Of a DNA stretch of 64,000 nt, positions 1-64,000 are shown piece by piece. Location: positions 256,001-320,000 of the forward strand of contig CAVYLP010000001.1 of the NCBI GenBank assembly GCA_963769425.1. The letters are read 5' to 3'. Position 1 is the stretch's first letter; the number at the start of each line of letters is the position of its first letter. The notes under the pieces were generated by a model. It saw only the letters and a program-made list of their open reading frames with translations. It was not told the DNA's origin and searched no databases. The translations under genes were made by a program, and so were the position numbers. Origin of the DNA: Candidatus Bathyarchaeota archaeon. Its GTDB lineage: Archaea > Thermoproteota > Bathyarchaeia > TCS64.

Positions 1-1522
1 CCCATGAAACTAGTAGCACCGGGGCCGTCTTCAGCGTCTGTGAGACGGCAGTCGCGGCCCCGGTCTCGTCGACGCTCCTCGTGAAGACGAGGATAGCCCC
101 CGAGAGGAAACTGTACTTCGTGAGGGGGACGATGATCTTCCTGAAGACATGAAGGGGCTTGCTCCCTAGGGTCCTCGCTGTCTCCTCCATCTCCTCAGGT
201 ATCCCCTCTATTGCGGCTGCCATGGCCTGTACGAAGTAGGTGTAGGTGATAGTCATGTGTGCGAAGACTAGTATCCAGAACTCGGGTAGGAAGCCGAATG
301 AGCGCCAGAATATTCCCAGAGATACACCAAGGGCGACACTTGGCACGACGATGGGGACGTTCACGACGGCGTCGAGGAGCGTCGTCCAGAGCCTTCCCAG
401 CCTCTTCCTCGCGATGAGGATGGCGATGGGCAGTCCCAGACCGATATTTATGAACGTCACGAGGATGGCTATAGTATAGGAGAGGGACATCGCCTGCCAG
501 AAGCTGCCCCAGACTCCAACCCCTGAGATGGCTTTCTGTAGCGTTCCGTCTGTCAACGCGGTCGCTGCGGGGAACGTGATGTAGATTGCAGGAATCAGGA
601 CGAAGAAGCCAAATATCAGCAACATGAGGGTGTTACGCGTGTTCACGCTCCAATCCGAGCTCAGCCTCGCCTCCGGATCTGGGTAGACCCTGTTTATTGG
701 TATCTTCAACCTATTGCCGAGAAGGCGGATGATAGCGAATACTGTCACCGAGGATATTATGAGTGTGAAGCTAACGAGGACCATGGGACCCTGGAGGCCT
801 GCATCCTGAGCGTTCTTGATGAAAACTGGGCCGTTCTCGAAGCCCCCGGCTACGATAACAGTTGCGCCTGTTTCCGACAGTGATCTAGCGAAGGCGAGCA
901 GAAATGCGGCTATCAACCCTGGTCTGAGGAGTGGAAGCGTCACTGTTCTCGCGATAGTGAAGGCCCGTGCCCCGAGGGTCTTAGCTGCTGTCTCATAGAT
1001 CGTGTTATACGCGAGTAGCTCGCCGACCATGACCCTGACGACGACTGGGAAGGAGAACGTGAAGTGGAGGAGAAGGACGAGGATGAGTCCCGGGGCAATC
1101 GAGACCCCGAGGATGCTAATGGGACCCGTGTTACCCCAGAAGAGGAGCGTTGAAAAGCCCAGGGCCACTGTCGGGATGACGAACGGGATGTCGGCGAGGG
1201 CGTCCAACACGCTGATCCATCTCGACTTCCCCCTCGCGATGTACCAAGCGAACGGAAGACCCGCCAGAAGGTCAAGTGTCGCCACGGAGAGCGCGATCGC
1301 GAACGACCAGAAGATCGAGGCCTCCGCGCGCCCGAGAAGGGCGCTGTTCGAGAGGACCTCCCCCGCTAGGTTTAGTTTAAAGGTTATCCCGAGGATCGGG
1401 GGGAGGAGGATGAAGGAGACGAGGAAGACGATGGCGAGGACGTAAACTGCCCGCTTCGACCCGCGGTGAGACGACAACCTGTCAAGCCTCACCATGATCG
1501 AGCCGAGTATACGATTCGCCAT
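1..1522 (-). CDS. ABC transporter permease, double-length ModB/WtpB/CysT-like (partial, runs off left edge)
   Basis: Manual translation MANRILGSIMVRLDRL...DIPFVIPTVALG...YETAAKTLGA...FARSLSETGATVIVAG, with a second EAA-type loop (MEETARTLG) near 170-190. Missing from the ORF track because the stop lies outside the window. Confidence 0.85.
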   Translation of the reverse strand, partial: MANRILGSIMVRLDRLSSHRGSKRAVYVLAIVFLVSFILLPPILGITFKLNLAGEVLSNSALLGRAEASIFWSFAIALSVATLDLLAGLPFAWYIARGKSRWISVLDALADIPFVIPTVALGFSTLLFWGNTGPISILGVSIAPGLILVLLLHFTFSFPVVVRVMVGELLAYNTIYETAAKTLGARAFTIARTVTLPLLRPGLIAAFLLAFARSLSETGATVIVAGGFENGPVFIKNAQDAGLQGPMVLVSFTLIISSVTVFAIIRLLGNRLKIPINRVYPDPEARLSSDWSVNTRNTLMLLIFGFFVLIPAIYITFPAATALTDGTLQKAISGVGVWGSFWQAMSLSYTIAILVTFINIGLGLPIAILIARKRLGRLWTTLLDAVVNVPIVVPSVALGVSLGIFWRSFGFLPEFWILVFAHMTITYTYFVQAMAAAIEGIPEEMEETARTLGSKPLHVFRKIIVPLTKYSFLSGAILVFTRSVDETGAATAVSQTLKTAPVLLVSW

Positions 1523-1616
1523 CTTCCCTACTCCGGTATATAGTTACGAACGCTGTTTCATGAATCGAAGCAGTCTATCAGCTTTATAATTTCCTTTCAT
1601 AGAAAATATATTTCAC

Positions 1617-1639
1617 TATAATCTATATAATCTATATAA
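1617..1639. repeat. Tandem 9-mer TATAATCTA x2.5 in divergent promoter region
   Basis: tataatcta tataatcta tataa, read directly from the sequence. Confidence 0.7.
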
Positions 1640-1731
1640 ATCTCGCTCGGGGACCAACTCCGGAGTATTTTGCCCGGACCTCCTGAAAAGGGATTTAAGC
1701 GAAGCACCTCAACCCTATTCGGGCTGCCAGC

Positions 1732-2601
1732 TTGAGCGTGCTCATATTCACGGACAATCCAGGGGTTCAGGAGGTAAAGCTCGTCGCCGAGGAGCTCAGA
1801 GGGAGGGGCATCAAGGTGCGAGCTATGGCACCTTGGGACTTCAGCCTGCCGAATATGCCAAACCTCGACGCGAGTGTGGTATACGCTCCGAGCAACATGC
1901 TTCACCGTGGCAGCACATACGAGCTCACGCACAGGCTTCTGATCCTCCGAGAGCTGGAGAAAGGAGCAACTGTCGTCAACCCCGTCGAGTCGATGCTTGA
2001 GTACTCGAAGGAGCAGCTGAGCATGAGGCTTGCGAAGCTTGGTCTGCCTCACCCCAGCACGATTGCGACGGAGAACGTTGAGGAGGCGTATGCCTTCGCC
2101 TATAACCTCCTCGAGAAGGGGAAGGAGGTCGTCCTCAAGCCCACCTGCGGGGCGAGGGGTGTGGGAGTCACGAAGCTCAGCGGCATAAGGAGACGCGACG
2201 ACCTTCTGCAGTTCCTCGTCTGGTACACCCGTGAGCACGCGGAGGGTGTCTACTACCTCCAGGAGTACATACCGAACCTCGGCTATGACGTCCGTTGCCT
2301 CGTCATAGACGGCAATGTGGTCGGGAGAGAGAGGAGGTTCAACCAGCAGGACTTCCGATACAACGTCGCAGTGGGAGGCTCGGCAGAGGCCTACACCGAC
2401 CCCATCTATGATGATCTATCTGTCGCCGTAGCAGACGCCACTGGACTCAAAATATGCGGAGCGGACATCCTTCCCGGTGAGGACGGAAAACCATACGTCC
2501 TAGAAGCAAACTGTTATCCCGGCTACAAGGCCCTCATGGAGGCCACGGGCATATGCGTGCATGAGAGGATAGCAGACTACCTGCAGAGTCTGCTACGCTA
2601 G
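1732..2601 (+). CDS. RimK/LysX/MptN/CofF-family ATP-grasp ligase
   Basis: VVLKP..G.RG.GV, YLQEYIP, DVR, R.N...GG, G.D...LEAN..PG motifs. Confidence 0.88.
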   Translation: MSVLIFTDNPGVQEVKLVAEELRGRGIKVRAMAPWDFSLPNMPNLDASVVYAPSNMLHRGSTYELTHRLLILRELEKGATVVNPVESMLEYSKEQLSMRLAKLGLPHPSTIATENVEEAYAFAYNLLEKGKEVVLKPTCGARGVGVTKLSGIRRRDDLLQFLVWYTREHAEGVYYLQEYIPNLGYDVRCLVIDGNVVGRERRFNQQDFRYNVAVGGSAEAYTDPIYDDLSVAVADATGLKICGADILPGEDGKPYVLEANCYPGYKALMEATGICVHERIADYLQSLLR

Positions 2602-2801
2602 CTCCTCTTCCTGAATCGGGTTCCTCACTTTGTTCCCCCCGTATTTACGGGAGTTAATGTCCTCGCGTTTGACGTAGAGGTTACTGAATTCTATTACCTT
2701 CCCGAGCTTCTCTAGCCGCTGGATTGAGGTGGAAAAATCACCGAGCCCGGTTGGGGTTTTGCCTCGAGGCCGGGGTAGGTTTCGAGGATTATTGGCTTCA
2801 A
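2593..2801 (-). pseudogene. N-terminal fragment of D-cysteine desulfhydrase/ACC deaminase family
   Basis: Manual translation LKPIILETYPGL, frameshift, LGDFSTSIQRLEKLGKVIEFSNLYVKREDINSRKYGGNKVR; homology ends there. Confidence 0.75.
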
Positions 2802-2854
2802 AGGGACGCCACGATTTAGAGTCGTCCGAGGGTTGTTTAAGATTAACCGCTCGC

Positions 2855-3202
2855 TCAGAGTTCCCTAGCTTCGGCTAGTCGTACCAACTCCGAGTCGATC
2901 TCCGATCTTGGTAGCTCTATCTCACACGAGATGCTCCCGTCGTCCTCGCAAATGAGGGTGTAGCCTCGTTTCTCAAGAGCTTTGAGGAGGGTGGTCTTCT
3001 TCTCTAGCTTTGGGATGTTAACTTTCTCGCCACGACAGAGGGGAATCACAACCTCGACGAAGTATTGTACCTCCTCTTGCTTTATCCGTGCCCCGACCCC
3101 GACGCGTTTGTCCTCGCAGGATTCTAGGTGGGTATAGGATTCACCCCGGGGGGAGGACCGCGCCTCCCTCTTCAGGGCCTCAAGATCGATAGGTCGCATC
3201 AC
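2855..3202 (-). CDS. Hypothetical protein
   Basis: 115-aa ORF directly downstream of the ABC permease, same strand. Confidence 0.6.
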   Translation of the reverse strand: MMRPIDLEALKREARSSPRGESYTHLESCEDKRVGVGARIKQEEVQYFVEVVIPLCRGEKVNIPKLEKKTTLLKALEKRGYTLICEDDGSISCEIELPRSEIDSELVRLAEAREL

Positions 3203-3209
3203 CTTTTCC

Positions 3210-4340
3210 TCAGTTCTTCCCGAAGCGGCGGAAGGCGAGTATCCCGACCACGATGATGGTCAGGCTTGCCCCGGTCACGGTCAGCAGATCGTTGATGATG
3301 GCCGGGCTCGTCACAGGCGCACCCCTGAGGAAGATGCTCGTCAGCGCGTCGGTAACGTACCATGTCGGCACAAGACGTGAGATGTACTCGGGGGCCGGGA
3401 CGAAGGTGCCGAGGAACATGAGGGGGAGTATGAAGACGAAGCTGATGCCTGTCGCTGCGCCGCTGTTCCTAGCGAACGCGGCGGTGATGAGGCCAAGGCC
3501 GACGCTGGTCACGGTTAACGCGAGCACGGCGGCGAAGGCGACAGCTACCCCCGCGACACCGCCGAGGGGCCTGAAGCCCATCATATAGGACGCGCCGAAG
3601 ACCATGGCGACCTGGACTGCGCCGAGGACGAGGTTCGCCCCTATGTGGCCCGCGAAAATGTCACCGACCGTCGTGGGCGTCACGCTTAATCTCCTAAGGA
3701 TGCCCTGCTCACGCTCCGTCGTAAGTGCCTGGGCGACGATCATTATGAGGAAGACCGCCGCGTATCCGAAGAGACCCGGCGCCATGTATGAGAACTGGCT
3801 GATCTTCTGTGCCTCGACGAGTGTTGGTGCTCCGATCGTGATGGGTGTGCGGACCCTGCTCGTCGTCTGCGTCATAGCGGATAGAGTCTGACCGATGATC
3901 GACGGGATAGCTGCGCTGGCGACCATCGAGCCCTGGTCGATCGATAGGCCAAGTGTTGTGTTGTGCCAGTTAGATGGTTGAGTGGGGCTCAGGTTGTAGG
4001 ACTGGATGCTCTCGGTGAAGTCCGAGGGGATCGTTATAACCGCCTTCAGGTTACCCTGTTTCAGGTTTGACTGGGCAGCCGCGGGGTCCGTGTAGTTCTG
4101 TATTGAGAGGACCTCGATGTGGCTGAGGGCCGAAGTGAATGCCACCCCCACCGGTCCTGCGTCCTGGTTGATTACAGCTACGCTATACCTGCTCTCGCCT
4201 CCGCCGATTGCGCCGAAGCTGGCGCCGAAGGCGATCGTGAGAATCAGCGGGAAGGCTATGACCATGAAGAGGTTGGCGGGTTCCCGAATAGTCTTCTTGA
4301 GTTCCTTGACGATTAGAGCTGATACGCTTCTCGGGTTCAT
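3210..4340 (-). CDS. ABC-2 type exporter permease
   Basis: N-terminal TM, large extracellular loop, ERE.G.LRRL..TP motif, C-terminal TMs. Confidence 0.9.
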   Translation of the reverse strand: MNPRSVSALIVKELKKTIREPANLFMVIAFPLILTIAFGASFGAIGGGESRYSVAVINQDAGPVGVAFTSALSHIEVLSIQNYTDPAAAQSNLKQGNLKAVITIPSDFTESIQSYNLSPTQPSNWHNTTLGLSIDQGSMVASAAIPSIIGQTLSAMTQTTSRVRTPITIGAPTLVEAQKISQFSYMAPGLFGYAAVFLIMIVAQALTTEREQGILRRLSVTPTTVGDIFAGHIGANLVLGAVQVAMVFGASYMMGFRPLGGVAGVAVAFAAVLALTVTSVGLGLITAAFARNSGAATGISFVFILPLMFLGTFVPAPEYISRLVPTWYVTDALTSIFLRGAPVTSPAIINDLLTVTGASLTIIVVGILAFRRFGKN

Positions 4341-5108
4341 CTACGCTGCCTCCCTGATCTTGCGCCCCGTCATGGCGATGAACACGTCCTCGAGGCTGGC
4401 GGCGTCGTGCTTCTGTTTTAGCTCAGCCGGGGTCCCGAGAGCTATAAGCTTCCCGTTGTCTATGATGCCGACTCGGTCGGCGAGGGCCTCAACCTCCTCT
4501 ATGTAGTGGCTGGTGAGGACGACGGTCTTGCCGCGTTTCTTCAGGTCACGTATGATGTCCCAGGTGGCGTGGCGGCTCTGTGGGTCCATCGCGACGGTCG
4601 GCTCGTCTAGGAAGGCGACGGCTGGGTCGTTGATGAGGGCCATGGCGAGGCTGACCCTGCGGACCATACCCCCGCTGTATTTGCTCGCGCGTCTCCCCGC
4701 GTCCTCGCCGAGACCAACTGCCTCGATGAGCTGATTCGTTCTCTCCTTGAGCAGCTTCGGCTCTACGCCATGGAAGGTCCCGAATATCTCTATGTTCTCC
4801 CGGCCAGTCAGGTAGCTGTAGTATGCCGGCTCCTGTGGGCAGAAGCCGATTATCTTGTGAACCTTGTTAGCGTCCTTGGTGGCGTCGAAGCCGTTGACCC
4901 TCGCCGTGCCCGACGTTGGCTTCAGTATCCCACATAGGGTCTTTATCGTTACTGTCTTCCCCGCCCCGTTCGGGCCGAGGAGACCGAAGAGCTCACCAGC
5001 ATTGATAGTGAGGGTGAGGTCATCTACCGCCGTCTTGTCCTCGAACCGCTTCGTGAGGTTCTGGAGTTCTATCGAGTACATTTCTGTCATTCCTTGGAGG
5101 GTGGGCAT
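4341..5108 (-). CDS. ABC transporter ATP-binding protein (DrrA-like); start may be a downstream Met
   Basis: GPNGAGKT, YSGGM, LDEPT, H-loop. Confidence 0.93.
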   Translation of the reverse strand: MPTLQGMTEMYSIELQNLTKRFEDKTAVDDLTLTINAGELFGLLGPNGAGKTVTIKTLCGILKPTSGTARVNGFDATKDANKVHKIIGFCPQEPAYYSYLTGRENIEIFGTFHGVEPKLLKERTNQLIEAVGLGEDAGRRASKYSGGMVRRVSLAMALINDPAVAFLDEPTVAMDPQSRHATWDIIRDLKKRGKTVVLTSHYIEEVEALADRVGIIDNGKLIALGTPAELKQKHDAASLEDVFIAMTGRKIREAA

Positions 5109-5269
5109 CCGCTTATAGGGGTGTGTTAGCTGGTCGGGATCGTTTCGGGCACCCGCAGGTGGCTTTTAGGGGCGTTTCTTGAACCGGTTGGTTGAGGAAC
5201 TGGCACGGGGTGGAATCGGCTAGTGTTAAATACCCTTTTAGACGCCTTCTAGCTGAAAGGTGCCTGGTT

Positions 5270-6360
5270 ATGCCGAGCAAGCCTTATGTGAAGTTGAACG
5301 CCGGTGACCCCGACGTAGAGGCCCCGAAGTACGCCATCGAAGCGGTTCAGGACGCGATAAAGAAGGGTGGCGACTGGACCCACTACGGCGGGAACGAGAT
5401 TCCGAAGCAGTTCCGCGAGGCGGTCGTGGACTACTACAAGAAGTTTATCGGCCCCAGTACAAGGAATCGCAGGTTATCCCGGTGGCGGGCAGCAGCGCGG
5501 CTCTCTATATCGCTATGGCTTCCGTCCTCAAGGAGGGGGACGAGATCATCCTCTGGGAACCCAGCTACAGCAACCACTACGTCATGCTCAGGGACATGGG
5601 CATAAAGATGCAGATCCCTGAGCTGCCCCGGGAGAAGAAGTACCACATGGACCTCGACAAGCTGTCGAACTACGTGACGAAGAAGACGAAGGCGGTGCTG
5701 GTCTGCAACCCGAACAACCCGACGGGCTCCGTCTACACGAAGAAGGAGATTGAGGCAGTCGGCGACCTAGCGGAAGACCACGACCTCGCTATCTTCAGCG
5801 ACGAGATCTACCTCCATTACGTCTATGATAACAACAAGTTCGTCGCCCCGAGCACGATCAGGAACCTGAAGGAGAGGACGATCAACATCATGAGCTTCAG
5901 CAAGACGTTCAGCATGACGGGTTGGAGGCTAGGCTACGTTATCGTGCCCGACAAGTATCTGGCGAAGGCTCAGACGGTTGCGAAGGTGACCGCTCCTCGT
6001 CCCGCGACGTTCATATACCCCGCTGGCGTCGCGTGCCTGCGCGGCGACTTCAAGTACGTTGATGAGAGGCGGAAGGAGTACTCTGCCCGCCGCGACTACT
6101 TCACGAAGGCCATCGACGACATGGGTATGCCCTGCCACAAATTCGAGGGAGCCTTCTACGCTTGGTTCGACGCAAGGAAGTACGGTTTGAAGAGTGACGA
6201 CTTCATCGCAAAGCTTGAGAAGGCGGAGAACGTGGCGCTAAGCAGCGGTTCGGCATTCGGGACGAAGCAGGAGGGCTTCATCAGGGTGCCCATGACGGCT
6301 CCGATACCGGTCCTCAAGGACGTCGTCGAGCGCGTCAAGAGCTTCACAAGCAAACTGTAG
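5270..6360 (+). CDS. Class I/II PLP aminotransferase (aspartate aminotransferase-like), frameshift near 5455
   Basis: N-terminus MPSKPYVKLNAGDPD...THY in one frame; NPNNPTG, DEIY and SFSKTFSMTGWRLGY in the next. Confidence 0.88.
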
Positions 6361-6537
6361 ATCCCTTTCACGTCCATAAATACGCAAAAATGGAATGATC
6401 GGGACCCATCGGGTCATTTTTAAGGGTCCGGCATTTAGCAGTTTATATCCGGTTATCTTGATTCCCCCCCTCCCCCCTTTTAAAATCGCCCGTGTCTCCC
6501 CTCATGTTTTTTATTGGGTTGGTGTGGTGGTTAACCC

Positions 6538-7491
6538 ATGCTCGTTTTGAGCGATAGCGATGTTGCTGGCTTACTGACAATGGGGGAGGCGATCGAGGCG
6601 GTGGAGGGGGCCTTCGCCCAGCTCCGCCGCGGGAAGGTGGTGATGCCGACAAGGAGCACCATCATGCTACCCGAGTACAATGGGAGCATCAGCTTCATGC
6701 CCTCCTACTTGGAGGAGTCAAAGGCTCAGGCGATGAAGATAATCAGTATTTATCCCAACAACCCGAGGAAGGGGCTGCCGACGACGGCGGCCTGGATCGT
6801 CGTGAACGACCCTGAGACGGGGCAGATCAAGGCCTTCATGGACGGGACCTACCTGACAGGTGTAAGGACTGGCGCGGTCTCGGGCGTCGCGGCGAAATAC
6901 CTCGCGCCCAAGGATGCGAGGGTCGCCGCCGTCTTCGGGGCTGGAGCGCAGGCCCGCAACCAGGCGTGGGCGGCAGCCACCGTTCGGAAGCTCGACGAGA
7001 TAAGGGTCTACGACCCCATCAAGCTTGCCGTGGACAAGTTCGCAGAGGACATGGAGAAGAAGCTGGGGATACCCATCGTCAAGTCGGTTAGTGGGGAGGA
7101 GGCATGTAGAGGCGCTGATATTGTACTTACCGCTACCACATCCAAGACTCCCGTCGTTAAGCGGGCGTGGCTCGGCGATAGGGTTCACGTCTCCGCAATA
7201 GGCGCCTTCTACCCAGACTGGAGGGAGCTCGAGACGGGCATCATCAGAGATGCGAAGGTAGTCATCGACGAATGGTCTGCGATAAGACTTGAGTCGGGCG
7301 ACATACTCATCCCAATCAAGGAGGGTTCCATAAATGAGTCACATATATACGCCGAACTTGGCCAGTTGGTCACCGGCGAGAAACAGGGTAGAATCTCCTC
7401 AGACGGTCTCACGGTCTTCAAGAGCGTTGGCATCGCCATTCAGGACTCATCAGTCGCGAATCTCGTACTCAAGAAGATTAAGGAAAATTAA
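6538..7491 (+). CDS. Ornithine cyclodeaminase/mu-crystallin family (archaeal alanine dehydrogenase-like)
   Basis: K.ISIYP.NP..GLPT, RTGA, GAGAQA, FKSVG.AIQD. Confidence 0.9.
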   Translation: MLVLSDSDVAGLLTMGEAIEAVEGAFAQLRRGKVVMPTRSTIMLPEYNGSISFMPSYLEESKAQAMKIISIYPNNPRKGLPTTAAWIVVNDPETGQIKAFMDGTYLTGVRTGAVSGVAAKYLAPKDARVAAVFGAGAQARNQAWAAATVRKLDEIRVYDPIKLAVDKFAEDMEKKLGIPIVKSVSGEEACRGADIVLTATTSKTPVVKRAWLGDRVHVSAIGAFYPDWRELETGIIRDAKVVIDEWSAIRLESGDILIPIKEGSINESHIYAELGQLVTGEKQGRISSDGLTVFKSVGIAIQDSSVANLVLKKIKEN

Positions 7492-7568
7492 AACGACGAG
7501 CCTAGACGGTATTTTTTGCCCTAATTAAGTAAACACACTGGGGCTTTTATTCTCAGATCTAGTTCCTA

Positions 7569-8300
7569 TTGTTAGTGACTAGATTGCGCATAGACGCTGT
7601 CATGCTGATTGGTGGTCTTTCCGAGGCCGACCTGAAGAAAAGGATCGAGATCCTGAGGAGCTATGCCTCTCCAGGCACGGAGGTGAACCTCGTATTCACA
7701 AAGAATCCACCCCCGTCCGTTGATTCGCTTGCGGAGATGGAGCTAGCGGCCCCCGGGATACTCGAGCGGGTCGTCAAGTCGGAGAGGGAGGGCGCTGACG
7801 CGGTGCTCATCTGGGGCGGCCACGACCCGTCGCTGCTCTCTGCCCGAAGCCTCGTCGACATACCCGTACTCGGTCCCGGAAGCGCCTCGATGCACGTCGC
7901 CAGCTTCCTAGCCGACTACTTCAGCCTAATAGTGCAGCTCCCCGAGGTGGAGCAGCTCGCGTGGCGCCAGATAAGAGACTACAGACTTGAGGAGAAGTGT
8001 GTCGGCGTCTACAGCGTCGACATCCCCGTGCTGGAGCTGGGGAAGCCGGAGAGCTACGATGCGGTAAAGGAGACGGTGATCGAGTCGATCGACGACGGCG
8101 CGGACGCCGTCTGCTTCGGCTGCATGGCGTTGAACAACCACGTGGACAGGCTCACGGAGGAGCTCAGGGAGACCCACCCGGGGGCAACAATCGTCCATCC
8201 CGGCAGAACATCGATCAGGTTGGCGGAGATGCTCGTCGAGCTAGGCTTGACCCAGAGCAGGTTCACCTACCCGAGCCCGCCGAAGCCCCTCAAGCTCTAA
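7569..8300 (+). CDS. Asp/Glu/hydantoin racemase family protein
   Basis: ASPGTEV, GADAV, DP.L..AR..VDIPV.GPG, GADAV.FGCM, C-terminal YP.P. Confidence 0.8.
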   Translation: MLVTRLRIDAVMLIGGLSEADLKKRIEILRSYASPGTEVNLVFTKNPPPSVDSLAEMELAAPGILERVVKSEREGADAVLIWGGHDPSLLSARSLVDIPVLGPGSASMHVASFLADYFSLIVQLPEVEQLAWRQIRDYRLEEKCVGVYSVDIPVLELGKPESYDAVKETVIESIDDGADAVCFGCMALNNHVDRLTEELRETHPGATIVHPGRTSIRLAEMLVELGLTQSRFTYPSPPKPLKL

Positions 8301-8354
8301 GCAAGCCTATTATTAATCACAAATACTAGTTGAGGGAAAGTAATACTCGGTGAT

Positions 8355-9674
8355 ATGCGGAAGACAGGCGCCCTCTACCTCATCCTTCTCGCTTCGGAGT
8401 TCGTACTAATAGCCGTTCTATACACCCAGAAGGGGCTTATCTTTAGCGACGCCTCGTCGTTCCAGGTCGGCTGGACGGACACATGGGGGGGTCCCTACAG
8501 GGACTACGCCTACGACGCAGTCTTCGCAGGCGACGCCCTCTACGTCACCGGCGCTTCCTTCAACTACGGTCCCGGTCCGATCAACCTCGTCCTGCTGAAG
8601 TACAGCGGGGAGGGGGAGCGGCTCTGGAACAGGACCTTCTGGGACGGGGGCTACACTATGGGGCGAGGCCTCGCCTCCGACGGCAGCTCCGTCTACGTCA
8701 GCGGGATACACATCGACGAGAACGCCTCCTACTCGCTCTTGCTCAAATACGACCAGGAGGGGCGGCTGCTCTGGTCGAGGGAGTGGCGGCCGGGCCCCGA
8801 CGCCAAGTCGAGCGGGGTCGCACTTGACGCGAGGGGCAACGTCTACGTTACCGGCTACGTGATCCTCTCGCCCTTCGAGAACAGGGAGTTCCTGCTCAAG
8901 TACGGCGGTGACGGGAGCCTCATCTACTCTAGGGTCATAGACGCGAACGGCACAGAGACTGCGTGGGGCCTCTCCGTCACCGACGCCGTCTACATCTGTG
9001 GTGAGGTCACCCACAACACGACCATGCTGGAGAAGTACGGGGTGGCAACCGCCAGCATGTTGTTGAGGAAGGTCAGCCTAGACGGCGAGGTGATCTGGTC
9101 TAGGGAGGCCTTGTTCGGGCTGGACAGCGTCGCGAACTCGGTTGACTCTACGGGGGACATAGTCGTCGGGGGCTATATGATGTACAGGAACGAAACCGCT
9201 AAGGATGTCCTCCTGCGGTACGGGAGGGACGGCGAACTTGTGTCTACGAAGATTATGGGCGTCTCGGCGATAGAGGACATGATCTGGGGTGTGGCGGAGA
9301 CGGGGGAGTACACGTACATCGTGGGTCACACCCGCCCCTACTTCGACGACCTTAGCGATGCCGCCATCTACAAGCTGGGCCCCGGCGGCGCTATGCTCTG
9401 GGAGTACTACTACCGCGACTACAGCATAGACAGGTACAGGGCGGTCACCATACACGGCGACGACGTCTACGTGGTCGGGGAGACGTACTGGAGGAACCTC
9501 GACATGCAGATCCTCGTTAGGAAGTACACCTCGCCCAACGTGGTGTTGCCCCCAGAGGAGGCCCCAATCCTACGATCATCACCGTTGATAGTGGGAGTTC
9601 TCCTTGCCATCATCGCGGTCTATGGGATGGCTCAAACTCGATATGTAAGAAAGAGAAAGCATGGTACTCCGTAG
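8355..9674 (+). CDS. Membrane-anchored beta-propeller (SBBP-like repeat) protein
   Basis: Repeats of VA.D..G.VYV.G...LLKY...G..LW; TM segments at both termini. Confidence 0.8.
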   Translation: MRKTGALYLILLASEFVLIAVLYTQKGLIFSDASSFQVGWTDTWGGPYRDYAYDAVFAGDALYVTGASFNYGPGPINLVLLKYSGEGERLWNRTFWDGGYTMGRGLASDGSSVYVSGIHIDENASYSLLLKYDQEGRLLWSREWRPGPDAKSSGVALDARGNVYVTGYVILSPFENREFLLKYGGDGSLIYSRVIDANGTETAWGLSVTDAVYICGEVTHNTTMLEKYGVATASMLLRKVSLDGEVIWSREALFGLDSVANSVDSTGDIVVGGYMMYRNETAKDVLLRYGRDGELVSTKIMGVSAIEDMIWGVAETGEYTYIVGHTRPYFDDLSDAAIYKLGPGGAMLWEYYYRDYSIDRYRAVTIHGDDVYVVGETYWRNLDMQILVRKYTSPNVVLPPEEAPILRSSPLIVGVLLAIIAVYGMAQTRYVRKRKHGTP

Positions 9675-9730
9675 CCTATCGTTGTGGCCGTTATTAGAAA
9701 ATCAGCTTAAAAATGCCGAGGGCGTAGGCA

Positions 9731-10237
9731 ATGTGGATGTCGTTAATGCACCCACTCAGGCGCAAGGACAAGGAGATCATCGACGAGGGTGAGATTAAGG
9801 GAATACTTCGGGAGGCTGAGCACATGACGATTGCCATGAGCCTCGACGACGAGCCCTACCTCGCCACCCTCAGCCACGGCTACGACGAGGACCGCGACTG
9901 CATCTACTTCCACTGCGCGCGGGAAGGGAAGAAAGTGGAGATTCTGAGAACGAATCCACGTGTCTGGGGGCAGGCCCTCGTCGACAACGGCTACCAGCAG
10001 GGGAGCTGCGACCACCTCTACAGGACAGCCCAGTTCCGCGGCAGGGTCACCTTCGTAGACGACCAGAGGGAGAAAGAGCACGCCCTAGGCGTCATGATCA
10101 GGCACCTCGACGATGACCCGGAGAGGATCAAGCATGAGCAGATCACGCCCCACTCAACGGATCGCATACTCATCGGTCGGATAGACATCGACTACATGAG
10201 TGGGAAGAAGGCCGACAAAATAATCGTACAGCTCTAA
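9731..10237 (+). CDS. Pyridoxamine 5'-phosphate oxidase-like flavin-binding protein (NimA-like)
   Basis: RRKDKEI, PY, IYFHCA.EG.K, C-terminal SGK. Confidence 0.85.
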   Translation: MWMSLMHPLRRKDKEIIDEGEIKGILREAEHMTIAMSLDDEPYLATLSHGYDEDRDCIYFHCAREGKKVEILRTNPRVWGQALVDNGYQQGSCDHLYRTAQFRGRVTFVDDQREKEHALGVMIRHLDDDPERIKHEQITPHSTDRILIGRIDIDYMSGKKADKIIVQL

Positions 10238-11151
10238 GCTGTTCTCGGGCGGCTCTTCACACCCTTGATGACTCCATCGATCATCTTGTAGACGGCCTTA
10301 AGCGCGATGCCGTCGGGGTCGCCCTTCGTGGGTAGGCTAGCAACCCCGAAGGAGGCTGCGTTTGGGTACCTGAACATGGCCTCGAGGGTGGCGGAGAGCT
10401 GGTCACTGTTGCATCCGTCCGGCACAGGCGTTGAGTGGCCGGGGACCTCCTCGGCGCTCAGCACGTCGGTGTCGACGTGTACGTAGATGATGTCTGTGAG
10501 GCTGCTGAGCCGGTCCATCTGTGTCTTTACATTCGGGCCTAGTCTGCGGATGTCATCGACGGTGATGTGTTCGATGTCGCTGTTGTCGATGATCTCTTGC
10601 TCTAGGGGGTCGGTGTCGCGGACCCCGGCGAGTGTGACGTAGCGGGTGGGAAGGGGTACTTCGAGCCCGCTTTGCCTCCTGAGCCGGTGAAGGCAGAGGC
10701 CGCAGCCGACGGCGACGGGCATCCCGCCAATCATCATGCTGAGGCTCGTCTCCGGCGTGTTGATGTCTCCGTGAGCGTCGAAGTATACAAGGCCCACCCG
10801 CAGGGGTTTCCAGTCGGGGCCGGCGAGCTGCGCCCCCGCCAGCATCCCCGTGAGCCCGACGCAGTTCGAGAGGAGGGAGATGTTGAGCTCACCCCTCTTG
10901 ATCTGTCCGGAGACTATCTCCGCCATATGGCGCCCAGCTAAACCGAGCCTGTTCAGCGTCCCGTACTGCTTCCCCTCCTCGGGGGTGAGCATCGCGGTCT
11001 TCGTCTCAGTGACCTCGACGCCGAGGCGCTCAAGCAGCGGGTAGAGGCCGCCCCTCTCCATGATGTCGGGGCCCTCGTCGAACTCCTTCCTCCCGAAGTT
11101 ACCGTCGTGCAGGAACTTTGCTACTCCAACGCGTAGCCTTTCGTTACCCAA
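10234..11151 (-). CDS. Arginase/ureohydrolase family protein
   Basis: DAHGD.NTPETS, GMP, G.RD.DP.E, HVD.DVL. Confidence 0.85.
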   Translation of the reverse strand: MGNERLRVGVAKFLHDGNFGRKEFDEGPDIMERGGLYPLLERLGVEVTETKTAMLTPEEGKQYGTLNRLGLAGRHMAEIVSGQIKRGELNISLLSNCVGLTGMLAGAQLAGPDWKPLRVGLVYFDAHGDINTPETSLSMMIGGMPVAVGCGLCLHRLRRQSGLEVPLPTRYVTLAGVRDTDPLEQEIIDNSDIEHITVDDIRRLGPNVKTQMDRLSSLTDIIYVHVDTDVLSAEEVPGHSTPVPDGCNSDQLSATLEAMFRYPNAASFGVASLPTKGDPDGIALKAVYKMIDGVIKGVKSRPRTA

Positions 11152-11252
11152 ATCGAGTCAAGGCTAGAGGTACCGATCTGGGAAATATCTTCTCCCATCC
11201 GAGCCGTTATCTATAAACACGTGGGGAGGCTAGTTCACCTGATTAGACCGGA

Positions 11253-11492
11253 GTGACGCTTTTGGCTAAGAAGTTCAGGGTGAAGGTGGACGAGGCGACC
11301 TGCAAGGGGTGCGGCATCTGCGTCCACATCTGCGAGACTAAGGGGAATAAGAACCTGAGGTACGGGCAGAAGAGGACGCTCCTCGGGGGGAGCCTTCCCG
11401 AGGGCACCGACAAGTGCACCGGCTGCCGCTGGTGCGAGAGGTACTGCCCAGACTTCGCCATAACCATTGAGGAGGAGAAAAAGGATGCTTAA
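11253..11492 (+). CDS. korD: 2-oxoacid:ferredoxin oxidoreductase delta subunit, 2x[4Fe-4S]
   Basis: CKGCGIC..IC and CTGCRWCERYCPD; first gene of the operon. Confidence 0.88.
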   Translation: MTLLAKKFRVKVDEATCKGCGICVHICETKGNKNLRYGQKRTLLGGSLPEGTDKCTGCRWCERYCPDFAITIEEEKKDA

Positions 11493-12616
11493 GCCCGGTA
11501 AGAACCTGGTATTAGGGAACATAGCCTGCGCCGAGGGGGCGCTCCGAGCCGGGTGCCGACTCTTCGCCGGCTACCCAATCACGCCCGCAAACGAGATAAC
11601 CGAGTACATGAGCGGGGAGCTACCCAAGGTCGGCGGCTACTTCCTACAGATGGAGGACGAGATAGCGAGCATCGCCGCCTGCATCGGTGGGCAGTTGGGC
11701 GGGGGCCAAGCCCATGACAGCCACGAGCGGCCCTGGCTTCAGCCTCATGCAGGAGAACCTCAGCTACGCTCACATGACGGAGACGCCGCTGGTCGTCGTC
11801 GACGTTCAGCGCAGCGGCCCCTCGACGGGACAGTCGACGGACGCGAGCCAGCAGGACTTCTACCAGGCGCGCTACGGGGCGCACGGTGACTACGAGATCA
11901 TCGCTCTGAGCCCATGGAGCGCGCAGGAGATGTTCGACCTAACCGTCCGGGCATTCAACCTCGCCGAGCAGTACAGGACCCCCGTCTACTTCCTTGCAGA
12001 CGGCATGATCGGCCACATCAAGGAGGAGCTCACGGTCCCCGAGGAGGTCGAGATAGTGAACAGGAAGGCGCCATCCGGGCCCAACGTCACGCCGTTCGGG
12101 ACGGATGACCCCTCACTCGTCCCCGAGATGCCAAAGTTCGGGCAGGGTTACCGCCTGCAGGTCACGGGGAGCAGCCACCGCCCAAACGGCGTCCGCGACT
12201 ACAGCCCCAAGGTCCACTCCGACAAGGTGAGGAGGATAATGAAGAAGATCGCGCAGGCCGAGCCAAAGATCAGGGACGTCGCCAAGGTCGACCTCGACGA
12301 CGCGAGGGTCGCGGTGGTCAGCTTCGGCGCCTCCGCTCGCCCCAGCTACGGGGCGGTGAAGAAGCTCCGCGAGGAGGGAATCAAGGCGGGGCTGCTGAGG
12401 CTCAAGACCCTCTGGCCCCTCCCCGAGGAGGAGTTCGCCGACCTAGCTAACAAGGTGGACGCCATCCTCGTCGTCGAGATGAACGCGGGGAAGCTCGTCC
12501 GCGAGGTCCAGCGCGTCGCATGCGGGAAGACGAAGATCGCGTCCCTCACCCGCCTCGGCGGCGTCACCCCCACGCAGGGTGACATAGCACAGGAGCTCAG
12601 GAGGCTAGCGCAATGA
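11485..12616 (+). CDS. korA: 2-oxoacid:ferredoxin oxidoreductase alpha subunit, frameshift near 11690
   Basis: GYPITP, QMEDEIAS, then TATSGPGFSLM and QRSGPSTG in the shifted frame. Confidence 0.9.
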
Positions 12617-13636
12617 AGAACCTAGGAGAGCTGAAGGCGGACTACATAGTCAACAATCTGACGGCGTTCTGCCCCGGCTGCGGCAACGGCATGATTCTGA
12701 ACTGCTTCGTCCGCGCTGTCGACGACCTCGGCTGGAACGTGGACGACATGCTCTGCGTCTCGGGTATCGGGTGCAGCAGCTGGATACCGAGCCCCCACTT
12801 CAGGGGAGACACCCTCCACACGACGCACGGGAGGGCGCTAGCCTTCGCCACGGGCGCGAAGGTCTTCAACCCGTCGCTGAAGACGGTGGTCTTCACGGGT
12901 GACGGCGACGGTGCCGGGATAGGTGGCAACCACCTGATCCACGCGGCTCGCCGCAACATCGGGATCACCTGCATACTCGTCAACAACTTCAACTACGCCA
13001 TGACTGGAGGACAGATCGCCCCGACGACGCTCCACGACTCTAAAACGAGCACGAGCCCATACGGTAACCCCGAGCAGCCCTTCGACATCGCGAAGTTAGT
13101 CGCAGCAGCGGGTGCCACCTACGTCGCCAAGTGGACCACAAACCACGTCATAGAACTCACAAAGAGCATGAAGGAGGCGATGCAGAACCCCGGCTTCAGC
13201 TTCATCGAGGTCCTGAGCCAGTGCCCGACGCAGCAGAGGAACATCCTCGGCGTCCGTGCACCCGCGCAGGAGCTACCCAGCAGGCTACTCGACATGCTCG
13301 CCGAGAGCACCTACATAGCCGATAGGGAGGAGAGGAAGAGCTACATCTACACCGTCCTCGCCGGTGAGCCCGAGGCCGCCCTGAAGGCGGTGGAGAAGGC
13401 GCTGGGAGACACGGGTAAGGCGCAGCTCGTCGACCACCTCACCCTCGGGAGGGTGGCGCGCGTCGACGCGGACGACATCGAGGCCGCGAAGGCGAAGCTC
13501 GGCATACCCGAGGTGAAGCGCATAGCCGACTGCCCGCGAGGGGAAGCAGGAGATAGGCGTCTTCGTCAGGAAGACGCGCACCGAGTACACGGAGGCGCTT
13601 CGCGAGGTCGGTAGACGCGCGAGGGGTGAGCAGTGA
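12613..13636 (+). CDS. korB: 2-oxoacid:ferredoxin oxidoreductase beta subunit, probable frameshift near 13540
   Basis: CPGCG, SGIGC, GDGD, TGGQ, QCP. The shifted frame gives the typical tail KQEIGVFVRKTRTEY and ends in a TGATG overlap with korC. Confidence 0.88.
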
Positions 13637-14169
13637 TGCAGACGAACATCATGATCAGCGGCACTGGCGGACAGGGCATCCTAGCAGCCGCCGACTTCCT
13701 CAGCGAGGCACTCTTCCGCAACGGCTTCCACGTCGTGGGGACCCGCAGCTATGGCGCCGAGGCCCGTGGGGGCAGCGCCCAGAGCGTCGTCATCGCGAGC
13801 GACAAGGAGATCTACGACATACAGTTCGAGGCGAGTGACGCGATGCTCGTCCTCAGCCTCCCCGCTTACAGGAAGTACATAGGGGTGGCTAAGAGTGGGA
13901 GCCTTGTCATGGTCGACAGCCGAGTCATGTCGCGCCTCAAGCCGGAGGAGGCGAGGAAGGACGTGGAGACCGTCGCGGTCCCCGCCGCGGACCTCGCCGA
14001 GAAGCTCGGCAACCCCATCGTCGCCAATATGATAATCCTCGCCGCCTACACGAAGAAGACGGGCATCATCACCCTCGACCAGCTACGTGGCTCGGTTAAG
14101 GCGTTGATGAGGCCCCAATTCCACGACCTCAACCTCAAGGCGATCGAGGCGGGCGCGGCGGCAGTCTGA
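13636..14169 (+). CDS. korC: 2-oxoacid:ferredoxin oxidoreductase gamma subunit
   Basis: G.GGQG, SYGAEARGG, ANM. Confidence 0.9.
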   Translation: MQTNIMISGTGGQGILAAADFLSEALFRNGFHVVGTRSYGAEARGGSAQSVVIASDKEIYDIQFEASDAMLVLSLPAYRKYIGVAKSGSLVMVDSRVMSRLKPEEARKDVETVAVPAADLAEKLGNPIVANMIILAAYTKKTGIITLDQLRGSVKALMRPQFHDLNLKAIEAGAAAV

Positions 14170-14615
14170 GGGACCCGAGCACGAGCAGGGAGTACCCGGC
14201 CCACCCCATCCCCGGAGTCGCCGGGATAGTAGTGAGGGGCAAGGAGCTTCTACTGGTTAAGCGTGGGCGGGAGCCGGCCAAAGGATTGTGGGGGATCCCC
14301 GGGGGCGTCGTCGAGGTCGGCGAGACCGTCGAGGAGGCACTCGTCAGGGAGGTCCGAGAGGAGACTGGCTGCGAGTGCCGCCCAATAAAACAACTCACGA
14401 CCTTCGACTCGATCCGCAGGGACCCGGATGGGCGCGTCCACTGGCACTACGTCCTATTCGAGTACCTCTGCGAATACATCTCGGGGGAGCCAAAGGCCAG
14501 CGACGACGCCGACGAAGCGAGGTGGGTGAGGCTCGACGACCTCGGCTCTGTCAACATAATGGAGTCGACGCGTGCCTTCGTGGAGAAGGTGACCCGGGAA
14601 GAGAAGCTTCTCTGA
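14166..14615 (+). CDS. Nudix hydrolase (ADP-ribose pyrophosphatase-like), probable CTG start
   Basis: GG.VEVGETVEEALVREVREETG Nudix box; the conserved SREYPAHPIPGV N-terminus lies upstream of the track's start. Confidence 0.88.
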   Translation: MRDPSTSREYPAHPIPGVAGIVVRGKELLLVKRGREPAKGLWGIPGGVVEVGETVEEALVREVREETGCECRPIKQLTTFDSIRRDPDGRVHWHYVLFEYLCEYISGEPKASDDADEARWVRLDDLGSVNIMESTRAFVEKVTREEKLL

Positions 14616-14669
14616 CCATTTGGATACTATTTATATATTGATTCTCCCAACTGGTTAACCAGATGTAGG

Positions 14670-14897
14670 ATGTCAGCCGACGTAGAACTTGACGCCAAGG
14701 GGTTGAGGTGCCCTATGCCAATAATGAAGGCCACGAGGGTCATCAAAGATATGAAGCCTGGTCAGATTCTCAAGATAACAGCTACAGACCCGGGCTCGAG
14801 GAGGGACTTCGAGGGCTGGGCGAAGAATGGCGGGCACACCCTCCTTGACGTGAAGGAGGAGAACGACGTCTACACCTACACGATACGGAAGGGATGA
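14670..14897 (+). CDS. tusA: TusA/SirA sulfur carrier
   Basis: LDAKGLRCPMP...DPGS..D. Confidence 0.92.
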   Translation: MSADVELDAKGLRCPMPIMKATRVIKDMKPGQILKITATDPGSRRDFEGWAKNGGHTLLDVKEENDVYTYTIRKG

Positions 14898-14901
14898 AAA
14901 A

Positions 14902-15330
14902 ATGAGTGAAGAGAAGAAGCCGAAGAAGATGGCAATCATAGTGCACTCGGGGAGCCTCGACAAGCTCTACCCCGTCTTCATGCTGAGTAGCACCGGGGGG
15001 GCGATGGATGTGGAGACCCACCTATTCTTCACGTTCTGGGGCCTTATGGCACTCAAGAAGGGCGGCCTCGAAAAGGCGGGCCTCCCCGACTTCATGATGA
15101 TAGGTACCGATATGATGAAGGGCAAGATCAAGGATGCCAAGGTACCCACCCTCACCGAGCTCCTGAAGATGTGCAAGCAGATGGGTAACGTCAAAATCTA
15201 TGCCTGTAGCACAACGATGGAGATCATGGGCGTGAAGAGGGAGGAGCTGATCCCCGAGGTCGACGAGGTCGTCGGCGCGGCGACCTTCCTCAGCATCGCA
15301 CTGGACAGCGACGTTCAGCTGTTCATCTAG
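14902..15330 (+). CDS. DsrE2/DrsE-like protein
   Basis: FFTFWGL, YACSTTM, GAATFL. Confidence 0.88.
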   Translation: MSEEKKPKKMAIIVHSGSLDKLYPVFMLSSTGGAMDVETHLFFTFWGLMALKKGGLEKAGLPDFMMIGTDMMKGKIKDAKVPTLTELLKMCKQMGNVKIYACSTTMEIMGVKREELIPEVDEVVGAATFLSIALDSDVQLFI

Positions 15331-15705
15331 GTGCACGTGATGGGTCGCCTAACCATCCTGCTCTGTCACAGCCCTTTCCACCACGAGTCGGTCGACGAGG
15401 CCATAGAGATCGGGCGCGCCGCACTGACCCGGGGGCATAAGCTGGACATCTTCTTGATGATGGACGGGGTCTACTCCGCTTACAACAGGCAAAGCGGTGA
15501 GCCATTCAACGTAGAGGCGGTCTACCAGAGGCTCGAAGATCTTATGACGAAGGGCGGGAGGGTCGTGCTCTGCAGGGTCTGCGCCGAGCTCAGAGGCATA
15601 TCCGAGGACACCATGCCCAAGGGCATTGAGGTCGGGGGTCTCTTCGACCTAAGCGAGTCTATAGCCGAGTCCGACGCGGTCCTCAGCTTCGCGGGGGGTG
15701 GATGA
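15331..15705 (+). CDS. dsrE: DsrE/TusD-like sulfurtransferase subunit
   Basis: IFLMMDGVY, C..C...RG. Confidence 0.8.
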   Translation: MHVMGRLTILLCHSPFHHESVDEAIEIGRAALTRGHKLDIFLMMDGVYSAYNRQSGEPFNVEAVYQRLEDLMTKGGRVVLCRVCAELRGISEDTMPKGIEVGGLFDLSESIAESDAVLSFAGGG

Positions 15706-16045
15706 GATGCCCGAGAAGAACCTGCTGATCATAATTAAATCCGCGCCATATACGACGCTCGACTACTACGAGGGTACGAGGACCGCCGCAGGGCTCATAG
15801 AGCACAAGCTCAGGATACTCTACACCGGCGACGGCGTCTACGCCGCGACCAAGGCATCTGATAAGAAGCTGACGGGCCAATTCCTCTCGGATTTACCCGA
15901 TCTGGGGGTCGAGTTGTACGCAGACGTTAACGCGATGAGGGAGAGGGGAATAACTGACTCGGAGCTGGCCTCATTCATCGCACCAGCCGATGCGGGGAAG
16001 CTCACGGAGCTTGTAGCGAACGCAGAGGCATCCTTGGTCTTCTGA
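15698..16045 (+). CDS. dsrF: DsrF/TusC-like subunit
   Basis: APY, EG.R, GDGVY, ERG. Confidence 0.8.
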   Translation: MDEMPEKNLLIIIKSAPYTTLDYYEGTRTAAGLIEHKLRILYTGDGVYAATKASDKKLTGQFLSDLPDLGVELYADVNAMRERGITDSELASFIAPADAGKLTELVANAEASLVF

Positions 16046-16046
16046 G

Positions 16047-16316
16047 GTGAGATGCATGAAACTCTTCATCATCAGGAAACACGACGCGTCGCAGCTCAGG
16101 TTGGCCGAGTCCGTTAATGGCGCATCAATCGTCTTACTGCAGGACGGGGTGTTCCTGGCGACTTCGCCCATCAAGGCAGACGAAGTCTACGCGCTCGCAG
16201 AGGACGCCGAGAAGCGTGGCGTGAGGGATAAACTCCAAAAGCGGCTCCGGCTCGTCGGATACGATGAGCTGGCCGCACTACTACTCGAGGGCGGTAAAAC
16301 GGTGATCAATCTCTGA
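16047..16316 (+). CDS. dsrH: DsrH/TusB-like subunit
   Basis: LLQDGV, YAL.ED...RG, Y.EL. Confidence 0.85.
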   Translation: MRCMKLFIIRKHDASQLRLAESVNGASIVLLQDGVFLATSPIKADEVYALAEDAEKRGVRDKLQKRLRLVGYDELAALLLEGGKTVINL

Positions 16317-16327
16317 GGCGCCATGAA

Positions 16328-16774
16328 ATGGACATAGACTCCTGGGATAGGCAGATTCTTGAGACGCTGGCGAGGGATGCCCGCCTCAGCTACAGGGACA
16401 TAGCTAAGCATCTTGGGCTGAGCCACGCGAGCGTCTCGGCCCGCATCAAGAGGCTCGAGGAGGGCGGCGTCATCAAGGGCTACGCCGCGGTCATCAACCC
16501 GGACGCCGAGGGACTCTACCCGCTGTGCCTGAGGATTTCGGCGAAGTCTGGTTACGAACTCGGGGAGATCGGTAGGAGGATAGCCGAGTTCCCCGAGGTA
16601 CACGTCGTCATGAGGGTGAGCGGCGAGTGCGAGCTACTCGCCCTGACTCTAAGCGGGGACAGGCAGGCCGCCCTAGACCTGCTCTCGAGGATCAACAGGG
16701 TTGAGGGCATCGAAAAGGCAGAGAGCCACGTCGTGCTCGAGTCCCTGAAACTCTCCGGGTTCAGACTCAAGTAG
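16328..16774 (+). CDS. Lrp/AsnC transcriptional regulator
   Basis: D..IL..L..DARLSY.DIA..LGLS...V..RI.RLE..GVIKGY. Confidence 0.93.
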   Translation: MDIDSWDRQILETLARDARLSYRDIAKHLGLSHASVSARIKRLEEGGVIKGYAAVINPDAEGLYPLCLRISAKSGYELGEIGRRIAEFPEVHVVMRVSGECELLALTLSGDRQAALDLLSRINRVEGIEKAESHVVLESLKLSGFRLK

Positions 16775-16821
16775 GCTAGAAGCCGTTTTTAACGCCTCGC
16801 CACACGTGTTTATGAGGCACC

Positions 16822-18894
16822 GTGATCAGGGTCAGCGTCGACGTCGGCGGGACCTTCACAGACCTCGTCGCCCTAGACGAGGAGACTGGGAGGGTCGAGA
16901 ACATCAAGGTCCCATCCGTCCCGAGGAACCCGGAGAGGGGCGTAACTGACGCCTTCGAGGCGTTCCTGCGGGGGCACCAGCCGAGCGACGTGCGGTTGAT
17001 CGGACACGCGACCACCATTGCGACGAACGCGCTTCTTGGTCAGGTCGACCTCGACGTCCCACGTGTCGCCCTCGTGACCACGCGGGGCTTCAGGGACGTC
17101 GTCGAGATCGGGCGCCAGCGTCGCGCTGAGGTCTACAACCTATTCTTCAAGCGCCCCAAGATGCTCGTGGAGAGGAGACTAAGGTACGAGGTGGAGGAGA
17201 GGGTGGAGTACAACGGCTCCGTCTCGACCCCGTTAGATGAGGCTGAACTCGGCAGAGTGTTTGACGAGATCACCGGCCTAGGCATCTCATCCGTCGCCTT
17301 CTCGTTCCTAAACAGCTACGCGAACCATACTCACGAGGAGCGCGCCCTTGTCATGGCGAAGGAGAGAAGGGTCGCCCCCTACCTCACAGCCTCTCACAGG
17401 GTCAGCAACGAATACCGAGAGTACGAGCGCACGAGCACCGCCGTCGTCAACGCCACCCTCATGCCAATAATCCACCGGTACCTCACCCAGCTCAGCAAGG
17501 ACCTGAAGGGGATGGGTGTCGAGGCTCCGCTCTACGTCATGCAAAGCAACGGAGGCCTCTCCACCGTGGGGAACGTCTCCGAGAAGCCCGCCACAATAGT
17601 TGAGTCAGGCCCAGCCGCGGGTGTCATCGCCGCTGCCTGGCTCGGGAAACTCTCTGGAGCGGGGGACATAATCAGCTTCGACATGGGTGGGACCACGGCG
17701 AAAGCGGGGACGGTGCGCGGCGGGATGCCCGAGGTCGTCCCCGAGTACGAGGTCGCGGGCCACATCCACATAGGCCGCCTCGTCAAGGGGAGTGGTTACC
17801 CCGTCAGGTTCCCCTTCATAGACCTCGCCGAGTGCAGCAGCGGCGGGGGCACGATCGCGTGGGCTGACGAGGGAGGAGCACTCAGGGTCGGGCCCACGAG
17901 CGCCGGAGCCTTCCCCGGACCCGCCTGCTACGGTCGAGGTGGGGAGGAGCCCACGATAACCGACGCGAACCTTCTCCTCGGGCGCCTTAACCCCGGGAAC
18001 CTGCTGAGCGGCGGAATGCCCATCTACCCCGAGAAGTCAAAGGCGGCGCTCGCAAGGCTGGGGGAGAAGACGGGGATGGGTGCGGATGAAGCAGCGGTGG
18101 CGGTGATTCGCATCGCGAACTCAATGATGGGGAAGATACTCCGCATAGTCTCCGTGGAAAGGGGATACGACCCGCGCGGCTTCACGCTCGTCGCCTTCGG
18201 TGGCGCAGGCCCCATGCATGTCTGCGCCCTCACGGAGGAGCTCGAGGTCGCCAAGATCGTGATCCCGCCCAACCCGGGGATGTTCAGCGCCCTCGGTCTG
18301 CTGACCGCGGACATGTTCCACGACTACATCCGCCCAGTCGTCAAGAGGGTCACCGTGGTAGACCCGGGTGAGGTTGAGGCCGCGTACCGCGAGATGGAGG
18401 CGGAGGGGCGTGAGACGCTCAGGGGGGAGCACGTACCGCTGGAGAAGATGAGCTTCCTACGGCAGGCGGACCTCCGTTACCTCGGGCAGGCGTACGAGCT
18501 GACCGTCCCCGCCCCGAGGAGGATCAACGGCGAGTCCCTAGTCGCGACGCTAATTGCCTTCCACAAGCGACACAGAGAGGCTTACGGCTACTCTGCCGAC
18601 GGGGAGCCAGTCGAACTAGTCAACCTCAGGCTCAGGGCGATCGGAAATATCCCAAAGCCCGAACTTGGGGCTACCAAGCAGCGCGGTGAACCAAGGAGTC
18701 AGGAATCCCGGAAGGTCTACTTCGAGGGGAAAGGGTGGCTCGACACTCCGGTCTACCAGAGAGAAAACTGGGCGAGCGGATTCACCGGCCCCGCAATAGT
18801 TGAGCAGTACGACGCGACCACCGTCATCTACCCGGGCTGGGCGGTTGAGACGGACGGGGTGGGTGACCTCGTCCTCAGGAGGACAACCGTATGA
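16822..18894 (+). CDS. hyuA: Hydantoinase A/5-oxoprolinase N-terminal subunit
   Basis: DVGGTFTD, SGPAAG, DMGGTT, SAGA.PGPACYG, FGGAGP. Confidence 0.92.
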   Translation: MIRVSVDVGGTFTDLVALDEETGRVENIKVPSVPRNPERGVTDAFEAFLRGHQPSDVRLIGHATTIATNALLGQVDLDVPRVALVTTRGFRDVVEIGRQRRAEVYNLFFKRPKMLVERRLRYEVEERVEYNGSVSTPLDEAELGRVFDEITGLGISSVAFSFLNSYANHTHEERALVMAKERRVAPYLTASHRVSNEYREYERTSTAVVNATLMPIIHRYLTQLSKDLKGMGVEAPLYVMQSNGGLSTVGNVSEKPATIVESGPAAGVIAAAWLGKLSGAGDIISFDMGGTTAKAGTVRGGMPEVVPEYEVAGHIHIGRLVKGSGYPVRFPFIDLAECSSGGGTIAWADEGGALRVGPTSAGAFPGPACYGRGGEEPTITDANLLLGRLNPGNLLSGGMPIYPEKSKAALARLGEKTGMGADEAAVAVIRIANSMMGKILRIVSVERGYDPRGFTLVAFGGAGPMHVCALTEELEVAKIVIPPNPGMFSALGLLTADMFHDYIRPVVKRVTVVDPGEVEAAYREMEAEGRETLRGEHVPLEKMSFLRQADLRYLGQAYELTVPAPRRINGESLVATLIAFHKRHREAYGYSADGEPVELVNLRLRAIGNIPKPELGATKQRGEPRSQESRKVYFEGKGWLDTPVYQRENWASGFTGPAIVEQYDATTVIYPGWAVETDGVGDLVLRRTTV

Positions 18895-20597
18895 TCGATA
18901 AGACGACCGTCGAGGTGATCCGAGGCGCCCTCGTCTACGCCGCAGAGGAGATGGGCATCGCCCTGAAGAAGTCGGCTTATAGCCCCAACATCAAGGAGAG
19001 GATGGACCACAGCTGCGCCCTCTTCGACCCGCAGAGGCGCCTCATAGCTCAGGCGGAGCACATCCCCGTACACCTCGGCTCGATGGCACTAGGTGTGCAT
19101 GAAGGGATCGCAGCTTACAAGGGCACGCTCGGGCCGGGGGATATGATCCTCTTAAACGACCCGTACATCAGCGGCACGCACCTCCCCGACCTAACCCTCA
19201 TCGCTCCCATTTACGAGGGCACACGTCTACTCGGCTACGCCGCGAACAAGGCACACCACACAGACGTTGGCGGCAAGGCACCAGGCAGCATCGCCGGTGA
19301 CTCCACGGAGCTATACCAAGAGGGACTCATCATCCCGCCCGTCAAGTTCGTGAAGGCGGGCGTCATCGACCCCGAGCTTAGCTGGCTTATCAGGAGCAAC
19401 GTCAGGACCCCGGACGTCCAGATGGGGGACCTACGCGCGCAGATAGCGGCCAACAACACGGGGATCAGACGTGTCCTTGAGCTCGCAGCACAGTATGGCG
19501 CGGACACGCTCCACTCGGCGATGGAGGAGATCATGGACTACTCCGAGAGGCGCATGAGGGCCGCCATCTCCACGATGCCGAGCGGCGTCTACGAGGCATC
19601 CGACTACATGGAGGACGTCCCCGGGGTGGGCCTCGCCGAGATCAGGGCGAAGGTCACCGTAGAAGGCGACGGCATCACCTTCGACTACTCTGGGACCTGC
19701 CCACAGGTCGAGGCACCAATAAACGCCCCGCTGGGGGTCACCATCGCGGGCATCTACTACACTCTCATCACCGTCACGGACCCGACCATACCCGTGAACG
19801 ACGGCTGCTTCCGCCCGATCACCCTCCACATCCCCGAGGGAACCATCATGAACCCGAGGAGACCCGCGCCGGTCGCCGGGGGCAACGTGGAGACGAGCCA
19901 GAGAAACGTCGACGTCCTAATGAAGGCGTTCTCCAAGATCACGCCCGGGAAGGTGCCCGCTGCTGGCCTCGGCACCATGAGCAACGTCAGCGTCGGCGGC
20001 ACCCGCCGAGATGGGACCCCCTGGACCTTCTACGAGACCATCGGGGGCGGTTCGGGTGGGCGCCCGGATAGCGACGGCGTCGACGGGGTACACGTAAACA
20101 TGACGAACACCATGAACACCCCCATCGAGAGCCTTGAAGCGTATCTCCCGATGCACTTCGTCTCCTACAGGCTGCGCCCAGACACGGGTGGCGCCGGGCA
20201 ATATCGCGGGGGCTGCGGGATCGAGAGGAGTTGGACTCTCACCGCCCCGAAAGCGACTCTCAGCATACTCGCTGAGAGGACGAAGATTCAGCCATGGGGG
20301 CTAAAGGGGGGCGGGGGCGGTGCCCTGGGTGAGTATAAACTCATTAAGAGAAGCGGTGAGACCCTGACTCTCCCCTCGAAGTGCACCGTCCAGATCGAGG
20401 AAGGGGACACACTCGTGATCCACACGCCGGGAGGGGGAGGATTCGGGGACCCAAGGAGGAGGGACCCGCAAAGCGTCCTCAGAGACGTTCTGAATGGTCT
20501 CGTCTCTCCGGAGTCCGCGGAGAGGGACTACGCCGTCTCGATCAGGGACGGTGCGGTGGACGGGGAGCGGACTCGCCTGTTCAGGGTTAGGCTTTGA
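18891..20597 (+). CDS. hyuB: Hydantoinase B/5-oxoprolinase C-terminal subunit
   Basis: D.SCA, HIPVHLG, NDPY..GTHLPD, HH.DVGG, PGGGGFGDP. Confidence 0.92.
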   Translation: MIDKTTVEVIRGALVYAAEEMGIALKKSAYSPNIKERMDHSCALFDPQRRLIAQAEHIPVHLGSMALGVHEGIAAYKGTLGPGDMILLNDPYISGTHLPDLTLIAPIYEGTRLLGYAANKAHHTDVGGKAPGSIAGDSTELYQEGLIIPPVKFVKAGVIDPELSWLIRSNVRTPDVQMGDLRAQIAANNTGIRRVLELAAQYGADTLHSAMEEIMDYSERRMRAAISTMPSGVYEASDYMEDVPGVGLAEIRAKVTVEGDGITFDYSGTCPQVEAPINAPLGVTIAGIYYTLITVTDPTIPVNDGCFRPITLHIPEGTIMNPRRPAPVAGGNVETSQRNVDVLMKAFSKITPGKVPAAGLGTMSNVSVGGTRRDGTPWTFYETIGGGSGGRPDSDGVDGVHVNMTNTMNTPIESLEAYLPMHFVSYRLRPDTGGAGQYRGGCGIERSWTLTAPKATLSILAERTKIQPWGLKGGGGGALGEYKLIKRSGETLTLPSKCTVQIEEGDTLVIHTPGGGGFGDPRRRDPQSVLRDVLNGLVSPESAERDYAVSIRDGAVDGERTRLFRVRL

Positions 20598-21783
20598 AGT
20601 AGCCCCTTATCGCCACGAGGACGAGCCCCGCAGCGAAGCTGAAGGCGGCGCAGAAGTAGAATATCCACTCGATAGGCGCCACAGATACAATGCCCGCTAT
20701 GACGAACATGCCGAGGGTTCCGCCGATGCTCATCATCATCCCCCAGACGCCGGTAGCGGAGCCCCTGTCGGCCAGCGGGAGCGACTCCATGACGACGGCT
20801 TGGCTCACCGGGAACTCTAGGACGGCGCAGAGGCCGAGGACCCCCATTATGGCGATGAGCATGATGGGTGACTGTACACGGGGAAGGATGGTGAAGGCGG
20901 CGACGCTTACCAGAAGCCCGGTCACTATCGGGACGAAACGGCCTATTCTATCCGAGACTGTCCCCACGATGGGAAGGGCCACCGCCGTCATAAGGGCGTT
21001 CGCCGTCAGTGCGAGACCTATGTCCACGGTGCTGAAGCCCAGGACCCCTGCAGCGTATATCGGTATGAAGGTTGGGAGCATCCAGTGGCAGAAGGCATGG
21101 GCGAAGACAGCCGCCGAACCCGCGACGACCGCCTTGTTCGCGAAGAGGCGCCTCATGGTAGCGGGGAACTCCTTGACGAGCTTCGACGTCTGGCCCCCGA
21201 CGTTCCCGCCACTCTTCTTTTCATGGTCACCCCGCGTGAGGAGCATGAAGACGAAGACTGCTACCATGGCGACGACCCCCGCCATCACGAATATCTGGCG
21301 ATACTCGGGGAAGTAGAGGGCTAGGAAACCGCCGATGCTTGGGCCGATCACGGCGCTGACCGCCCAGCTCATGTGGTACCGTCCCATGGCGGCACCCACC
21401 TGATGCGGCGGGTAGAGGCTAGAGGCGTACGACTCCATCGGGGGAAAGAATATGCTCAGGCCGAGGCCGCTGATGAACATCCCCACGAGTGGAAGCCACG
21501 CGTTCCACGAAACGGCGTAGATGAATGGGACCAGCGCCACGAGGATGAGACCGATCATGATGAGCCTCTTCCTCCCGAGGACGTCGCTTAGCGACCCGGC
21601 GACGACCCTGAGGACACTCTGCTCGATGTTCCTGATGTTGTAGACGAGGCCGACGAGGGCGGCGGATATGCCTAGCTGCTCGAAGAAGAGTGGCTGGAAG
21701 CTCTGCGGGATCGTCTCCCCGAACTGCACCATGAAAGTGGCCCCCCAGAGGCCGAGGAATATCAGACGCTTCTTACTATCCAT
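20587..21783 (-). CDS. MFS transporter
   Basis: About 12 TMs, G.LSD.LGRK and SDRIGR motifs. Confidence 0.92.
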   Translation of the reverse strand: MDSKKRLIFLGLWGATFMVQFGETIPQSFQPLFFEQLGISAALVGLVYNIRNIEQSVLRVVAGSLSDVLGRKRLIMIGLILVALVPFIYAVSWNAWLPLVGMFISGLGLSIFFPPMESYASSLYPPHQVGAAMGRYHMSWAVSAVIGPSIGGFLALYFPEYRQIFVMAGVVAMVAVFVFMLLTRGDHEKKSGGNVGGQTSKLVKEFPATMRRLFANKAVVAGSAAVFAHAFCHWMLPTFIPIYAAGVLGFSTVDIGLALTANALMTAVALPIVGTVSDRIGRFVPIVTGLLVSVAAFTILPRVQSPIMLIAIMGVLGLCAVLEFPVSQAVVMESLPLADRGSATGVWGMMMSIGGTLGMFVIAGIVSVAPIEWIFYFCAAFSFAAGLVLVAIRGYFKA

Positions 21784-21924
21784 GCTATCCCCATCGACTA
21801 AGCACGATAGCAGGCGATGGGGCGGGGATTAAAACCTTCCCAAAAAAGGTGATTGTCTCAAAAAATCCACAATCCTCGCGACAGAGTAGGGGTTATAAGC
21901 CTCCGACCCTCTGCAACTGCTGAT

Positions 21925-22170
21925 ATGTGTCTCGCTATCCCCGGCAAGATTGAGTCAGTCGATGGTAGGGTTGCCATAGTTGACTTCGGAGGCGTCAAGC
22001 GCGAGGCAATCGTCGACCTCATGGAGAAGGGCACCATAGTCCCCGGCACATGGGTCCTCGTCCACACAGGCTTCGTCATCCAAACTCTAGATGAGAAGGA
22101 GGCGCTGGAAACCCTCGAGGCGTGGAGGGAAGTCCTCGCCAACACACCGATGCCCGAGGACGAGTTCTAG
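21925..22170 (+). CDS. hypC: Hydrogenase maturation chaperone HypC
   Basis: MCLAIPG...VLVH.GF. Confidence 0.95.
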   Translation: MCLAIPGKIESVDGRVAIVDFGGVKREAIVDLMEKGTIVPGTWVLVHTGFVIQTLDEKEALETLEAWREVLANTPMPEDEF

Positions 22171-22658
22171 CTCCGCTTCAGTTCGTAGACTACCCCTTCC
22201 AGCCAGACACCGTTTATCTCGACAGCTCTCTTCTTGTACTCTATCTTCTTGAATCCGAGTTTCTCGAGGACCCTGATCGAGGGCATGTTGCCTGGGTTGG
22301 CCTCCGCGACGACACTCGCCACGCCGGACGCGAACAGGTGGGTGACCAGCATCCTCGTCGCCTTAGTGCAGTAGCCCCTCCCACGGGCAGATGGGATTAC
22401 GCGGTAGCCGATCTGGACCGAGCCGTTTTCCTGATGCCTGCCCACGATCTGCCCGACCTTCTCACCATCCGCGGTCTCGATTATGTACCAGAGCTGCCCC
22501 GGCTTCTCCCTCGGGAGCCACTCCTCCAGCTCGCCCCGGGAGACAGGCTCGAGGGGCTCGAACTCGCCCGAGTAGTCCGGGTCGTTGTTCCATCTGAGGA
22601 GGAAGTCGATGTCCTCTAGGCTGAAGGGCCTCAGGCGAACGGTCTTGCCCCTGATCAA
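22167..22658 (-). CDS. GNAT acetyltransferase (RimJ/RimL family)
   Basis: IGY.V....RGRGY, N.PS.RVLEKLGF. Confidence 0.9.
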   Translation of the reverse strand: MIRGKTVRLRPFSLEDIDFLLRWNNDPDYSGEFEPLEPVSRGELEEWLPREKPGQLWYIIETADGEKVGQIVGRHQENGSVQIGYRVIPSARGRGYCTKATRMLVTHLFASGVASVVAEANPGNMPSIRVLEKLGFKKIEYKKRAVEINGVWLEGVVYELKRS

Positions 22659-22740
22659 GCTGCCCTTGAACTTGTCTGGTGGCTAATTATCGTTTGCTGG
22701 TCTTCGGGTAAGCGGGCCACCTCTTCTATTCTGAAGGCTC

Positions 22741-23100
22741 ATGGTTGACTACTGGCGCGGCTTCCCAGCGGGGCCGAACGCACCCGAGGAGATATACGTC
22801 GTCACCGAGATAACCCGTGGGGGGCGGAACAAGTACGAGTACAGGCGAAGCAGGGCGTTTTCATCCTCGACTGCGTCCTCTACACGTACTACCCCTGCGA
22901 CTACTGCTTCATCCCCCGGACCCTAGACGACGACGGCGCCCCACTAGACGTGGTGCCACTCATAAACGAGCACACCTTCACCGGCTGGCGCACTTACGAC
23001 AAGATCAGCGTCTACGACGGTCTGGATGGGGGAGGCAACGAAGCTGATAGAGGTTAGCCAGAAGAGGTTCTGGGAGAACCACGCCAAGCTCAAGTCGTAA
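22741..23100 (+). pseudogene. ppa: Decayed family I inorganic pyrophosphatase
   Basis: GP..PE...V..EI..G.RNKYEY, frameshift, [24 protein letters not shown], then internal deletion and a second frameshift. Confidence 0.85.
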
Positions 23101-23152
23101 CCTGGGGTCAGGCTTTTAACCCGAGTACATATGGCTGTGTAGGTCAGCCGCC

Positions 23153-24589
23153 ATGGAGTACAAAGCCGACGCCTTCCTCAGAACATCGGGATACATCCCC
23201 TCGAGGGACCAGTGGACCCCCGCGGACGAGGCACTCTACAGCGTCGACTTGGCGCTGAACGTGGAACCTGAGCGGGCGGAGGATTTGAGGCTGCGGGCCA
23301 TCAGGCACAGCGTCGCCAGATGGTACTCAGGGTGCAACTGGTACAGGCGCTACTGCAGGGAGTTCGACTTCGACCCCACAGCTCTAAAGACAACGGAGGA
23401 CATCGCCAAGGTTCCCCTAGTCTCCCACAGGTTCTTCAAGACGTACCCGGAGGGCCCAGAGTTCGCGGGGTGGCTCAGCCAGCTCTCCCTAGACGGCGCA
23501 CCGGTACCGGAGATAGGTAAGAAAAACCCGAGCATAGACGATGTCATCGAGGCATATGCCGCCACGGGCCTACAGGCCGTCTACAGCAGCGGCACGAGTG
23601 GCCGCTTCAGCTTCCTACCGAAGGATCAGACGACGCTGAATAGGTCACAGTACCTCATCGTGAAGCTGACCGTGGGCGAGTTCTGGAGGGAGTGGTACGA
23701 CCCTGAGAGCTACACATACCTACTCGGGCCCAACCCGGCGAAGACCAACCTCTGGGTTGGGAAAGTCGTCTACCCGCTGCCACGCGTCTTCAGGGACACC
23801 CGCTACGCCATCGACGCCGAGGTGACGACGCAGATGGTGAGGCTGAGCCAGGGTGATGCTCACGGCGTCGGTGAGAAGGCGATGGCGGCGGTGATGCCAC
23901 TCATCTCCGCTAGCAGGCGCATAGTCCCGAACATCATCAACTGGCTAGCGGAGCGGGAGAAGAAGAGGGACAAGATCTTCATCTGCGAGGCGCCCTTCAT
24001 CCTCCAGCGCGTCATGAATGAACTGAGGGAGCAGGGGAGGAGCTTTGACTTCGGTGAGCGGGGCGCCATAGTCACGGGGGGCGGCTGGAAGAATAACGAG
24101 GACGAGAAGCAGCCACACGATGCGTTCCGGAGGAACGTGGAGGAGACCCTCGGCATCCCCGGGCACATGTGCGTCGACCTCTACACGATGTGCGAGAGCA
24201 ACTGGCACGCGATACAATGCCCCGAGGGACACTACTTCCACCTGCCGCAGACCGTCGTCTACCCGATGGTGCTGGATGAGAACATGAAGCCGCTCCCGGA
24301 GGGGGAGGCGGGGCGCTTCGCCTTCGTCGACCCCCTCGCCAACAGCTACCCAGGTGCAATAGTCACGGGAGATATCGTAAAGCTGCGCGACCACTGCCCA
24401 GTCTGCGGGAGACCCGGCCCCGTTCTCGAACCAGACGTCCACAGGGCGACGGGGGAGGAGATGAGGGGGTGCGCCGAGGAGGTCCGCAGACTCATGGACA
24501 GCGACGGCTCCGAGATGATACACGACATGGTCTGCGCTCCCGACAGGAGCAGGATGCCCCTCATGCTCATGAAGAAGAGGGAGAGCTAG
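23153..24589 (+). CDS. LuxE-like acyl-protein synthetase (ANL superfamily)
   Basis: SSGTSG P-loop, TGGGWK, DLY.M.E, DPLANSYPGAIVTGD, C-terminal E.RGCA. Confidence 0.8.
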   Translation: MEYKADAFLRTSGYIPSRDQWTPADEALYSVDLALNVEPERAEDLRLRAIRHSVARWYSGCNWYRRYCREFDFDPTALKTTEDIAKVPLVSHRFFKTYPEGPEFAGWLSQLSLDGAPVPEIGKKNPSIDDVIEAYAATGLQAVYSSGTSGRFSFLPKDQTTLNRSQYLIVKLTVGEFWREWYDPESYTYLLGPNPAKTNLWVGKVVYPLPRVFRDTRYAIDAEVTTQMVRLSQGDAHGVGEKAMAAVMPLISASRRIVPNIINWLAEREKKRDKIFICEAPFILQRVMNELREQGRSFDFGERGAIVTGGGWKNNEDEKQPHDAFRRNVEETLGIPGHMCVDLYTMCESNWHAIQCPEGHYFHLPQTVVYPMVLDENMKPLPEGEAGRFAFVDPLANSYPGAIVTGDIVKLRDHCPVCGRPGPVLEPDVHRATGEEMRGCAEEVRRLMDSDGSEMIHDMVCAPDRSRMPLMLMKKRES

Positions 24590-25811
24590 TCTTCTGCAGG
24601 TTTCTCAGGCACCCCGTGTCTGCGGCGTAGGGGTTGTTGTGGTAGTTGTAGGCGCGTCCTCTGCAGCCTCCGCATAGGTACCTGAACTGGCACTTACCGC
24701 AGTGTGGCTCGAGAGCCTCCCTGTCCCAGAGGCTTGTCTCCTCCCCGAGCTTCACCCAGATGTCCCGGAAGGGAGTCTTCCGGATATTTCCGAACTTCCA
24801 CCCAGGGATGAACATGCAGGGGGTGATGTCCCCGTTCGGCTGTATGCAGCAGAACTGGCGACCCGCCCCGCAGCCCTTTATCGCCTCGAGGGGCACAGAG
24901 GGCCTCCCCGTGTTGGCGAGGGCCGTGTAGTAGGTGGGCGCCTCGATGTAGAACTGGTTGGCGGCGCTACGCGTCTCTATGTATAGCTGGTCCGGGTCGA
25001 TGTCCTCCCCGAGGCTGTACTCTAGGCAGACTCTATTGTACTGGGGAGCGGTGGAGAGCACCTCCAACCCGGCGGTCCTCCTCCTCTTCGCCAGCTTCCG
25101 CAGCAGCGCGTCCCTCTCCTCGGGTGACGGGTCCTGCTCCTTGATCCCCGGCGCGCGCCCCGTGGGGACGAAGTTGAAGTGGATGAACCTGTTCGCCCCC
25201 CAGCCCGCGGCGAGGTCAAGCATCTCGTCCACCTCCTCTAGGGTCTTCTTGGTGACCACCATGGCGACGGCTGTGAATATCTTGGCCTCTATGCAGTTCT
25301 TTATCCCCTGCACGGTGCGCTCCCATGAGCCGGGGACGCCCCGGAACTCGTCGTGCACCCCAGGGTGGACGGAGTCGAGGCTTATCTCGATGTAGCCGAG
25401 GCCCGCGGCCTTGAGGCGCTGCGCGACGTCCGGCGTGAGGGTGACGGCGTTCGTGGCGACCCCCACGTGCATCCCCTTCTGGGTGAGCCTGTCGAGGACG
25501 GGCCAGAAGTCGGGGTGTATGAGTGGCTCGCCCCCGGAGAGGACGGGGACTTTGACCCCTGCCTCCACGAGCTGGTCGATGAGTGTCATCTTCTCGGGGA
25601 GTGTCAGCTCGTCTGGCGTCGTCTCTGGGCCGGCGTTCTGGTAGCAGTGCTTGCACTTGAGGTTGCAGACGTTTGTGAAGTTCCAGATGACCATATGGGG
25701 AACGCGCCTAGCTAGAGCCCTCTGTATGCCGCCGCCCTGTGGAGCCATACGCCCATACACCGATCCATGGCTCTTATTCCCTTCGGCGAAAACCCCTGTT
25801 GGGAAAGACAT
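24567..25811 (-). CDS. Radical SAM protein with SPASM domain; start may be downstream
   Basis: CNLKCKHC, SGGEP, GCGAG...PC, C..C.....C.GC. Confidence 0.92.
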   Translation of the reverse strand: MSFPTGVFAEGNKSHGSVYGRMAPQGGGIQRALARRVPHMVIWNFTNVCNLKCKHCYQNAGPETTPDELTLPEKMTLIDQLVEAGVKVPVLSGGEPLIHPDFWPVLDRLTQKGMHVGVATNAVTLTPDVAQRLKAAGLGYIEISLDSVHPGVHDEFRGVPGSWERTVQGIKNCIEAKIFTAVAMVVTKKTLEEVDEMLDLAAGWGANRFIHFNFVPTGRAPGIKEQDPSPEERDALLRKLAKRRRTAGLEVLSTAPQYNRVCLEYSLGEDIDPDQLYIETRSAANQFYIEAPTYYTALANTGRPSVPLEAIKGCGAGRQFCCIQPNGDITPCMFIPGWKFGNIRKTPFRDIWVKLGEETSLWDREALEPHCGKCQFRYLCGGCRGRAYNYHNNPYAADTGCLRNLQKTSSPSSS

Positions 25812-25840
25812 TAATCGCCTGTTGAGGGCTATGCTCCTAG

Positions 25841-27001
25841 GTGCGCGTTTTGGACCACGAGCGCGAGTTACTCATGATTCCGGGACCGACGATGGTCTCA
25901 CCCAGGGTCCTCAGGGCCCTAGCCAAGCCGATTCTAAGCCACGGCGCGGCGGAGTTCACGGAGGCATACGCGGAGACGCTCAAGCTGCAGAAGAGCCTCT
26001 TCATGACGAGCGGTACGCCCTTCCTCCTCTCGGGGAGCGGGACACTCGGTATGGAGGCAGCAGCTGCTAACCTCGTTGAGAAGGGGGACAAGGTCCTCAC
26101 AATCGAGAACGGCTTCTTCGGCGAGAAGTGGCAGGAGATAGTCCCCGCCCACGGAGGAGTCGCCGACCGCCTCACCTTCGAGTGGGGCAAGGCAGTCGAC
26201 CTCAAACTGGTGAAGGAGAAGCTGAGCAAGGGCGGATACAAGGCCGTCTTCGTCGAGCACGTCGACACAAGCACGGGGATAGGAAACCCCATCGAGGAGA
26301 TAGGCAAGCTCGTCAGGGGTACCGACTCCCTCTACGTGGTTGACAGTGTCTGCGGACTCGGCGGCATGCCCCTCAAGATGGACGAGTGGGGCATCGACTT
26401 CTGCCTCAGCGGCAGCCAGAAGGCCATCGGCGCGCCGCCGGGCCTCAGCCTCTTCTGCCTCAACGAGAAGACGTGGAAGGCCATCGAGGGCAGGAAGACG
26501 CCCATCGCCGACTACTACACCAATCTCAAGAGGTGGCGCCCAATCATGGAGGACCCGAAGAAGTACTTCGCCACCCCAGCCACGGGGATGGTCCTCGGAA
26601 TGCTCGAGGCGTTCAAGATTATCCACGAGGAGGGGCTTGAGGCGCGGTGGAAGAGGCATGCCCTTTTCAGCAAGGCGTTCCAGGCGGGCATCAAGGGCAT
26701 GGGATTGACGAGCTTCCCCGACGAGAAGAGCCTCGCCCACACCCTGAGCGTCCCCAAGCTACCCGAGTCTGTGAAGGGCAGCGACTTCCGCGCCGCCATC
26801 GGCAAGTTCAACGTCATCACGGCGGGCGGGCTCGGCGCCGTCGCCGACAAGACGATACGCGTCGGCCACATGGGCAGCGACATGGTGAACGACATCACGG
26901 CCACCCTCGCAGCGATGGAGATGGCGCTCCACCAGCTCGGCTACGTCAAGGAACCGGGCGCGGGCGTAGGCGCCGCGATGAAGGTCTTCGCCAAGGCGTA
27001 G
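25841..27001 (+). CDS. Class V aminotransferase (serine-pyruvate/alanine-glyoxylate)
   Basis: LMIPGPT, GSGT.GME, DTSTG, SGSQKA, RVGHMG. Confidence 0.92.
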   Translation: MRVLDHERELLMIPGPTMVSPRVLRALAKPILSHGAAEFTEAYAETLKLQKSLFMTSGTPFLLSGSGTLGMEAAAANLVEKGDKVLTIENGFFGEKWQEIVPAHGGVADRLTFEWGKAVDLKLVKEKLSKGGYKAVFVEHVDTSTGIGNPIEEIGKLVRGTDSLYVVDSVCGLGGMPLKMDEWGIDFCLSGSQKAIGAPPGLSLFCLNEKTWKAIEGRKTPIADYYTNLKRWRPIMEDPKKYFATPATGMVLGMLEAFKIIHEEGLEARWKRHALFSKAFQAGIKGMGLTSFPDEKSLAHTLSVPKLPESVKGSDFRAAIGKFNVITAGGLGAVADKTIRVGHMGSDMVNDITATLAAMEMALHQLGYVKEPGAGVGAAMKVFAKA

Positions 27002-27041
27002 ACCACACCCATTTTTTTAGGTCAAACACTCATTTCTACCC

Positions 27042-27515
27042 GTGTCTCTCAACAACACCTTCATGAGGAGGGCGTTCGACCTCGCCGTCTCCGCGGCGGT
27101 GAAGGGCAACCACCCCTTCGGCGCCGTCCTCGTACACAACGGCGAGGTCATCCTCACCGCTGAGAACACGGTCAACACCGCTAACGATCAGACGTGGCAC
27201 GCGGAGCTTAACCTGATCGCGGAGGCGAGGAGGACACTCCCGCTAAAGACTCTGGCGGAGAGCACGTTCTACGCCAGCACCGCCCCCTGTCCCATGTGCG
27301 CCTACGCTATCTGGGAGGCGGGGATAACCCGAATCGTCTACGGTGTTACCTACAACACATTCGCGAAACTCGTCACGAAGGGAGCCCCATACATCAAAAT
27401 CGAGGACATCTACAGGCTCCTAAAAACACCCGCCGAGATAACGGGGGATGTCCTTGAGGAGGAGGGGGTCAGGGGATACGCTCACTGGCCGAAGAGGGCT
27501 AGTTCCCCCTCTTAG
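27042..27515 (+). CDS. Zn-dependent nucleoside/nucleobase deaminase
   Basis: PFGAV, HAE, PCPMC. Confidence 0.9.
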   Translation: MSLNNTFMRRAFDLAVSAAVKGNHPFGAVLVHNGEVILTAENTVNTANDQTWHAELNLIAEARRTLPLKTLAESTFYASTAPCPMCAYAIWEAGITRIVYGVTYNTFAKLVTKGAPYIKIEDIYRLLKTPAEITGDVLEEEGVRGYAHWPKRASSPS

Positions 27516-30285
27516 TTATTCTTCGAACTAGGTATTTCCTCACTTCATCGATCACTAGGACAGCGGGCGCCAGTAGGAAGAGTGCCAGCCAGTCCGCTGG
27601 GGGTAGCGCCGCAGTCCCGAAGATGGGCTGGAGGAAGGGCGCGTAGACGATTAGTGCGAGTAGCCCCAGCTCGACGAGTATGCCAATCGGTATCCACCTG
27701 TTGCTTAGCGGGTTCGACTTGAGCGACGAGTGGAGGCCGACGCGTGTCGAGATGAGGTTCCCGAGCTGCCCCGCCATGATTCCCACGAGCACTGCGGTCG
27801 TGCCCATCGCGTAGACCCGAGCGTCAGCTATGGAGCTGACACCGTAGTGCCAACCTCCTCGACCCCAGACGTTGAAGGCGTACAGAACCGCGACAGTACC
27901 GACAATCGCGCCGATGACCGCAGCCCGCTCCAGCGTCTCACCGCCCATCAGCTTGACGCTCCTCGCCCTTGGCGGCCTCTCGAGGACATCCGACTCCGGC
28001 GGCTCGGTGATGAGGGCGAGTGAGACGGGTATCTCGAGGAGCAGGTCGATGGCGAGGACCTGGATGACTAGGAGCGGGAGGGGGATACCGAGGATTATGA
28101 AGGCGACGAAGGTGACGAGCTCGGCGAAGTTGTGGGTGTAGACGTAGTAGACGAACTTGCGGAGGTTGTCGTACGTCGCCCTCCCCAGCCTCAGCCCCTC
28201 GACGATTGATGTGAAGTCGTTGTCGAGTAGCACCATGTCCGCGGACTCCCGCGCCACGTCGGTGCCGCCCGCACCCATCGCGATGCCCACGTTCGCCTCG
28301 ATCAGGGCGGGGGAGTCGTTCACACCGTCCCCTGTCACGGCGACTATCTCGCCCTTTCCCATCAGGGCCTTCACGACCCTTAACTTGTGCTCAGGCGTCG
28401 TCCTCGCGAACACTATCTCGGGTGTGTCTAGTACTCTCGATAACTCGTCGTCGCTCATTTTGTTCAACTCCGAGCCCGTCACCGCGACGTGCTTCGAGTC
28501 GGATATTATACCGACCTTCCTCGCCACAGCCTCGGCGGTGAGCTCGTGGTCGCCCGTGATCATGATGACCCTGACGCCGGCCATTTTCGCCTGTTGGACA
28601 GCTGCCTCCGTCTTCGGCCTAGGCGGGTCATGTAGGGCCGCGAGACCTAGGAACGTCATGTTGGTCTCTACGAGCTCCGATTTCGCCTCCACCCCCGGTG
28701 ATAGTTCTCTAGACGCTAGGGCGAGGACTCTGTAGCCGTCTGAGGCGAAGGTGGTTATCTGACGGGCCACCTCGTCCCTCATCGCATCAGTGAGAGGCTC
28801 GATCTTCCCTCCGTAGAAGACGGAGGTGCAGCGGGCGAGCACGTCGTAGCATGAGCCCTTAGTGTAGGCCTTCCAGACCCCGCTGGGGGTGCTATGGATG
28901 ACTGTCATCATCCTCCTCGCCGAGTCGAAGGGTAGGAGCCCCGTTCGGGGACTCTCCGCGAGGGCGGCGACGGCGTTGAAGTCACCCTTGCCGGCGAAGA
29001 CTAGGAAGGCGCCGTCCGTGGGGTCACCGAGTACCGACCAGCGCCCGATCCGGTCGGTTGGGGCGACTAGCTTCGCGTTCGTGCAGAAGGCGGAGACCTC
29101 GAAGAGGCTTACGAGGTGGGGCCTCTCTTCGGGGTTTATCCTCCTACCCTCGACGGTGACGAAGCCCTCGGGGCTGTAGCCGTCCCCCGTGACCTCGAAG
29201 ACCTTCCCAGTTGCCCACAGCTTCTCCACCATCATCTCTCCGCTCGTGATCGTCCCCGTCTTGTCGACGCAGAGTACGGTCATTGAGCCAATGGTCTCTA
29301 TTGCGGAGAGGCGCTTGACGACGACGTGTCTCTTTGCCATGCCGAGGGCGGTGATGGCTAGGCTCAGGGAGACGGTTAGCTGGAAGCCCTCAGGGACGAG
29401 GCTGATCATCACGCCGATGGCGAAGAGTATGCTCTCGATGATAGTGAGGTTGACGAAGGTCTTGGCGACGAGGAAGAAGAGGGCGCCCACGGCGACGGAG
29501 AGGACGAGGTTGAGCTTCGCTGTCCTGTCGATGTCCCTCTGTAGGGGGCTGAGGGGGTCCTCGATCTGGCTTGAGAGGGCGACGATTCGCCCGAACTGGG
29601 TTTCCTTCCCAGTCGTGAGGACGACGCCCCTCGCCACGCCGGAGACCATCGTCGTGCCCGCGAAGAGGAGGTTCTGGTACTCCACCGAGTTGTTCACGGT
29701 CATCCCAGGCGTCATGTCGACGAAGCGTCCTCAGCGCCTCCGACTCGCCGGTGAGGATCGAGTTGTCGACTGAGACCTCGAAGGCGCTCATGAGACGGAG
29801 GTCAGCCGGGACTCTGTCCCCCTCGTCGAGGACGACGACATCCCCGGGCACGACGTCCGCCACCTCGACCTCCACCTCGACAGCGTTTCTGAGGACCTTA
29901 GCCTTCGTCGGGATCATCTTGGTAATGGTCTGGACGGCTTGCTCAGCGCGATATTCTTGGAAGATACTGAATGCGACGTTGATGATTACGACCGCGAGTA
30001 TCGCGGCACCCATCTGCACCGAACCCGGATCGTGGTAAGCGTATCCGCTGAAGAAGCTGAGACCCGAGGCGAATAGTAGGAGTAGGTTGAAGGCGTTCCT
30101 GATCTGGAGGATCGTTCTGCTTGTTAGGCTCCTCTTCTTGGCGGAAGGTAGTTTGTTGGGTCCATATTGTTGAAGCCGTCCGCTGCCTTATCCCCGGTCA
30201 GCCCATCTGGCCCTGACTGGAGTAGCCTGTAGACCTCATCGACCCTCGATAAGGCGTATTCGTCGTAGCTTGACTTCTCCCCCAC
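27499..30285 (-). CDS. P2-type cation-transporting ATPase, frameshifts near 29730 and 30175
   Basis: YGPN.L, TGES, PEG, DKTGT, TGD and GDGVND spread over three frames. Confidence 0.9.
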
Positions 30286-30418
30286 CCACCCTCCCCCCAG
30301 AAGCTTAATGCCTAAACTCTTGGTCTCTCCCCCCCCCACAGAATCTTATTGAATATGTAACTTCATTTGTGATTTAATTTGTGGTGCCTCTGGCACCGGT
30401 CTAAAAGACGGGGCCGAG

Positions 30419-30613
30419 TTACAACTCGGTCTTGGCGCACGTGATCTTGGCGAGGAGCTCGTCAGCTGCCTTTGCCTCGAGCTTTATGGTGAAGAGGTTG
30501 CCGGGGGTCCTCAGCTTGAGCTTGGTGACCTCACCGAGCTTCTTTACCTTGCACTCGCTCGCCTTCTCTGACAACTTGAGGAACTCGTCAACGTTTGTTA
30601 TTTCTTTCGGCAT
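30419..30613 (-). CDS. rpl38e: 50S ribosomal protein eL38
   Basis: MPKEI...EFL........VKK....KLKLRT...LFT. Confidence 0.88.
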   Translation of the reverse strand: MPKEITNVDEFLKLSEKASECKVKKLGEVTKLKLRTPGNLFTIKLEAKAADELLAKITCAKTEL

Positions 30614-30675
30614 ACCTGCCACCGTGTCTTGACAAGAGAAATGGAGGCTAATATTTAGCCTTTCGGTCGGGTGGG

Positions 30676-31935
30676 TCAGACCTCGAACTCGTCGTTCATG
30701 TTCGGGGCAGTGGCCTTTAGGCCCAACTCGTCCTGCGCCCACTGGGCGAGGAAGTCGCAGCTGTCCGACTCCCCGTGGATAACATAGAGATCGGGCTTCC
30801 CCTTCAGCCCCTTTATGAAGTTCTGGAGAGGGGTCGCGCCGGTGTGGCTGCTGAAGTCGAAGTGACGCACCTTGGCGGTGACCTTCTCATCCTTCTCCGC
30901 AACATTGAAGGTGCCCTGTTCAAGGAGCTTGTTGCCACCTGTTCCGGGGACCTGGAAGCTGACTAGGAAGACCGCGTTCTCTGGGCGGAAACCGAGTTTC
31001 TCCATGTAGAAGACGGCGGTTCCCCCCTGAAGCATTCCGCTTGGGGCGACTATCACGTTCGCCTGGCTGATTGCCTTCCGTCTATCCCTCCAACCACGTA
31101 CCTCTTGGACGCTCATGCATGCTTGCTCGAACTGGGCCGGGGTCTTGACGGCTTCTTGCTTATCGAGTAGTATGCGGTCTACGGCGCGGGCCATTCCATC
31201 GAGGACGATATTACCCTGGAAGCCGTGGGCGTGGAGGATGCTGAACATCTCTTGGCTTCTGCCCACTGCGAAGGCGGGGATGAGGACCTTGCCTCCGTCG
31301 TTGACGACGTCTTTGACTGCCTTGACGAAGTCTTCTTCGAGCTGTTTCCTCTCGGGGTGCTCGTGTGTGGCGTACGTTGATTCGATGATTACTGCGTCGT
31401 ACTTCTTCTTCGGGACCTTGGCCGCGATGCAGAGTCGGGTCTCGATCGTGTTGAAGTCACTTGTATAGAGGATGCTCTTTCCATTTACCTCGATGTCCAC
31501 CATGGCGGAGCCGGGGATGTGGCCCGCGTTCTGGAGGTTGAAGTTGATGTCCTTGAGCTTGACCTCCTGCCCGTAGGCGAGGTCGTTCCTCTGCTTCATC
31601 ATGTTATCGAGTTCGATGTACTCGAAGGGGAGGTAGTAGTTGTTGAGCTTGATCATGTCCTCGATGAGTATCTTCGATATGTCAGCCGTTGTGGCCGTGC
31701 AGAAGAGTGGTTTCTTCTCGCTGAGGTAGAACATGGGGACGCCGCCGCTGTGGTCCAGGTGGGCGTGCGCCAACACAATGCCGTCGATGTCTTTAGCCCT
31801 AACGTGTGCGGGGAACTCCGTCGGCTCCCCGACCTTCACGCCGTACTCCAGTAACAACTTCGCGTCGTTCGACTGAAGCACAATCGCATTACGACCTACC
31901 TCATGGGTTCCACCCATGAAACTTAACTTTACCAT
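30676..31935 (-). CDS. beta-CASP metallo-beta-lactamase ribonuclease (aCPSF-like, no KH domains)
   Basis: GG..EVGR, HAHLDH, AGHIPGS, ESTY, PAFAVGRSQE, FSSH, HGE. Confidence 0.92.
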   Translation of the reverse strand: MVKLSFMGGTHEVGRNAIVLQSNDAKLLLEYGVKVGEPTEFPAHVRAKDIDGIVLAHAHLDHSGGVPMFYLSEKKPLFCTATTADISKILIEDMIKLNNYYLPFEYIELDNMMKQRNDLAYGQEVKLKDINFNLQNAGHIPGSAMVDIEVNGKSILYTSDFNTIETRLCIAAKVPKKKYDAVIIESTYATHEHPERKQLEEDFVKAVKDVVNDGGKVLIPAFAVGRSQEMFSILHAHGFQGNIVLDGMARAVDRILLDKQEAVKTPAQFEQACMSVQEVRGWRDRRKAISQANVIVAPSGMLQGGTAVFYMEKLGFRPENAVFLVSFQVPGTGGNKLLEQGTFNVAEKDEKVTAKVRHFDFSSHTGATPLQNFIKGLKGKPDLYVIHGESDSCDFLAQWAQDELGLKATAPNMNDEFEV

Positions 31936-31956
31936 TGCTGTCTATACCTTGCCTAG

Positions 31957-32051
31957 GCAACGAAGCGACCCGCTGTTTACAGGCATATGAGCCTACGGAT
32001 CGTCGAGTCCTTTCCCCGGCGGCCTATCTCAGCCCCCTGGGGGGACGGTGC
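31957..32051 (-). ncRNA. Candidate structured RNA/5' leader (unclassified)
   Basis: GC-rich intergenic stretch that folds by eye into two arms plus a closing stem; TATA-like GGTATAAG about 20 nt upstream. Confidence 0.45.
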
Positions 32052-32136
32052 AACTATGGTTTTCGTGCACTTATACCTTCCCACTGAAGAGAAGCTTAAA
32101 AAGGGTGATGGATAGTTGGTTCAGACTATCTCTCGT

Positions 32137-33754
32137 CTACTTTCGGGTCTTCAGGGTGTTGCTGAGAGCGGAGTAGGCGTCCTTGTTCCAGGGGTCGTTG
32201 TTCCAGATGGTTGTGAGGTTGATCCTCGCCCCCTCACAGGCGTCCATGAGGGTGCTCTCAACCTCGTCGTCGAGGTCGCCCTTCCCCCTGTAGAGGTAGA
32301 CGGCCTTGTGGCCGCTGCAGGCGACATAATTGGCGACTTCACTTGCAGTGTATCGGATGGTCTCCAAGTCGAGGGGGGTCGCTATCTCGAATTGGGATAA
32401 GGGGTACGTTTCTGATAGGTCGGCTGGGACGGGCCCGTATGGGGCCGCGTAGAAACAGAAGTGGAGCCCGTCGACATCCTCGCCTAGTTCGTTATAGATG
32501 TGCTGCCTGAGGTGTCTGTACTCGTCGCTGCTGTCGAATGGTTTGTGGGTAGGGGTCGTGATGAGGATGAGTGTGTCGGCACCTGCGAATCTCCTGTAGT
32601 TCTGGTTGAGGTGATGGGTGTATCGGGTAATCTCTGGCCGTGTGAGGCTGTGGTAATCGTAGTAGAAGACGCCGTGCCCCTTGAAGGCGGGGCTCCCCTT
32701 TTCGAGGTCGTCGCGGTACTCCCAGAGCCTCTTGAGTGCCGAGGTCATGGCGGGGTGCCCCCTCGCCCTCCTCTCGACGAGATCCCAGAGGCTCCCCTCG
32801 AAGATGGCCTGTTTCACCGCGTCTATCTCGGACATGCACGCGTGGAGGTTGTGCTCGGCGAGGAGCCTCTCTCTCTCGCTCTTTATGGCGGTCTTCAGCT
32901 CCTCGGCGGAGTGCTTCCTGCAGACGGGGCAGGTGCACGGGAGGTAGCTGATGTCCTCGAGACGGAGGGTTCCGTGGGGGGTGAGGTATCGCCCGTCCTT
33001 CGCGTAGAGGGCGTAGCTTGCTGAGTCGAATAGGTCGCAACCCAGCGCAGCGGCGAGGCTGAACATCATGGGGTGGCCCGCGCCGAAGAGGTGGAGAGGC
33101 CTATCCGGTGGGAGGTTTCGCTTCGCGGCAACGATCATATCGACGAGGACGGGAAACATATACCGCTCCATGACCTCCGTGGGGCTCCCGAGGGCGTGTA
33201 TCTGGAATGGCATCTCGCCGATGCTCTTCGCCGATTTGGCGACAAGGTCTAGGTGCTTACCGCCCTGCACTGGGCCGACCCAGAGGGCATCACTGTTCTC
33301 GATCAGAGGGATGGCAGCCTCGGCACGGCGGAGCGTCTCATCGACAGTGTACTCCACACTTCTCTCGGGGAACGTCCCAGCCCGTTGGGATGTCAAGAAT
33401 TACAGCTATGTCACTTCGAATCTTCTTCTGGTACTCGATGATCTCCGGCTGGGTAATCTCAACCTCCCCGTAGACGAGTATCTGGTAGGCGCCCGAGTCG
33501 GTCATCACTACGCCGTCGTAGTCTAGGAGCCTATGGATGTCGAGGTCGGAGATCTCGGAGAAGTTCTTCTTGGTAAGGTAACTGTTGGTGATGACGATGT
33601 CAGTATGGAACTCCTTCCTCATCCTCTTAGGGGGGATGATCTGGGTGAGGGGGTTTATGACGGGCATGAAGGTGGGGGTCTCGACGACGCCGCCCTTCGT
33701 CTTGAGGCGCCCGATCCTCCCCATGAGGTCCCTGTCCCTGAGCTCGAAGGCCAT
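32137..33754 (-). CDS. tgtA: Archaeosine tRNA-guanine(15) transglycosylase, frameshift near 33358
   Basis: GRIG.L.T....ETP.FMPV.NP, TDSGAYQ, LDIP, PVQGG, HLFGAGHPM, DLFDSASY, C.CPVC...H. Confidence 0.93.
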
Positions 33755-33842
33755 ATCGGCTCAGGGTGTGTGGAGCCGGGTATTTCACCTTGGTGATGTT
33801 CGGAAAAAGTTATGCCTTTACGATACTTGAGGAAAAAAAAGT

Positions 33843-34265
33843 TTAGCCCTGGGTCTCAGTCTTGAACCGGGTGAAGATGTCCCTGACCCTGTCCGCGGCG
33901 GGGCCCGTCCCCTCGATGACGCCGGTCTCGTTAAGCCTAATCTTCCCCATGACGATGATCACCCGCGCCTCCGGGATTAGCTGCACCATGTTGGGGAAGA
34001 CCTTCTCCAGCCTCTCCTTGAGCCCCTCGAGGTTGAATGGCCTCTCAGACGCAAGGATTCGGGCGACGCTGGTGCCGGCGATGAAGACCCTATGGGCCTT
34101 CCCGCGCTCGGTGTTGACGTTACCCAGGCAGATGCTCAGCGTATTCGAGTCGTACCCGAGTAGCTCACCATCGTAGGATTTGCCCGCAGTGTCGAAGACC
34201 GCCACGGGCTTGCCGACGAGTAGGCCGAGTTCCTCGAAGAATTTCCTGCTGGTTACAGCCGCCAT
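33843..34265 (-). CDS. Sm-like (Lsm) protein with C-terminal domain, SmAP3 type
   Basis: Sm fold (G.L.GYD...LSI.L) plus C-terminal ...GVIEGTGPAADRV. Confidence 0.85.
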   Translation of the reverse strand: MAAVTSRKFFEELGLLVGKPVAVFDTAGKSYDGELLGYDSNTLSICLGNVNTERGKAHRVFIAGTSVARILASERPFNLEGLKERLEKVFPNMVQLIPEARVIIVMGKIRLNETGVIEGTGPAADRVRDIFTRFKTETQG

Positions 34266-34355
34266 CTCGTTTAACCTCTAGAGCACAGATACCCTCCCCC
34301 AGTATAAAAATGCGAAAGTAAAGCGCATATGGGTTTCAGGGGGCTAACAGTTAGC

Positions 34356-34583
34356 TTATGGGTCGAGGCGCCTGAATGTTGGCGTGTAGTCCTCGCCGCC
34401 CCCCTCCTTTGCTTTGAGGGTCTTCATGAGCTGCGTCGCTTCAGCTGGAGTCTCAGCCCTCCCATAGACTCGGAGGCTCCTGAGCTCTGCCCGGTTGTTG
34501 CAATGAGGGCAGGACCGGGTCTGGTTGGTGGTATTGGCGAGCATCAGCTCGCCGCACCTCGGGCATCGGACCACGATGTACAT
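34356..34583 (-). CDS. Zn-ribbon protein (DUF1922-like)
   Basis: MYIVVRCPRCG...CPHC. Confidence 0.75.
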   Translation of the reverse strand: MYIVVRCPRCGELMLANTTNQTRSCPHCNNRAELRSLRVYGRAETPAEATQLMKTLKAKEGGGEDYTPTFRRLDP

Positions 34584-34585
34584 TT

Positions 34586-35167
34586 CTAGAGCTCCCTTAG
34601 TAGCTTCTCGACCTCGGGGCTGTTCATCCAGTCGACTGCCCCGTGGTGGCACTCCGCCTCGCCATCGATTGTGGCGGTTATCAGCTTAACGGTCTCCTCG
34701 GGGGTGATCCCCGTGGTGTCGATCTCGCAGACCTTGTCGGGGTTCTGGGCGGCGAGTGCCTCGACGAGGCAGGTGCCTAGCAGCTCAGCTTCAATGTTCT
34801 CTCGTATCTTGTTTGCGTCATATCCGCGTGCTCTTAGCTCCTCGCGGAGGACCCAGGGGGCTCGCCGGAGGACGACTGTGAGGGTTACCTCATCGCGGGA
34901 GACGACATCGGGGGAGTAGTGGCCGTCTACAATGACCAGCTTCTTCGCGGACCCGATGATGTTGGCGAGTGCGAGGCGCAGGGCCTTCATATCAGCTATT
35001 ACTGTGGCGCGGGTCTCGTCCCAGCCCTGGCTGAGGCCACCCTCCTTTACGAGGCGAGTGAGTTCGATGTGCTCCCCGTGTAGCTCAGCGGCGAGTAAGC
35101 TGGATACTGTGCTCTTGCCCGTGCCTGGTGTGCCTGTGATTAAAACGACTTCGCGTATGGGCTCCAT
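34586..35167 (-). CDS. adkA: Atypical adenylate kinase (AK6/Fap7 family)
   Basis: TGTPGTGKS, DGH, RGY...KI.EN..AE. Confidence 0.9.
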   Translation of the reverse strand: MEPIREVVLITGTPGTGKSTVSSLLAAELHGEHIELTRLVKEGGLSQGWDETRATVIADMKALRLALANIIGSAKKLVIVDGHYSPDVVSRDEVTLTVVLRRAPWVLREELRARGYDANKIRENIEAELLGTCLVEALAAQNPDKVCEIDTTGITPEETVKLITATIDGEAECHHGAVDWMNSPEVEKLLREL

Positions 35168-35176
35168 GTCCCACGC

Positions 35177-35689
35177 CTAAGGCTTCTCGTCCTTCTCCGA
35201 GTCCATGCGGAGCATGTCCCCGATCGTCTTTGCCCCCGTTGGCTTTGCGATAATCTGCGACTTCGACGCGTCAGTGTGCTCCACGATGTCCAAGCTAAGG
35301 TACTTCCTGATCTTTGTGATTAGCTTATAGTCAGGGGTGAGGTCCATCTTCTCCAGGTTCTTTATAACGGACTCCTTCTCCTGCATCTTCTTAGCAAGGT
35401 CCTTCTCTGATAGGCCGAGCTTCTGGCGCGCCTTCCTTATCTGGGCGCCGTAGTCATCGACTAGCTCCAGTGACTCGACTGATTCGACGTCGTTCCTTAT
35501 CCTCGGGCGTGGGGCGGCCTGTGGGAGCGCATGCCCCCTGCTGGGGGTCCTCGCCGGCGCAGGTTTAGCTGTTGACCATTCAGATGAACCGAACGGGGCG
35601 CACCTCGAACAAACCGTCAGCTTTGCGCCCTCTATGACTCTCCGCTGGGGTGGACCCAATATCTCTTTACCGCAAACCTCGCAGCGCAT
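35177..35689 (-). CDS. mbf1: Multiprotein bridging factor aMBF1
   Basis: CEVCG..VC..C Zn ribbon, HTH, TIGD. Confidence 0.93.
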   Translation of the reverse strand: MRCEVCGKEILGPPQRRVIEGAKLTVCSRCAPFGSSEWSTAKPAPARTPSRGHALPQAAPRPRIRNDVESVESLELVDDYGAQIRKARQKLGLSEKDLAKKMQEKESVIKNLEKMDLTPDYKLITKIRKYLSLDIVEHTDASKSQIIAKPTGAKTIGDMLRMDSEKDEKP

Positions 35690-36153
35690 ATCGGAGCCTC
35701 ACTAAAGAGGCGAGAAATCGACTTATAAAGGAAAGGTGTCGTAAAAAGCTTTGCCTATAACCGATTTGCCTATTTGCACCTGGCGGGTTCAGCCTCCTCG
35801 ACCTTCTCGAAGTACCTCGAGTGCTCAATCAGGTTTAGATAGATTGGTCGAGGGATGTTAGCCCTTGGAAAATACGCGTTTTTTCATCGTTGGGGGCGAG
35901 ACTTCATTTTCGTTCTGAAGCGCTTATAGAGGTAGAGGACGCCGGTGGAGTACATCGTAACGTAAACGTCGACTATGAGAGAGACGGATAAGTCACCTAC
36001 GCCGTACACTGGGGGGAGTGTAACGATGAACACCCCCATCGTCCCGATCGCTAGCGTTAGGACGAATTTCAGGTTCAAATTCTTCTAAATTAATTTTCAA
36101 TGAAGGATATATATTCTCAAACCTCTCGGCGTGATGTAAATCGTATGATGTGA

Positions 36154-36600
36154 TCAGAAATGGTTGAGGATAGCGGAGCGGAGCCTTTTATGGCGAGATA
36201 GTGAGGAAACTATTCGTTTGGAGCCCGCGGTGATTCTGGCGTCGAAGAGCCTAGTGATCGCCAGAGTGGCTATGAATGAGGCGACGCCGATGACGCCGAC
36301 CTGGAGGGCGTTGACCTCACCAATGAAGAGTACGATCCCCGCCGTCATCACAGCCCCCATAAGCCCCATCATAGCTGACCTGATGATGAAGTAGAGCCTC
36401 TGCCCCCACGTGAAGGCGAGCAGGGCTCTAATAACCACCTCCTTCTTCACGCCCCCATCGGCGCTACCTATCTGATCTAGGATCGTATTGATCAGCAAGG
36501 GGTCTATCTGTGTCCTGGCGTTCGCCTCAACATCCTCACGCGTCTTCCTAACCGACTCGTTGTCGATGTCAAGCTTGACCTCATCCAAGTGCGCCAACAC
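36154..36600 (-). CDS. Hypothetical membrane protein
   Basis: 148-aa ORF with two TM segments. Confidence 0.6.
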   Translation of the reverse strand: MLAHLDEVKLDIDNESVRKTREDVEANARTQIDPLLINTILDQIGSADGGVKKEVVIRALLAFTWGQRLYFIIRSAMMGLMGAVMTAGIVLFIGEVNALQVGVIGVASFIATLAITRLFDARITAGSKRIVSSLSRHKRLRSAILNHF

Positions 36601-36742
36601 GACCCCGGAAAATTCATTGGATTTTATATTTAAATACCGCTCTATTTCCCTCGGCCCCAGTGAAGATCATAGAGGCTATTTGATAGGAGGGTAAAAAAAC
36701 CGGGATGATCTAAGAAAAAATAATCAGACCACGTCCCAACAG

Positions 36743-37060
36743 GTGCTCAAAATGGAAATCAAGGTAAACATGGAGTGCGCGCTGAGGATACTCGAGAAGA
36801 ACGGGTTCGATGTCGAGAACAACGCCAAGGCAGGGTCCCCGTTGATCGCGAATAAGAAGGTAAACGAGAAGGACCACGACAAGGTCGAGTTGTTCCAAGT
36901 CAAGTGCAGCTCCCCGTATGTGAAGTTCGAGGCAAAGATCGACAACGAGATGCAACAGGGTATAATAAAGGCCCTGAATCAGGGCCTTGACAGCTTTGTG
37001 AAGGGGGCTCAAGCCCGCCAAAAAGACGAAGTAAGCAGTCCCAGCTCCCACACATCTTGA
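36743..37060 (+). CDS. Hypothetical protein
   Basis: 105-aa ORF with typical codon usage, upstream of the PUA gene. Confidence 0.55.
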   Translation: MLKMEIKVNMECALRILEKNGFDVENNAKAGSPLIANKKVNEKDHDKVELFQVKCSSPYVKFEAKIDNEMQQGIIKALNQGLDSFVKGAQARQKDEVSSPSSHTS

Positions 37061-37096
37061 AGGTGTAGTGGGCACCTCAGCAACACCTAATAGAGG

Positions 37097-37588
37097 ATGG
37101 CAACCAGTCTGGGTGGAATGGACAGCGAACTGAGGAGGATCAGGGCGGTTGCCGAGTACCAGCTCGGCCCAGGCTCCGGTATGGCCCTCTTCCCTGACGA
37201 GGTTAGGATGATCCACTCACGGAACACAGGCAGGATCAGGCACATACTCCTCGGGGACACACTCATCGCCACATTCCGCCCCAATGACGGCGTCTTCACG
37301 CTCACAATAGCCGCAGCACAGCGTCTGCTTGTACAGGTTCCCGACCTTGGCTACACGGTAACGGTCACCGAGGAGGCAGCCCCGTTTATCTCTAAGGGCA
37401 AGAACGTCTTCGCCAAACACGTCCTACATGCGGGGGAGAAGATACGCCCCGGAGACGAGGTCATAATAATCGCCGAGAAATCCGGCGTCATCGGCGTGGG
37501 GAAGGCGCTTCTAATCAGCGATGAGATGAGGGCTTTTAAGATCGGGGTCGCCGTGAAGACCCGTCGCGGCTCAGAGACCGACGTCTAG
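37097..37588 (+). CDS. PUA-domain protein (arcTGT C-terminal-like)
   Basis: A.YQ.G, S..TGRIR, G.NVFAKHV, IRPGDEV, GVAVK.RRG. Confidence 0.88.
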   Translation: MATSLGGMDSELRRIRAVAEYQLGPGSGMALFPDEVRMIHSRNTGRIRHILLGDTLIATFRPNDGVFTLTIAAAQRLLVQVPDLGYTVTVTEEAAPFISKGKNVFAKHVLHAGEKIRPGDEVIIIAEKSGVIGVGKALLISDEMRAFKIGVAVKTRRGSETDV

Positions 37589-38419
37589 CTACTTCTCGAA
37601 CTTGTCGCCGAGCTTCGTCTTCTTCCGAGTCTCACCCTTGCTGAAGTGGGCGAGGCGGGCCGCCGAGTCGTTCGCCTTCTCCATCTCTCTAGCCTCGTCT
37701 GCGGTCTTCGCTGCCTGTCTGAGAAGCTCGTGGGCGGCGGCGAGGATTGGTAGGTACCTCTCCGGTTCCTCGACTTTAAATGTGCCCTCTGTGCTGAGGT
37801 TGGCTACGCGGCGGGCGGCTTCGAATGCGGCCATCGCCTTACCCTGGGCGTAGGGGTTCGTGATCTGCGCCGCGGCCAATGCGTTCTCCTTCTCCACCAC
37901 AACCTGTGGCAGGGTCGGCTTCTCACCTTTACCGATCTGCTCGATCACCTTGTCGATCTCCTGCTGCACAATCCTGAAGCTGCCCGTGACGGCGAGGACC
38001 CTTATTGCATCCGAGTTGAAGAGAGCCATCTCGACTGGGTCAAGGAAGCTCTGCTTCGCCCCGATCATCGGGTCGTTCATGACAACGATGTACCCGACTC
38101 CCTCGACTGGGTTCTCTTTCAATGTCTTCCTGCTCGGTTCATCGGAGACCACTATGATGGGCTTACCCGTTGCGCGGAGTGCCTCTCTGGCCTTCGTAGG
38201 CCCCGGCATCGCGGCATTCGGGGAGACCACAATGTAGAGGTCCGAGGGTATGTCCGCGGCTATCCTGGCGACGTCGACGGCCGCCTCCTCCTCCATGCTC
38301 ACGCTGGATGAGACGACCCTCATCTGCAGGTCCTTGCGCCCCGATCTCTCATCTAGGAGGGCGTCAATCAGAGTGGTTGTGGCTATATACCCGATCTTGA
38401 CGAAGGTGACCTTTACCAA
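37589..38419 (-). CDS. mtd: F420-dependent methylene-H4MPT dehydrogenase
   Basis: K.G.I.....D.LLDER..R.D, SPN...PGP, DPMIGAK..FLDPVEM, NPYA, AAAHE. Confidence 0.93.
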   Translation of the reverse strand: MVKVTFVKIGYIATTTLIDALLDERSGRKDLQMRVVSSSVSMEEEAAVDVARIAADIPSDLYIVVSPNAAMPGPTKAREALRATGKPIIVVSDEPSRKTLKENPVEGVGYIVVMNDPMIGAKQSFLDPVEMALFNSDAIRVLAVTGSFRIVQQEIDKVIEQIGKGEKPTLPQVVVEKENALAAAQITNPYAQGKAMAAFEAARRVANLSTEGTFKVEEPERYLPILAAAHELLRQAAKTADEAREMEKANDSAARLAHFSKGETRKKTKLGDKFEK

Positions 38420-38481
38420 GGCAAATCACGGCTCTGGTATGGTTTTCATTCGACGGGGTAATAAGATTTTCAAGGAGGGGG

Positions 38482-40353
38482 CTAGTCGATTCCGCCCACG
38501 CCGATGCCCTTCTCCTCCTTGAACTGCATCCGGTAGAAGGCGGAGTAGATGCCACCCTTCTCCATCAGCTCGAAGTGCGTCCCCTTCTCCACGATCCTTC
38601 CCTGATCTAGTACGATTATCTCGTCGCAGAGCCTAATCGTCGAGAGCCTGTGTGCGATTATTATCACCCTCCTGTTCGCTAAGAGCTTCTTCAGGGCGTT
38701 CTGGATGACCAACTCGGTATAGGGGTCGATGCTTGACGTTGCCTCGTCGAGGATGAGTATCTCCGGGTCGGTGAGGATCGCTCTCGCGAAGCTGATGAGT
38801 TGTCTCTGACCGATTGAGATGTTCGAGCTACCCTCCTGGATTATGTAGTTGTATCCCCCGGGGAGGTTCATGATGAACTCGTGGGCGCCCACCATCGTCG
38901 CGGCCTCGATGACCTCCTCGTCGGTGGCCCCGGGCTTCCCGAACCTGATGTTGTCCCTTATGCACATCGGGAAGAGGTAAGAGTCCTGAAGGACGATGCT
39001 CTGGTGGCTGCGAAGGTCTGCGATCTTGACATTTCTGATGTCCTCCCCATTGAGCTCTATCTTTCCGCTTAGGGGGTCGTAGAACCGCGAGATCAGGTTG
39101 ATTATAGTGCTCTTCCCCGCCCCCGTCGGCCCCACTATGGCAAGTTTCATGGTCTTCGAGTTTATCTCGAAGTTTACGTCGTGTATCACCGGAATAGCCG
39201 GGTCGTAACCGAAGGTCACGTCCTTGGCGCTGAGCTCCTCGGCCCTCCCCAACTTGACGACCTTCTCCTCGGGGGGGTCTTCGACCTCGGGCTCTGTGTC
39301 TATGAGGTCGAACATCCTCTCGGTGGCAGCCATCGCCTGCTGGTACTGATCGTACGCCTGCACGAGGGCGAGTATTGGGTTGAAGAATAGGAGCTGGTAG
39401 CTGGTGAAGGCTATGAATGTGCCTAGGGTTATGTCCCCGCTCATCGCCATGTTGGCGCCGAACCAGATTACCAAGGCGGTGCCCGCGACCCTTATCGTGT
39501 AGGCGACTGGCTGGTACGCCGCGGAGACCACCACCGCCCTGATCCTCTGTTTAACCACCTTGTCCTGCTCCTCGTTGAAGGTCTTGTGGGACCTGTCGAG
39601 CTGGACAAAGGCCTTTATAACCTTCATCCCGCTGAGGCTCTCCTGCATCGTCGAGATCATACCCGAGGTGTGGAGGAACGCTGCCCTGTTGTACTTGCGT
39701 GAGAGTATGCCGAGGTAGTAGGTCGCAAACGCGGCGATTGGCATAACGGCGATGGAGAGCAGGGCGAGCCGGACGTTGAGGAAGAAGATGATTATGAAGC
39801 CACCGATAAGAGATGCCGTATTCAGGACTATGCTCGTGAAGCCGGTCCGGAAGAACATCCTGAGGGCGTTGGCGTCGTTTATCGGGCGGGCTATTATCCT
39901 CCCCGTCTCACCCTCAGAGAAGTACCTGAGGGATATGATCTGCAACTTCGCCACGATGTCCTCCCTTATCCTCGCGACCGTGTTCTCGCCGAGGATCCTG
40001 ACCTGCCACGTCTGGACGTACTGCGCAATGAAGTAGGCCGCCGTGATGGCCATGAAGATGGGCACCCACCAGACGAAGCCGCCCATGTCCCGCGGGGTTA
40101 TGATGTCGTCGATGACGAGTTTGCCCATGTAGGGTACGAGGACAGTGGTTATTGAGTTGACGATGAGGGCGATGGTGGCGTAGATGAAGTTCTTCTTGTA
40201 GGCAACGGCGTACTTGAGAAGCCTTCTTAGCAGCTCCCTGTCTGTGTAGGTCCTCTCCTTCTGCGCCTCTCCGAGTGTGGAGAAGACGCCATAGCCGCCT
40301 CCCCCACCACCTCCACCGCCGCCTCCGCCCCCGCCGGGTGTGCTTATCGCCAT
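38482..40353 (-). CDS. ABC exporter, fused TMD-NBD (heterodimer subunit with degenerate signature)
   Basis: GPTGAGKS, ISIGQRQ, LDEAT. Confidence 0.93.
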   Translation of the reverse strand: MAISTPGGGGGGGGGGGGGGYGVFSTLGEAQKERTYTDRELLRRLLKYAVAYKKNFIYATIALIVNSITTVLVPYMGKLVIDDIITPRDMGGFVWWVPIFMAITAAYFIAQYVQTWQVRILGENTVARIREDIVAKLQIISLRYFSEGETGRIIARPINDANALRMFFRTGFTSIVLNTASLIGGFIIIFFLNVRLALLSIAVMPIAAFATYYLGILSRKYNRAAFLHTSGMISTMQESLSGMKVIKAFVQLDRSHKTFNEEQDKVVKQRIRAVVVSAAYQPVAYTIRVAGTALVIWFGANMAMSGDITLGTFIAFTSYQLLFFNPILALVQAYDQYQQAMAATERMFDLIDTEPEVEDPPEEKVVKLGRAEELSAKDVTFGYDPAIPVIHDVNFEINSKTMKLAIVGPTGAGKSTIINLISRFYDPLSGKIELNGEDIRNVKIADLRSHQSIVLQDSYLFPMCIRDNIRFGKPGATDEEVIEAATMVGAHEFIMNLPGGYNYIIQEGSSNISIGQRQLISFARAILTDPEILILDEATSSIDPYTELVIQNALKKLLANRRVIIIAHRLSTIRLCDEIIVLDQGRIVEKGTHFELMEKGGIYSAFYRMQFKEEKGIGVGGID

Positions 40354-42186
40354 CTATGCCACTCCCCCGCCGAGTATCTCCTCGGTGGATTTCTCTAGGA
40401 ACTGGGTCTCGTAGACGCGCTTGTATATGCCATTCTCCGCCATGAGCTCGGCGTGTCTCCCGAACTCGGCGACGCGCCCCTTCTCGAGGACGAGTATCTT
40501 GTCGGCGTTCTTGATAGTGGAGAGGCGCTGCGCGATGATGAACGTGGTTCTTCCCCTCATCGCGTCCTCGAGTGCCTCCTGTATCTCCTGCTCAGTCTTC
40601 GCGTCAACGAAGCTGAGTGAGTCGTCGAGGATGAGTATCTTCGGGTTCGTTAGGATGGCCCTCGCGATGGTTATCCTCTGCTTCTGCCCACCGGAGAGGG
40701 TGACTCCCCTCTCCCCGACGTAACTGTTGTACTTATCCGGCAGGGAGTCGATGAAGTCGTGTATCCTGGCGAGCTTGGCGGCGTTGATGATCTCCTCATC
40801 CGTCGCCTCGGGCTTACCGAAAGCTATGTTGCTTTTTATCGTGCCAGAGAAGAGGAAAACATCCTGAAGGACTATGCCCACCTGCCGCTGCAGAGAGTCG
40901 ATCTTGCAGTCTCTGATGTCTACGCCGTCGATCTTTATGCTGCCGGCGTGGGGGTCGTAGAACCTCGGGATGAGGTAGATTAGCGACGTCTTTCCCGAGC
41001 CTGTTGCGCCCAGTATGGCTATCTTCTCCCCCGCATGGGCTTTGAAGCTGATATCGGACAGTATGTCCAAGTCCTTCGTGTAGCCGAAGCTGACGTTTTG
41101 GAACTCGACCTCACCATGTGGTATCTGTATATCCTTGGCGTTGGGGCCCTCTTTGACGTCGATCGGTGTGTTTCTTACCTCATTTATTCGTTCGAGGCTA
41201 GCGGAGGAGTTTATCCAGCTACCTACGATGTTAGCGAGCTGGTTGAGCTGGGGGACGATCCTCTGCATGTACGTCGCGAATAGGAGCAGGTTCCCAACTA
41301 TGAGGACGGGGTTTGGTCCCAAGAGGAGGCTCGTCCCGTATATATATACGAAGGCTACGCCGATCTGCAGGATCGTTTGGGGGGAGGGGATGTAGAGGGC
41401 CTGGATTTTGCCCGCGGAGATGGCTGTGGCGACGTACTTTGACTCTACCTCCTCGAAGCCGTCCTTCATCCCCTCCTCCATCTCGAAGATACGCACATTC
41501 TTCATGCCTATGATGTTCTGCTGGACGTAGGCGCCGAGCTTGCCGAGGATGAGCATCATCTTCCGGAATAGGGGACGCACCTTGGTGAACTGCCTGATCT
41601 GGATGTATGCGACCAGGGGCATCGGCGCGAACGTGAGCAGGGTCAGTAACGGGTTGATCGGGAACATGATCAAAATACAGGCGACGACGACGAAGAGGGA
41701 GTCGAATATGTTCATCAGCCAGTTCGCGCAGAAGTTGTTCACCGCCTGAAGGTCCATCGTCGCCCTCGAGATGAGGTCACCGACCGAGTTGGAGTCGAAG
41801 AAGCCGAAGGACTTTTCCTCGAGGGAGCGGTAGTAGTCGGATCTTATGTCTCTGATTATCAGTTCTGCCACGTAGCCGTTCGTGAAGGTCTCGAAGAAGG
41901 TGAACATTCCCACTCCGAGGACGGCGAGTATCGTGCTAAGCACGAGCCCGGGAAGCAGGGCGGTCTGTCCACCGAGGACTACCAAGTTGATTATCTGGGC
42001 GAGGTAGAGTGGCTCCAAGGCGAAGAGGGCCGCCCTCGCCGCGCTGAAGATCACCGTAAGGATGGAGTAGGGGAGGTAGGGCCTGTGGTACCTCAGAATC
42101 ATCCTGAACTCCTTCCCCGAGCCCCTGATGTCGGTGCGGGGCTTCATCGCGTCTATCCAATCGAGAACCGGTTTGGCTACACTCAT
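40354..42186 (-). CDS. ABC exporter, fused TMD-NBD (heterodimer subunit with degenerate Walker B)
   Basis: GATGSGKT, LSGGQ, LDDS, Q in place of the H-loop His. Confidence 0.93.
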   Translation of the reverse strand: MSVAKPVLDWIDAMKPRTDIRGSGKEFRMILRYHRPYLPYSILTVIFSAARAALFALEPLYLAQIINLVVLGGQTALLPGLVLSTILAVLGVGMFTFFETFTNGYVAELIIRDIRSDYYRSLEEKSFGFFDSNSVGDLISRATMDLQAVNNFCANWLMNIFDSLFVVVACILIMFPINPLLTLLTFAPMPLVAYIQIRQFTKVRPLFRKMMLILGKLGAYVQQNIIGMKNVRIFEMEEGMKDGFEEVESKYVATAISAGKIQALYIPSPQTILQIGVAFVYIYGTSLLLGPNPVLIVGNLLLFATYMQRIVPQLNQLANIVGSWINSSASLERINEVRNTPIDVKEGPNAKDIQIPHGEVEFQNVSFGYTKDLDILSDISFKAHAGEKIAILGATGSGKTSLIYLIPRFYDPHAGSIKIDGVDIRDCKIDSLQRQVGIVLQDVFLFSGTIKSNIAFGKPEATDEEIINAAKLARIHDFIDSLPDKYNSYVGERGVTLSGGQKQRITIARAILTNPKILILDDSLSFVDAKTEQEIQEALEDAMRGRTTFIIAQRLSTIKNADKILVLEKGRVAEFGRHAELMAENGIYKRVYETQFLEKSTEEILGGGVA

Positions 42187-42337
42187 TCATACCGCCAGAG
42201 CGATTACATTCCACTCGGATCGTCGAGCCAGCGCTTAATAGTTACTACTCGACTTAGTGGCTAGAGTCCCCGGATAAGTACTTAGCAATTTTTTCGTTGA
42301 CAAGTTATTAAAACAGATACGGGAAACTATTGTACGA

Positions 42338-44020
42338 ATGCCTATGGCTCTACCGACGAAGATCGAGATCGCCCAGAGCGCCAAGCTCAAGCCGATAACC
42401 GAGATCGCAGCGGGTCTCGGGCTCAGCCCCGATGACATCGAGATGTATGGGAAGTACAAGGCGAAGATACGCCCCGAGGTCTACACAAGGAATAAGGACA
42501 AGCCCGACGGGAAACTGATAATAGTCACCGCAATCACCCCGACGAAGTTCGGGGAGGGTAAGACGACTATGAGCATCGGCCTCGCCGAGGCGTTGGGGAA
42601 GCTGGGGAAGAGGAACATCGTCGTCCTCCGCCAGCCGAGCCTCGGCCCCGTCTTCGGCGTCAAGGGCGGCGCCTGCGGGGCCGGCTACGCCCAAGTCCTC
42701 CCCATGGAGGACATAAACGTCCACTTCACCGGCGATCTACACGCCATCACCTGCGCCCACGACCTCCTCACCAGCATCATGGAGAACCACATAAACCGCG
42801 GCAACGAGCTGGGCATAAGCCTCCACGACATCATGTGGAAGCGCGTAATCGACATAGAGAGCAGGACCCTCCGCAAGATGGTCATAGGCCTCGGCGGCAA
42901 GAACAATGGCATCCCCTACGAGAGCGGCTTCGAGATCACCACCGCATCCGAGATCGCCGCAATACACGCCATAAGCAGCGACTTCATGGATCTCAAGAAG
43001 CGCATGGCAGCGATCACCGTCGCATACGATAAGGATGGGAAACCGGTTACGGCAGGTCAGCTTCAGGTCGTCGGCGCCATGGCTATCCTGATGAAGGACG
43101 CGGTTAAGCCCAACCTCATCCAGACGATCGAGGGGACACCCGGCATCATCCACGGCGGCCCATTCGCGAACATCGCGCACGGCTGCCCGAGCCTCATCGC
43201 CATAAAGACCGCGCAGAAGCTCACCGACTACGTCGTCCTCGAGCCCGGCTTCGGCGCCGACCTCGGCATGGAGAAGTTCTGCAACATCGCAAGCCGCGCA
43301 GGCGGGCTGAAGCCCAGCGTCGCCGTCATCGTCGCCACGATTAAGGCGCTGAAGAGGCACGGAGGCACCAAGTACAGGGACATCGACAAGCCCAGTGCCG
43401 ACGCCGTCAGGAAGGGGTTGCCAATCCTCGCCAAGGAGGTGGAGAACGCCAAGAAGTTCGGCCTCCACCCCGTCGTCTGCATGAACCACTTCCTCAACGA
43501 CGCCCAGGAGGAGATCGATATAGTCATGAACTGGGCCAAGGAGAACGGGGTCCCCGCGGCCTTCACGGACACCGTCCTCAAGGGCGGCGCGGGTGGCACC
43601 GAGCTAGCGAACCTCGTCCTCAAGGAGCTGGAGAAGCCGAACAACTTCCACTTCCTCTACCCACTCGAGATGCCCGTCGAGGAGAAGATCAGGACCATCG
43701 CCAAGGAGATCTACGGCGTGGCCGACATACGCCTCACGGACGACGCGAGGAAGGCGCTGAAGCAGATCGAGAAATTCGGCTTCGACAAGCTCCCAATCTG
43801 CATGGCGAAGACGCCGCTCAGCCTCACGGACAACGAGGATCTGCAGGGTCTGCCACCCACCGGCTACATACTGCCCATAGTCAACCTCAAGCCGAGCACA
43901 GGCGCTGGCTTCATCGTCGCCTACTGCGGCGACATAAGCACGATGCCCGGGGAGCCGACACACCCAGCCAGTGAAGAGATGGACATCGACGAGAACGGCA
44001 TCATAAAGGGGTTGGCGTAG
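42338..44020 (+). CDS. fhs: Formate--tetrahydrofolate ligase
   Basis: TPT..GEGKTT, KGGA.G.GYAQV, HGGPFANIAHG, AKT..S. Confidence 0.95.
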   Translation: MPMALPTKIEIAQSAKLKPITEIAAGLGLSPDDIEMYGKYKAKIRPEVYTRNKDKPDGKLIIVTAITPTKFGEGKTTMSIGLAEALGKLGKRNIVVLRQPSLGPVFGVKGGACGAGYAQVLPMEDINVHFTGDLHAITCAHDLLTSIMENHINRGNELGISLHDIMWKRVIDIESRTLRKMVIGLGGKNNGIPYESGFEITTASEIAAIHAISSDFMDLKKRMAAITVAYDKDGKPVTAGQLQVVGAMAILMKDAVKPNLIQTIEGTPGIIHGGPFANIAHGCPSLIAIKTAQKLTDYVVLEPGFGADLGMEKFCNIASRAGGLKPSVAVIVATIKALKRHGGTKYRDIDKPSADAVRKGLPILAKEVENAKKFGLHPVVCMNHFLNDAQEEIDIVMNWAKENGVPAAFTDTVLKGGAGGTELANLVLKELEKPNNFHFLYPLEMPVEEKIRTIAKEIYGVADIRLTDDARKALKQIEKFGFDKLPICMAKTPLSLTDNEDLQGLPPTGYILPIVNLKPSTGAGFIVAYCGDISTMPGEPTHPASEEMDIDENGIIKGLA

Positions 44021-44021
44021 A

Positions 44022-44858
44022 ATGGCGATAATCCTCGACGGCAAGGAGACATCAGCCAAGATCGTTGAGGAGATCAAGGCGGAGATCGCCGCCCTGAAGG
44101 CTAAAGGTGTCAACCCGACGCTTGCACTCATACTGATCGGGGGAGACCCCGGCTCGGTCCGATATGTCAACATCAAGGTCAAGCGCGCCGAGGAGGCCGG
44201 CATAGCCACACAGTTCCACCACCTGGAGACCGCCACGACGGAGCAAGTCGTCACGCTCATCAAGAAGCTGAACACGGACCCCAAGGTCCACGGTATAATG
44301 GTCCAGCTCCCCGCGCCCAAGGAGGTGAACGAGGGCACCATAGTCGAGGCGATCGCCCCGGAGAAGGATGTCGACGCCCTCAGCCCCGTCACCTTCGGCA
44401 AGATAGTCCTCGGAGAGAAGAGCTTCCTCCCCGCCGGCGTCGAGGCCATCATGGAGCTACTCAAACGCTACAATGTCGACCCCGAGGGCAAGCACTGGGT
44501 AGTCGCCGGCTTACCGAGCTGGCTTGGTAAACCCATGGCAGCGATGCTCCTCAACAAGAGGGTAGAGGTCACCGCCTTCGCCGCAGGGGACCCACGGCTA
44601 CCCGAGTTCGTGAAACAGGCGGACGTCCTCTGCATCGAGATACACAGGAAGTGGACCGTCACCGCAGACATGGTGAAGAAGGGAGTCGTCGTCATCGACA
44701 ACGGCAACAGCTACGAGGGCAAGAAGGTCTTCGGGGACGTCGACTACGAGCGCGTCGCGCCACTAGCATCAGCGATCACCCCCGTCCCCGGTGGCGTCGG
44801 GCCCCTCCTCATCACGATGCTCCTGCGGAACACGGTAATGGCGGCTTCAACTGCCTAG
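44022..44858 (+). CDS. folD: FolD-family methylene-THF dehydrogenase/cyclohydrolase (divergent cofactor domain)
   Basis: YV..K, VQLP, KDVD, TPVPGGVGP. Confidence 0.9.
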   Translation: MAIILDGKETSAKIVEEIKAEIAALKAKGVNPTLALILIGGDPGSVRYVNIKVKRAEEAGIATQFHHLETATTEQVVTLIKKLNTDPKVHGIMVQLPAPKEVNEGTIVEAIAPEKDVDALSPVTFGKIVLGEKSFLPAGVEAIMELLKRYNVDPEGKHWVVAGLPSWLGKPMAAMLLNKRVEVTAFAAGDPRLPEFVKQADVLCIEIHRKWTVTADMVKKGVVVIDNGNSYEGKKVFGDVDYERVAPLASAITPVPGGVGPLLITMLLRNTVMAASTA

Positions 44859-44946
44859 TTTCGCCACTTTCGCACTCCACCAACACCGCGGGCCATCAAG
44901 GATTTTAAAGAGGGGCACTACCCCTCATTCTACAAGGTGTAGCCTT

Positions 44947-45333
44947 TTGGCGAGGATGGACTCACGAAACGCCCGACGCATGATGCAGCGCATGGGCATG
45001 CAGATGAACGAACTCAGCGGCGTCACCAGGGTCATAATACAGAGCCCCGGCAAGGAGATTGTCATCGAGCAGCCAACGGTCACAAGCATCAACGTGCAGG
45101 GGCAGAAGATGTACCAGGTCCTCGGCGGAAAGACGGTTGAGAGGGCGCCTCAGGCAGCCATCGCTCAGGGCGCAGCGTCGGCGATTACCGAGAAGCCCGC
45201 CGTGCAGGTACCCGAGGAGGACGTACTCCTCGTCGCCCAGCAGGCCAAGGTCTCGATGGATAAGGCGCGTGAGACCCTCGTCAAGTGCGACGGTGACCTT
45301 GCCAGGGCCATCCTGATGCTCCAGACGGGTTAG
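44947..45333 (+). CDS. nac: Nascent polypeptide-associated complex protein
   Basis: MM.RMGM, NAC domain, C-terminal UBA (GDLA.AI). Confidence 0.93.
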   Translation: MARMDSRNARRMMQRMGMQMNELSGVTRVIIQSPGKEIVIEQPTVTSINVQGQKMYQVLGGKTVERAPQAAIAQGAASAITEKPAVQVPEEDVLLVAQQAKVSMDKARETLVKCDGDLARAILMLQTG

Positions 45334-45343
45334 AGGTTTTGCA

Positions 45344-46552
45344 GTGGCTCTCCGGGTAAGGCAGCAGCGCGGCGTCGTCGTCGAGTACAAGGGTTCAGGG
45401 GTCGTCTTGGACCCCACTGGTAACGGGCATGGCTACCCAGTATTCGTCAGTCACGCTCACGCCGACCACGCGGCCGCCTTCAAGTACCCCGACCGCCAGA
45501 AGTATGCAACTGAGGAGACCCACCAGCTCCTCCACAGCCTCGGCTGGAAACACCTCGATAACTGGCAGCAGATTAAGCTAGGCGATAAGATCAAGGTCGA
45601 CGATATAGAGGTCCACGTACACAACGCGGGCCACGTCCTCGGAAGCGTCCAGTTCGAGGTCAACACCCCCGAGGGTACAGTTCTATACACTGGGGATATA
45701 GGCCTCGAGGAATCGTACACGATGCACCCCGCTGAGCCGGTGGATTGCGACATACTCGTCGTCGAGACGACCTTCGGGGCGCCCATGTTCAACTTCCCGA
45801 AGCGGAGGGACGTCGCCCTCGACGTCGTCCGATGGGCCACCATGGAGGCCATCCCAGCCGGGCGAATCCCCACCTTCAAGACCGACTCCATAGGTAACGC
45901 TCAGGAGGTCATTCGGATCTTCAACACCCTCACTAAGCTCCCCGTCGTCACGGCGAAGAGCGCCACAAAGGTTAGCGATGTTTACAAGGGCTTCGGCCAC
46001 AGCCTCGAATACTACGACTTCAAGTCCCCGGAGGGGGAGGAACTTCTGGAGGGTGGGAAGTGCGCCATCATCTCACCAAAGGGATCGAAGCTGCCCTACG
46101 ATAACCTCGAAAGTGCCCTTGCCTCGGGGTGGGCTGTACTATTCGGGGGGCGTCAGCGAGCCTTCGCCTTAAGCGATCACGCCGACTTCAAGGGTCTACT
46201 CGGCTTCATACGCAAATGTAAGCCTAAGAGGGTGCTCACATTTCACGGGGGTAACATGACGAGGGAGTTCCCCGAGTACGTCCGGAAGAAACTCGGGGTC
46301 GATGCTCGCCCACTTTCGACGAAGGAAGAGACGCTTAACGGTACCGTCCAGAGGGGGGAGACCCGGATCAAGGCGTGTACTAACCAAGTTCTTCGCACGA
46401 TAAGGATACCCGGCTTCGAGTACGGTACCCCCTGGCTTGAGAGGGAGCTTTCGAAACAGGGCTACAGCACGGGAGAGACTGAGGAGACCCTCGACTACCT
46501 CGTGTCTAAGGGGATACTGGAGAAGACTGAGAAGGGCGTTAAGATGAGTTAG
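45344..46552 (+). CDS. MBL-fold beta-CASP-like nuclease with C-terminal extension
   Basis: SHAHADH, AGHVLGS, YTGD, ETTFG, LSDHAD. Confidence 0.88.
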   Translation: MALRVRQQRGVVVEYKGSGVVLDPTGNGHGYPVFVSHAHADHAAAFKYPDRQKYATEETHQLLHSLGWKHLDNWQQIKLGDKIKVDDIEVHVHNAGHVLGSVQFEVNTPEGTVLYTGDIGLEESYTMHPAEPVDCDILVVETTFGAPMFNFPKRRDVALDVVRWATMEAIPAGRIPTFKTDSIGNAQEVIRIFNTLTKLPVVTAKSATKVSDVYKGFGHSLEYYDFKSPEGEELLEGGKCAIISPKGSKLPYDNLESALASGWAVLFGGRQRAFALSDHADFKGLLGFIRKCKPKRVLTFHGGNMTREFPEYVRKKLGVDARPLSTKEETLNGTVQRGETRIKACTNQVLRTIRIPGFEYGTPWLERELSKQGYSTGETEETLDYLVSKGILEKTEKGVKMS

Positions 46553-46559
46553 GCGGAGC

Positions 46560-46859
46560 CTACATCTTCACGATTTGGGCGTGTGGGACGTCACCGAAGT
46601 AGATGACGGCCCTTCCGTTGACGAGTCTCTTTTCGATCGCGGCCTCGACTATGCGCTTTCCGACTAGGTTGCAGATGGAGGCGCGGCGCATGGCCTCTAA
46701 TGCCTCCTCTACGCTTCCGGGTATGCCCTTGTAGAACTCTTCGCTGACCTTGAATGGGACGCGGCCCCCCTGGAGGGTTTGGCCCAGTAGCTCGGCGTCA
46801 CAGACTGCGACGAGGGTGTCCCTTCCGTGCTTTATAGTCCGGAGGTAGACCTCGCTCAT
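46560..46859 (-). CDS. DUF424 family protein
   Basis: VAVCDAELLG, V.EEFY.G, NLVG, VPHAQ. Confidence 0.88.
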   Translation of the reverse strand: MSEVYLRTIKHGRDTLVAVCDAELLGQTLQGGRVPFKVSEEFYKGIPGSVEEALEAMRRASICNLVGKRIVEAAIEKRLVNGRAVIYFGDVPHAQIVKM

Positions 46860-46864
46860 TTCGC

Positions 46865-47275
46865 TCAACCCGTACCTATGCTGCTGCGTGCGCCGCAGGC
46901 CTCGCATTGGAGGAACCAGAGGCGCTTCTCCTTGATGAGCTGAGTATCTGGGCGACCGCAGACTGGGCAGATGACGTACTTCTTCGCATATGCGTCTATG
47001 AGTCCGCGTATGGACTCGGCGTTGTGCTTGCCCTGGAAGAGAGCACGGTTACCGTCGAAGTTGGCGAGAGTCGCCATCTCCCCGGTGAGGTACTTGAGGA
47101 GGTGGTCGGGCTCTCTGCGGAGCTGCTCGGCGATCTCCCTGAAGTTGATTATGACGGTTTTCCTCCCCTGGAGGGCTATATTCGCCCTCGGGACGGCGAA
47201 CCTGTCCACGAAGCTTGTCTGCTCGGGGAGTTCTTTGTAGGCTCTGTCCAACATCGCCTTGTAATCCTTCTCCAA
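46865..47275 (-). CDS. eif2b: Translation initiation factor aIF2 beta
   Basis: Y..MLDRAY, CPVCGRPDT, CEACGA. Confidence 0.95.
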   Translation of the reverse strand: MEKDYKAMLDRAYKELPEQTSFVDRFAVPRANIALQGRKTVIINFREIAEQLRREPDHLLKYLTGEMATLANFDGNRALFQGKHNAESIRGLIDAYAKKYVICPVCGRPDTQLIKEKRLWFLQCEACGARSSIGTG

Positions 47276-47361
47276 ACCTGCTCACATCCTCGTTGGCGCC
47301 CAAGTAACGCTTCGGGCGTCCAAGAATGAGGTGTGTCGGGTCTTAAAAAAGGTTCTCGGAT

Positions 47362-48153
47362 TTAGCGCCGGTGGATCGCGCCGAAGTAGATTATGACGAC
47401 TCCAACTAGGGCGACGAGGAATCCGCCGATTAGTAGGCCCCAGCCTATCGGGCTAAGGATGGTGACGCGAGCCCCAACCTGTACGTTAGCGTCAACTCCC
47501 TGTGAGCCGTCAGCGTTCATTATCACGACCCAGTACTCGCCCGAAGAGGGCGTCCACGTCACGGTCTGTGTACCGCTTCCGGAGGCCTGAGCGACCCATA
47601 TGACTTGACTAGTTGGCGGGGTAGGTGGTTTTCCGCCGGGTATGGTCTGGTAGGTGGGCACCCCGTTACTCATCATCCTACCTGGAGCCCAGTTGTACGA
47701 GATTATCCTGTCAATGTTTACCCCGTCGAAGTAGGTCACTGCGGATTGCTGAGGTACTATGCCTACAAAGATTGGTTTAGCGTTGTTAGAGGTGGCTGTT
47801 ATCTTTAGGGAGACTATGTTTTGGTTTTGAGGCATAAATCCGCCTGTATCCACGTTGACGTTGTTTTGGACGATAGCGAAGCTGCTGACGGTTAGTGGAA
47901 CTGGGCTCGTTACCATGTACCCGGAGCTGTCAGTTATGGCGGTCTGGCTCCAGATGAGCACGCCTCCCCCGGCGATTAGGCCGAGAGCGATGAGCAGGAT
48001 GAAGCCCCCGAATATGAGAGCAACTACACTACCGGCGTTCCAGCCGGAGGCCCTCCGGTAAACGACACCTGTAGTCTGAAGAGGAGCCCCACACTTTTGG
48101 CAGAACCTAGATCCTTCCTCGTTCTCGGCGCCACATTCCTTACAATACGGCAT
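47362..48153 (-). CDS. Zinc-ribbon membrane protein
   Basis: C..CG...C..CG, TM, MNADGS, C-terminal TM. Confidence 0.75.
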   Translation of the reverse strand: MPYCKECGAENEEGSRFCQKCGAPLQTTGVVYRRASGWNAGSVVALIFGGFILLIALGLIAGGGVLIWSQTAITDSSGYMVTSPVPLTVSSFAIVQNNVNVDTGGFMPQNQNIVSLKITATSNNAKPIFVGIVPQQSAVTYFDGVNIDRIISYNWAPGRMMSNGVPTYQTIPGGKPPTPPTSQVIWVAQASGSGTQTVTWTPSSGEYWVVIMNADGSQGVDANVQVGARVTILSPIGWGLLIGGFLVALVGVVIIYFGAIHRR

Positions 48154-48398
48154 ATTGAATCCCCTACTCGTCTTTAGAATGAGCTGTTTATTAAATAAAT
48201 ATGGTTATGATTCAGTAGTTTTGTCAATTAGGATCATTGAGACGAGACCAGAGCTCTGTAGCGTCATCTCTCAAGATCCCAAGGGATATCTGGCTCAGTA
48301 CAACGTTTGTGGACATGGTCCAAATATGCAGGCAATACGTGGATTGACTCAGTCTTATTCAAATACGGGCGATCGAACCAATCGATCGGTGCTGCCAG

Positions 48399-49322
48399 TT
48401 GATCAGGTTCGGGGTTAAGACGTCCCAAGCTAGGGACTATGGCGACTACGCTGCGTTGAGGAGGGTCTGGCTGGAGGCGGAGAGGCTCGGCTTCCACTCA
48501 GGGTGGCTCTTCGACCACTTGTTCGAGCTACCAGGTGCGGGGCCCAGCCTAGAGCCCTGCTTGGAATGTTGGACCTCTCTATCGGCACTAGCCGCGGAGA
48601 CTAAGAAGCTGAGACTTGGAGTGACGGTACTGTGTGCAACCTACCGGAACCCAGCTCTTCTAGCAAAGATGGCCTCGACCCTTGATGTGATTAGCAACGG
48701 CAGACTCGAATTCGGAATCGGTGCTGGGTGGGCGGGGGTTGAGCATGAGGCTTACGGCTTCCCCTTCGACAAGCCCGCCATTAGGATCGGGAGACTCAGG
48801 GAGTCTGTAAAGATAATCAGGAGTATGTGGACAGAGGAGAAGACGAGCTTCCACGGCAAGTACTACGACATCGAGGGCGCTGTAAACAACCCGAAGCCGA
48901 TCCAGAAGCCTCACCCGCCGATCTGGATTGGAGGCGGAGGGGAGGGATTAACCCTGAAGGCCATCGCGGAGCTCGCGGATGGGTGTAACTTCATTGGTCT
49001 CTCCACATCGGAGTATAGCCACAAGTTGGATGTCCTGGGGGAACACTGCGCTAAGATTGGTAGAAACGTTAACGACATCCAGAAGTCGTGGCAGGGTAGA
49101 ATCCTAATCGCGAAGGATGAGGACGAGTTAAAGAAGATGAAGGTCAAAATGGGGGAGGTCGACGAGGAACACAATGTAGTCGGCACCCCGGATCGCTGCG
49201 TCGAGAAGCTACGAGAGTACACGGACCTCGGCGTCTCCTGCTTCATGCTCGTCTTCCCCGGGGCGACACGGGACCCCAGACCGCTCCAACTATTCAGTGA
49301 GAGTGTAATGCCCGAGTTCTAG
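48399..49322 (+). CDS. F420-dependent LLM-class oxidoreductase
   Basis: W.FDH, RNPALLAKMA.TLD..S.GR, PKPIQ.PHPPIWIGG. Confidence 0.9.
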   Translation: MIRFGVKTSQARDYGDYAALRRVWLEAERLGFHSGWLFDHLFELPGAGPSLEPCLECWTSLSALAAETKKLRLGVTVLCATYRNPALLAKMASTLDVISNGRLEFGIGAGWAGVEHEAYGFPFDKPAIRIGRLRESVKIIRSMWTEEKTSFHGKYYDIEGAVNNPKPIQKPHPPIWIGGGGEGLTLKAIAELADGCNFIGLSTSEYSHKLDVLGEHCAKIGRNVNDIQKSWQGRILIAKDEDELKKMKVKMGEVDEEHNVVGTPDRCVEKLREYTDLGVSCFMLVFPGATRDPRPLQLFSESVMPEF

Positions 49323-49368
49323 GGCACACCCGAACCGTTTTATCCACCCACCCCCGAATCTCATACCC

Positions 49369-49980
49369 GTGTCCGAAAAGTTCGAATGCGAGGTAATGGA
49401 CTGGGACCTCTTCTACGAGCTCTCGAAGAAGACCGCCGACAAGATCATCACGTCGAGGTTCAAGCCCGACTTCATGGTGGGCCTCGCCCGTGGGGGCTGG
49501 GTCCTGAGTCGCGTCCTCTGCGACTTCCTCGGCGTGAAGGACCTCGTGAGCCTGAAGGTGGAGCACTGGGGCGTAACGGCGACGCCCGACGGCACAGCGC
49601 AGATAAAGTACCCGTTCCGCATCGAGCTCAGGGGCAGGAAGGTGCTGATAGTTGACGACATCACGGACACTGGTGAGAGCATGATTGTCGCCAAGGAGTA
49701 CGTTGAGACGATGAACCCACAGGTCGTGAAGACGGCGACGCTGCGCACCATCAAGGGCAGCAAGTTCACGCCCGACTACTTCGGCGACGAGATAAGCTGG
49801 AGGTGGGTCGTCTTCCCCTGGAACTACAATGAGGATATGTGTAACATAGTCCCAAAGACAGCAGCTGATGGCGCGCCGCCTGAGGAGGTGGCGAGACGCC
49901 TCAAGGCGAATAATAACTTGGACCTCAGCGTATCTGAGGTCGAGAGGATACTCAAGGAAGCAAAGAGGAGAAAGGTCTAA
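49369..49980 (+). CDS. Purine phosphoribosyltransferase (archaeal HGPRT-like)
   Basis: ARGG, VLIVDDITDTG, W.VFPW. Confidence 0.88.
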   Translation: MSEKFECEVMDWDLFYELSKKTADKIITSRFKPDFMVGLARGGWVLSRVLCDFLGVKDLVSLKVEHWGVTATPDGTAQIKYPFRIELRGRKVLIVDDITDTGESMIVAKEYVETMNPQVVKTATLRTIKGSKFTPDYFGDEISWRWVVFPWNYNEDMCNIVPKTAADGAPPEEVARRLKANNNLDLSVSEVERILKEAKRRKV

Positions 49981-50270
49981 GCGTCTTCGTCCTCGTCGTC
50001 TTCCTCATCTACGTCGACTTCTACCGCCTCCGCTCCACCCTCCGCGGCTTTCTTGGCTGCGGCGGCCTTCTCCTCGTCGGTGGTGAGGCGGTACTTGCGG
50101 ATCCCATCCAACCCACGGGCAGAAACTATCTCGCCGCCCTCGAAGAGGCTGCGGAGTAGGCGGAAGACGCGCTTCTCCTTAAGCTCCATTGAGGCCGCGA
50201 TCTCGGCTAGGCTGAGCGGCTTATCTTGGAGGTGCTTGACTACGTCTTTCTTGAGCTTGGCTGTCGACAT
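49977..50270 (-). CDS. Small winged-HTH protein with acidic tail
   Basis: LSLAEIA...ELKEKRVFRLLRSL...G, tail DVDEEDDEDEDA. Confidence 0.7.
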   Translation of the reverse strand: MSTAKLKKDVVKHLQDKPLSLAEIAASMELKEKRVFRLLRSLFEGGEIVSARGLDGIRKYRLTTDEEKAAAAKKAAEGGAEAVEVDVDEEDDEDEDA

Positions 50271-50377
50271 CCCTGTAGTAATATGGGGGGTCTGCGTTAA
50301 GAATTTGACGCTGAAACTCCCAACATTCACAAAACATCCAAACAAGTAAGCACTGTATGGCGTAAAATGGAAGGGAC

Positions 50378-51364
50378 TTATTGGTTGAAGGATGAGGTCC
50401 AGGGAAGGATTATCTTCCCTGTCTCATCCATCTCATCCCAATACTTCCACTGGTTGTCGACAGAGAGTTGCAGATACTCTAGGGCAGCCTCGTTCTCCCA
50501 GAGATGCGCGAACCTCCCCTGCTTCGTAACGTATTCTCGTATCTTCTTCCGGGGATTCGGCTTCGTAGTGAGGTGGAAGTGGCCGTTTTCGTACTCCCAT
50601 AAGACCCACATTCCGGTGTTTACTGCGGTTCGCCCTATCTCCACAGTCTCCTCCGGTGGGAACGCCCAGCCCTTGGGGCAGGGTGTAAGAAGCTGTACCA
50701 GTGAAGGTCTACCGCTATTAAGGGCTTTACGGACCTTGTTAACAAGGTCCACAGGGTAGGAGATGCAGGCGGTGGCGACGTAACCTATGGAGGGGTGAAC
50801 AGCAGCGATTAATGCCATGTCCTTCTTCAGCCTCTCGTTGCCTATGGGCTTCACCTTCCCTGACGGGGTGAACGTCGTTGAGGAGCCGAAGGGCGTTGTG
50901 CTAGAAGCCTGGACGCCTGTATTTGCGTAAGACTCGTTGTCGTATAGGAGGTAGAGCAGGCGGGAGTAGTCGTAGGTCAGACCCATTGACAAACCGCTCA
51001 GCCCTATATCTGAGAATCCCCCATCTCCACCGTAGACAATGACGTTTACGTCCTCCTTCTTCCGCTTACCCTTGAACATCAGCGACCGGAGCGCCGCGGC
51101 GGTGCCTATTCCAGCCGGTCCTCCTGCCCCGAGTTGGGTGTGGTACCATGGGACCGCGTATGGTGAGGATAGGAACTGGTGGCCGTTGGCGACGTACATG
51201 CAGCCGGTTGGACCGAGCACTACGGTCTTCGGGCCGGCGGCTTTGAGCACGAGCCGGTATCCGAGGGCGGGGCCACAGCCTGCACATGTCCGGTGCCCGG
51301 AGACGTAGTAGTCCTCCGGTGGTATTTCGGTTGGTTTTTGGATCAGTTTAGTTTCGCGGCTCAT
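50378..51364 (-). CDS. Oxalate oxidoreductase-like OFOR beta subunit (TPP, [4Fe-4S])
   Basis: GHRTCAGCGPAL.YRL..KAAGP, GPTGCMYVAN, GDGG, DNESYANTG, PCPKGW. Confidence 0.88.
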   Translation of the reverse strand: MSRETKLIQKPTEIPPEDYYVSGHRTCAGCGPALGYRLVLKAAGPKTVVLGPTGCMYVANGHQFLSSPYAVPWYHTQLGAGGPAGIGTAAALRSLMFKGKRKKEDVNVIVYGGDGGFSDIGLSGLSMGLTYDYSRLLYLLYDNESYANTGVQASSTTPFGSSTTFTPSGKVKPIGNERLKKDMALIAAVHPSIGYVATACISYPVDLVNKVRKALNSGRPSLVQLLTPCPKGWAFPPEETVEIGRTAVNTGMWVLWEYENGHFHLTTKPNPRKKIREYVTKQGRFAHLWENEAALEYLQLSVDNQWKYWDEMDETGKIILPWTSSFNQ

Positions 51365-52602
51365 TGATCTTCACCTCTCACGGTAACCCACCTGACGGGT
51401 TTGTCCACCTTACCCTTCTTCACTGATTCGATGAGCTGCTTCGTGGAGTTCTCGAGCTCCGTTAGCGTCATCTCTCTTCCACCAGCGAAAATGTAGTCCA
51501 TTATTATCGGCCTGTTTTTGGAGTCGTAAAGCGCCGCCTTGACCTCGTTGTATAATACGCTACCGTTCCAGGGAGAGCCGAGGCTGAATGAGAAGTCGAT
51601 CACGCCTACTCCCCTCACGTCCTCGAGGATGTTTTTCAGCTCCTCTGTTGGGAAGGGTCGGAGATATTTTAGCCTCAGGGAACCAACTTTGATTCCCTTC
51701 TCGCGTAGTTTCTCGACTATGTAGTCTGCGTTACGTGAGTATGCACCCATCGACAGTAGGACGTAGTCAGCGTCTTCCATCTTCATTGACTCGAACCATG
51801 GATCGACCTCCTTGCCGGTTATGTCGCCCCAGCTCTTCCAAGCCTCGGGGATGACGACGTTCTTAGCTCTCTTAATTGCGGCGTCGAGAGACTTCCTCTG
51901 CTCTGGCCCTATTAGTGAGGGGGCTATGTGCATGGCCTTGCTGACGGTGTCGTAGCTGGGGTCTAGTGGGTGTGGTTGCTTGTATGGGGGTAAGAAGCGG
52001 TCCACGAGATCCTTCTTTGGGGGAAGGACGGGTGACGCGACGTGTGTGATGGTGGCGCCGTCTAGGGCAACGAAGTGTGGGAGTAGTACCCGCTCATCTT
52101 CCGCGATCTTGTAGGCGACGAGGGTCATCTCCAGTGCTTCCTGCGGGTCTTTAGACCAATTCATTAGCCAGCCAACGTCCCTGAACAGGAAGGCATCATT
52201 CCACTCCATGCCAAAGTTTCCGGGATCGTCGAGTGATCTGCACCCAACGACGCCGACGACGGGTAGCTGGCCGAGGGCGGTCGTTATGACGGCTTCAGTT
52301 CCGTATATTAGCCCGGTTCCGGAGCTTCCGACGAATGTCCTCGCACCAACGGCGGAGGCGTGCTTTACAACCTCGAATTGACTGTGCTCTGAGTCGCATA
52401 TGAGGTACTCGGCGTAGAAGTCTCCACCCGCTATCATTGTTGCTAGTGAGTTCATTATGCCCGTGTAGGGTCGAATCGGGTAGGCGGCGATGACGTCCAC
52501 GTCGGCTAGTTTCACGGCCTCGGCTACGGCTCTCGCCCCTGTCCATACCCGCCTCTTCTGAACGCTCTTTTGCACTGATACTTGCGAAGTTTTACTCATC
52601 AT
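51361..52602 (-). CDS. Oxalate oxidoreductase-like OFOR alpha subunit
   Basis: YPIRPYTGIM (not YPITP), EH, GSSG, RSLDDPGNFG. Confidence 0.85.
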   Translation of the reverse strand: MMSKTSQVSVQKSVQKRRVWTGARAVAEAVKLADVDVIAAYPIRPYTGIMNSLATMIAGGDFYAEYLICDSEHSQFEVVKHASAVGARTFVGSSGTGLIYGTEAVITTALGQLPVVGVVGCRSLDDPGNFGMEWNDAFLFRDVGWLMNWSKDPQEALEMTLVAYKIAEDERVLLPHFVALDGATITHVASPVLPPKKDLVDRFLPPYKQPHPLDPSYDTVSKAMHIAPSLIGPEQRKSLDAAIKRAKNVVIPEAWKSWGDITGKEVDPWFESMKMEDADYVLLSMGAYSRNADYIVEKLREKGIKVGSLRLKYLRPFPTEELKNILEDVRGVGVIDFSFSLGSPWNGSVLYNEVKAALYDSKNRPIIMDYIFAGGREMTLTELENSTKQLIESVKKGKVDKPVRWVTVRGEDQ

Positions 52603-52609
52603 CAGCACC

Positions 52610-53734
52610 TCAGTACGCGTACTCGATGAGCGCCTCGCGTATTGTGAGGAACTCCTCCTCATCGAGGCCCTCTAGGGCGGCGAGTTCATGTGGCATCGAT
52701 ATCGCCTTTGGCCCGCAGACCTTTGCACATATGCCGCACCCCTTGCAGTAGTCGTAGTCTACCTTGATAGTGTCGAAATCGATGGCTCCATCGGGGCAGA
52801 AGATGTGGCAGAGTTTGCAGTCCACACATTTGCTCTTGTCGATGACGGGTCGGAATGTTCTAGCGAAGCTCGTCTTGAAGCCGAAGTTCCTCTCACCCAC
52901 ATTAGGGCCGAACTCGATGAGGGCCGGCGCGATCTGTTCCCAAGTCGGCATCGCCTTCATTCTCTCCTCGTAGGTTGGGGCTTCGGCTACGGCTCGCTTG
53001 ATCTTGAGGTAGGACTCCTTGTCCCAAGGACCGGGCTTAGCTCCCCCTACTTTGGCACCTTCGCCGAGGTGCGATACTTTACTATACTGCTCGCACTCGG
53101 AAGCCTTGAGCGAGACATCAATCGACTCGGCTTCGTCGTATGCTCTCCTCACGGCGTCAACGGCTTCCCTCTGGTCCTCAGAAGATTCGAGGGAGTCGAT
53201 GACGTGTTCTAGTGTGACCAAGGGTTCCATCGACTTGGCGATGGCACCTATCATTCCGTATGCTATATTCTTGTCATACTTTTTTGCGCGCAGAGTGAAT
53301 ATTTTTCCATCCCAATCGTGGGCGCAGCCATACTTTTTGACCAGTCTGAGGATTACATCGGGTTTGAGCGACGTGTTGACCACGAGCGAGGCGTTCCTCT
53401 TCGCCCCGTCGAGAAGCAGCGCCCTCTGCGAGGTCGACTTAACGAGGAGGGACGAGTCGAGGACGGCAATCGTGTCGAATACGCTGCCGATGGGCTCAAC
53501 CTCCTCTGGCAGTATCATTTTGATCTTTGGGTTACCGAAGACGGCATAGTAGATGAAGGGCAGCTGAACCCTCTCAGGGCTGTCGTCGTATCTCATGTAG
53601 TAGAAGGCTTCTCTCCCCGCGGCTACGCCCGCCTGTGAAAGCGTCAGCGCTATCTGGGAAGAGTGAGCCGTGTTTATTACCCCCCGTCCGTGGATGGCCA
53701 GCCACGTCAGGCTCTCAAGCTCGGGTGAAGACAT
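52610..53734 (-). CDS. Oxalate oxidoreductase-like fused gamma-delta subunit, 2x[4Fe-4S]
   Basis: HGRGVIN in place of GRGGQG, Y.D.PER, CVDCKLC...CP and CKGCGIC...C. Confidence 0.82.
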   Translation of the reverse strand: MSSPELESLTWLAIHGRGVINTAHSSQIALTLSQAGVAAGREAFYYMRYDDSPERVQLPFIYYAVFGNPKIKMILPEEVEPIGSVFDTIAVLDSSLLVKSTSQRALLLDGAKRNASLVVNTSLKPDVILRLVKKYGCAHDWDGKIFTLRAKKYDKNIAYGMIGAIAKSMEPLVTLEHVIDSLESSEDQREAVDAVRRAYDEAESIDVSLKASECEQYSKVSHLGEGAKVGGAKPGPWDKESYLKIKRAVAEAPTYEERMKAMPTWEQIAPALIEFGPNVGERNFGFKTSFARTFRPVIDKSKCVDCKLCHIFCPDGAIDFDTIKVDYDYCKGCGICAKVCGPKAISMPHELAALEGLDEEEFLTIREALIEYAY

Positions 53735-53964
53735 ACCACTCCCAGAGAGCTTTACGATGGGCTCTTTTAAGATATGTTGCGCTGGTGGGCATGATTCTCG
53801 ATTAGGAAATTTGGGGATCTTACAAAGAAGCGATTATTCTCTGCAACTGCTTGTAGAGATTTTTTTCGCCAGCTCTTGGACTACCTTATCGAAACCCATT
53901 GAGCCATTAAATGTGAAATTCTACAGTTTAAGAACTTCCGTTTACACTAAACAATCGACCCTTT

Positions 53965-54354
53965 ATGGATCAGACAATCGTTCACTTCGAGATACCCGCA
54001 AAGGACCTTGAAAAGCTCAAGGGATTCTACGAGAAAGTTTTCGGATGGAAGATAGTGAAGTCGCCTCCGATGGCGGAGATGGAATACTGGATCATCCAGA
54101 CGGTGCCTACAGACGATAAGGGCATGCTCCTCCGCCCCGGGGTTAATGGTGGCATGTACAAGAAGGAAATGGAAGGTGCAACCGCCGTAAACTACGTCGC
54201 TGTCGCCGATATAGACAAGGCGATCAAGGAGGCGAAGAGACTCGGTGCGAAGGTTGTCAGTGACAAGGCGGAGATACCTAAGATCGGATGGTTCGCGGTC
54301 CTCAGAGATCCCGAGGGCAACCCAATTGGAATGTTGCAGCCGGCTCCGATGTAA
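53965..54354 (+). CDS. VOC/glyoxalase family protein
   Basis: IVHFEIP, FYEKVFGW, DPEGN. Confidence 0.9.
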   Translation: MDQTIVHFEIPAKDLEKLKGFYEKVFGWKIVKSPPMAEMEYWIIQTVPTDDKGMLLRPGVNGGMYKKEMEGATAVNYVAVADIDKAIKEAKRLGAKVVSDKAEIPKIGWFAVLRDPEGNPIGMLQPAPM

Positions 54355-54364
54355 TATCGCGCTG

Positions 54365-55087
54365 CTAGAATTTTTTGATTATCTCGAAAACTTGTTTGTA
54401 TAGATTTGTCCTAGTCAACTTGTCAGGTTGTCCTATGGATTCCTCAACTGAGGAGTCGAAGTCGATACAGCCTAAGTATCTGACACTCATTTTCCTCGTC
54501 TCCGCCTCGATATAGCCCGTGTGATCCATGGACATGTTCTCCAGTACGCCTATCGTTGGTACATGTTGGTCTTTGAGTAGGACGAGAAGTTTACGGACGG
54601 ACTCGTAGGCTAATCGACTCGGCGTTGTTACTACCAGGAACTCTATTCGGGGGATGAGTCGGATCATGTCGAGGGTGGCGTCTCCTATGCCGGGGGGCAT
54701 GTCTATGATAAGGTAGTCTAGGGTCTCCCAACGGGTTATAGCGAGTAGCTCGATTATGGCGTTGCTCGCATCAGCGCCGCGTAGGGGGACGGGCTCGTCG
54801 GTGCTGTAGTGGACTATGCTCATGTAGTGGAGGCCGTGGGCAAGGGGGGGAGTTATTCCCCTCTCCTCGTGTGGGACGAGGCCCTCGACGCCGAGGATGA
54901 CATGTGTGCTAGGGCTTGTAAAGTCTAGGTCAAGTAAGCCGACACTCCGCCCCTTGTCTCTAAGGGCCAGGGACAGGGCGACGGCGATCATGCTCTTGCC
55001 CACTCCCCCCTTCCCGCTGCTTACGGCAATAATCCGCTTGACTTTGTCGAATCTCTCGGGGATTATGGCGAGGCGGGGGTCGCTCAC
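54365..55087 (-). CDS. Mrp/NBP35 family P-loop ATPase
   Basis: SGKGGVGKS, DMPPG.GD, ENMS. Confidence 0.9.
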   Translation of the reverse strand: MSDPRLAIIPERFDKVKRIIAVSSGKGGVGKSMIAVALSLALRDKGRSVGLLDLDFTSPSTHVILGVEGLVPHEERGITPPLAHGLHYMSIVHYSTDEPVPLRGADASNAIIELLAITRWETLDYLIIDMPPGIGDATLDMIRLIPRIEFLVVTTPSRLAYESVRKLLVLLKDQHVPTIGVLENMSMDHTGYIEAETRKMSVRYLGCIDFDSSVEESIGQPDKLTRTNLYKQVFEIIKKF

Positions 55088-55488
55088 TCCTTCTTCCTCC
55101 CCTTCATGCTTGCGAGCCAGACACCGCGCCCCTCGGTTATCTCGAAGTCGGGGCTACCGCAGTTGGGGCACTTGAGGTAGACGTGTGCCATCTCGGGGAC
55201 GAAGTGGATTGCCTCGCCTGTTTCCTCGTCCAGCTTATTCGTCTCCAGCTTCCACTCGTGACCACACTTACGGCACTTGAAGGCGGCGGGAACCGTTTCT
55301 ATGACGAATTTGGTGTTTTTCATCCGTGGGGTCCGCATCTGGTCGAGGGCGAACTCGATGATTTCGTGCTCGATCTGCTGTAGTTCGCCGATGGCTATCC
55401 TGACCTCGGTTACCTCCTCCATGCCCTGATCCTCGGCGAACTTGTCGGCGGTTTTGATGATGCCCTCGGCTAGGGCCCACTCGTGCAT
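55084..55488 (-). CDS. hypA: Hydrogenase nickel incorporation protein HypA
   Basis: MHE, C..CG, CP.CGS. Confidence 0.95.
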   Translation of the reverse strand: MHEWALAEGIIKTADKFAEDQGMEEVTEVRIAIGELQQIEHEIIEFALDQMRTPRMKNTKFVIETVPAAFKCRKCGHEWKLETNKLDEETGEAIHFVPEMAHVYLKCPNCGSPDFEITEGRGVWLASMKGRKKE

Positions 55489-55549
55489 GGCTCACAGGAA
55501 ATACGCGAACCTAATAGATATTGCGTGCGCGTTTTCTAATCTAGTTAAT

Positions 55550-55569
55550 CTTTGGGTTAAGCCTCATCT
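55550..55569 (+). repeat. 20-bp direct repeat, copy 1 (CTTTGGGTTAAGCCTCATCT)
   Basis: Identical to 57634-57653. Confidence 0.85.
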
Positions 55570-55614
55570 ACGTGCGTAAACAGCGTTCTAAGAGTGCGTG
55601 GGATGAGTTGCCGA

Positions 55615-56007
55615 CTAGGAACTGGGCTTCGGCATCATGCCTCCTAACACTTCGGTTAGAGGCGGCATGCTGATCGGTTCATCTTCGACTATTAATCCGT
55701 TGGATAGACGGTAGTAGGTGATTACTCTGGCAGAGACTTCTTTTCCGCTGGTAGGGATGAAGTGCATGTTACCCCGAAACACTACCGAGTCGCCTTCGGC
55801 TACAAGGTTCGTGATTTCAAATTTGCGTATCGGTACGGCCGTCTTCAGGCCAGAAATCACGGCCTTGAAGCCATCACGGTTGGTGACACCCATGCTCGGG
55901 TTCGTGTAATTCGGCGCAAGTAATTCATCCATTACGCCGACTTTGCCTTCACCCAAAACTTCGGTGATAAAACGGCGGACCACCGCCTTATTCTTATCAA
56001 TGGACAT
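55615..56007 (-). CDS. SnoaL-like ester cyclase/NTF2 family protein
   Basis: NKAVVRRF..EV, LVAEGD.V, PTSGK, G.I.E. Confidence 0.85.
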   Translation of the reverse strand: MSIDKNKAVVRRFITEVLGEGKVGVMDELLAPNYTNPSMGVTNRDGFKAVISGLKTAVPIRKFEITNLVAEGDSVVFRGNMHFIPTSGKEVSARVITYYRLSNGLIVEDEPISMPPLTEVLGGMMPKPSS

Positions 56008-56211
56008 TTCGGATTCACCTATGCTTCGAAAACTTTCGTTTAATATAAACCGTGGTTACTTGGGTTTCGTCGCGCGTTTGCAATAATCTTTTCCTTACCT
56101 CCCCTTGTGGGTTACTCGGAGCTCAGGCTCACGAAGTTAATCCCCTACGTTCTATCCGCGCGGCATGTCTGAGGTATGAAGTTATTAGCATTCACCAATC
56201 TCATATTTGAC

Positions 56212-56835
56212 ATGGCTGAGTTGGACGATTTCAAGGAACTCAGGGAACGTGGGCTAGACCGTATACTGGGACTAAGTGACGGAATCTTCGCCTTCGCTAT
56301 TACCCTGATGGTTCTAGACCTCGTCGTTCCAGTAATCGGACAAGGAGATGTATCCTCTCTGCCAAGCCTGTTAGCCGGTGAGTCACTGGGCTTCATTAAC
56401 TACTTCCTGAGCTTCGTCATAATAGCCATCTGGTGGAACGCGCACCATCGTAACTTCGAGTACATCAACGGCTACGATGGGTTATTGAAGGTGCTGAACC
56501 TCATGGTTCTTCTTTCAATCACGCTGGTTCCATTCTTCACGAAGCTCCTTGATGTGTGGAACGCTGCGCCATTTGCTGTCGCTCTCTATGCTTTGAATCA
56601 GGGCTTAGCGGGTTTTTTCCTGTCTTTGACTTGGTGGCATGCGACGAGGAACCGTAGATTCGTTGATTCACATTTAGATCAGAGAGTTATTAAGAGAATT
56701 AGGATCTCTGGTTTCATTGCACCGATTGCCTTCTTCGTGTCGATTCCCCTAAGCTTCATCAGCGTGTTGCTTTGTTGGATCTCATGGTACGCTATGGTGC
56801 CGGCGACATTAATCATCAGGCTAAGGTACAGATAG
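56212..56835 (+). CDS. TMEM175-family K+ channel (DUF1211)
   Basis: R....SDGIFA.AITL, SF..I...W..HH. Confidence 0.9.
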   Translation: MAELDDFKELRERGLDRILGLSDGIFAFAITLMVLDLVVPVIGQGDVSSLPSLLAGESLGFINYFLSFVIIAIWWNAHHRNFEYINGYDGLLKVLNLMVLLSITLVPFFTKLLDVWNAAPFAVALYALNQGLAGFFLSLTWWHATRNRRFVDSHLDQRVIKRIRISGFIAPIAFFVSIPLSFISVLLCWISWYAMVPATLIIRLRYR

Positions 56836-57240
56836 GATGCCCGAGGCGCCTCAATGCACCATTAGATAACCTGCCCGCGCATGTTCTCCCCTAAGCTGCC
56901 TTCGTAACGTGTGCGCCAGTTATTTTACTTCCAATAGGTCATCAGTCGCCTTTTTGCCGCCTTTGGAAAGGAACGCTGAACACTTCTTCTTAGTCAGTGG
57001 TTTACTCTTTGTACATCTGCCACCCTCAAACCAGATGCAAATGTTACATGACATCCATATCACTCAGTCAATAGTGATCTAAACTCGCTGAGCAATAAAG
57101 CAGATATGAGCGTCTACAGTTTGCGCGCATTCAATAGCCTTATTCTGACTTCCACGGGTGGGCGAAGTGTCTCTAACGAGTCCCTGAAAAGGGCGCACGA
57201 TGTTTAAATCTCCATCAACATATCAACTGGTCGGATTAAT

Positions 57241-57591
57241 ATGTACATCAAGAAAGCAGCAGACCTTGAATGGAAAAAACCGCCAACCGGCTACTACCTG
57301 AGCGACGTAAGAGAAAAAATACTTTGGACCGATCCTAAAACGGGAGCCTTAGTCTCCTTAATGAAGTGGCCCCCAGGGCCGATCGATATGAAGCATAAGC
57401 ATCCTCACGCGAATCAGTGGAACTATATCCTGAGTGGAAAAATCAAGGAAAAAGATGGCCCTGTAGAGGACGCGGCTGGGGTGATGGGTTACTGCCCTAA
57501 AAGTGAGAGCCACGGTGGGACGATAGCTGTTGAAGAGTGCATCGTGTTATTCCACTGGGATGGGCCTAGGGACCCGGAGATAATCAAGTAG
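57241..57591 (+). CDS. Cupin (ChrR-like) protein
   Basis: H.HP.....YILSG, P....HG. Confidence 0.8.
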   Translation: MYIKKAADLEWKKPPTGYYLSDVREKILWTDPKTGALVSLMKWPPGPIDMKHKHPHANQWNYILSGKIKEKDGPVEDAAGVMGYCPKSESHGGTIAVEECIVLFHWDGPRDPEIIK

Positions 57592-57633
57592 CTATTATAG
57601 TTGAATGCCTCGAAAAATCTTATCTCAAAGTTA

Positions 57634-57653
57634 CTTTGGGTTAAGCCTCATCT
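57634..57653 (+). repeat. 20-bp direct repeat, copy 2
   Basis: Identical to 55550-55569. Confidence 0.85.
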
Positions 57654-57847
57654 TATATACAATAATCTTAACCTGAATTCCATCTGATAAACAAACATTT
57701 TATTAGATTTTTATATGATTGGTAATGCGTTAAGCGGTCAGCTTGCGCGCGCCCATTACCTGAACCAGTCACTAGACGCAAGGAAGAAGTCATTCAGACT
57801 CTCATTCGGTACAGTAACGGTGATCGAGGACCCTGTAACTATCAATC

Positions 57848-58549
57848 TTAGCCACTATAATGGAGATAGCTGTAGGACATAGGCGTACCAACCTGAGCAG
57901 CTGAGCTTTCCACGTCTTTTGCTGCATACACCGGACCAAACATGCTGAGAGTATACCAGCCATTCTCAAGGTGAGAAGTGTGATAAATCCCCGTTTCCGT
58001 TACATTCGATGACCAGACCACTGGAGCCTGCCATATCACGCCACTGCTATGGTTTGTGTGGTATATCTCATTGACAGTCCCAACTCTCACCCAGGACTCG
58101 TTCTTCCAAGCGTCTCCCCTCTGTAACGTGAGGTTGATTGGGTACTTGCCAACAGAGTCTATGAATAGGTCAATGCTCACAGTTGAGCTGTTTCTCGGAA
58201 TGTAAAGTACACTAATTGTTTTCGTGTCATCGTAGGTGTCTGGGTAATTGTATTCGAAGTACATAGGGTAGGATGATACTAGTTGGACTCCTGATTGGTA
58301 GAGTCCGGGGCTGTAGTTTGGAGGTTTTAGCAGGTTGACGAGATTCTCGAATGTCGACAGTTGAAGTACTCGTTGGTTTAACGACTCTATCTCTGCGTCC
58401 TTCGTTTTCAACTCTGTGTTCTTGCTTTGGAGGTCGTTGTACTGTATCCACGTGAAGCCTGAGACGATCAAGAGTACTACCAGCATCACCGTGATGATGT
58501 TTGTATGTGTGTTTGGTTGATGTGTGCTAGTAGACAATCTAAGAACCAT
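57848..58549 (-). CDS. Hypothetical membrane-anchored extracellular protein (TM, coiled coil, beta-rich domain)
   Basis: 233-aa ORF, with TTTAAG about 25 nt upstream of the ATG. Confidence 0.65.
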   Translation of the reverse strand: MVLRLSTSTHQPNTHTNIITVMLVVLLIVSGFTWIQYNDLQSKNTELKTKDAEIESLNQRVLQLSTFENLVNLLKPPNYSPGLYQSGVQLVSSYPMYFEYNYPDTYDDTKTISVLYIPRNSSTVSIDLFIDSVGKYPINLTLQRGDAWKNESWVRVGTVNEIYHTNHSSGVIWQAPVVWSSNVTETGIYHTSHLENGWYTLSMFGPVYAAKDVESSAAQVGTPMSYSYLHYSG

Positions 58550-58746
58550 TAGTGACTCTCATGTCACACCTTAAACGGGTTTCTCGCGTGTACACAAGCG
58601 AGGCAGCTTCTTAATCTCATCCTCACTTCCACCTGATACTAGGATAGATGTTTTATCGCTGACACCTCAAATCCTGGGACCTGCGCGTGCAAGACATCAT
58701 AAAGGGTTAAAGGATAGCTACGCGTAAAGAGAATCTGTAAATTCCT

Positions 58747-58977
58747 ATGTTCGGTCAGTTAGTCACCGATAGCATCAATGATGACTATGCGAGCACGCAT
58801 CCCCTATTACTAGTCTTAGTGATCGTCATACTAGTTGTTATTGTTATTCTATTGTACGTATTCAGGGAAAAGAGGAAAAAAAACAAGTATGAGCCAGAGA
58901 AGAAGCGCGACCCTGACGACCCTAATTTGGTATGGGGGCCTCTGAGCGGTGGTAAGCCCATTGGTCCGCCTAGCTAA
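58747..58977 (+). CDS. Small single-TM protein
   Basis: Hydrophobic run followed by a basic cluster. Confidence 0.55.
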   Translation: MFGQLVTDSINDDYASTHPLLLVLVIVILVVIVILLYVFREKRKKNKYEPEKKRDPDDPNLVWGPLSGGKPIGPPS

Positions 58978-60088
58978 GGTTAATGTGAAGTATTGTAGGG
59001 CCCTTTTCATAAAATTAACAGGCTAGAATGATCAAGCCTAACATTACGCCTAGGAACTTTATAGTAGATCCGCTTGTCCTCAATTCCACCAATACTCAAA
59101 CTGGATTCGGGTGGCTGAATTAGACGCAATAAATTAGTATATTTTGGCCTTTGTTTAAACTTAGCACATACAGTGCATTAAAATGCAAATAGGAGGGCGT
59201 AGAAGTCGCTATAGATGGCATATGGTACAATGGAACGCGCTTATACCCCGGCGGCTGTGATTGGTTTGCCCAGGTGGGAGCGGACGAAAGGTCGAAGCAG
59301 TGGAAGACCTGAAAGCCGCGGAGCCGTGAGGAGTGGGCTGCGAAGGAACTTGGCTGGCTTTGGCTAGTCGGGAAACCTGCACTCCCCAGTTGACAACGCC
59401 AAAGCGTGGTCAACGCGGTGACCTCGCCTGGACACCCCCCGTATGCTCATGTGCATGTGGAGGTTCTAAAGCTACATTTCCAAAGATGGTTTAATGGAGT
59501 CGACTAACTGATGAAAATAAAAGATGTGAAAAAGGGCTATAGGTTATTGACCGAATCCGAGAAGCGGAACAATCAACTTCTAGAGGCGTTGAAGACGGTT
59601 CGCGGTACGAAGAAGTATTACCCACCAGTCGGGCGCGCGAATTAGCTGTTCTGTTGGCCAGTCATGGTCTGTGTTGAACGTTCTTTCGCCGTTCAGAGGC
59701 ACTTTCAACGTGTTCCAGAGCTTTCTTGTCTCTGAGTGCCTCGTGTTGGAGAACCTCGTTCAGCTTTTCTCTAATAATTGGATATGGGGTATCCGAAGCG
59801 AACGTGCCCACCTCGCGTATTCTCAAATATGTTCGTCCAACCTGCTCCATATCTTGACCGACACTGTCGTAAGAAGTCTCTAGTGCGATCTTCATAGTAC
59901 CGTCCATTTTTACAGGCTGCGGCAACGTATTTTTTCGGACAGCTAATTCAGTGTTATCGACGAGTACTCGCCTCTTCTGGGACCCTATAAGACATCAACG
60001 CGAGTTTATTCAAGGTTCCTTTAGGCTACCCTCCGATTTGCACATACCGTTGGTCGTCTAGCGGTAAGATACTTAAACGGGTGTTCAG

Positions 60089-60529
60089 ATGCATTGGCGT
60101 TACCCATTGGACGCCTACCTAGCTGAGCTGGATAAAACCGGGATGTGCCTCATGATTTGGAAGGGGGGAGAGGTTGTCTTCAGCAGCCCGAGCAAGGGGA
60201 TTCGCCCCCACCTTGAAGCCATTGAGAGACTCGGCAAGGAGAAACTGGCTGGCTCGGTGATGGCGGATAAGATCGTGGGGAGGGCCGCTGCTTTACTGAT
60301 GCTTTACTCGGTTCCAATCGAGGTGCACGCGGGTGTCATCACAACGAAGGCGAAGGAGCTGCTGATGGTCAACGGGGTCAGGGTTTGTCCAGACGTGGAG
60401 GTCCCCGCGATCAAGGAGAAGGATGGGCGCATCTATTGCCCCTTCGAGGCGATGGTCCAGGGCATTACTGACCCCGAGGAAGCTTACCCGGCCATAGTCG
60501 CGAAGATGCGGGGAATGAATGGCTCTTAG
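60089..60529 (+). CDS. DUF1893 family protein
   Basis: GIRP, ADKIVGRAAA, CPFE. Confidence 0.85.
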   Translation: MHWRYPLDAYLAELDKTGMCLMIWKGGEVVFSSPSKGIRPHLEAIERLGKEKLAGSVMADKIVGRAAALLMLYSVPIEVHAGVITTKAKELLMVNGVRVCPDVEVPAIKEKDGRIYCPFEAMVQGITDPEEAYPAIVAKMRGMNGS

Positions 60530-60587
60530 TCAATAGATTTAAGAACGGTTTACGTGCAGTGTTTAGGATTCATCGCTGGTTCTTGCC

Positions 60588-61259
60588 ATGATGGACGAGG
60601 TTGAGAAGCTCGCCGAGGAGATTAGGGACAAGAAGCTTAGGGGGATGGTTCTCGAGCTTCTCAGGAAGCCGACCCTCGACCTTGACTACCCTTGTCTAAG
60701 CTTGGAGGAGTGTCCAGCGGGCGCGTTCCAGCACCACAGTTACAGCGGTGGGCTTCTCCAGCACACGATCGGCGTCACCAAGCTGAGCATCACGTTATGC
60801 GACCTCGTCGAGGGGGTCTACGGGGGGAAGGTTGACAGGGACACAGTCATCGCGGGGGCGCTCATCCACGACATCATGAAGACCTACACTTACGAGCCTC
60901 GGGGGGACGGGAGCTACATGAGCAGCCCACTGGGGGAGAAGGTCGACCACCTCACCCTCCTCGTCGCTGAGCTCTACAAGCGCGGCTTCCCCGTCGAGGT
61001 CATACACATCGCGGCTTCTCACCACGGTGACGTGAGCCCCGTCAAGCCCAAGACTATGGAGGCACTAATAGTGAGCATCGCGGACCTCGCCGACTCCGAG
61101 CTAAGCAGGAAGACGCTTCGGGCCGCCGAGTACCTCCTCAGGCAGATGGGGGAGAGCCAGCCGAAGCTCGGCTCCAGCAGAGAGGCGCTGGACCTCGTCC
61201 AGGCGAAGAGCAGGGAAGGCTGGGACGGCGTCAGGAAGCTCAGCAACGGAAAGAGCTGA
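60588..61259 (+). CDS. HD-domain protein (YhaM-like)
   Basis: HHSY.GGL..H, HD..K, SHHG, AD. Confidence 0.88.
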   Translation: MMDEVEKLAEEIRDKKLRGMVLELLRKPTLDLDYPCLSLEECPAGAFQHHSYSGGLLQHTIGVTKLSITLCDLVEGVYGGKVDRDTVIAGALIHDIMKTYTYEPRGDGSYMSSPLGEKVDHLTLLVAELYKRGFPVEVIHIAASHHGDVSPVKPKTMEALIVSIADLADSELSRKTLRAAEYLLRQMGESQPKLGSSREALDLVQAKSREGWDGVRKLSNGKS

Positions 61260-61357
61260 GCAACTCGTTTTCGGGTATAGAAATTATCGCCCCATATCCG
61301 CTGCTCAAGGCTAAAATACCTAGTTCCCCCTGACTCAGCGTAGTGAGTCGAACGGCG

Positions 61358-62380
61358 ATGAAGGTAGCGTTAATCGGCTTCGGCACCGTGGGCACAAACT
61401 TCGCTAGGGTCCTCCACGAGAAGAGGAGGATGCTCAAAGACAAGTACGGCTTCGAATGTGAAATCGTGGCGGTAAGTGATCTGCTTAGGGGATCTGTTCA
61501 CGACCCAAAGGGACTCGACATACCTGAGCTCCTCCGCCTCGTCAAGGAGACGAACAAGATTGAGGGCTACAAGGGCGGGACAAAGGGGCTCGACAGTATT
61601 AGGACTATTAAGGAGGTGGACGCCGACGTGGTCATCGAGGTCGCGTGGACGAACCTTGAGACTGGTGAGCCGGGGCTTACCCACATCAAGGAGGCGCTTA
61701 AGGCTAAGAGGCACGTCATCACGAGCAATAAGGGGCCCATCGCCCTCGCCTACCCGGAGCTGAAGCGGCTCGCCGACGAAAATGGTGTCCAGCTGAGATT
61801 CGAGTGCACCGTGATGAGTGGTACACCCACCATCATGTTGGGGATAGACGGCCTCGCGGGCCACGTCGTCAACGGTTTCCGTGGGATCCTCAACGGGACA
61901 ACGAACTATATACTCACGAATATGGAGAAGGGGGGCGCCTACTCGGACATCCTGAAGGAGGCTCAGAGGCTCGGATACGCGGAGGTTGAGCCTTCAGCCG
62001 ACGTCGAGGGGTGGGACGCCGTTGGGAAGACGGTCATCCTAGCTAACAGTGTCATGGGCGCGGAGCTCAGGCCCGGAGATGTTGAGAGGGAAGGTATCAC
62101 AAAGATCACGACTAAGGACATCGAGGCGGCGAAGAAGCAGGGGAAGAGGATCAAACTCATAGCCCACGCCTGGAGAGACGGCTCGAAGGTTAAGGCGAAG
62201 GTGTCACCCGAACTCGTGGAGCTTTCAGACCCACTCGCGAGCGTCTCGGGGACCACGAATGCACTCACATTCGAGACGGATGGCCTCGGGGCTGTAACGA
62301 TCATCGGTAAGGGGGCGGGCGGGATAGAGACTGGCCACGGTATCCTCACTGATCTACTAGCCATTCATAGGTCTCTCTGA
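61358..62380 (+). CDS. hom: Homoserine dehydrogenase
   Basis: GFGTVG, NKGP, GILNGTTNYIL, GYAE..P..DVEG.DA..K, GAGG.ET. Confidence 0.95.
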   Translation: MKVALIGFGTVGTNFARVLHEKRRMLKDKYGFECEIVAVSDLLRGSVHDPKGLDIPELLRLVKETNKIEGYKGGTKGLDSIRTIKEVDADVVIEVAWTNLETGEPGLTHIKEALKAKRHVITSNKGPIALAYPELKRLADENGVQLRFECTVMSGTPTIMLGIDGLAGHVVNGFRGILNGTTNYILTNMEKGGAYSDILKEAQRLGYAEVEPSADVEGWDAVGKTVILANSVMGAELRPGDVEREGITKITTKDIEAAKKQGKRIKLIAHAWRDGSKVKAKVSPELVELSDPLASVSGTTNALTFETDGLGAVTIIGKGAGGIETGHGILTDLLAIHRSL

Positions 62381-62410
62381 TTGGGGTCGAACAGGCACAT
62401 TCATTTATTA

Positions 62411-62598
62411 TTTGAGAGACTCCAAACTCAAATAGCATAAATTTGGTGGTTGTGAAAAGGAGCGTTTTTCAAGACTCTCCCGTAAGTGGTAGCATAGTAC
62501 AACGATTCCTAGCCTCAGCCTCTGATAGGTTCAGCCGTCGATGAATGTGAAAAAAGGAGTTGTTTTCAAGACTCCCTTGTACCAGTAGCATAGTATAA
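62411..62598. repeat. Degenerate triple repeat (~50-nt unit) with internal hairpin
   Basis: Copies at 62451-62502 and 62546-62598, partial copy at 62411-62439. Confidence 0.75.
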
Positions 62599-62704
62599 GC
62601 AAAAAAAATTGCATAATTTCTTAGATTTTTTATCTTGATTCTGCTGAGTGAATCGTGTTGTTGGAGTTATCGATAAGGCCTTAATTAGTAAACAATGTTG
62701 ACTT

Positions 62705-63649
62705 TTGTATATTCAAATGGATTGTCAGAGGGGCGGTTTGACTTCGTCTTCTTTTGATGCCGAGCAGAAGATACAATTCGACTCATCAGGGTTTGATGCT
62801 GCAGTTGCTTATCTTGAGGAAAAAAATCAGGAGACCCTCAAAGTACTAGTGGAAAGTCGAGGGGGTCGATTCGCTTACTCCCATTTTAGATGGTCTAACT
62901 TCGAATCACGTGAAACACCGGAGGAATTCTGGGTTAGGACCCTCGGAAAGATACTAAACGTGAGGGATGCGATTCATGACACCTCCAGAGTGAGGGACTA
63001 CATCCTAGCTCAGAGCCAGTCAGAATGGCTACCCGACGTCCTCGAGTACCTACCCGAAGGCCACAGATTCGATTCGACAATCCATCTAAACATCGGCTAC
63101 GACAACATCTCCTACGCGAAGGACGTCGCCCTCAACCTCAACAACCAATCCTTCCACGCCGACCCCAGAGAATCCATCTATTACCTCATGCACGAGCTAG
63201 CACACTCCGGGTACTTCAGCTACCACGCCGCCCCGAACTTATCCGGGCCGAGAACCTTCGCCGAGCTAGCAGCCAATGTGCGGTTCCTTACCCACCTTGA
63301 AGGAATGGGTGTGCTAACCCCCCTAAAGAAGAGGACCGAGGAGGGCGGGCTCGGGGATCCGGATTACCTCGCCTTGCTCAACCCAGTCGAAACGAGGAGG
63401 AGGCTCGATGCTTTCCTCGAGAAGCTCTCTTGGCTTGAGGAGGAGCCGGATCGTAAGGTTGTGAAAGATGACCTCAACGTTTACGACGAGTTGAGCCGAA
63501 AGCCACTGAGGCTTTGGTATGTGGCGGGGTGTGAGATAGCCCGCGTCATCGAGTCGGGAAGGGGACGAGGGACGCTGCGTGAGTTGGTGAGGGTGGGGGG
63601 CGACGAGTTCTTCGCCTCGTATCGGAGCATCTGCGCTGGATCTGCTTGA
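62705..63649 (+). CDS. Putative Zn-dependent protease (DUF5700-like); start uncertain
   Basis: HELAH, downstream EG, Y..G. Confidence 0.7.
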   Translation: MYIQMDCQRGGLTSSSFDAEQKIQFDSSGFDAAVAYLEEKNQETLKVLVESRGGRFAYSHFRWSNFESRETPEEFWVRTLGKILNVRDAIHDTSRVRDYILAQSQSEWLPDVLEYLPEGHRFDSTIHLNIGYDNISYAKDVALNLNNQSFHADPRESIYYLMHELAHSGYFSYHAAPNLSGPRTFAELAANVRFLTHLEGMGVLTPLKKRTEEGGLGDPDYLALLNPVETRRRLDAFLEKLSWLEEEPDRKVVKDDLNVYDELSRKPLRLWYVAGCEIARVIESGRGRGTLRELVRVGGDEFFASYRSICAGSA

Positions 63650-63693
63650 TCTGGGAAAGCTAATATTGGGGCTCTAATTGTTGCTATGTCTGG

Positions 63694-63779
63694 GCAGAGG
63701 TGCCAGAGCGGTTATTGGGCTAGTCTCGAAAACTAGTGGCCTTTGAGCCTCAAGGGTTCGAATCCCTTCCTCTGCGCCA
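63694..63779 (+). tRNA. tRNA-Ser(CGA), no intron, encoded CCA
   Basis: GCAGAGG/CCTCTGC acceptor stem, CTAGT-CTCGAAA-ACTAG anticodon arm, long variable arm, GGTTCGAATCC, G73. Confidence 0.95.
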
Positions 63780-64000
63780 CAGTCCCTTCCTTTAGGTATG
63801 ATGATTTGTTGAATATCTAAAGGAAAAGAGACTCGAAGAATCAACAATTGAAGCAAAGATTAAACTCGTCAAGCATCTAGCATCCAAATTCAATCTCTGG
63901 GATTCTGATTCAATCAGAAAATACATCTACGAATGCGAAGTGGGGTGGACGTAGGAAGAATAACGCGGGATACGCCTATCAGGATTGGTGCAAGTGGAAG

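Follow-up and report, generated by a model that had tools for sequence, protein, structure and literature searches.

According to the available part of a 2024 review, which cites Moorella alone, oxalate oxidoreductase (OOR, EC 1.2.7.10) is known biochemically from a single bacterium, and our literature search for OOR in archaea or Bathyarchaeia has returned no paper. The enzyme of Moorella thermoacetica (PDB 5C4I, 5EXD, and 5EXE; NCBIfam NF045790, NF045791, and NF045792), which oxidizes oxalate to 2 CO2 independently of CoA, has been taken as the reference throughout. In a passage of PMC5020499, roles are described for Arg31 and Arg109 of its alpha subunit, and Asp116 of alpha is placed on a mobile loop, where it is assigned a "bait and switch" role. 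The window analyzed here, a stretch of DNA of 64,000 nucleotides, carries an operon that the first-pass annotation had likened to OOR, with the catalytic Asp replaced by Asn, in a probable bathyarchaeon; as to the host, the nearest named relatives agree. On the minus strand, three consecutive ORFs encode a fused gamma-delta subunit, alpha, and beta, as had been claimed, and all of the motifs quoted for them have been found. The features are:

52610..53734, minus strand: gamma-delta subunit, 374 aa (ORF, motifs, PDB match, AF2 model)
51361..52599, minus strand: alpha subunit, 412 aa, domains I-II (motifs, alignment to OOR, database protein)
50378..51364, minus strand: beta subunit, 328 aa, TPP-binding domain VI (PF02775, PDB matches)
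53735..53964, minus strand: intergenic region 5' of the operon (sequence inspected by eye)
49977..50345, minus strand: small acidic ORF, 122 aa, 32 nt 3' of beta on the same strand

The alpha ORF spans 51361-52662, and as a 100%-identical database protein (P0001) has 412 aa, the true start is probably 52599. Between the gamma-delta stop and this start lie 10 nt, and the start codon of beta overlaps the stop of alpha by 4 nt. The intergenic region is common to the operon and to a divergent glyoxalase-fold gene (53965-54354, plus strand); a TTAAAAG box stands about 33 nt 5' of the gamma-delta ATG, with GGGAGTGGT immediately ahead of that ATG, a probable promoter and ribosome-binding site. The small acidic ORF may be co-transcribed with the operon; a family search with it has given no match. 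Homologs of this ORF have been seen near the operon in loci L001, L019, and L020.

In gamma-delta, a linker joins an N-terminal domain III to a C-terminal ferredoxin domain with two [4Fe-4S] clusters, and the subunit carries LAIHGRGVINTAH and two CxxCxxCxxxC motifs; R17, G18, and eight Cys are invariant in all 20 aligned relatives. A domain search has found Fer4 domains only, with no match to PF01558. When its AF2 model (pLDDT 81, pTM 0.86) was submitted to Foldseek, delta chains of Moorella OOR took the first eight places, with E from 3.8e-17 to 4.7e-15 and TM by target of 0.72-0.79, ahead of PorC 2raa at rank 9. Alpha carries AAYPIRPYTGIM and CRSLDDPGNFGMEWND, and the coordinates of two motifs have been checked by translation: YPIRP at 52468-52482, its Arg corresponding to OOR Arg31, and the loop RSLDDPGNFG at 52210-52239, in which Arg corresponds to OOR Arg109, Asp to position 113, and Asn (codon 52216-52218) to position 116. 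Beta carries GHRTCAGCGPALGYRL and GPTGCMYVAN, the TPP motif GDGG...NE..N, and Cys ligands for the proximal [4Fe-4S] cluster in GHRTCAGCGP, GPTGCMY, and TPCPKGW. The POR_N, PFOR_II, and TPP_enzyme_C domains, the GDG...N TPP motif, and the Cys ligands for three clusters are all present; judged by its sequence, the operon product is a member of the OFOR superfamily of TPP- and [4Fe-4S]-containing 2-oxoacid:ferredoxin oxidoreductases.

For all three subunits, the best solved relative is Moorella OOR. In phmmer searches, alpha matches 5c4i_A with an E of 3.6e-90 (PFOR, 3.2e-59), beta matches 5c4i_C with 4.7e-96 (9bt4_C, 5.6e-64), and gamma-delta has its best PDB match in 5c4i_B, the OOR delta chain, with 1.4e-17 over two aligned stretches; the values of beta and gamma-delta put the sequence similarity to OOR far beyond chance. 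The alpha alignment pairs C-R-S-L-D-D-P-G-N-F-G with D108-R109-T-L-D112-P-P-G-D116-F-G of OOR. Accordingly, Arg31 and Arg109 are kept, as Arg43 and Arg121 of the window's alpha, while Asp116 has become Asn and Pro113 has become Asp, so that the first-pass reading of both arginines and of Asn at position 116 has been borne out.

The notion that a catalytic Asp was replaced, which implies an OOR ancestor, has to be given up. Asn occupies position 116 in 117 of the 120 closest homologs, every one of which has YPIRP, and in ordinary (non-OOR) OFORs it is the commonest residue (45/108), Asp being found in none of the 108; Asp116 is restricted to the Moorella-type (D-type) clade. Two trees have been built with 40 and 12 POR/VOR-type representatives, in which D-type database proteins have stood in for Moorella's own sequence. 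In both, the sequences with YPIRP come out as a single group (SH-aLRT 99 and 100) parted from the POR/VOR-type representatives with support of 99-100, which upholds the proposed OOR-type kinship, and the D-type is sister to the remaining YPIRP sequences (SH-aLRT 96 and 95). The window's gene falls in a mostly archaeal N-type clade with the loop LDDPGNFGMEWND, a single group with support 99, which joins a mainly bacterial A-type clade (Ala116), both being sister to the Moorella-type sequences. Because Asn is clade-wide and commonest in non-OOR OFORs, and because the gene sits in a sister clade outside the Asp116 clade, Asp116 looks, from these sequences, like a derived specialty of the Moorella type, and Asn116 is no lesion but a conserved and probably ancestral state. 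Several columns that probably lie in the active site set the window's alpha apart from the D-type, namely, in OOR numbering, 113, 116, 121 (Trp here, His in the D-type), and 211 (His here, Gln in the D-type). Asp113 accompanies a residue other than Asp at 116 in 120/120 A-type and in 115 of the 120 N-type sequences listed, and Pro113 accompanies Asp116 in every D-type sequence seen; the neighboring Asp of LDDP may thus substitute for Asp116. Of the 105 alpha columns conserved within each clade, 78 have the same residue in the N, A, and D types.

The N-type loop has been found in genomes of Bathyarchaeia, Nitrososphaerales, Desulfurococcales, and Sulfolobales. Public annotation labels these clades as pyruvate oxidoreductases (e.g., "pyruvate ferredoxin oxidoreductase alpha subunit"), and Asn116 is the rule in a large mislabeled group, which appears tied to oxalate and other two-carbon acids. 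Within a sample of the class, the operon occurs in 11 of 201 genomes, once in each, as N or A type and never both; this patchy spread fits an accessory catabolic enzyme. The subunits miss the NCBI curated OOR cut-offs (alpha 347.7 against 500, beta 366.3 against 590 for OxalOxredbeta, delta 97.1 against 230). As controls, three D-type alphas pass the alpha cut-off (583, 577, and 533), and four A-type and three other N-type alphas stay below it. PorA and PorB, the second-best NCBIfam matches, are missed as well (PorA_Arch 293.1 against 550, PorB 295.1 against 405). The score on the OOR alpha model cannot by itself part the groups, since a YPITP-type alpha (L129) reaches 349.9 bits, as high as the window's 347.

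Regarding coenzyme A, the canonical gamma encoded elsewhere in the window has GTGGQG and YGAEARGG, and domain III of the operon has HGRGV (53678-53692, checked by translation) and RYDDSPER instead. As a matter of motif, the claim that the canonical CoA-binding loop is missing from the gamma part has therefore stood, and Moorella OOR likewise aligns RGV at this site. As GxGGQG is missing just as in OOR, the enzyme is probably CoA-independent.

Gene neighborhoods have been compared for A-type and N-type loci only. Of the 33 A-type loci with at least 4.5 kb downstream, 27 have TctCBA carboxylate uptake genes 3' of beta. All four A-type MFS genes tested pass the curated cut-off of the oxalate/formate antiporter model (335 bits), three of them directly 3' of beta in bacterial loci (L073, 475.7 bits; L093, 530.8; L104, 468.1) and one farther from the operon (L101, 525.5). 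Among N-type loci, a divergent MFS gene adjoining the operon of L006 passes with 382.9 bits, and an MFS gene of the OFA family 3' of beta in L126 scores below the cut-off; OFA-family transporters are nearby in only 2 of 29 N-type loci, the flanks of which are otherwise without conservation. These transporters also pass, or almost pass, the L-lactate transporter model. In three archaeal A-type loci (L120, L121, and L136), gamma-delta, alpha, and beta are followed by an OFA-family MFS and by GlcD-, GlcE-, and GlcF-like genes, beyond which L120 has an LctP permease; the Glc-like genes and LctP-family permeases are no less a sign of glycolate/glyoxylate or lactate/pyruvate than of oxalate. Asp116 is missing from most members of the OOR superclade, yet these adjoin oxalate/formate antiporter or glycolate-oxidase-like genes, and this context ties the Asp116-free clades to imported small acids. 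The earlier suggestion of oxalate or a related C2 acid as substrate fits these neighborhoods.

The host genome has at least six POR/VOR-type operons elsewhere, in line with a specialized paralog. The separate canonical korDABC operon reported for the window exists as a second OFOR operon at 11247-14169 (gene order delta, alpha, beta, gamma), but what appears to be a 1-nt frameshift near 11688-11692 splits its alpha gene. A link to C1 metabolism, as suggested at first, is weak: the window does contain FTHFS, FolD, and Mtd, but no CdhC (acetyl-CoA synthase) has been found in the 91%-complete genome. An oxalate/formate antiporter homolog has been found neither in the window nor in its genome (best TIGR04259 match 31.9 bits), and tblastn of the genome with three OFA-family transporters has given nothing at E 1e-20. 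Matches to the [NiFe]-hydrogenase large subunit occur at five places.

We lean, with moderate confidence, towards an OOR-like, probably CoA-free enzyme of an uncharacterized, mostly archaeal sister clade, acting on oxalate or another C2 acid. The scheme that follows goes by analogy with OOR, and what it says of the substrate, of CoA, of Asp113, and of the electron sink is inferred. A small C2 acid of strongly anionic character, in all probability oxalate, would be held between Arg43 and Arg121 and attacked by TPP, with decarboxylation following; two electrons would exit via the three [4Fe-4S] clusters to ferredoxin, and the second carbon would be released without coenzyme A, because the GxGGQG loop of domain III is replaced as in OOR. 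Asp113, three positions earlier, may take the role that Asp116 is given in Moorella, and the reduced ferredoxin would probably be discharged via the [NiFe] hydrogenases of the genome or other ferredoxin users.

A serious possibility, although a less probable one, is that the same fold and CoA-free chemistry serve another small substrate, such as glyoxylate, oxamate, or a similar C2/C3 oxo-acid; glyoxylate made from glycolate would be oxidized to CO2 and formate, and Asn116, Trp121, and His211 (OOR numbering) would reshape the pocket for a mono-anion. The clade-specific changes in the substrate loop and at the Gln211 column are in keeping with this, and so are the archaeal A-type operons with Glc-like genes and LctP, but the GlcD, GlcE, and GlcF matches all fall below curated cut-offs (462 against 568, 103 against 284, and 194 against 333) and come from one genus only. 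Glycolate oxidation, moreover, can end in oxalate, so this context is compatible with oxalate too. Regulators of the GntR/FCD type beside bacterial A-type operons, with LldR, PdhR, and GlcC among their best named matches, again speak for another small substrate, and FTHFS and FolD, which lie 6-8 kb from the operon in the window as well as in L019, L020, and L022, three distant N-type loci (alpha identity 58-59%), would suit formate as a product; this synteny may be incidental, as housekeeping genes (NAC, beta-CASP) intervene. Amide hydrolases recur near N-type operons: in L007, L009, L010, and L025 a GGT-family gene lies immediately upstream, and L006 has an FmdA-like gene. The GGT genes, however, are 77-97% identical to one another, represent one lineage, and show only a weak resemblance to the oxamate amidohydrolase 5hft (E 1.5e-18; for 6j3a, E is 2.5e-131). 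The most specific neighbors remain the transporters above the oxalate/formate antiporter cut-off. More speculative still is the claim of outright novelty, by which the operon would encode either Asp116-free oxalate oxidation with a relocated Asp113 or a new CoA-independent glyoxylate/oxamate:ferredoxin oxidoreductase passing formate to the neighboring formate-tetrahydrofolate ligase.

The reading of public annotation, a CoA-dependent 2-oxoacid:ferredoxin oxidoreductase of the ordinary kind that acts on pyruvate or a branched-chain substrate, is improbable. The database names, the second rank of PorA and PorB, the score of L129, the lactate-type transporters and LldR/PdhR-like regulators near relatives, and a PPDK gene 3' in nine A-type loci speak for it, but Thr of YPITP is Arg in 120/120 homologs, the GxGGQG loop is missing, gamma and delta are fused as in OOR, PorA_Arch reaches 293 of 550, the trees set the clade apart, and POR/VOR-type operons already abound in the genome. 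A decaying paralog, inactive through loss of Asp116, can be dismissed as highly improbable: a residue with an ascribed catalytic role is indeed missing and the window's other OFOR operon does have a frameshift, but here all three frames are unbroken, with overlaps of the kind expected for translational coupling, the cofactor ligands and the columns shared across the N, A, and D types are conserved, and the loop is kept across four archaeal groups.

The relatives of OOR make up large clades, found in Bathyarchaeia and other Thermoproteota as well as in NC10, Binatia, and further groups. If these clades oxidize oxalate or glyoxylate, abundant plant and fungal acids, they would be unrecognized players in anaerobic turnover in peat, soil, and sediment, and genome-based metabolic models that count such genes as PFOR would be wrong. 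With either substrate, the Bathyarchaeia of peat and soil would have a ferredoxin-reducing route for C2 acids that has so far gone unrecognized. For enzymology, positions 113, 116, and 121 vary in nature, so that a test of the role proposed for Asp116 is already at hand.

Compared with known systems, the second-best solved match is the four-subunit POR of Methanosarcina acetivorans (PDB 9BT4), which shares the superfamily, the cofactors, and Asn at the aligned Asp116 column. This pyruvate:ferredoxin oxidoreductase is CoA-dependent, carries YPITP, and has its gamma and delta as separate subunits; the four-subunit PFOR/VOR traits (YPITP, a separate GxGGQG gamma, and PorA/PorB scores above cut-off) are absent from the operon. 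Closer in the trees is the uncharacterized A-type clade (loop LDDPGAFG, or LDDPGAYG in some Thermoproteota; named sources include NC10/Methylomirabilis, Binatia, Nitrospinota, Dehalococcoidia, and Armatimonadota), which has the same operon order, YPIRP, and Asp113 but Ala at 116 and His at 121, and whose TctCBA, GntR/FCD, antiporter, and GlcDEF-like partners the window lacks. From Moorella OOR, the operon differs in its archaeal host, in four alpha residues (Asn, not Asp, at 116; Asp, not Pro, at 113; Trp, not His, at 121; His, not Gln, at 211), in a gamma-delta about 60 residues longer (374 against 315 aa), and in its place below all curated cut-offs as a sister of the Asp116 clade, yet it shares with that enzyme the three subunits with domain III fused to a two-cluster ferredoxin domain, the YPIRP arginine, Arg109, Asp112, Phe117, and Gly118, the lack of the GxGGQG loop, the TPP motif, and the ligands for three [4Fe-4S] clusters.

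[quoted passage not shown]

50378-51364, minus strand: beta gene, 328 aa, whose ATG overlaps the alpha stop
51361-52599, minus strand: alpha gene (the longest ORF reaches 52662), start set by the database protein P0001
52610-53734, minus strand: gamma-delta gene, 374 aa
11247-14169, plus strand: canonical OFOR operon, delta-alpha-beta-gamma, with its alpha at 11464-12616

The alpha start has been placed at 52599, 10 nt past the gamma-delta stop, because P0001, which is 100% identical, has 412 aa. Every motif quoted in the first-pass annotation has been found, with motif coordinates checked by translation. In Pfam terms, alpha carries POR_N and PFOR_II, beta carries TPP_enzyme_C, and the gamma-delta protein matches 4Fe-4S domains only, within its C-terminal 80 residues. 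Its N-terminal loop reads HGRGV and its second conserved block RYDDSPER, and all 20 aligned relatives keep Arg17, Gly18 and the eight cysteines without exception. At the equivalent N-terminal positions, the gamma of the canonical operon reads GTGGQG and YGAEARGG; hhalign of the gamma-delta profile with this gamma has aligned residues 98-186 at a probability of 0.98%, with no register of the N-terminal motifs. The 230 nt between the operon and a divergent glyoxalase-fold gene contain a predicted TATA-like box and GGTG-type ribosome site, both read by eye.

Regarding the active site, the alpha had been described as belonging to the oxalate oxidoreductase (OOR) type with its catalytic Asp, OOR position 116, replaced by Asn; the reading as a replacement no longer holds. 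YPIRP is present in each of the 120 top-ranking database homologs of the window alpha, and 117 have Asn at this position (Ser in 2, one outside the pattern); in 108 representative alphas without YPIRP, the column has been found to hold Asn 45 times, Ser 23, Thr 14, Gly 9, Ala 6, other residues 11 and Asp 0 times. From these counts it follows that Asp116 is a peculiarity of the D-type, and Asn is the common and probably ancestral state. A search of 1.84 billion cluster representatives, together with a second one seeded with an Ala-type protein, has shown that YPIRP proteins fall into three sharply distinct loop types, named after residue 116. The D-type (Asp) reads LDPPGDFG(S/E)EH, some members being named OOR in IMG and one coming from a Vicinamibacterales MAG. 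The A-type (Ala) reads LDDPGAFG(C/V/T)EHND in 120 of 120 proteins of the second search, with source names including NC10/Methylomirabilis, Binatia, Nitrospinota, Dehalococcoidia, Armatimonadota and others, and the N-type (Asn), to which the window alpha belongs, has the loop LDDPGNFGMEWND. Two further forms have surfaced on sampling 401 genomes of the phylum, namely LDDPGNFGVEHT (N2, with Asn116) in 12 of the 32 genomes sampled from one Thermoproteota family (loci L108-L119 and L130-L134) and LDDPGAYGVEHNDA in five single-contig genomes. The genomes of the N2 family are small, about 1.0-1.5 Mb. Across the D-, A- and N-types, Pro113 pairs perfectly with Asp116, and Asp113 with Ala or Asn at 116; such a pairing would be expected if the acidic group had shifted along the loop, and very few evolutionary events lie behind it.

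An OFOR phylogeny was among the checks proposed together with the first-pass annotation; in two maximum-likelihood alpha trees (79 and 50 sequences, quick search, LG+C20, SH-aLRT), all YPIRP sequences including the D-type form one group (99 and 100). The D-type, narrowly sampled and without the Moorella sequence itself, is sister to the remaining YPIRP sequences (96 and 95). The N-type (99 and 99), N2 (100) and the A-type including a Tyr form (99) have been recovered as groups; the trees do not resolve the branching order of N, N2 and A, and the position of one archaeal A-type sequence (L107) is unstable. Inside each of the types N, A and D, 105 alpha columns are conserved; 78 of them are identical across all three types, 13 group N and A apart from D, 6 have a different residue in every type, 5 are particular to N and 3 to A. 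Columns of the N-specific or three-way kind include OOR positions 108, 116, 121 (Trp), 211 (His for Gln) and a few others; Gln211 is presumably an active-site residue of OOR. The window gene falls in a large uncharacterised sister group of the D-type, whose conserved Asn is probably an ancestral feature.

A pattern search with one genome per species has yielded 25 N-type loci, the nearest being 93% identical. The titles of the MAGs that hold them name Bathyarchaeia or Bathyarchaeota, Nitrososphaerales, Desulfurococcales, Desulfurococcaceae and Sulfolobales. Among 201 genomes sampled evenly from the class, 11 have a match with an E-value of 1e-100 or lower; nine of these reach at least 55% identity, with part of their loops inspected; two matches are A-type, one of them in the window's own genus, and none of the 201 genomes has been seen to carry both types. 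The window genome (2.55 Mb, 6 contigs, 91% complete) holds one N-type operon, six additional POR/VOR-like alpha-beta pairs (two split into two alignment pieces each), the kor-type operon of the window and [NiFe] hydrogenases, and for isocitrate lyase a 45.8-bit partial match only. The proposal that the enzyme feeds C1 or Wood-Ljungdahl metabolism has become doubtful, as the following genes lie within the window,

37589-38419, minus strand: Mtd (methylene-H4MPT dehydrogenase)
42338-44858, plus strand: formate-tetrahydrofolate ligase (FTHFS) and FolD

but CdhC (acetyl-CoA synthase) has given no match in this 91%-complete genome. An FTHFS-FolD-NAC-betaCASP block adjoins the N-type operons of L019, L020 and L022, as it does in the window.

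Neighbourhoods have been surveyed for N- and A-type loci, with the ORFs of related loci picked crudely by us; because kin are not independent, the locus counts overstate the independent observations. The order gamma-delta, alpha, beta has been conserved among N-type operons, and the flanks have not. In the window, the operon is flanked by a glyoxalase-fold gene, a small acidic ORF and an F420-type LLM oxidoreductase, with HypA and an Mrp/ApbC-type Fe-S carrier on the upstream side, and none of these names a substrate. The neighbours considered for the N-type are:

Window, 54365-55488, minus strand: HypA and Mrp/ApbC-like Fe-S carrier ATPase, immediately upstream of the operon, same strand
L006, 2216-3613, minus strand: MFS transporter, flanking the operon
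L006, 7629-8528, plus strand: formamidase/acetamidase-family gene, flanking the operon
L007, 6033-7826, plus strand: GGT-family Ntn-hydrolase
L009, 6903-8744, plus strand: GGT-family Ntn-hydrolase
L010, 6987-8777, plus strand: GGT-family Ntn-hydrolase
L025, 6987-8777, plus strand: GGT-family Ntn-hydrolase

The HypA and Mrp/ApbC pair recurs in L001, and in the A-type locus L107 a putative Mrp-like gene and an adjoining small ORF lie ~3 kb upstream on the opposite strand. In the four loci listed, the GGT-family gene immediately precedes the operon and shares its strand, and it lies nearby in L008 and L014; at 77-97% identity to one another, these genes represent one Bathyarchaeia lineage. The best solved match is 6j3a, a structure for which no literature has been found, and a weak likeness to the oxamate amidohydrolase HpxW (5hft) has been observed; the enzyme could release the operon's substrate from an amide. 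An oxamate or ureide route has been dropped in view of this weak likeness, the single lineage and AllG, which has not been found in the window genome; the same genome has no close GGT ortholog (33% identity or less). MFS transporters adjoin the operon in L004, L006, L017 and L126, and FmdA-like, M20, Ldh_2 and CitMHS genes occur as single cases. The L006 transporter, divergent from the operon, passes the cut-off of 335 for the oxalate/formate antiporter equivalog with 382.9 bits, and that of L126, directly after beta, belongs to the same family below the cut-offs. By tblastn, transporters of this family have been found in 2 of 29 N-type loci, with no homolog in the window genome, and a tblastn search of five enlarged N2 loci with our own query set has recognised nothing in the flanks. 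An ALS-like TPP enzyme and dehydrogenases of the Ldh_2 family occur next to single archaeal loci (L106, L107, L018) and are not conserved.

For the A-type, a bacterial sample of 80 metagenome loci contains 33 that reach at least 4.5 kb downstream, and 27 of these have TctC, TctB and TctA after beta on the same strand. Of the 58 loci that extend far enough on the upstream side, 19 carry a GntR/FCD regulator no more than 3.5 kb upstream, and in others it lies 6-7 kb downstream. Where the Tct genes are missing, an MFS gene occupies the same place after beta (L073, L093, L104, partial in L079), and L101 carries both. The four full-length transporters all exceed the cut-off of 335 bits of the oxalate/formate antiporter model, with 475.7, 530.8, 468.1 and 525.5 bits, and for the L-lactate transporter model (cut-off 320) they reach 322-339. 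Archaeal A-type clusters (Ala/Tyr) have been found in single-contig Thermoproteota genomes:

L120, 10774-17726: archaeal A-type cluster
L121, 10269-15595: archaeal A-type cluster
L136, 1541-6893: archaeal A-type cluster

All three run gamma-delta, alpha, beta, an oxalate/formate antiporter-family MFS gene and GlcD-, GlcE- and GlcF-like genes, the latter matching below curated cut-offs, and L120 continues with an LctP permease; in gene content the arrangement looks like a glycolate- or lactate-utilisation cluster. Related loci carry the MFS gene only (L135) or together with an Lrp/AsnC regulator (L122-L124, LctP in two of them).

Taken together, the clades without Asp116 are wired to small-carboxylate uptake, with the oxalate/formate antiporter equivalogs as the most specific link, and one archaeal genus is linked to a glycolate- or D-lactate-oxidase-like complex. 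From these links, a catabolic role in C2-acid metabolism is likely for the whole superclade, and oxalate would be the single best candidate substrate of the window enzyme, for which the evidence is indirect. Glyoxylate is a poor substrate of OOR. The literature has provided no enzyme data for N- or A-type members; the accessible parts of 10.1101/235028 and PMC12337175 describe no archaeal OOR enzyme, a paper found for Bathyarchaeia and oxalate concerned oxalate extraction of iron, and the partial texts on oxalate oxidoreductase and antiporters contain nothing on gene context. The finding questions the generality of the Asp116 mechanism and points to an overlooked oxidation of C2 acids in archaea and soil bacteria.

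Further features have been noted elsewhere in the window:

14902-20597, plus strand: three DsrE-family genes, an AsnC-type regulator, and hydantoinase/oxoprolinase A and B in a row
32137-33396 and 33338-33754, minus strand: overlapping ORFs matching positions 3-145 and 144-356 of the Pfam TGT profile, plus DUF5591

The first region, with ornithine cyclodeaminase, Asp/Glu/hydantoin racemase and arginase-family genes further upstream, may represent a catabolic island for amino acids or cyclic amides, and the overlapping ORFs look like one archaeosine tRNA-guanine transglycosylase gene, frameshifted or split. The canonical OFOR alpha is split between two frames near 11688-11692 (...IAACIGG, then ...GSWAGAKPMTATSGPG in another), a break that would fit one extra base in a GGGC run, as a real frameshift or an assembly error.

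Concerning the known enzymes, the OOR equivalog models come out on top in NCBIfam for the three subunits, but every score stays under its curated cut-off (alpha 347.7/500, beta 366.3/590, delta 97.1/230). As controls, three Asp116-type alphas score 583, 577 and 533 on the alpha model, the scores of four Ala116-type and three further Asn116-type alphas lie at 368-419, and the cut-off is reached in 0 of 401 genomes of the phylum sample. Because an ordinary YPITP alpha of another genome reaches 349.9, the model score by itself is no proof of kinship with OOR, and the kinship read from sequence rests on the PDB ranking and the trees. In phmmer searches of all PDB chains, each subunit separately, OOR of Moorella thermoacetica (5c4i, 5exd, 5exe) has ranked first and the four-subunit PFOR of Methanosarcina acetivorans second, with E-values of 3.6e-90 and 3.2e-59 for alpha, 4.7e-96 and 5.6e-64 for beta, and 1.4e-17 (two stretches) and 2e-12 (PorD, ferredoxin part only) for gamma-delta. 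An AlphaFold2 model of gamma-delta built on 20 relatives (pLDDT 81, pTM 0.86) has retrieved eight OOR delta chains as the top eight Foldseek hits (E 3.8e-17 to 4.7e-15, TM by target 0.72-0.79), followed at rank 9 by the free-standing PorC of Thermotoga; from this ranking, the fusion of domain III and ferredoxin corresponds to the OOR architecture. The earlier assignment to the OOR type has held for architecture and nearest relatives but not for membership of the curated OOR family. On the PFOR side, residue roles concern Leu121/Ile123 of the Desulfovibrio enzyme. The Moorella alpha shares the stretch YPIRPYTGIM identically with the window alpha in the printed alignment, where C-R-S-L-D-D-P-G-N-F-G of the window is set against D108-R109-T-L-D112-P-P-G-D116-F-G of OOR. 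By this alignment, and with residue roles as given in the accessible part of PMC5020499, the window alpha keeps Arg31 and Arg109 of OOR and has Asn at 116 and Asp at 113.
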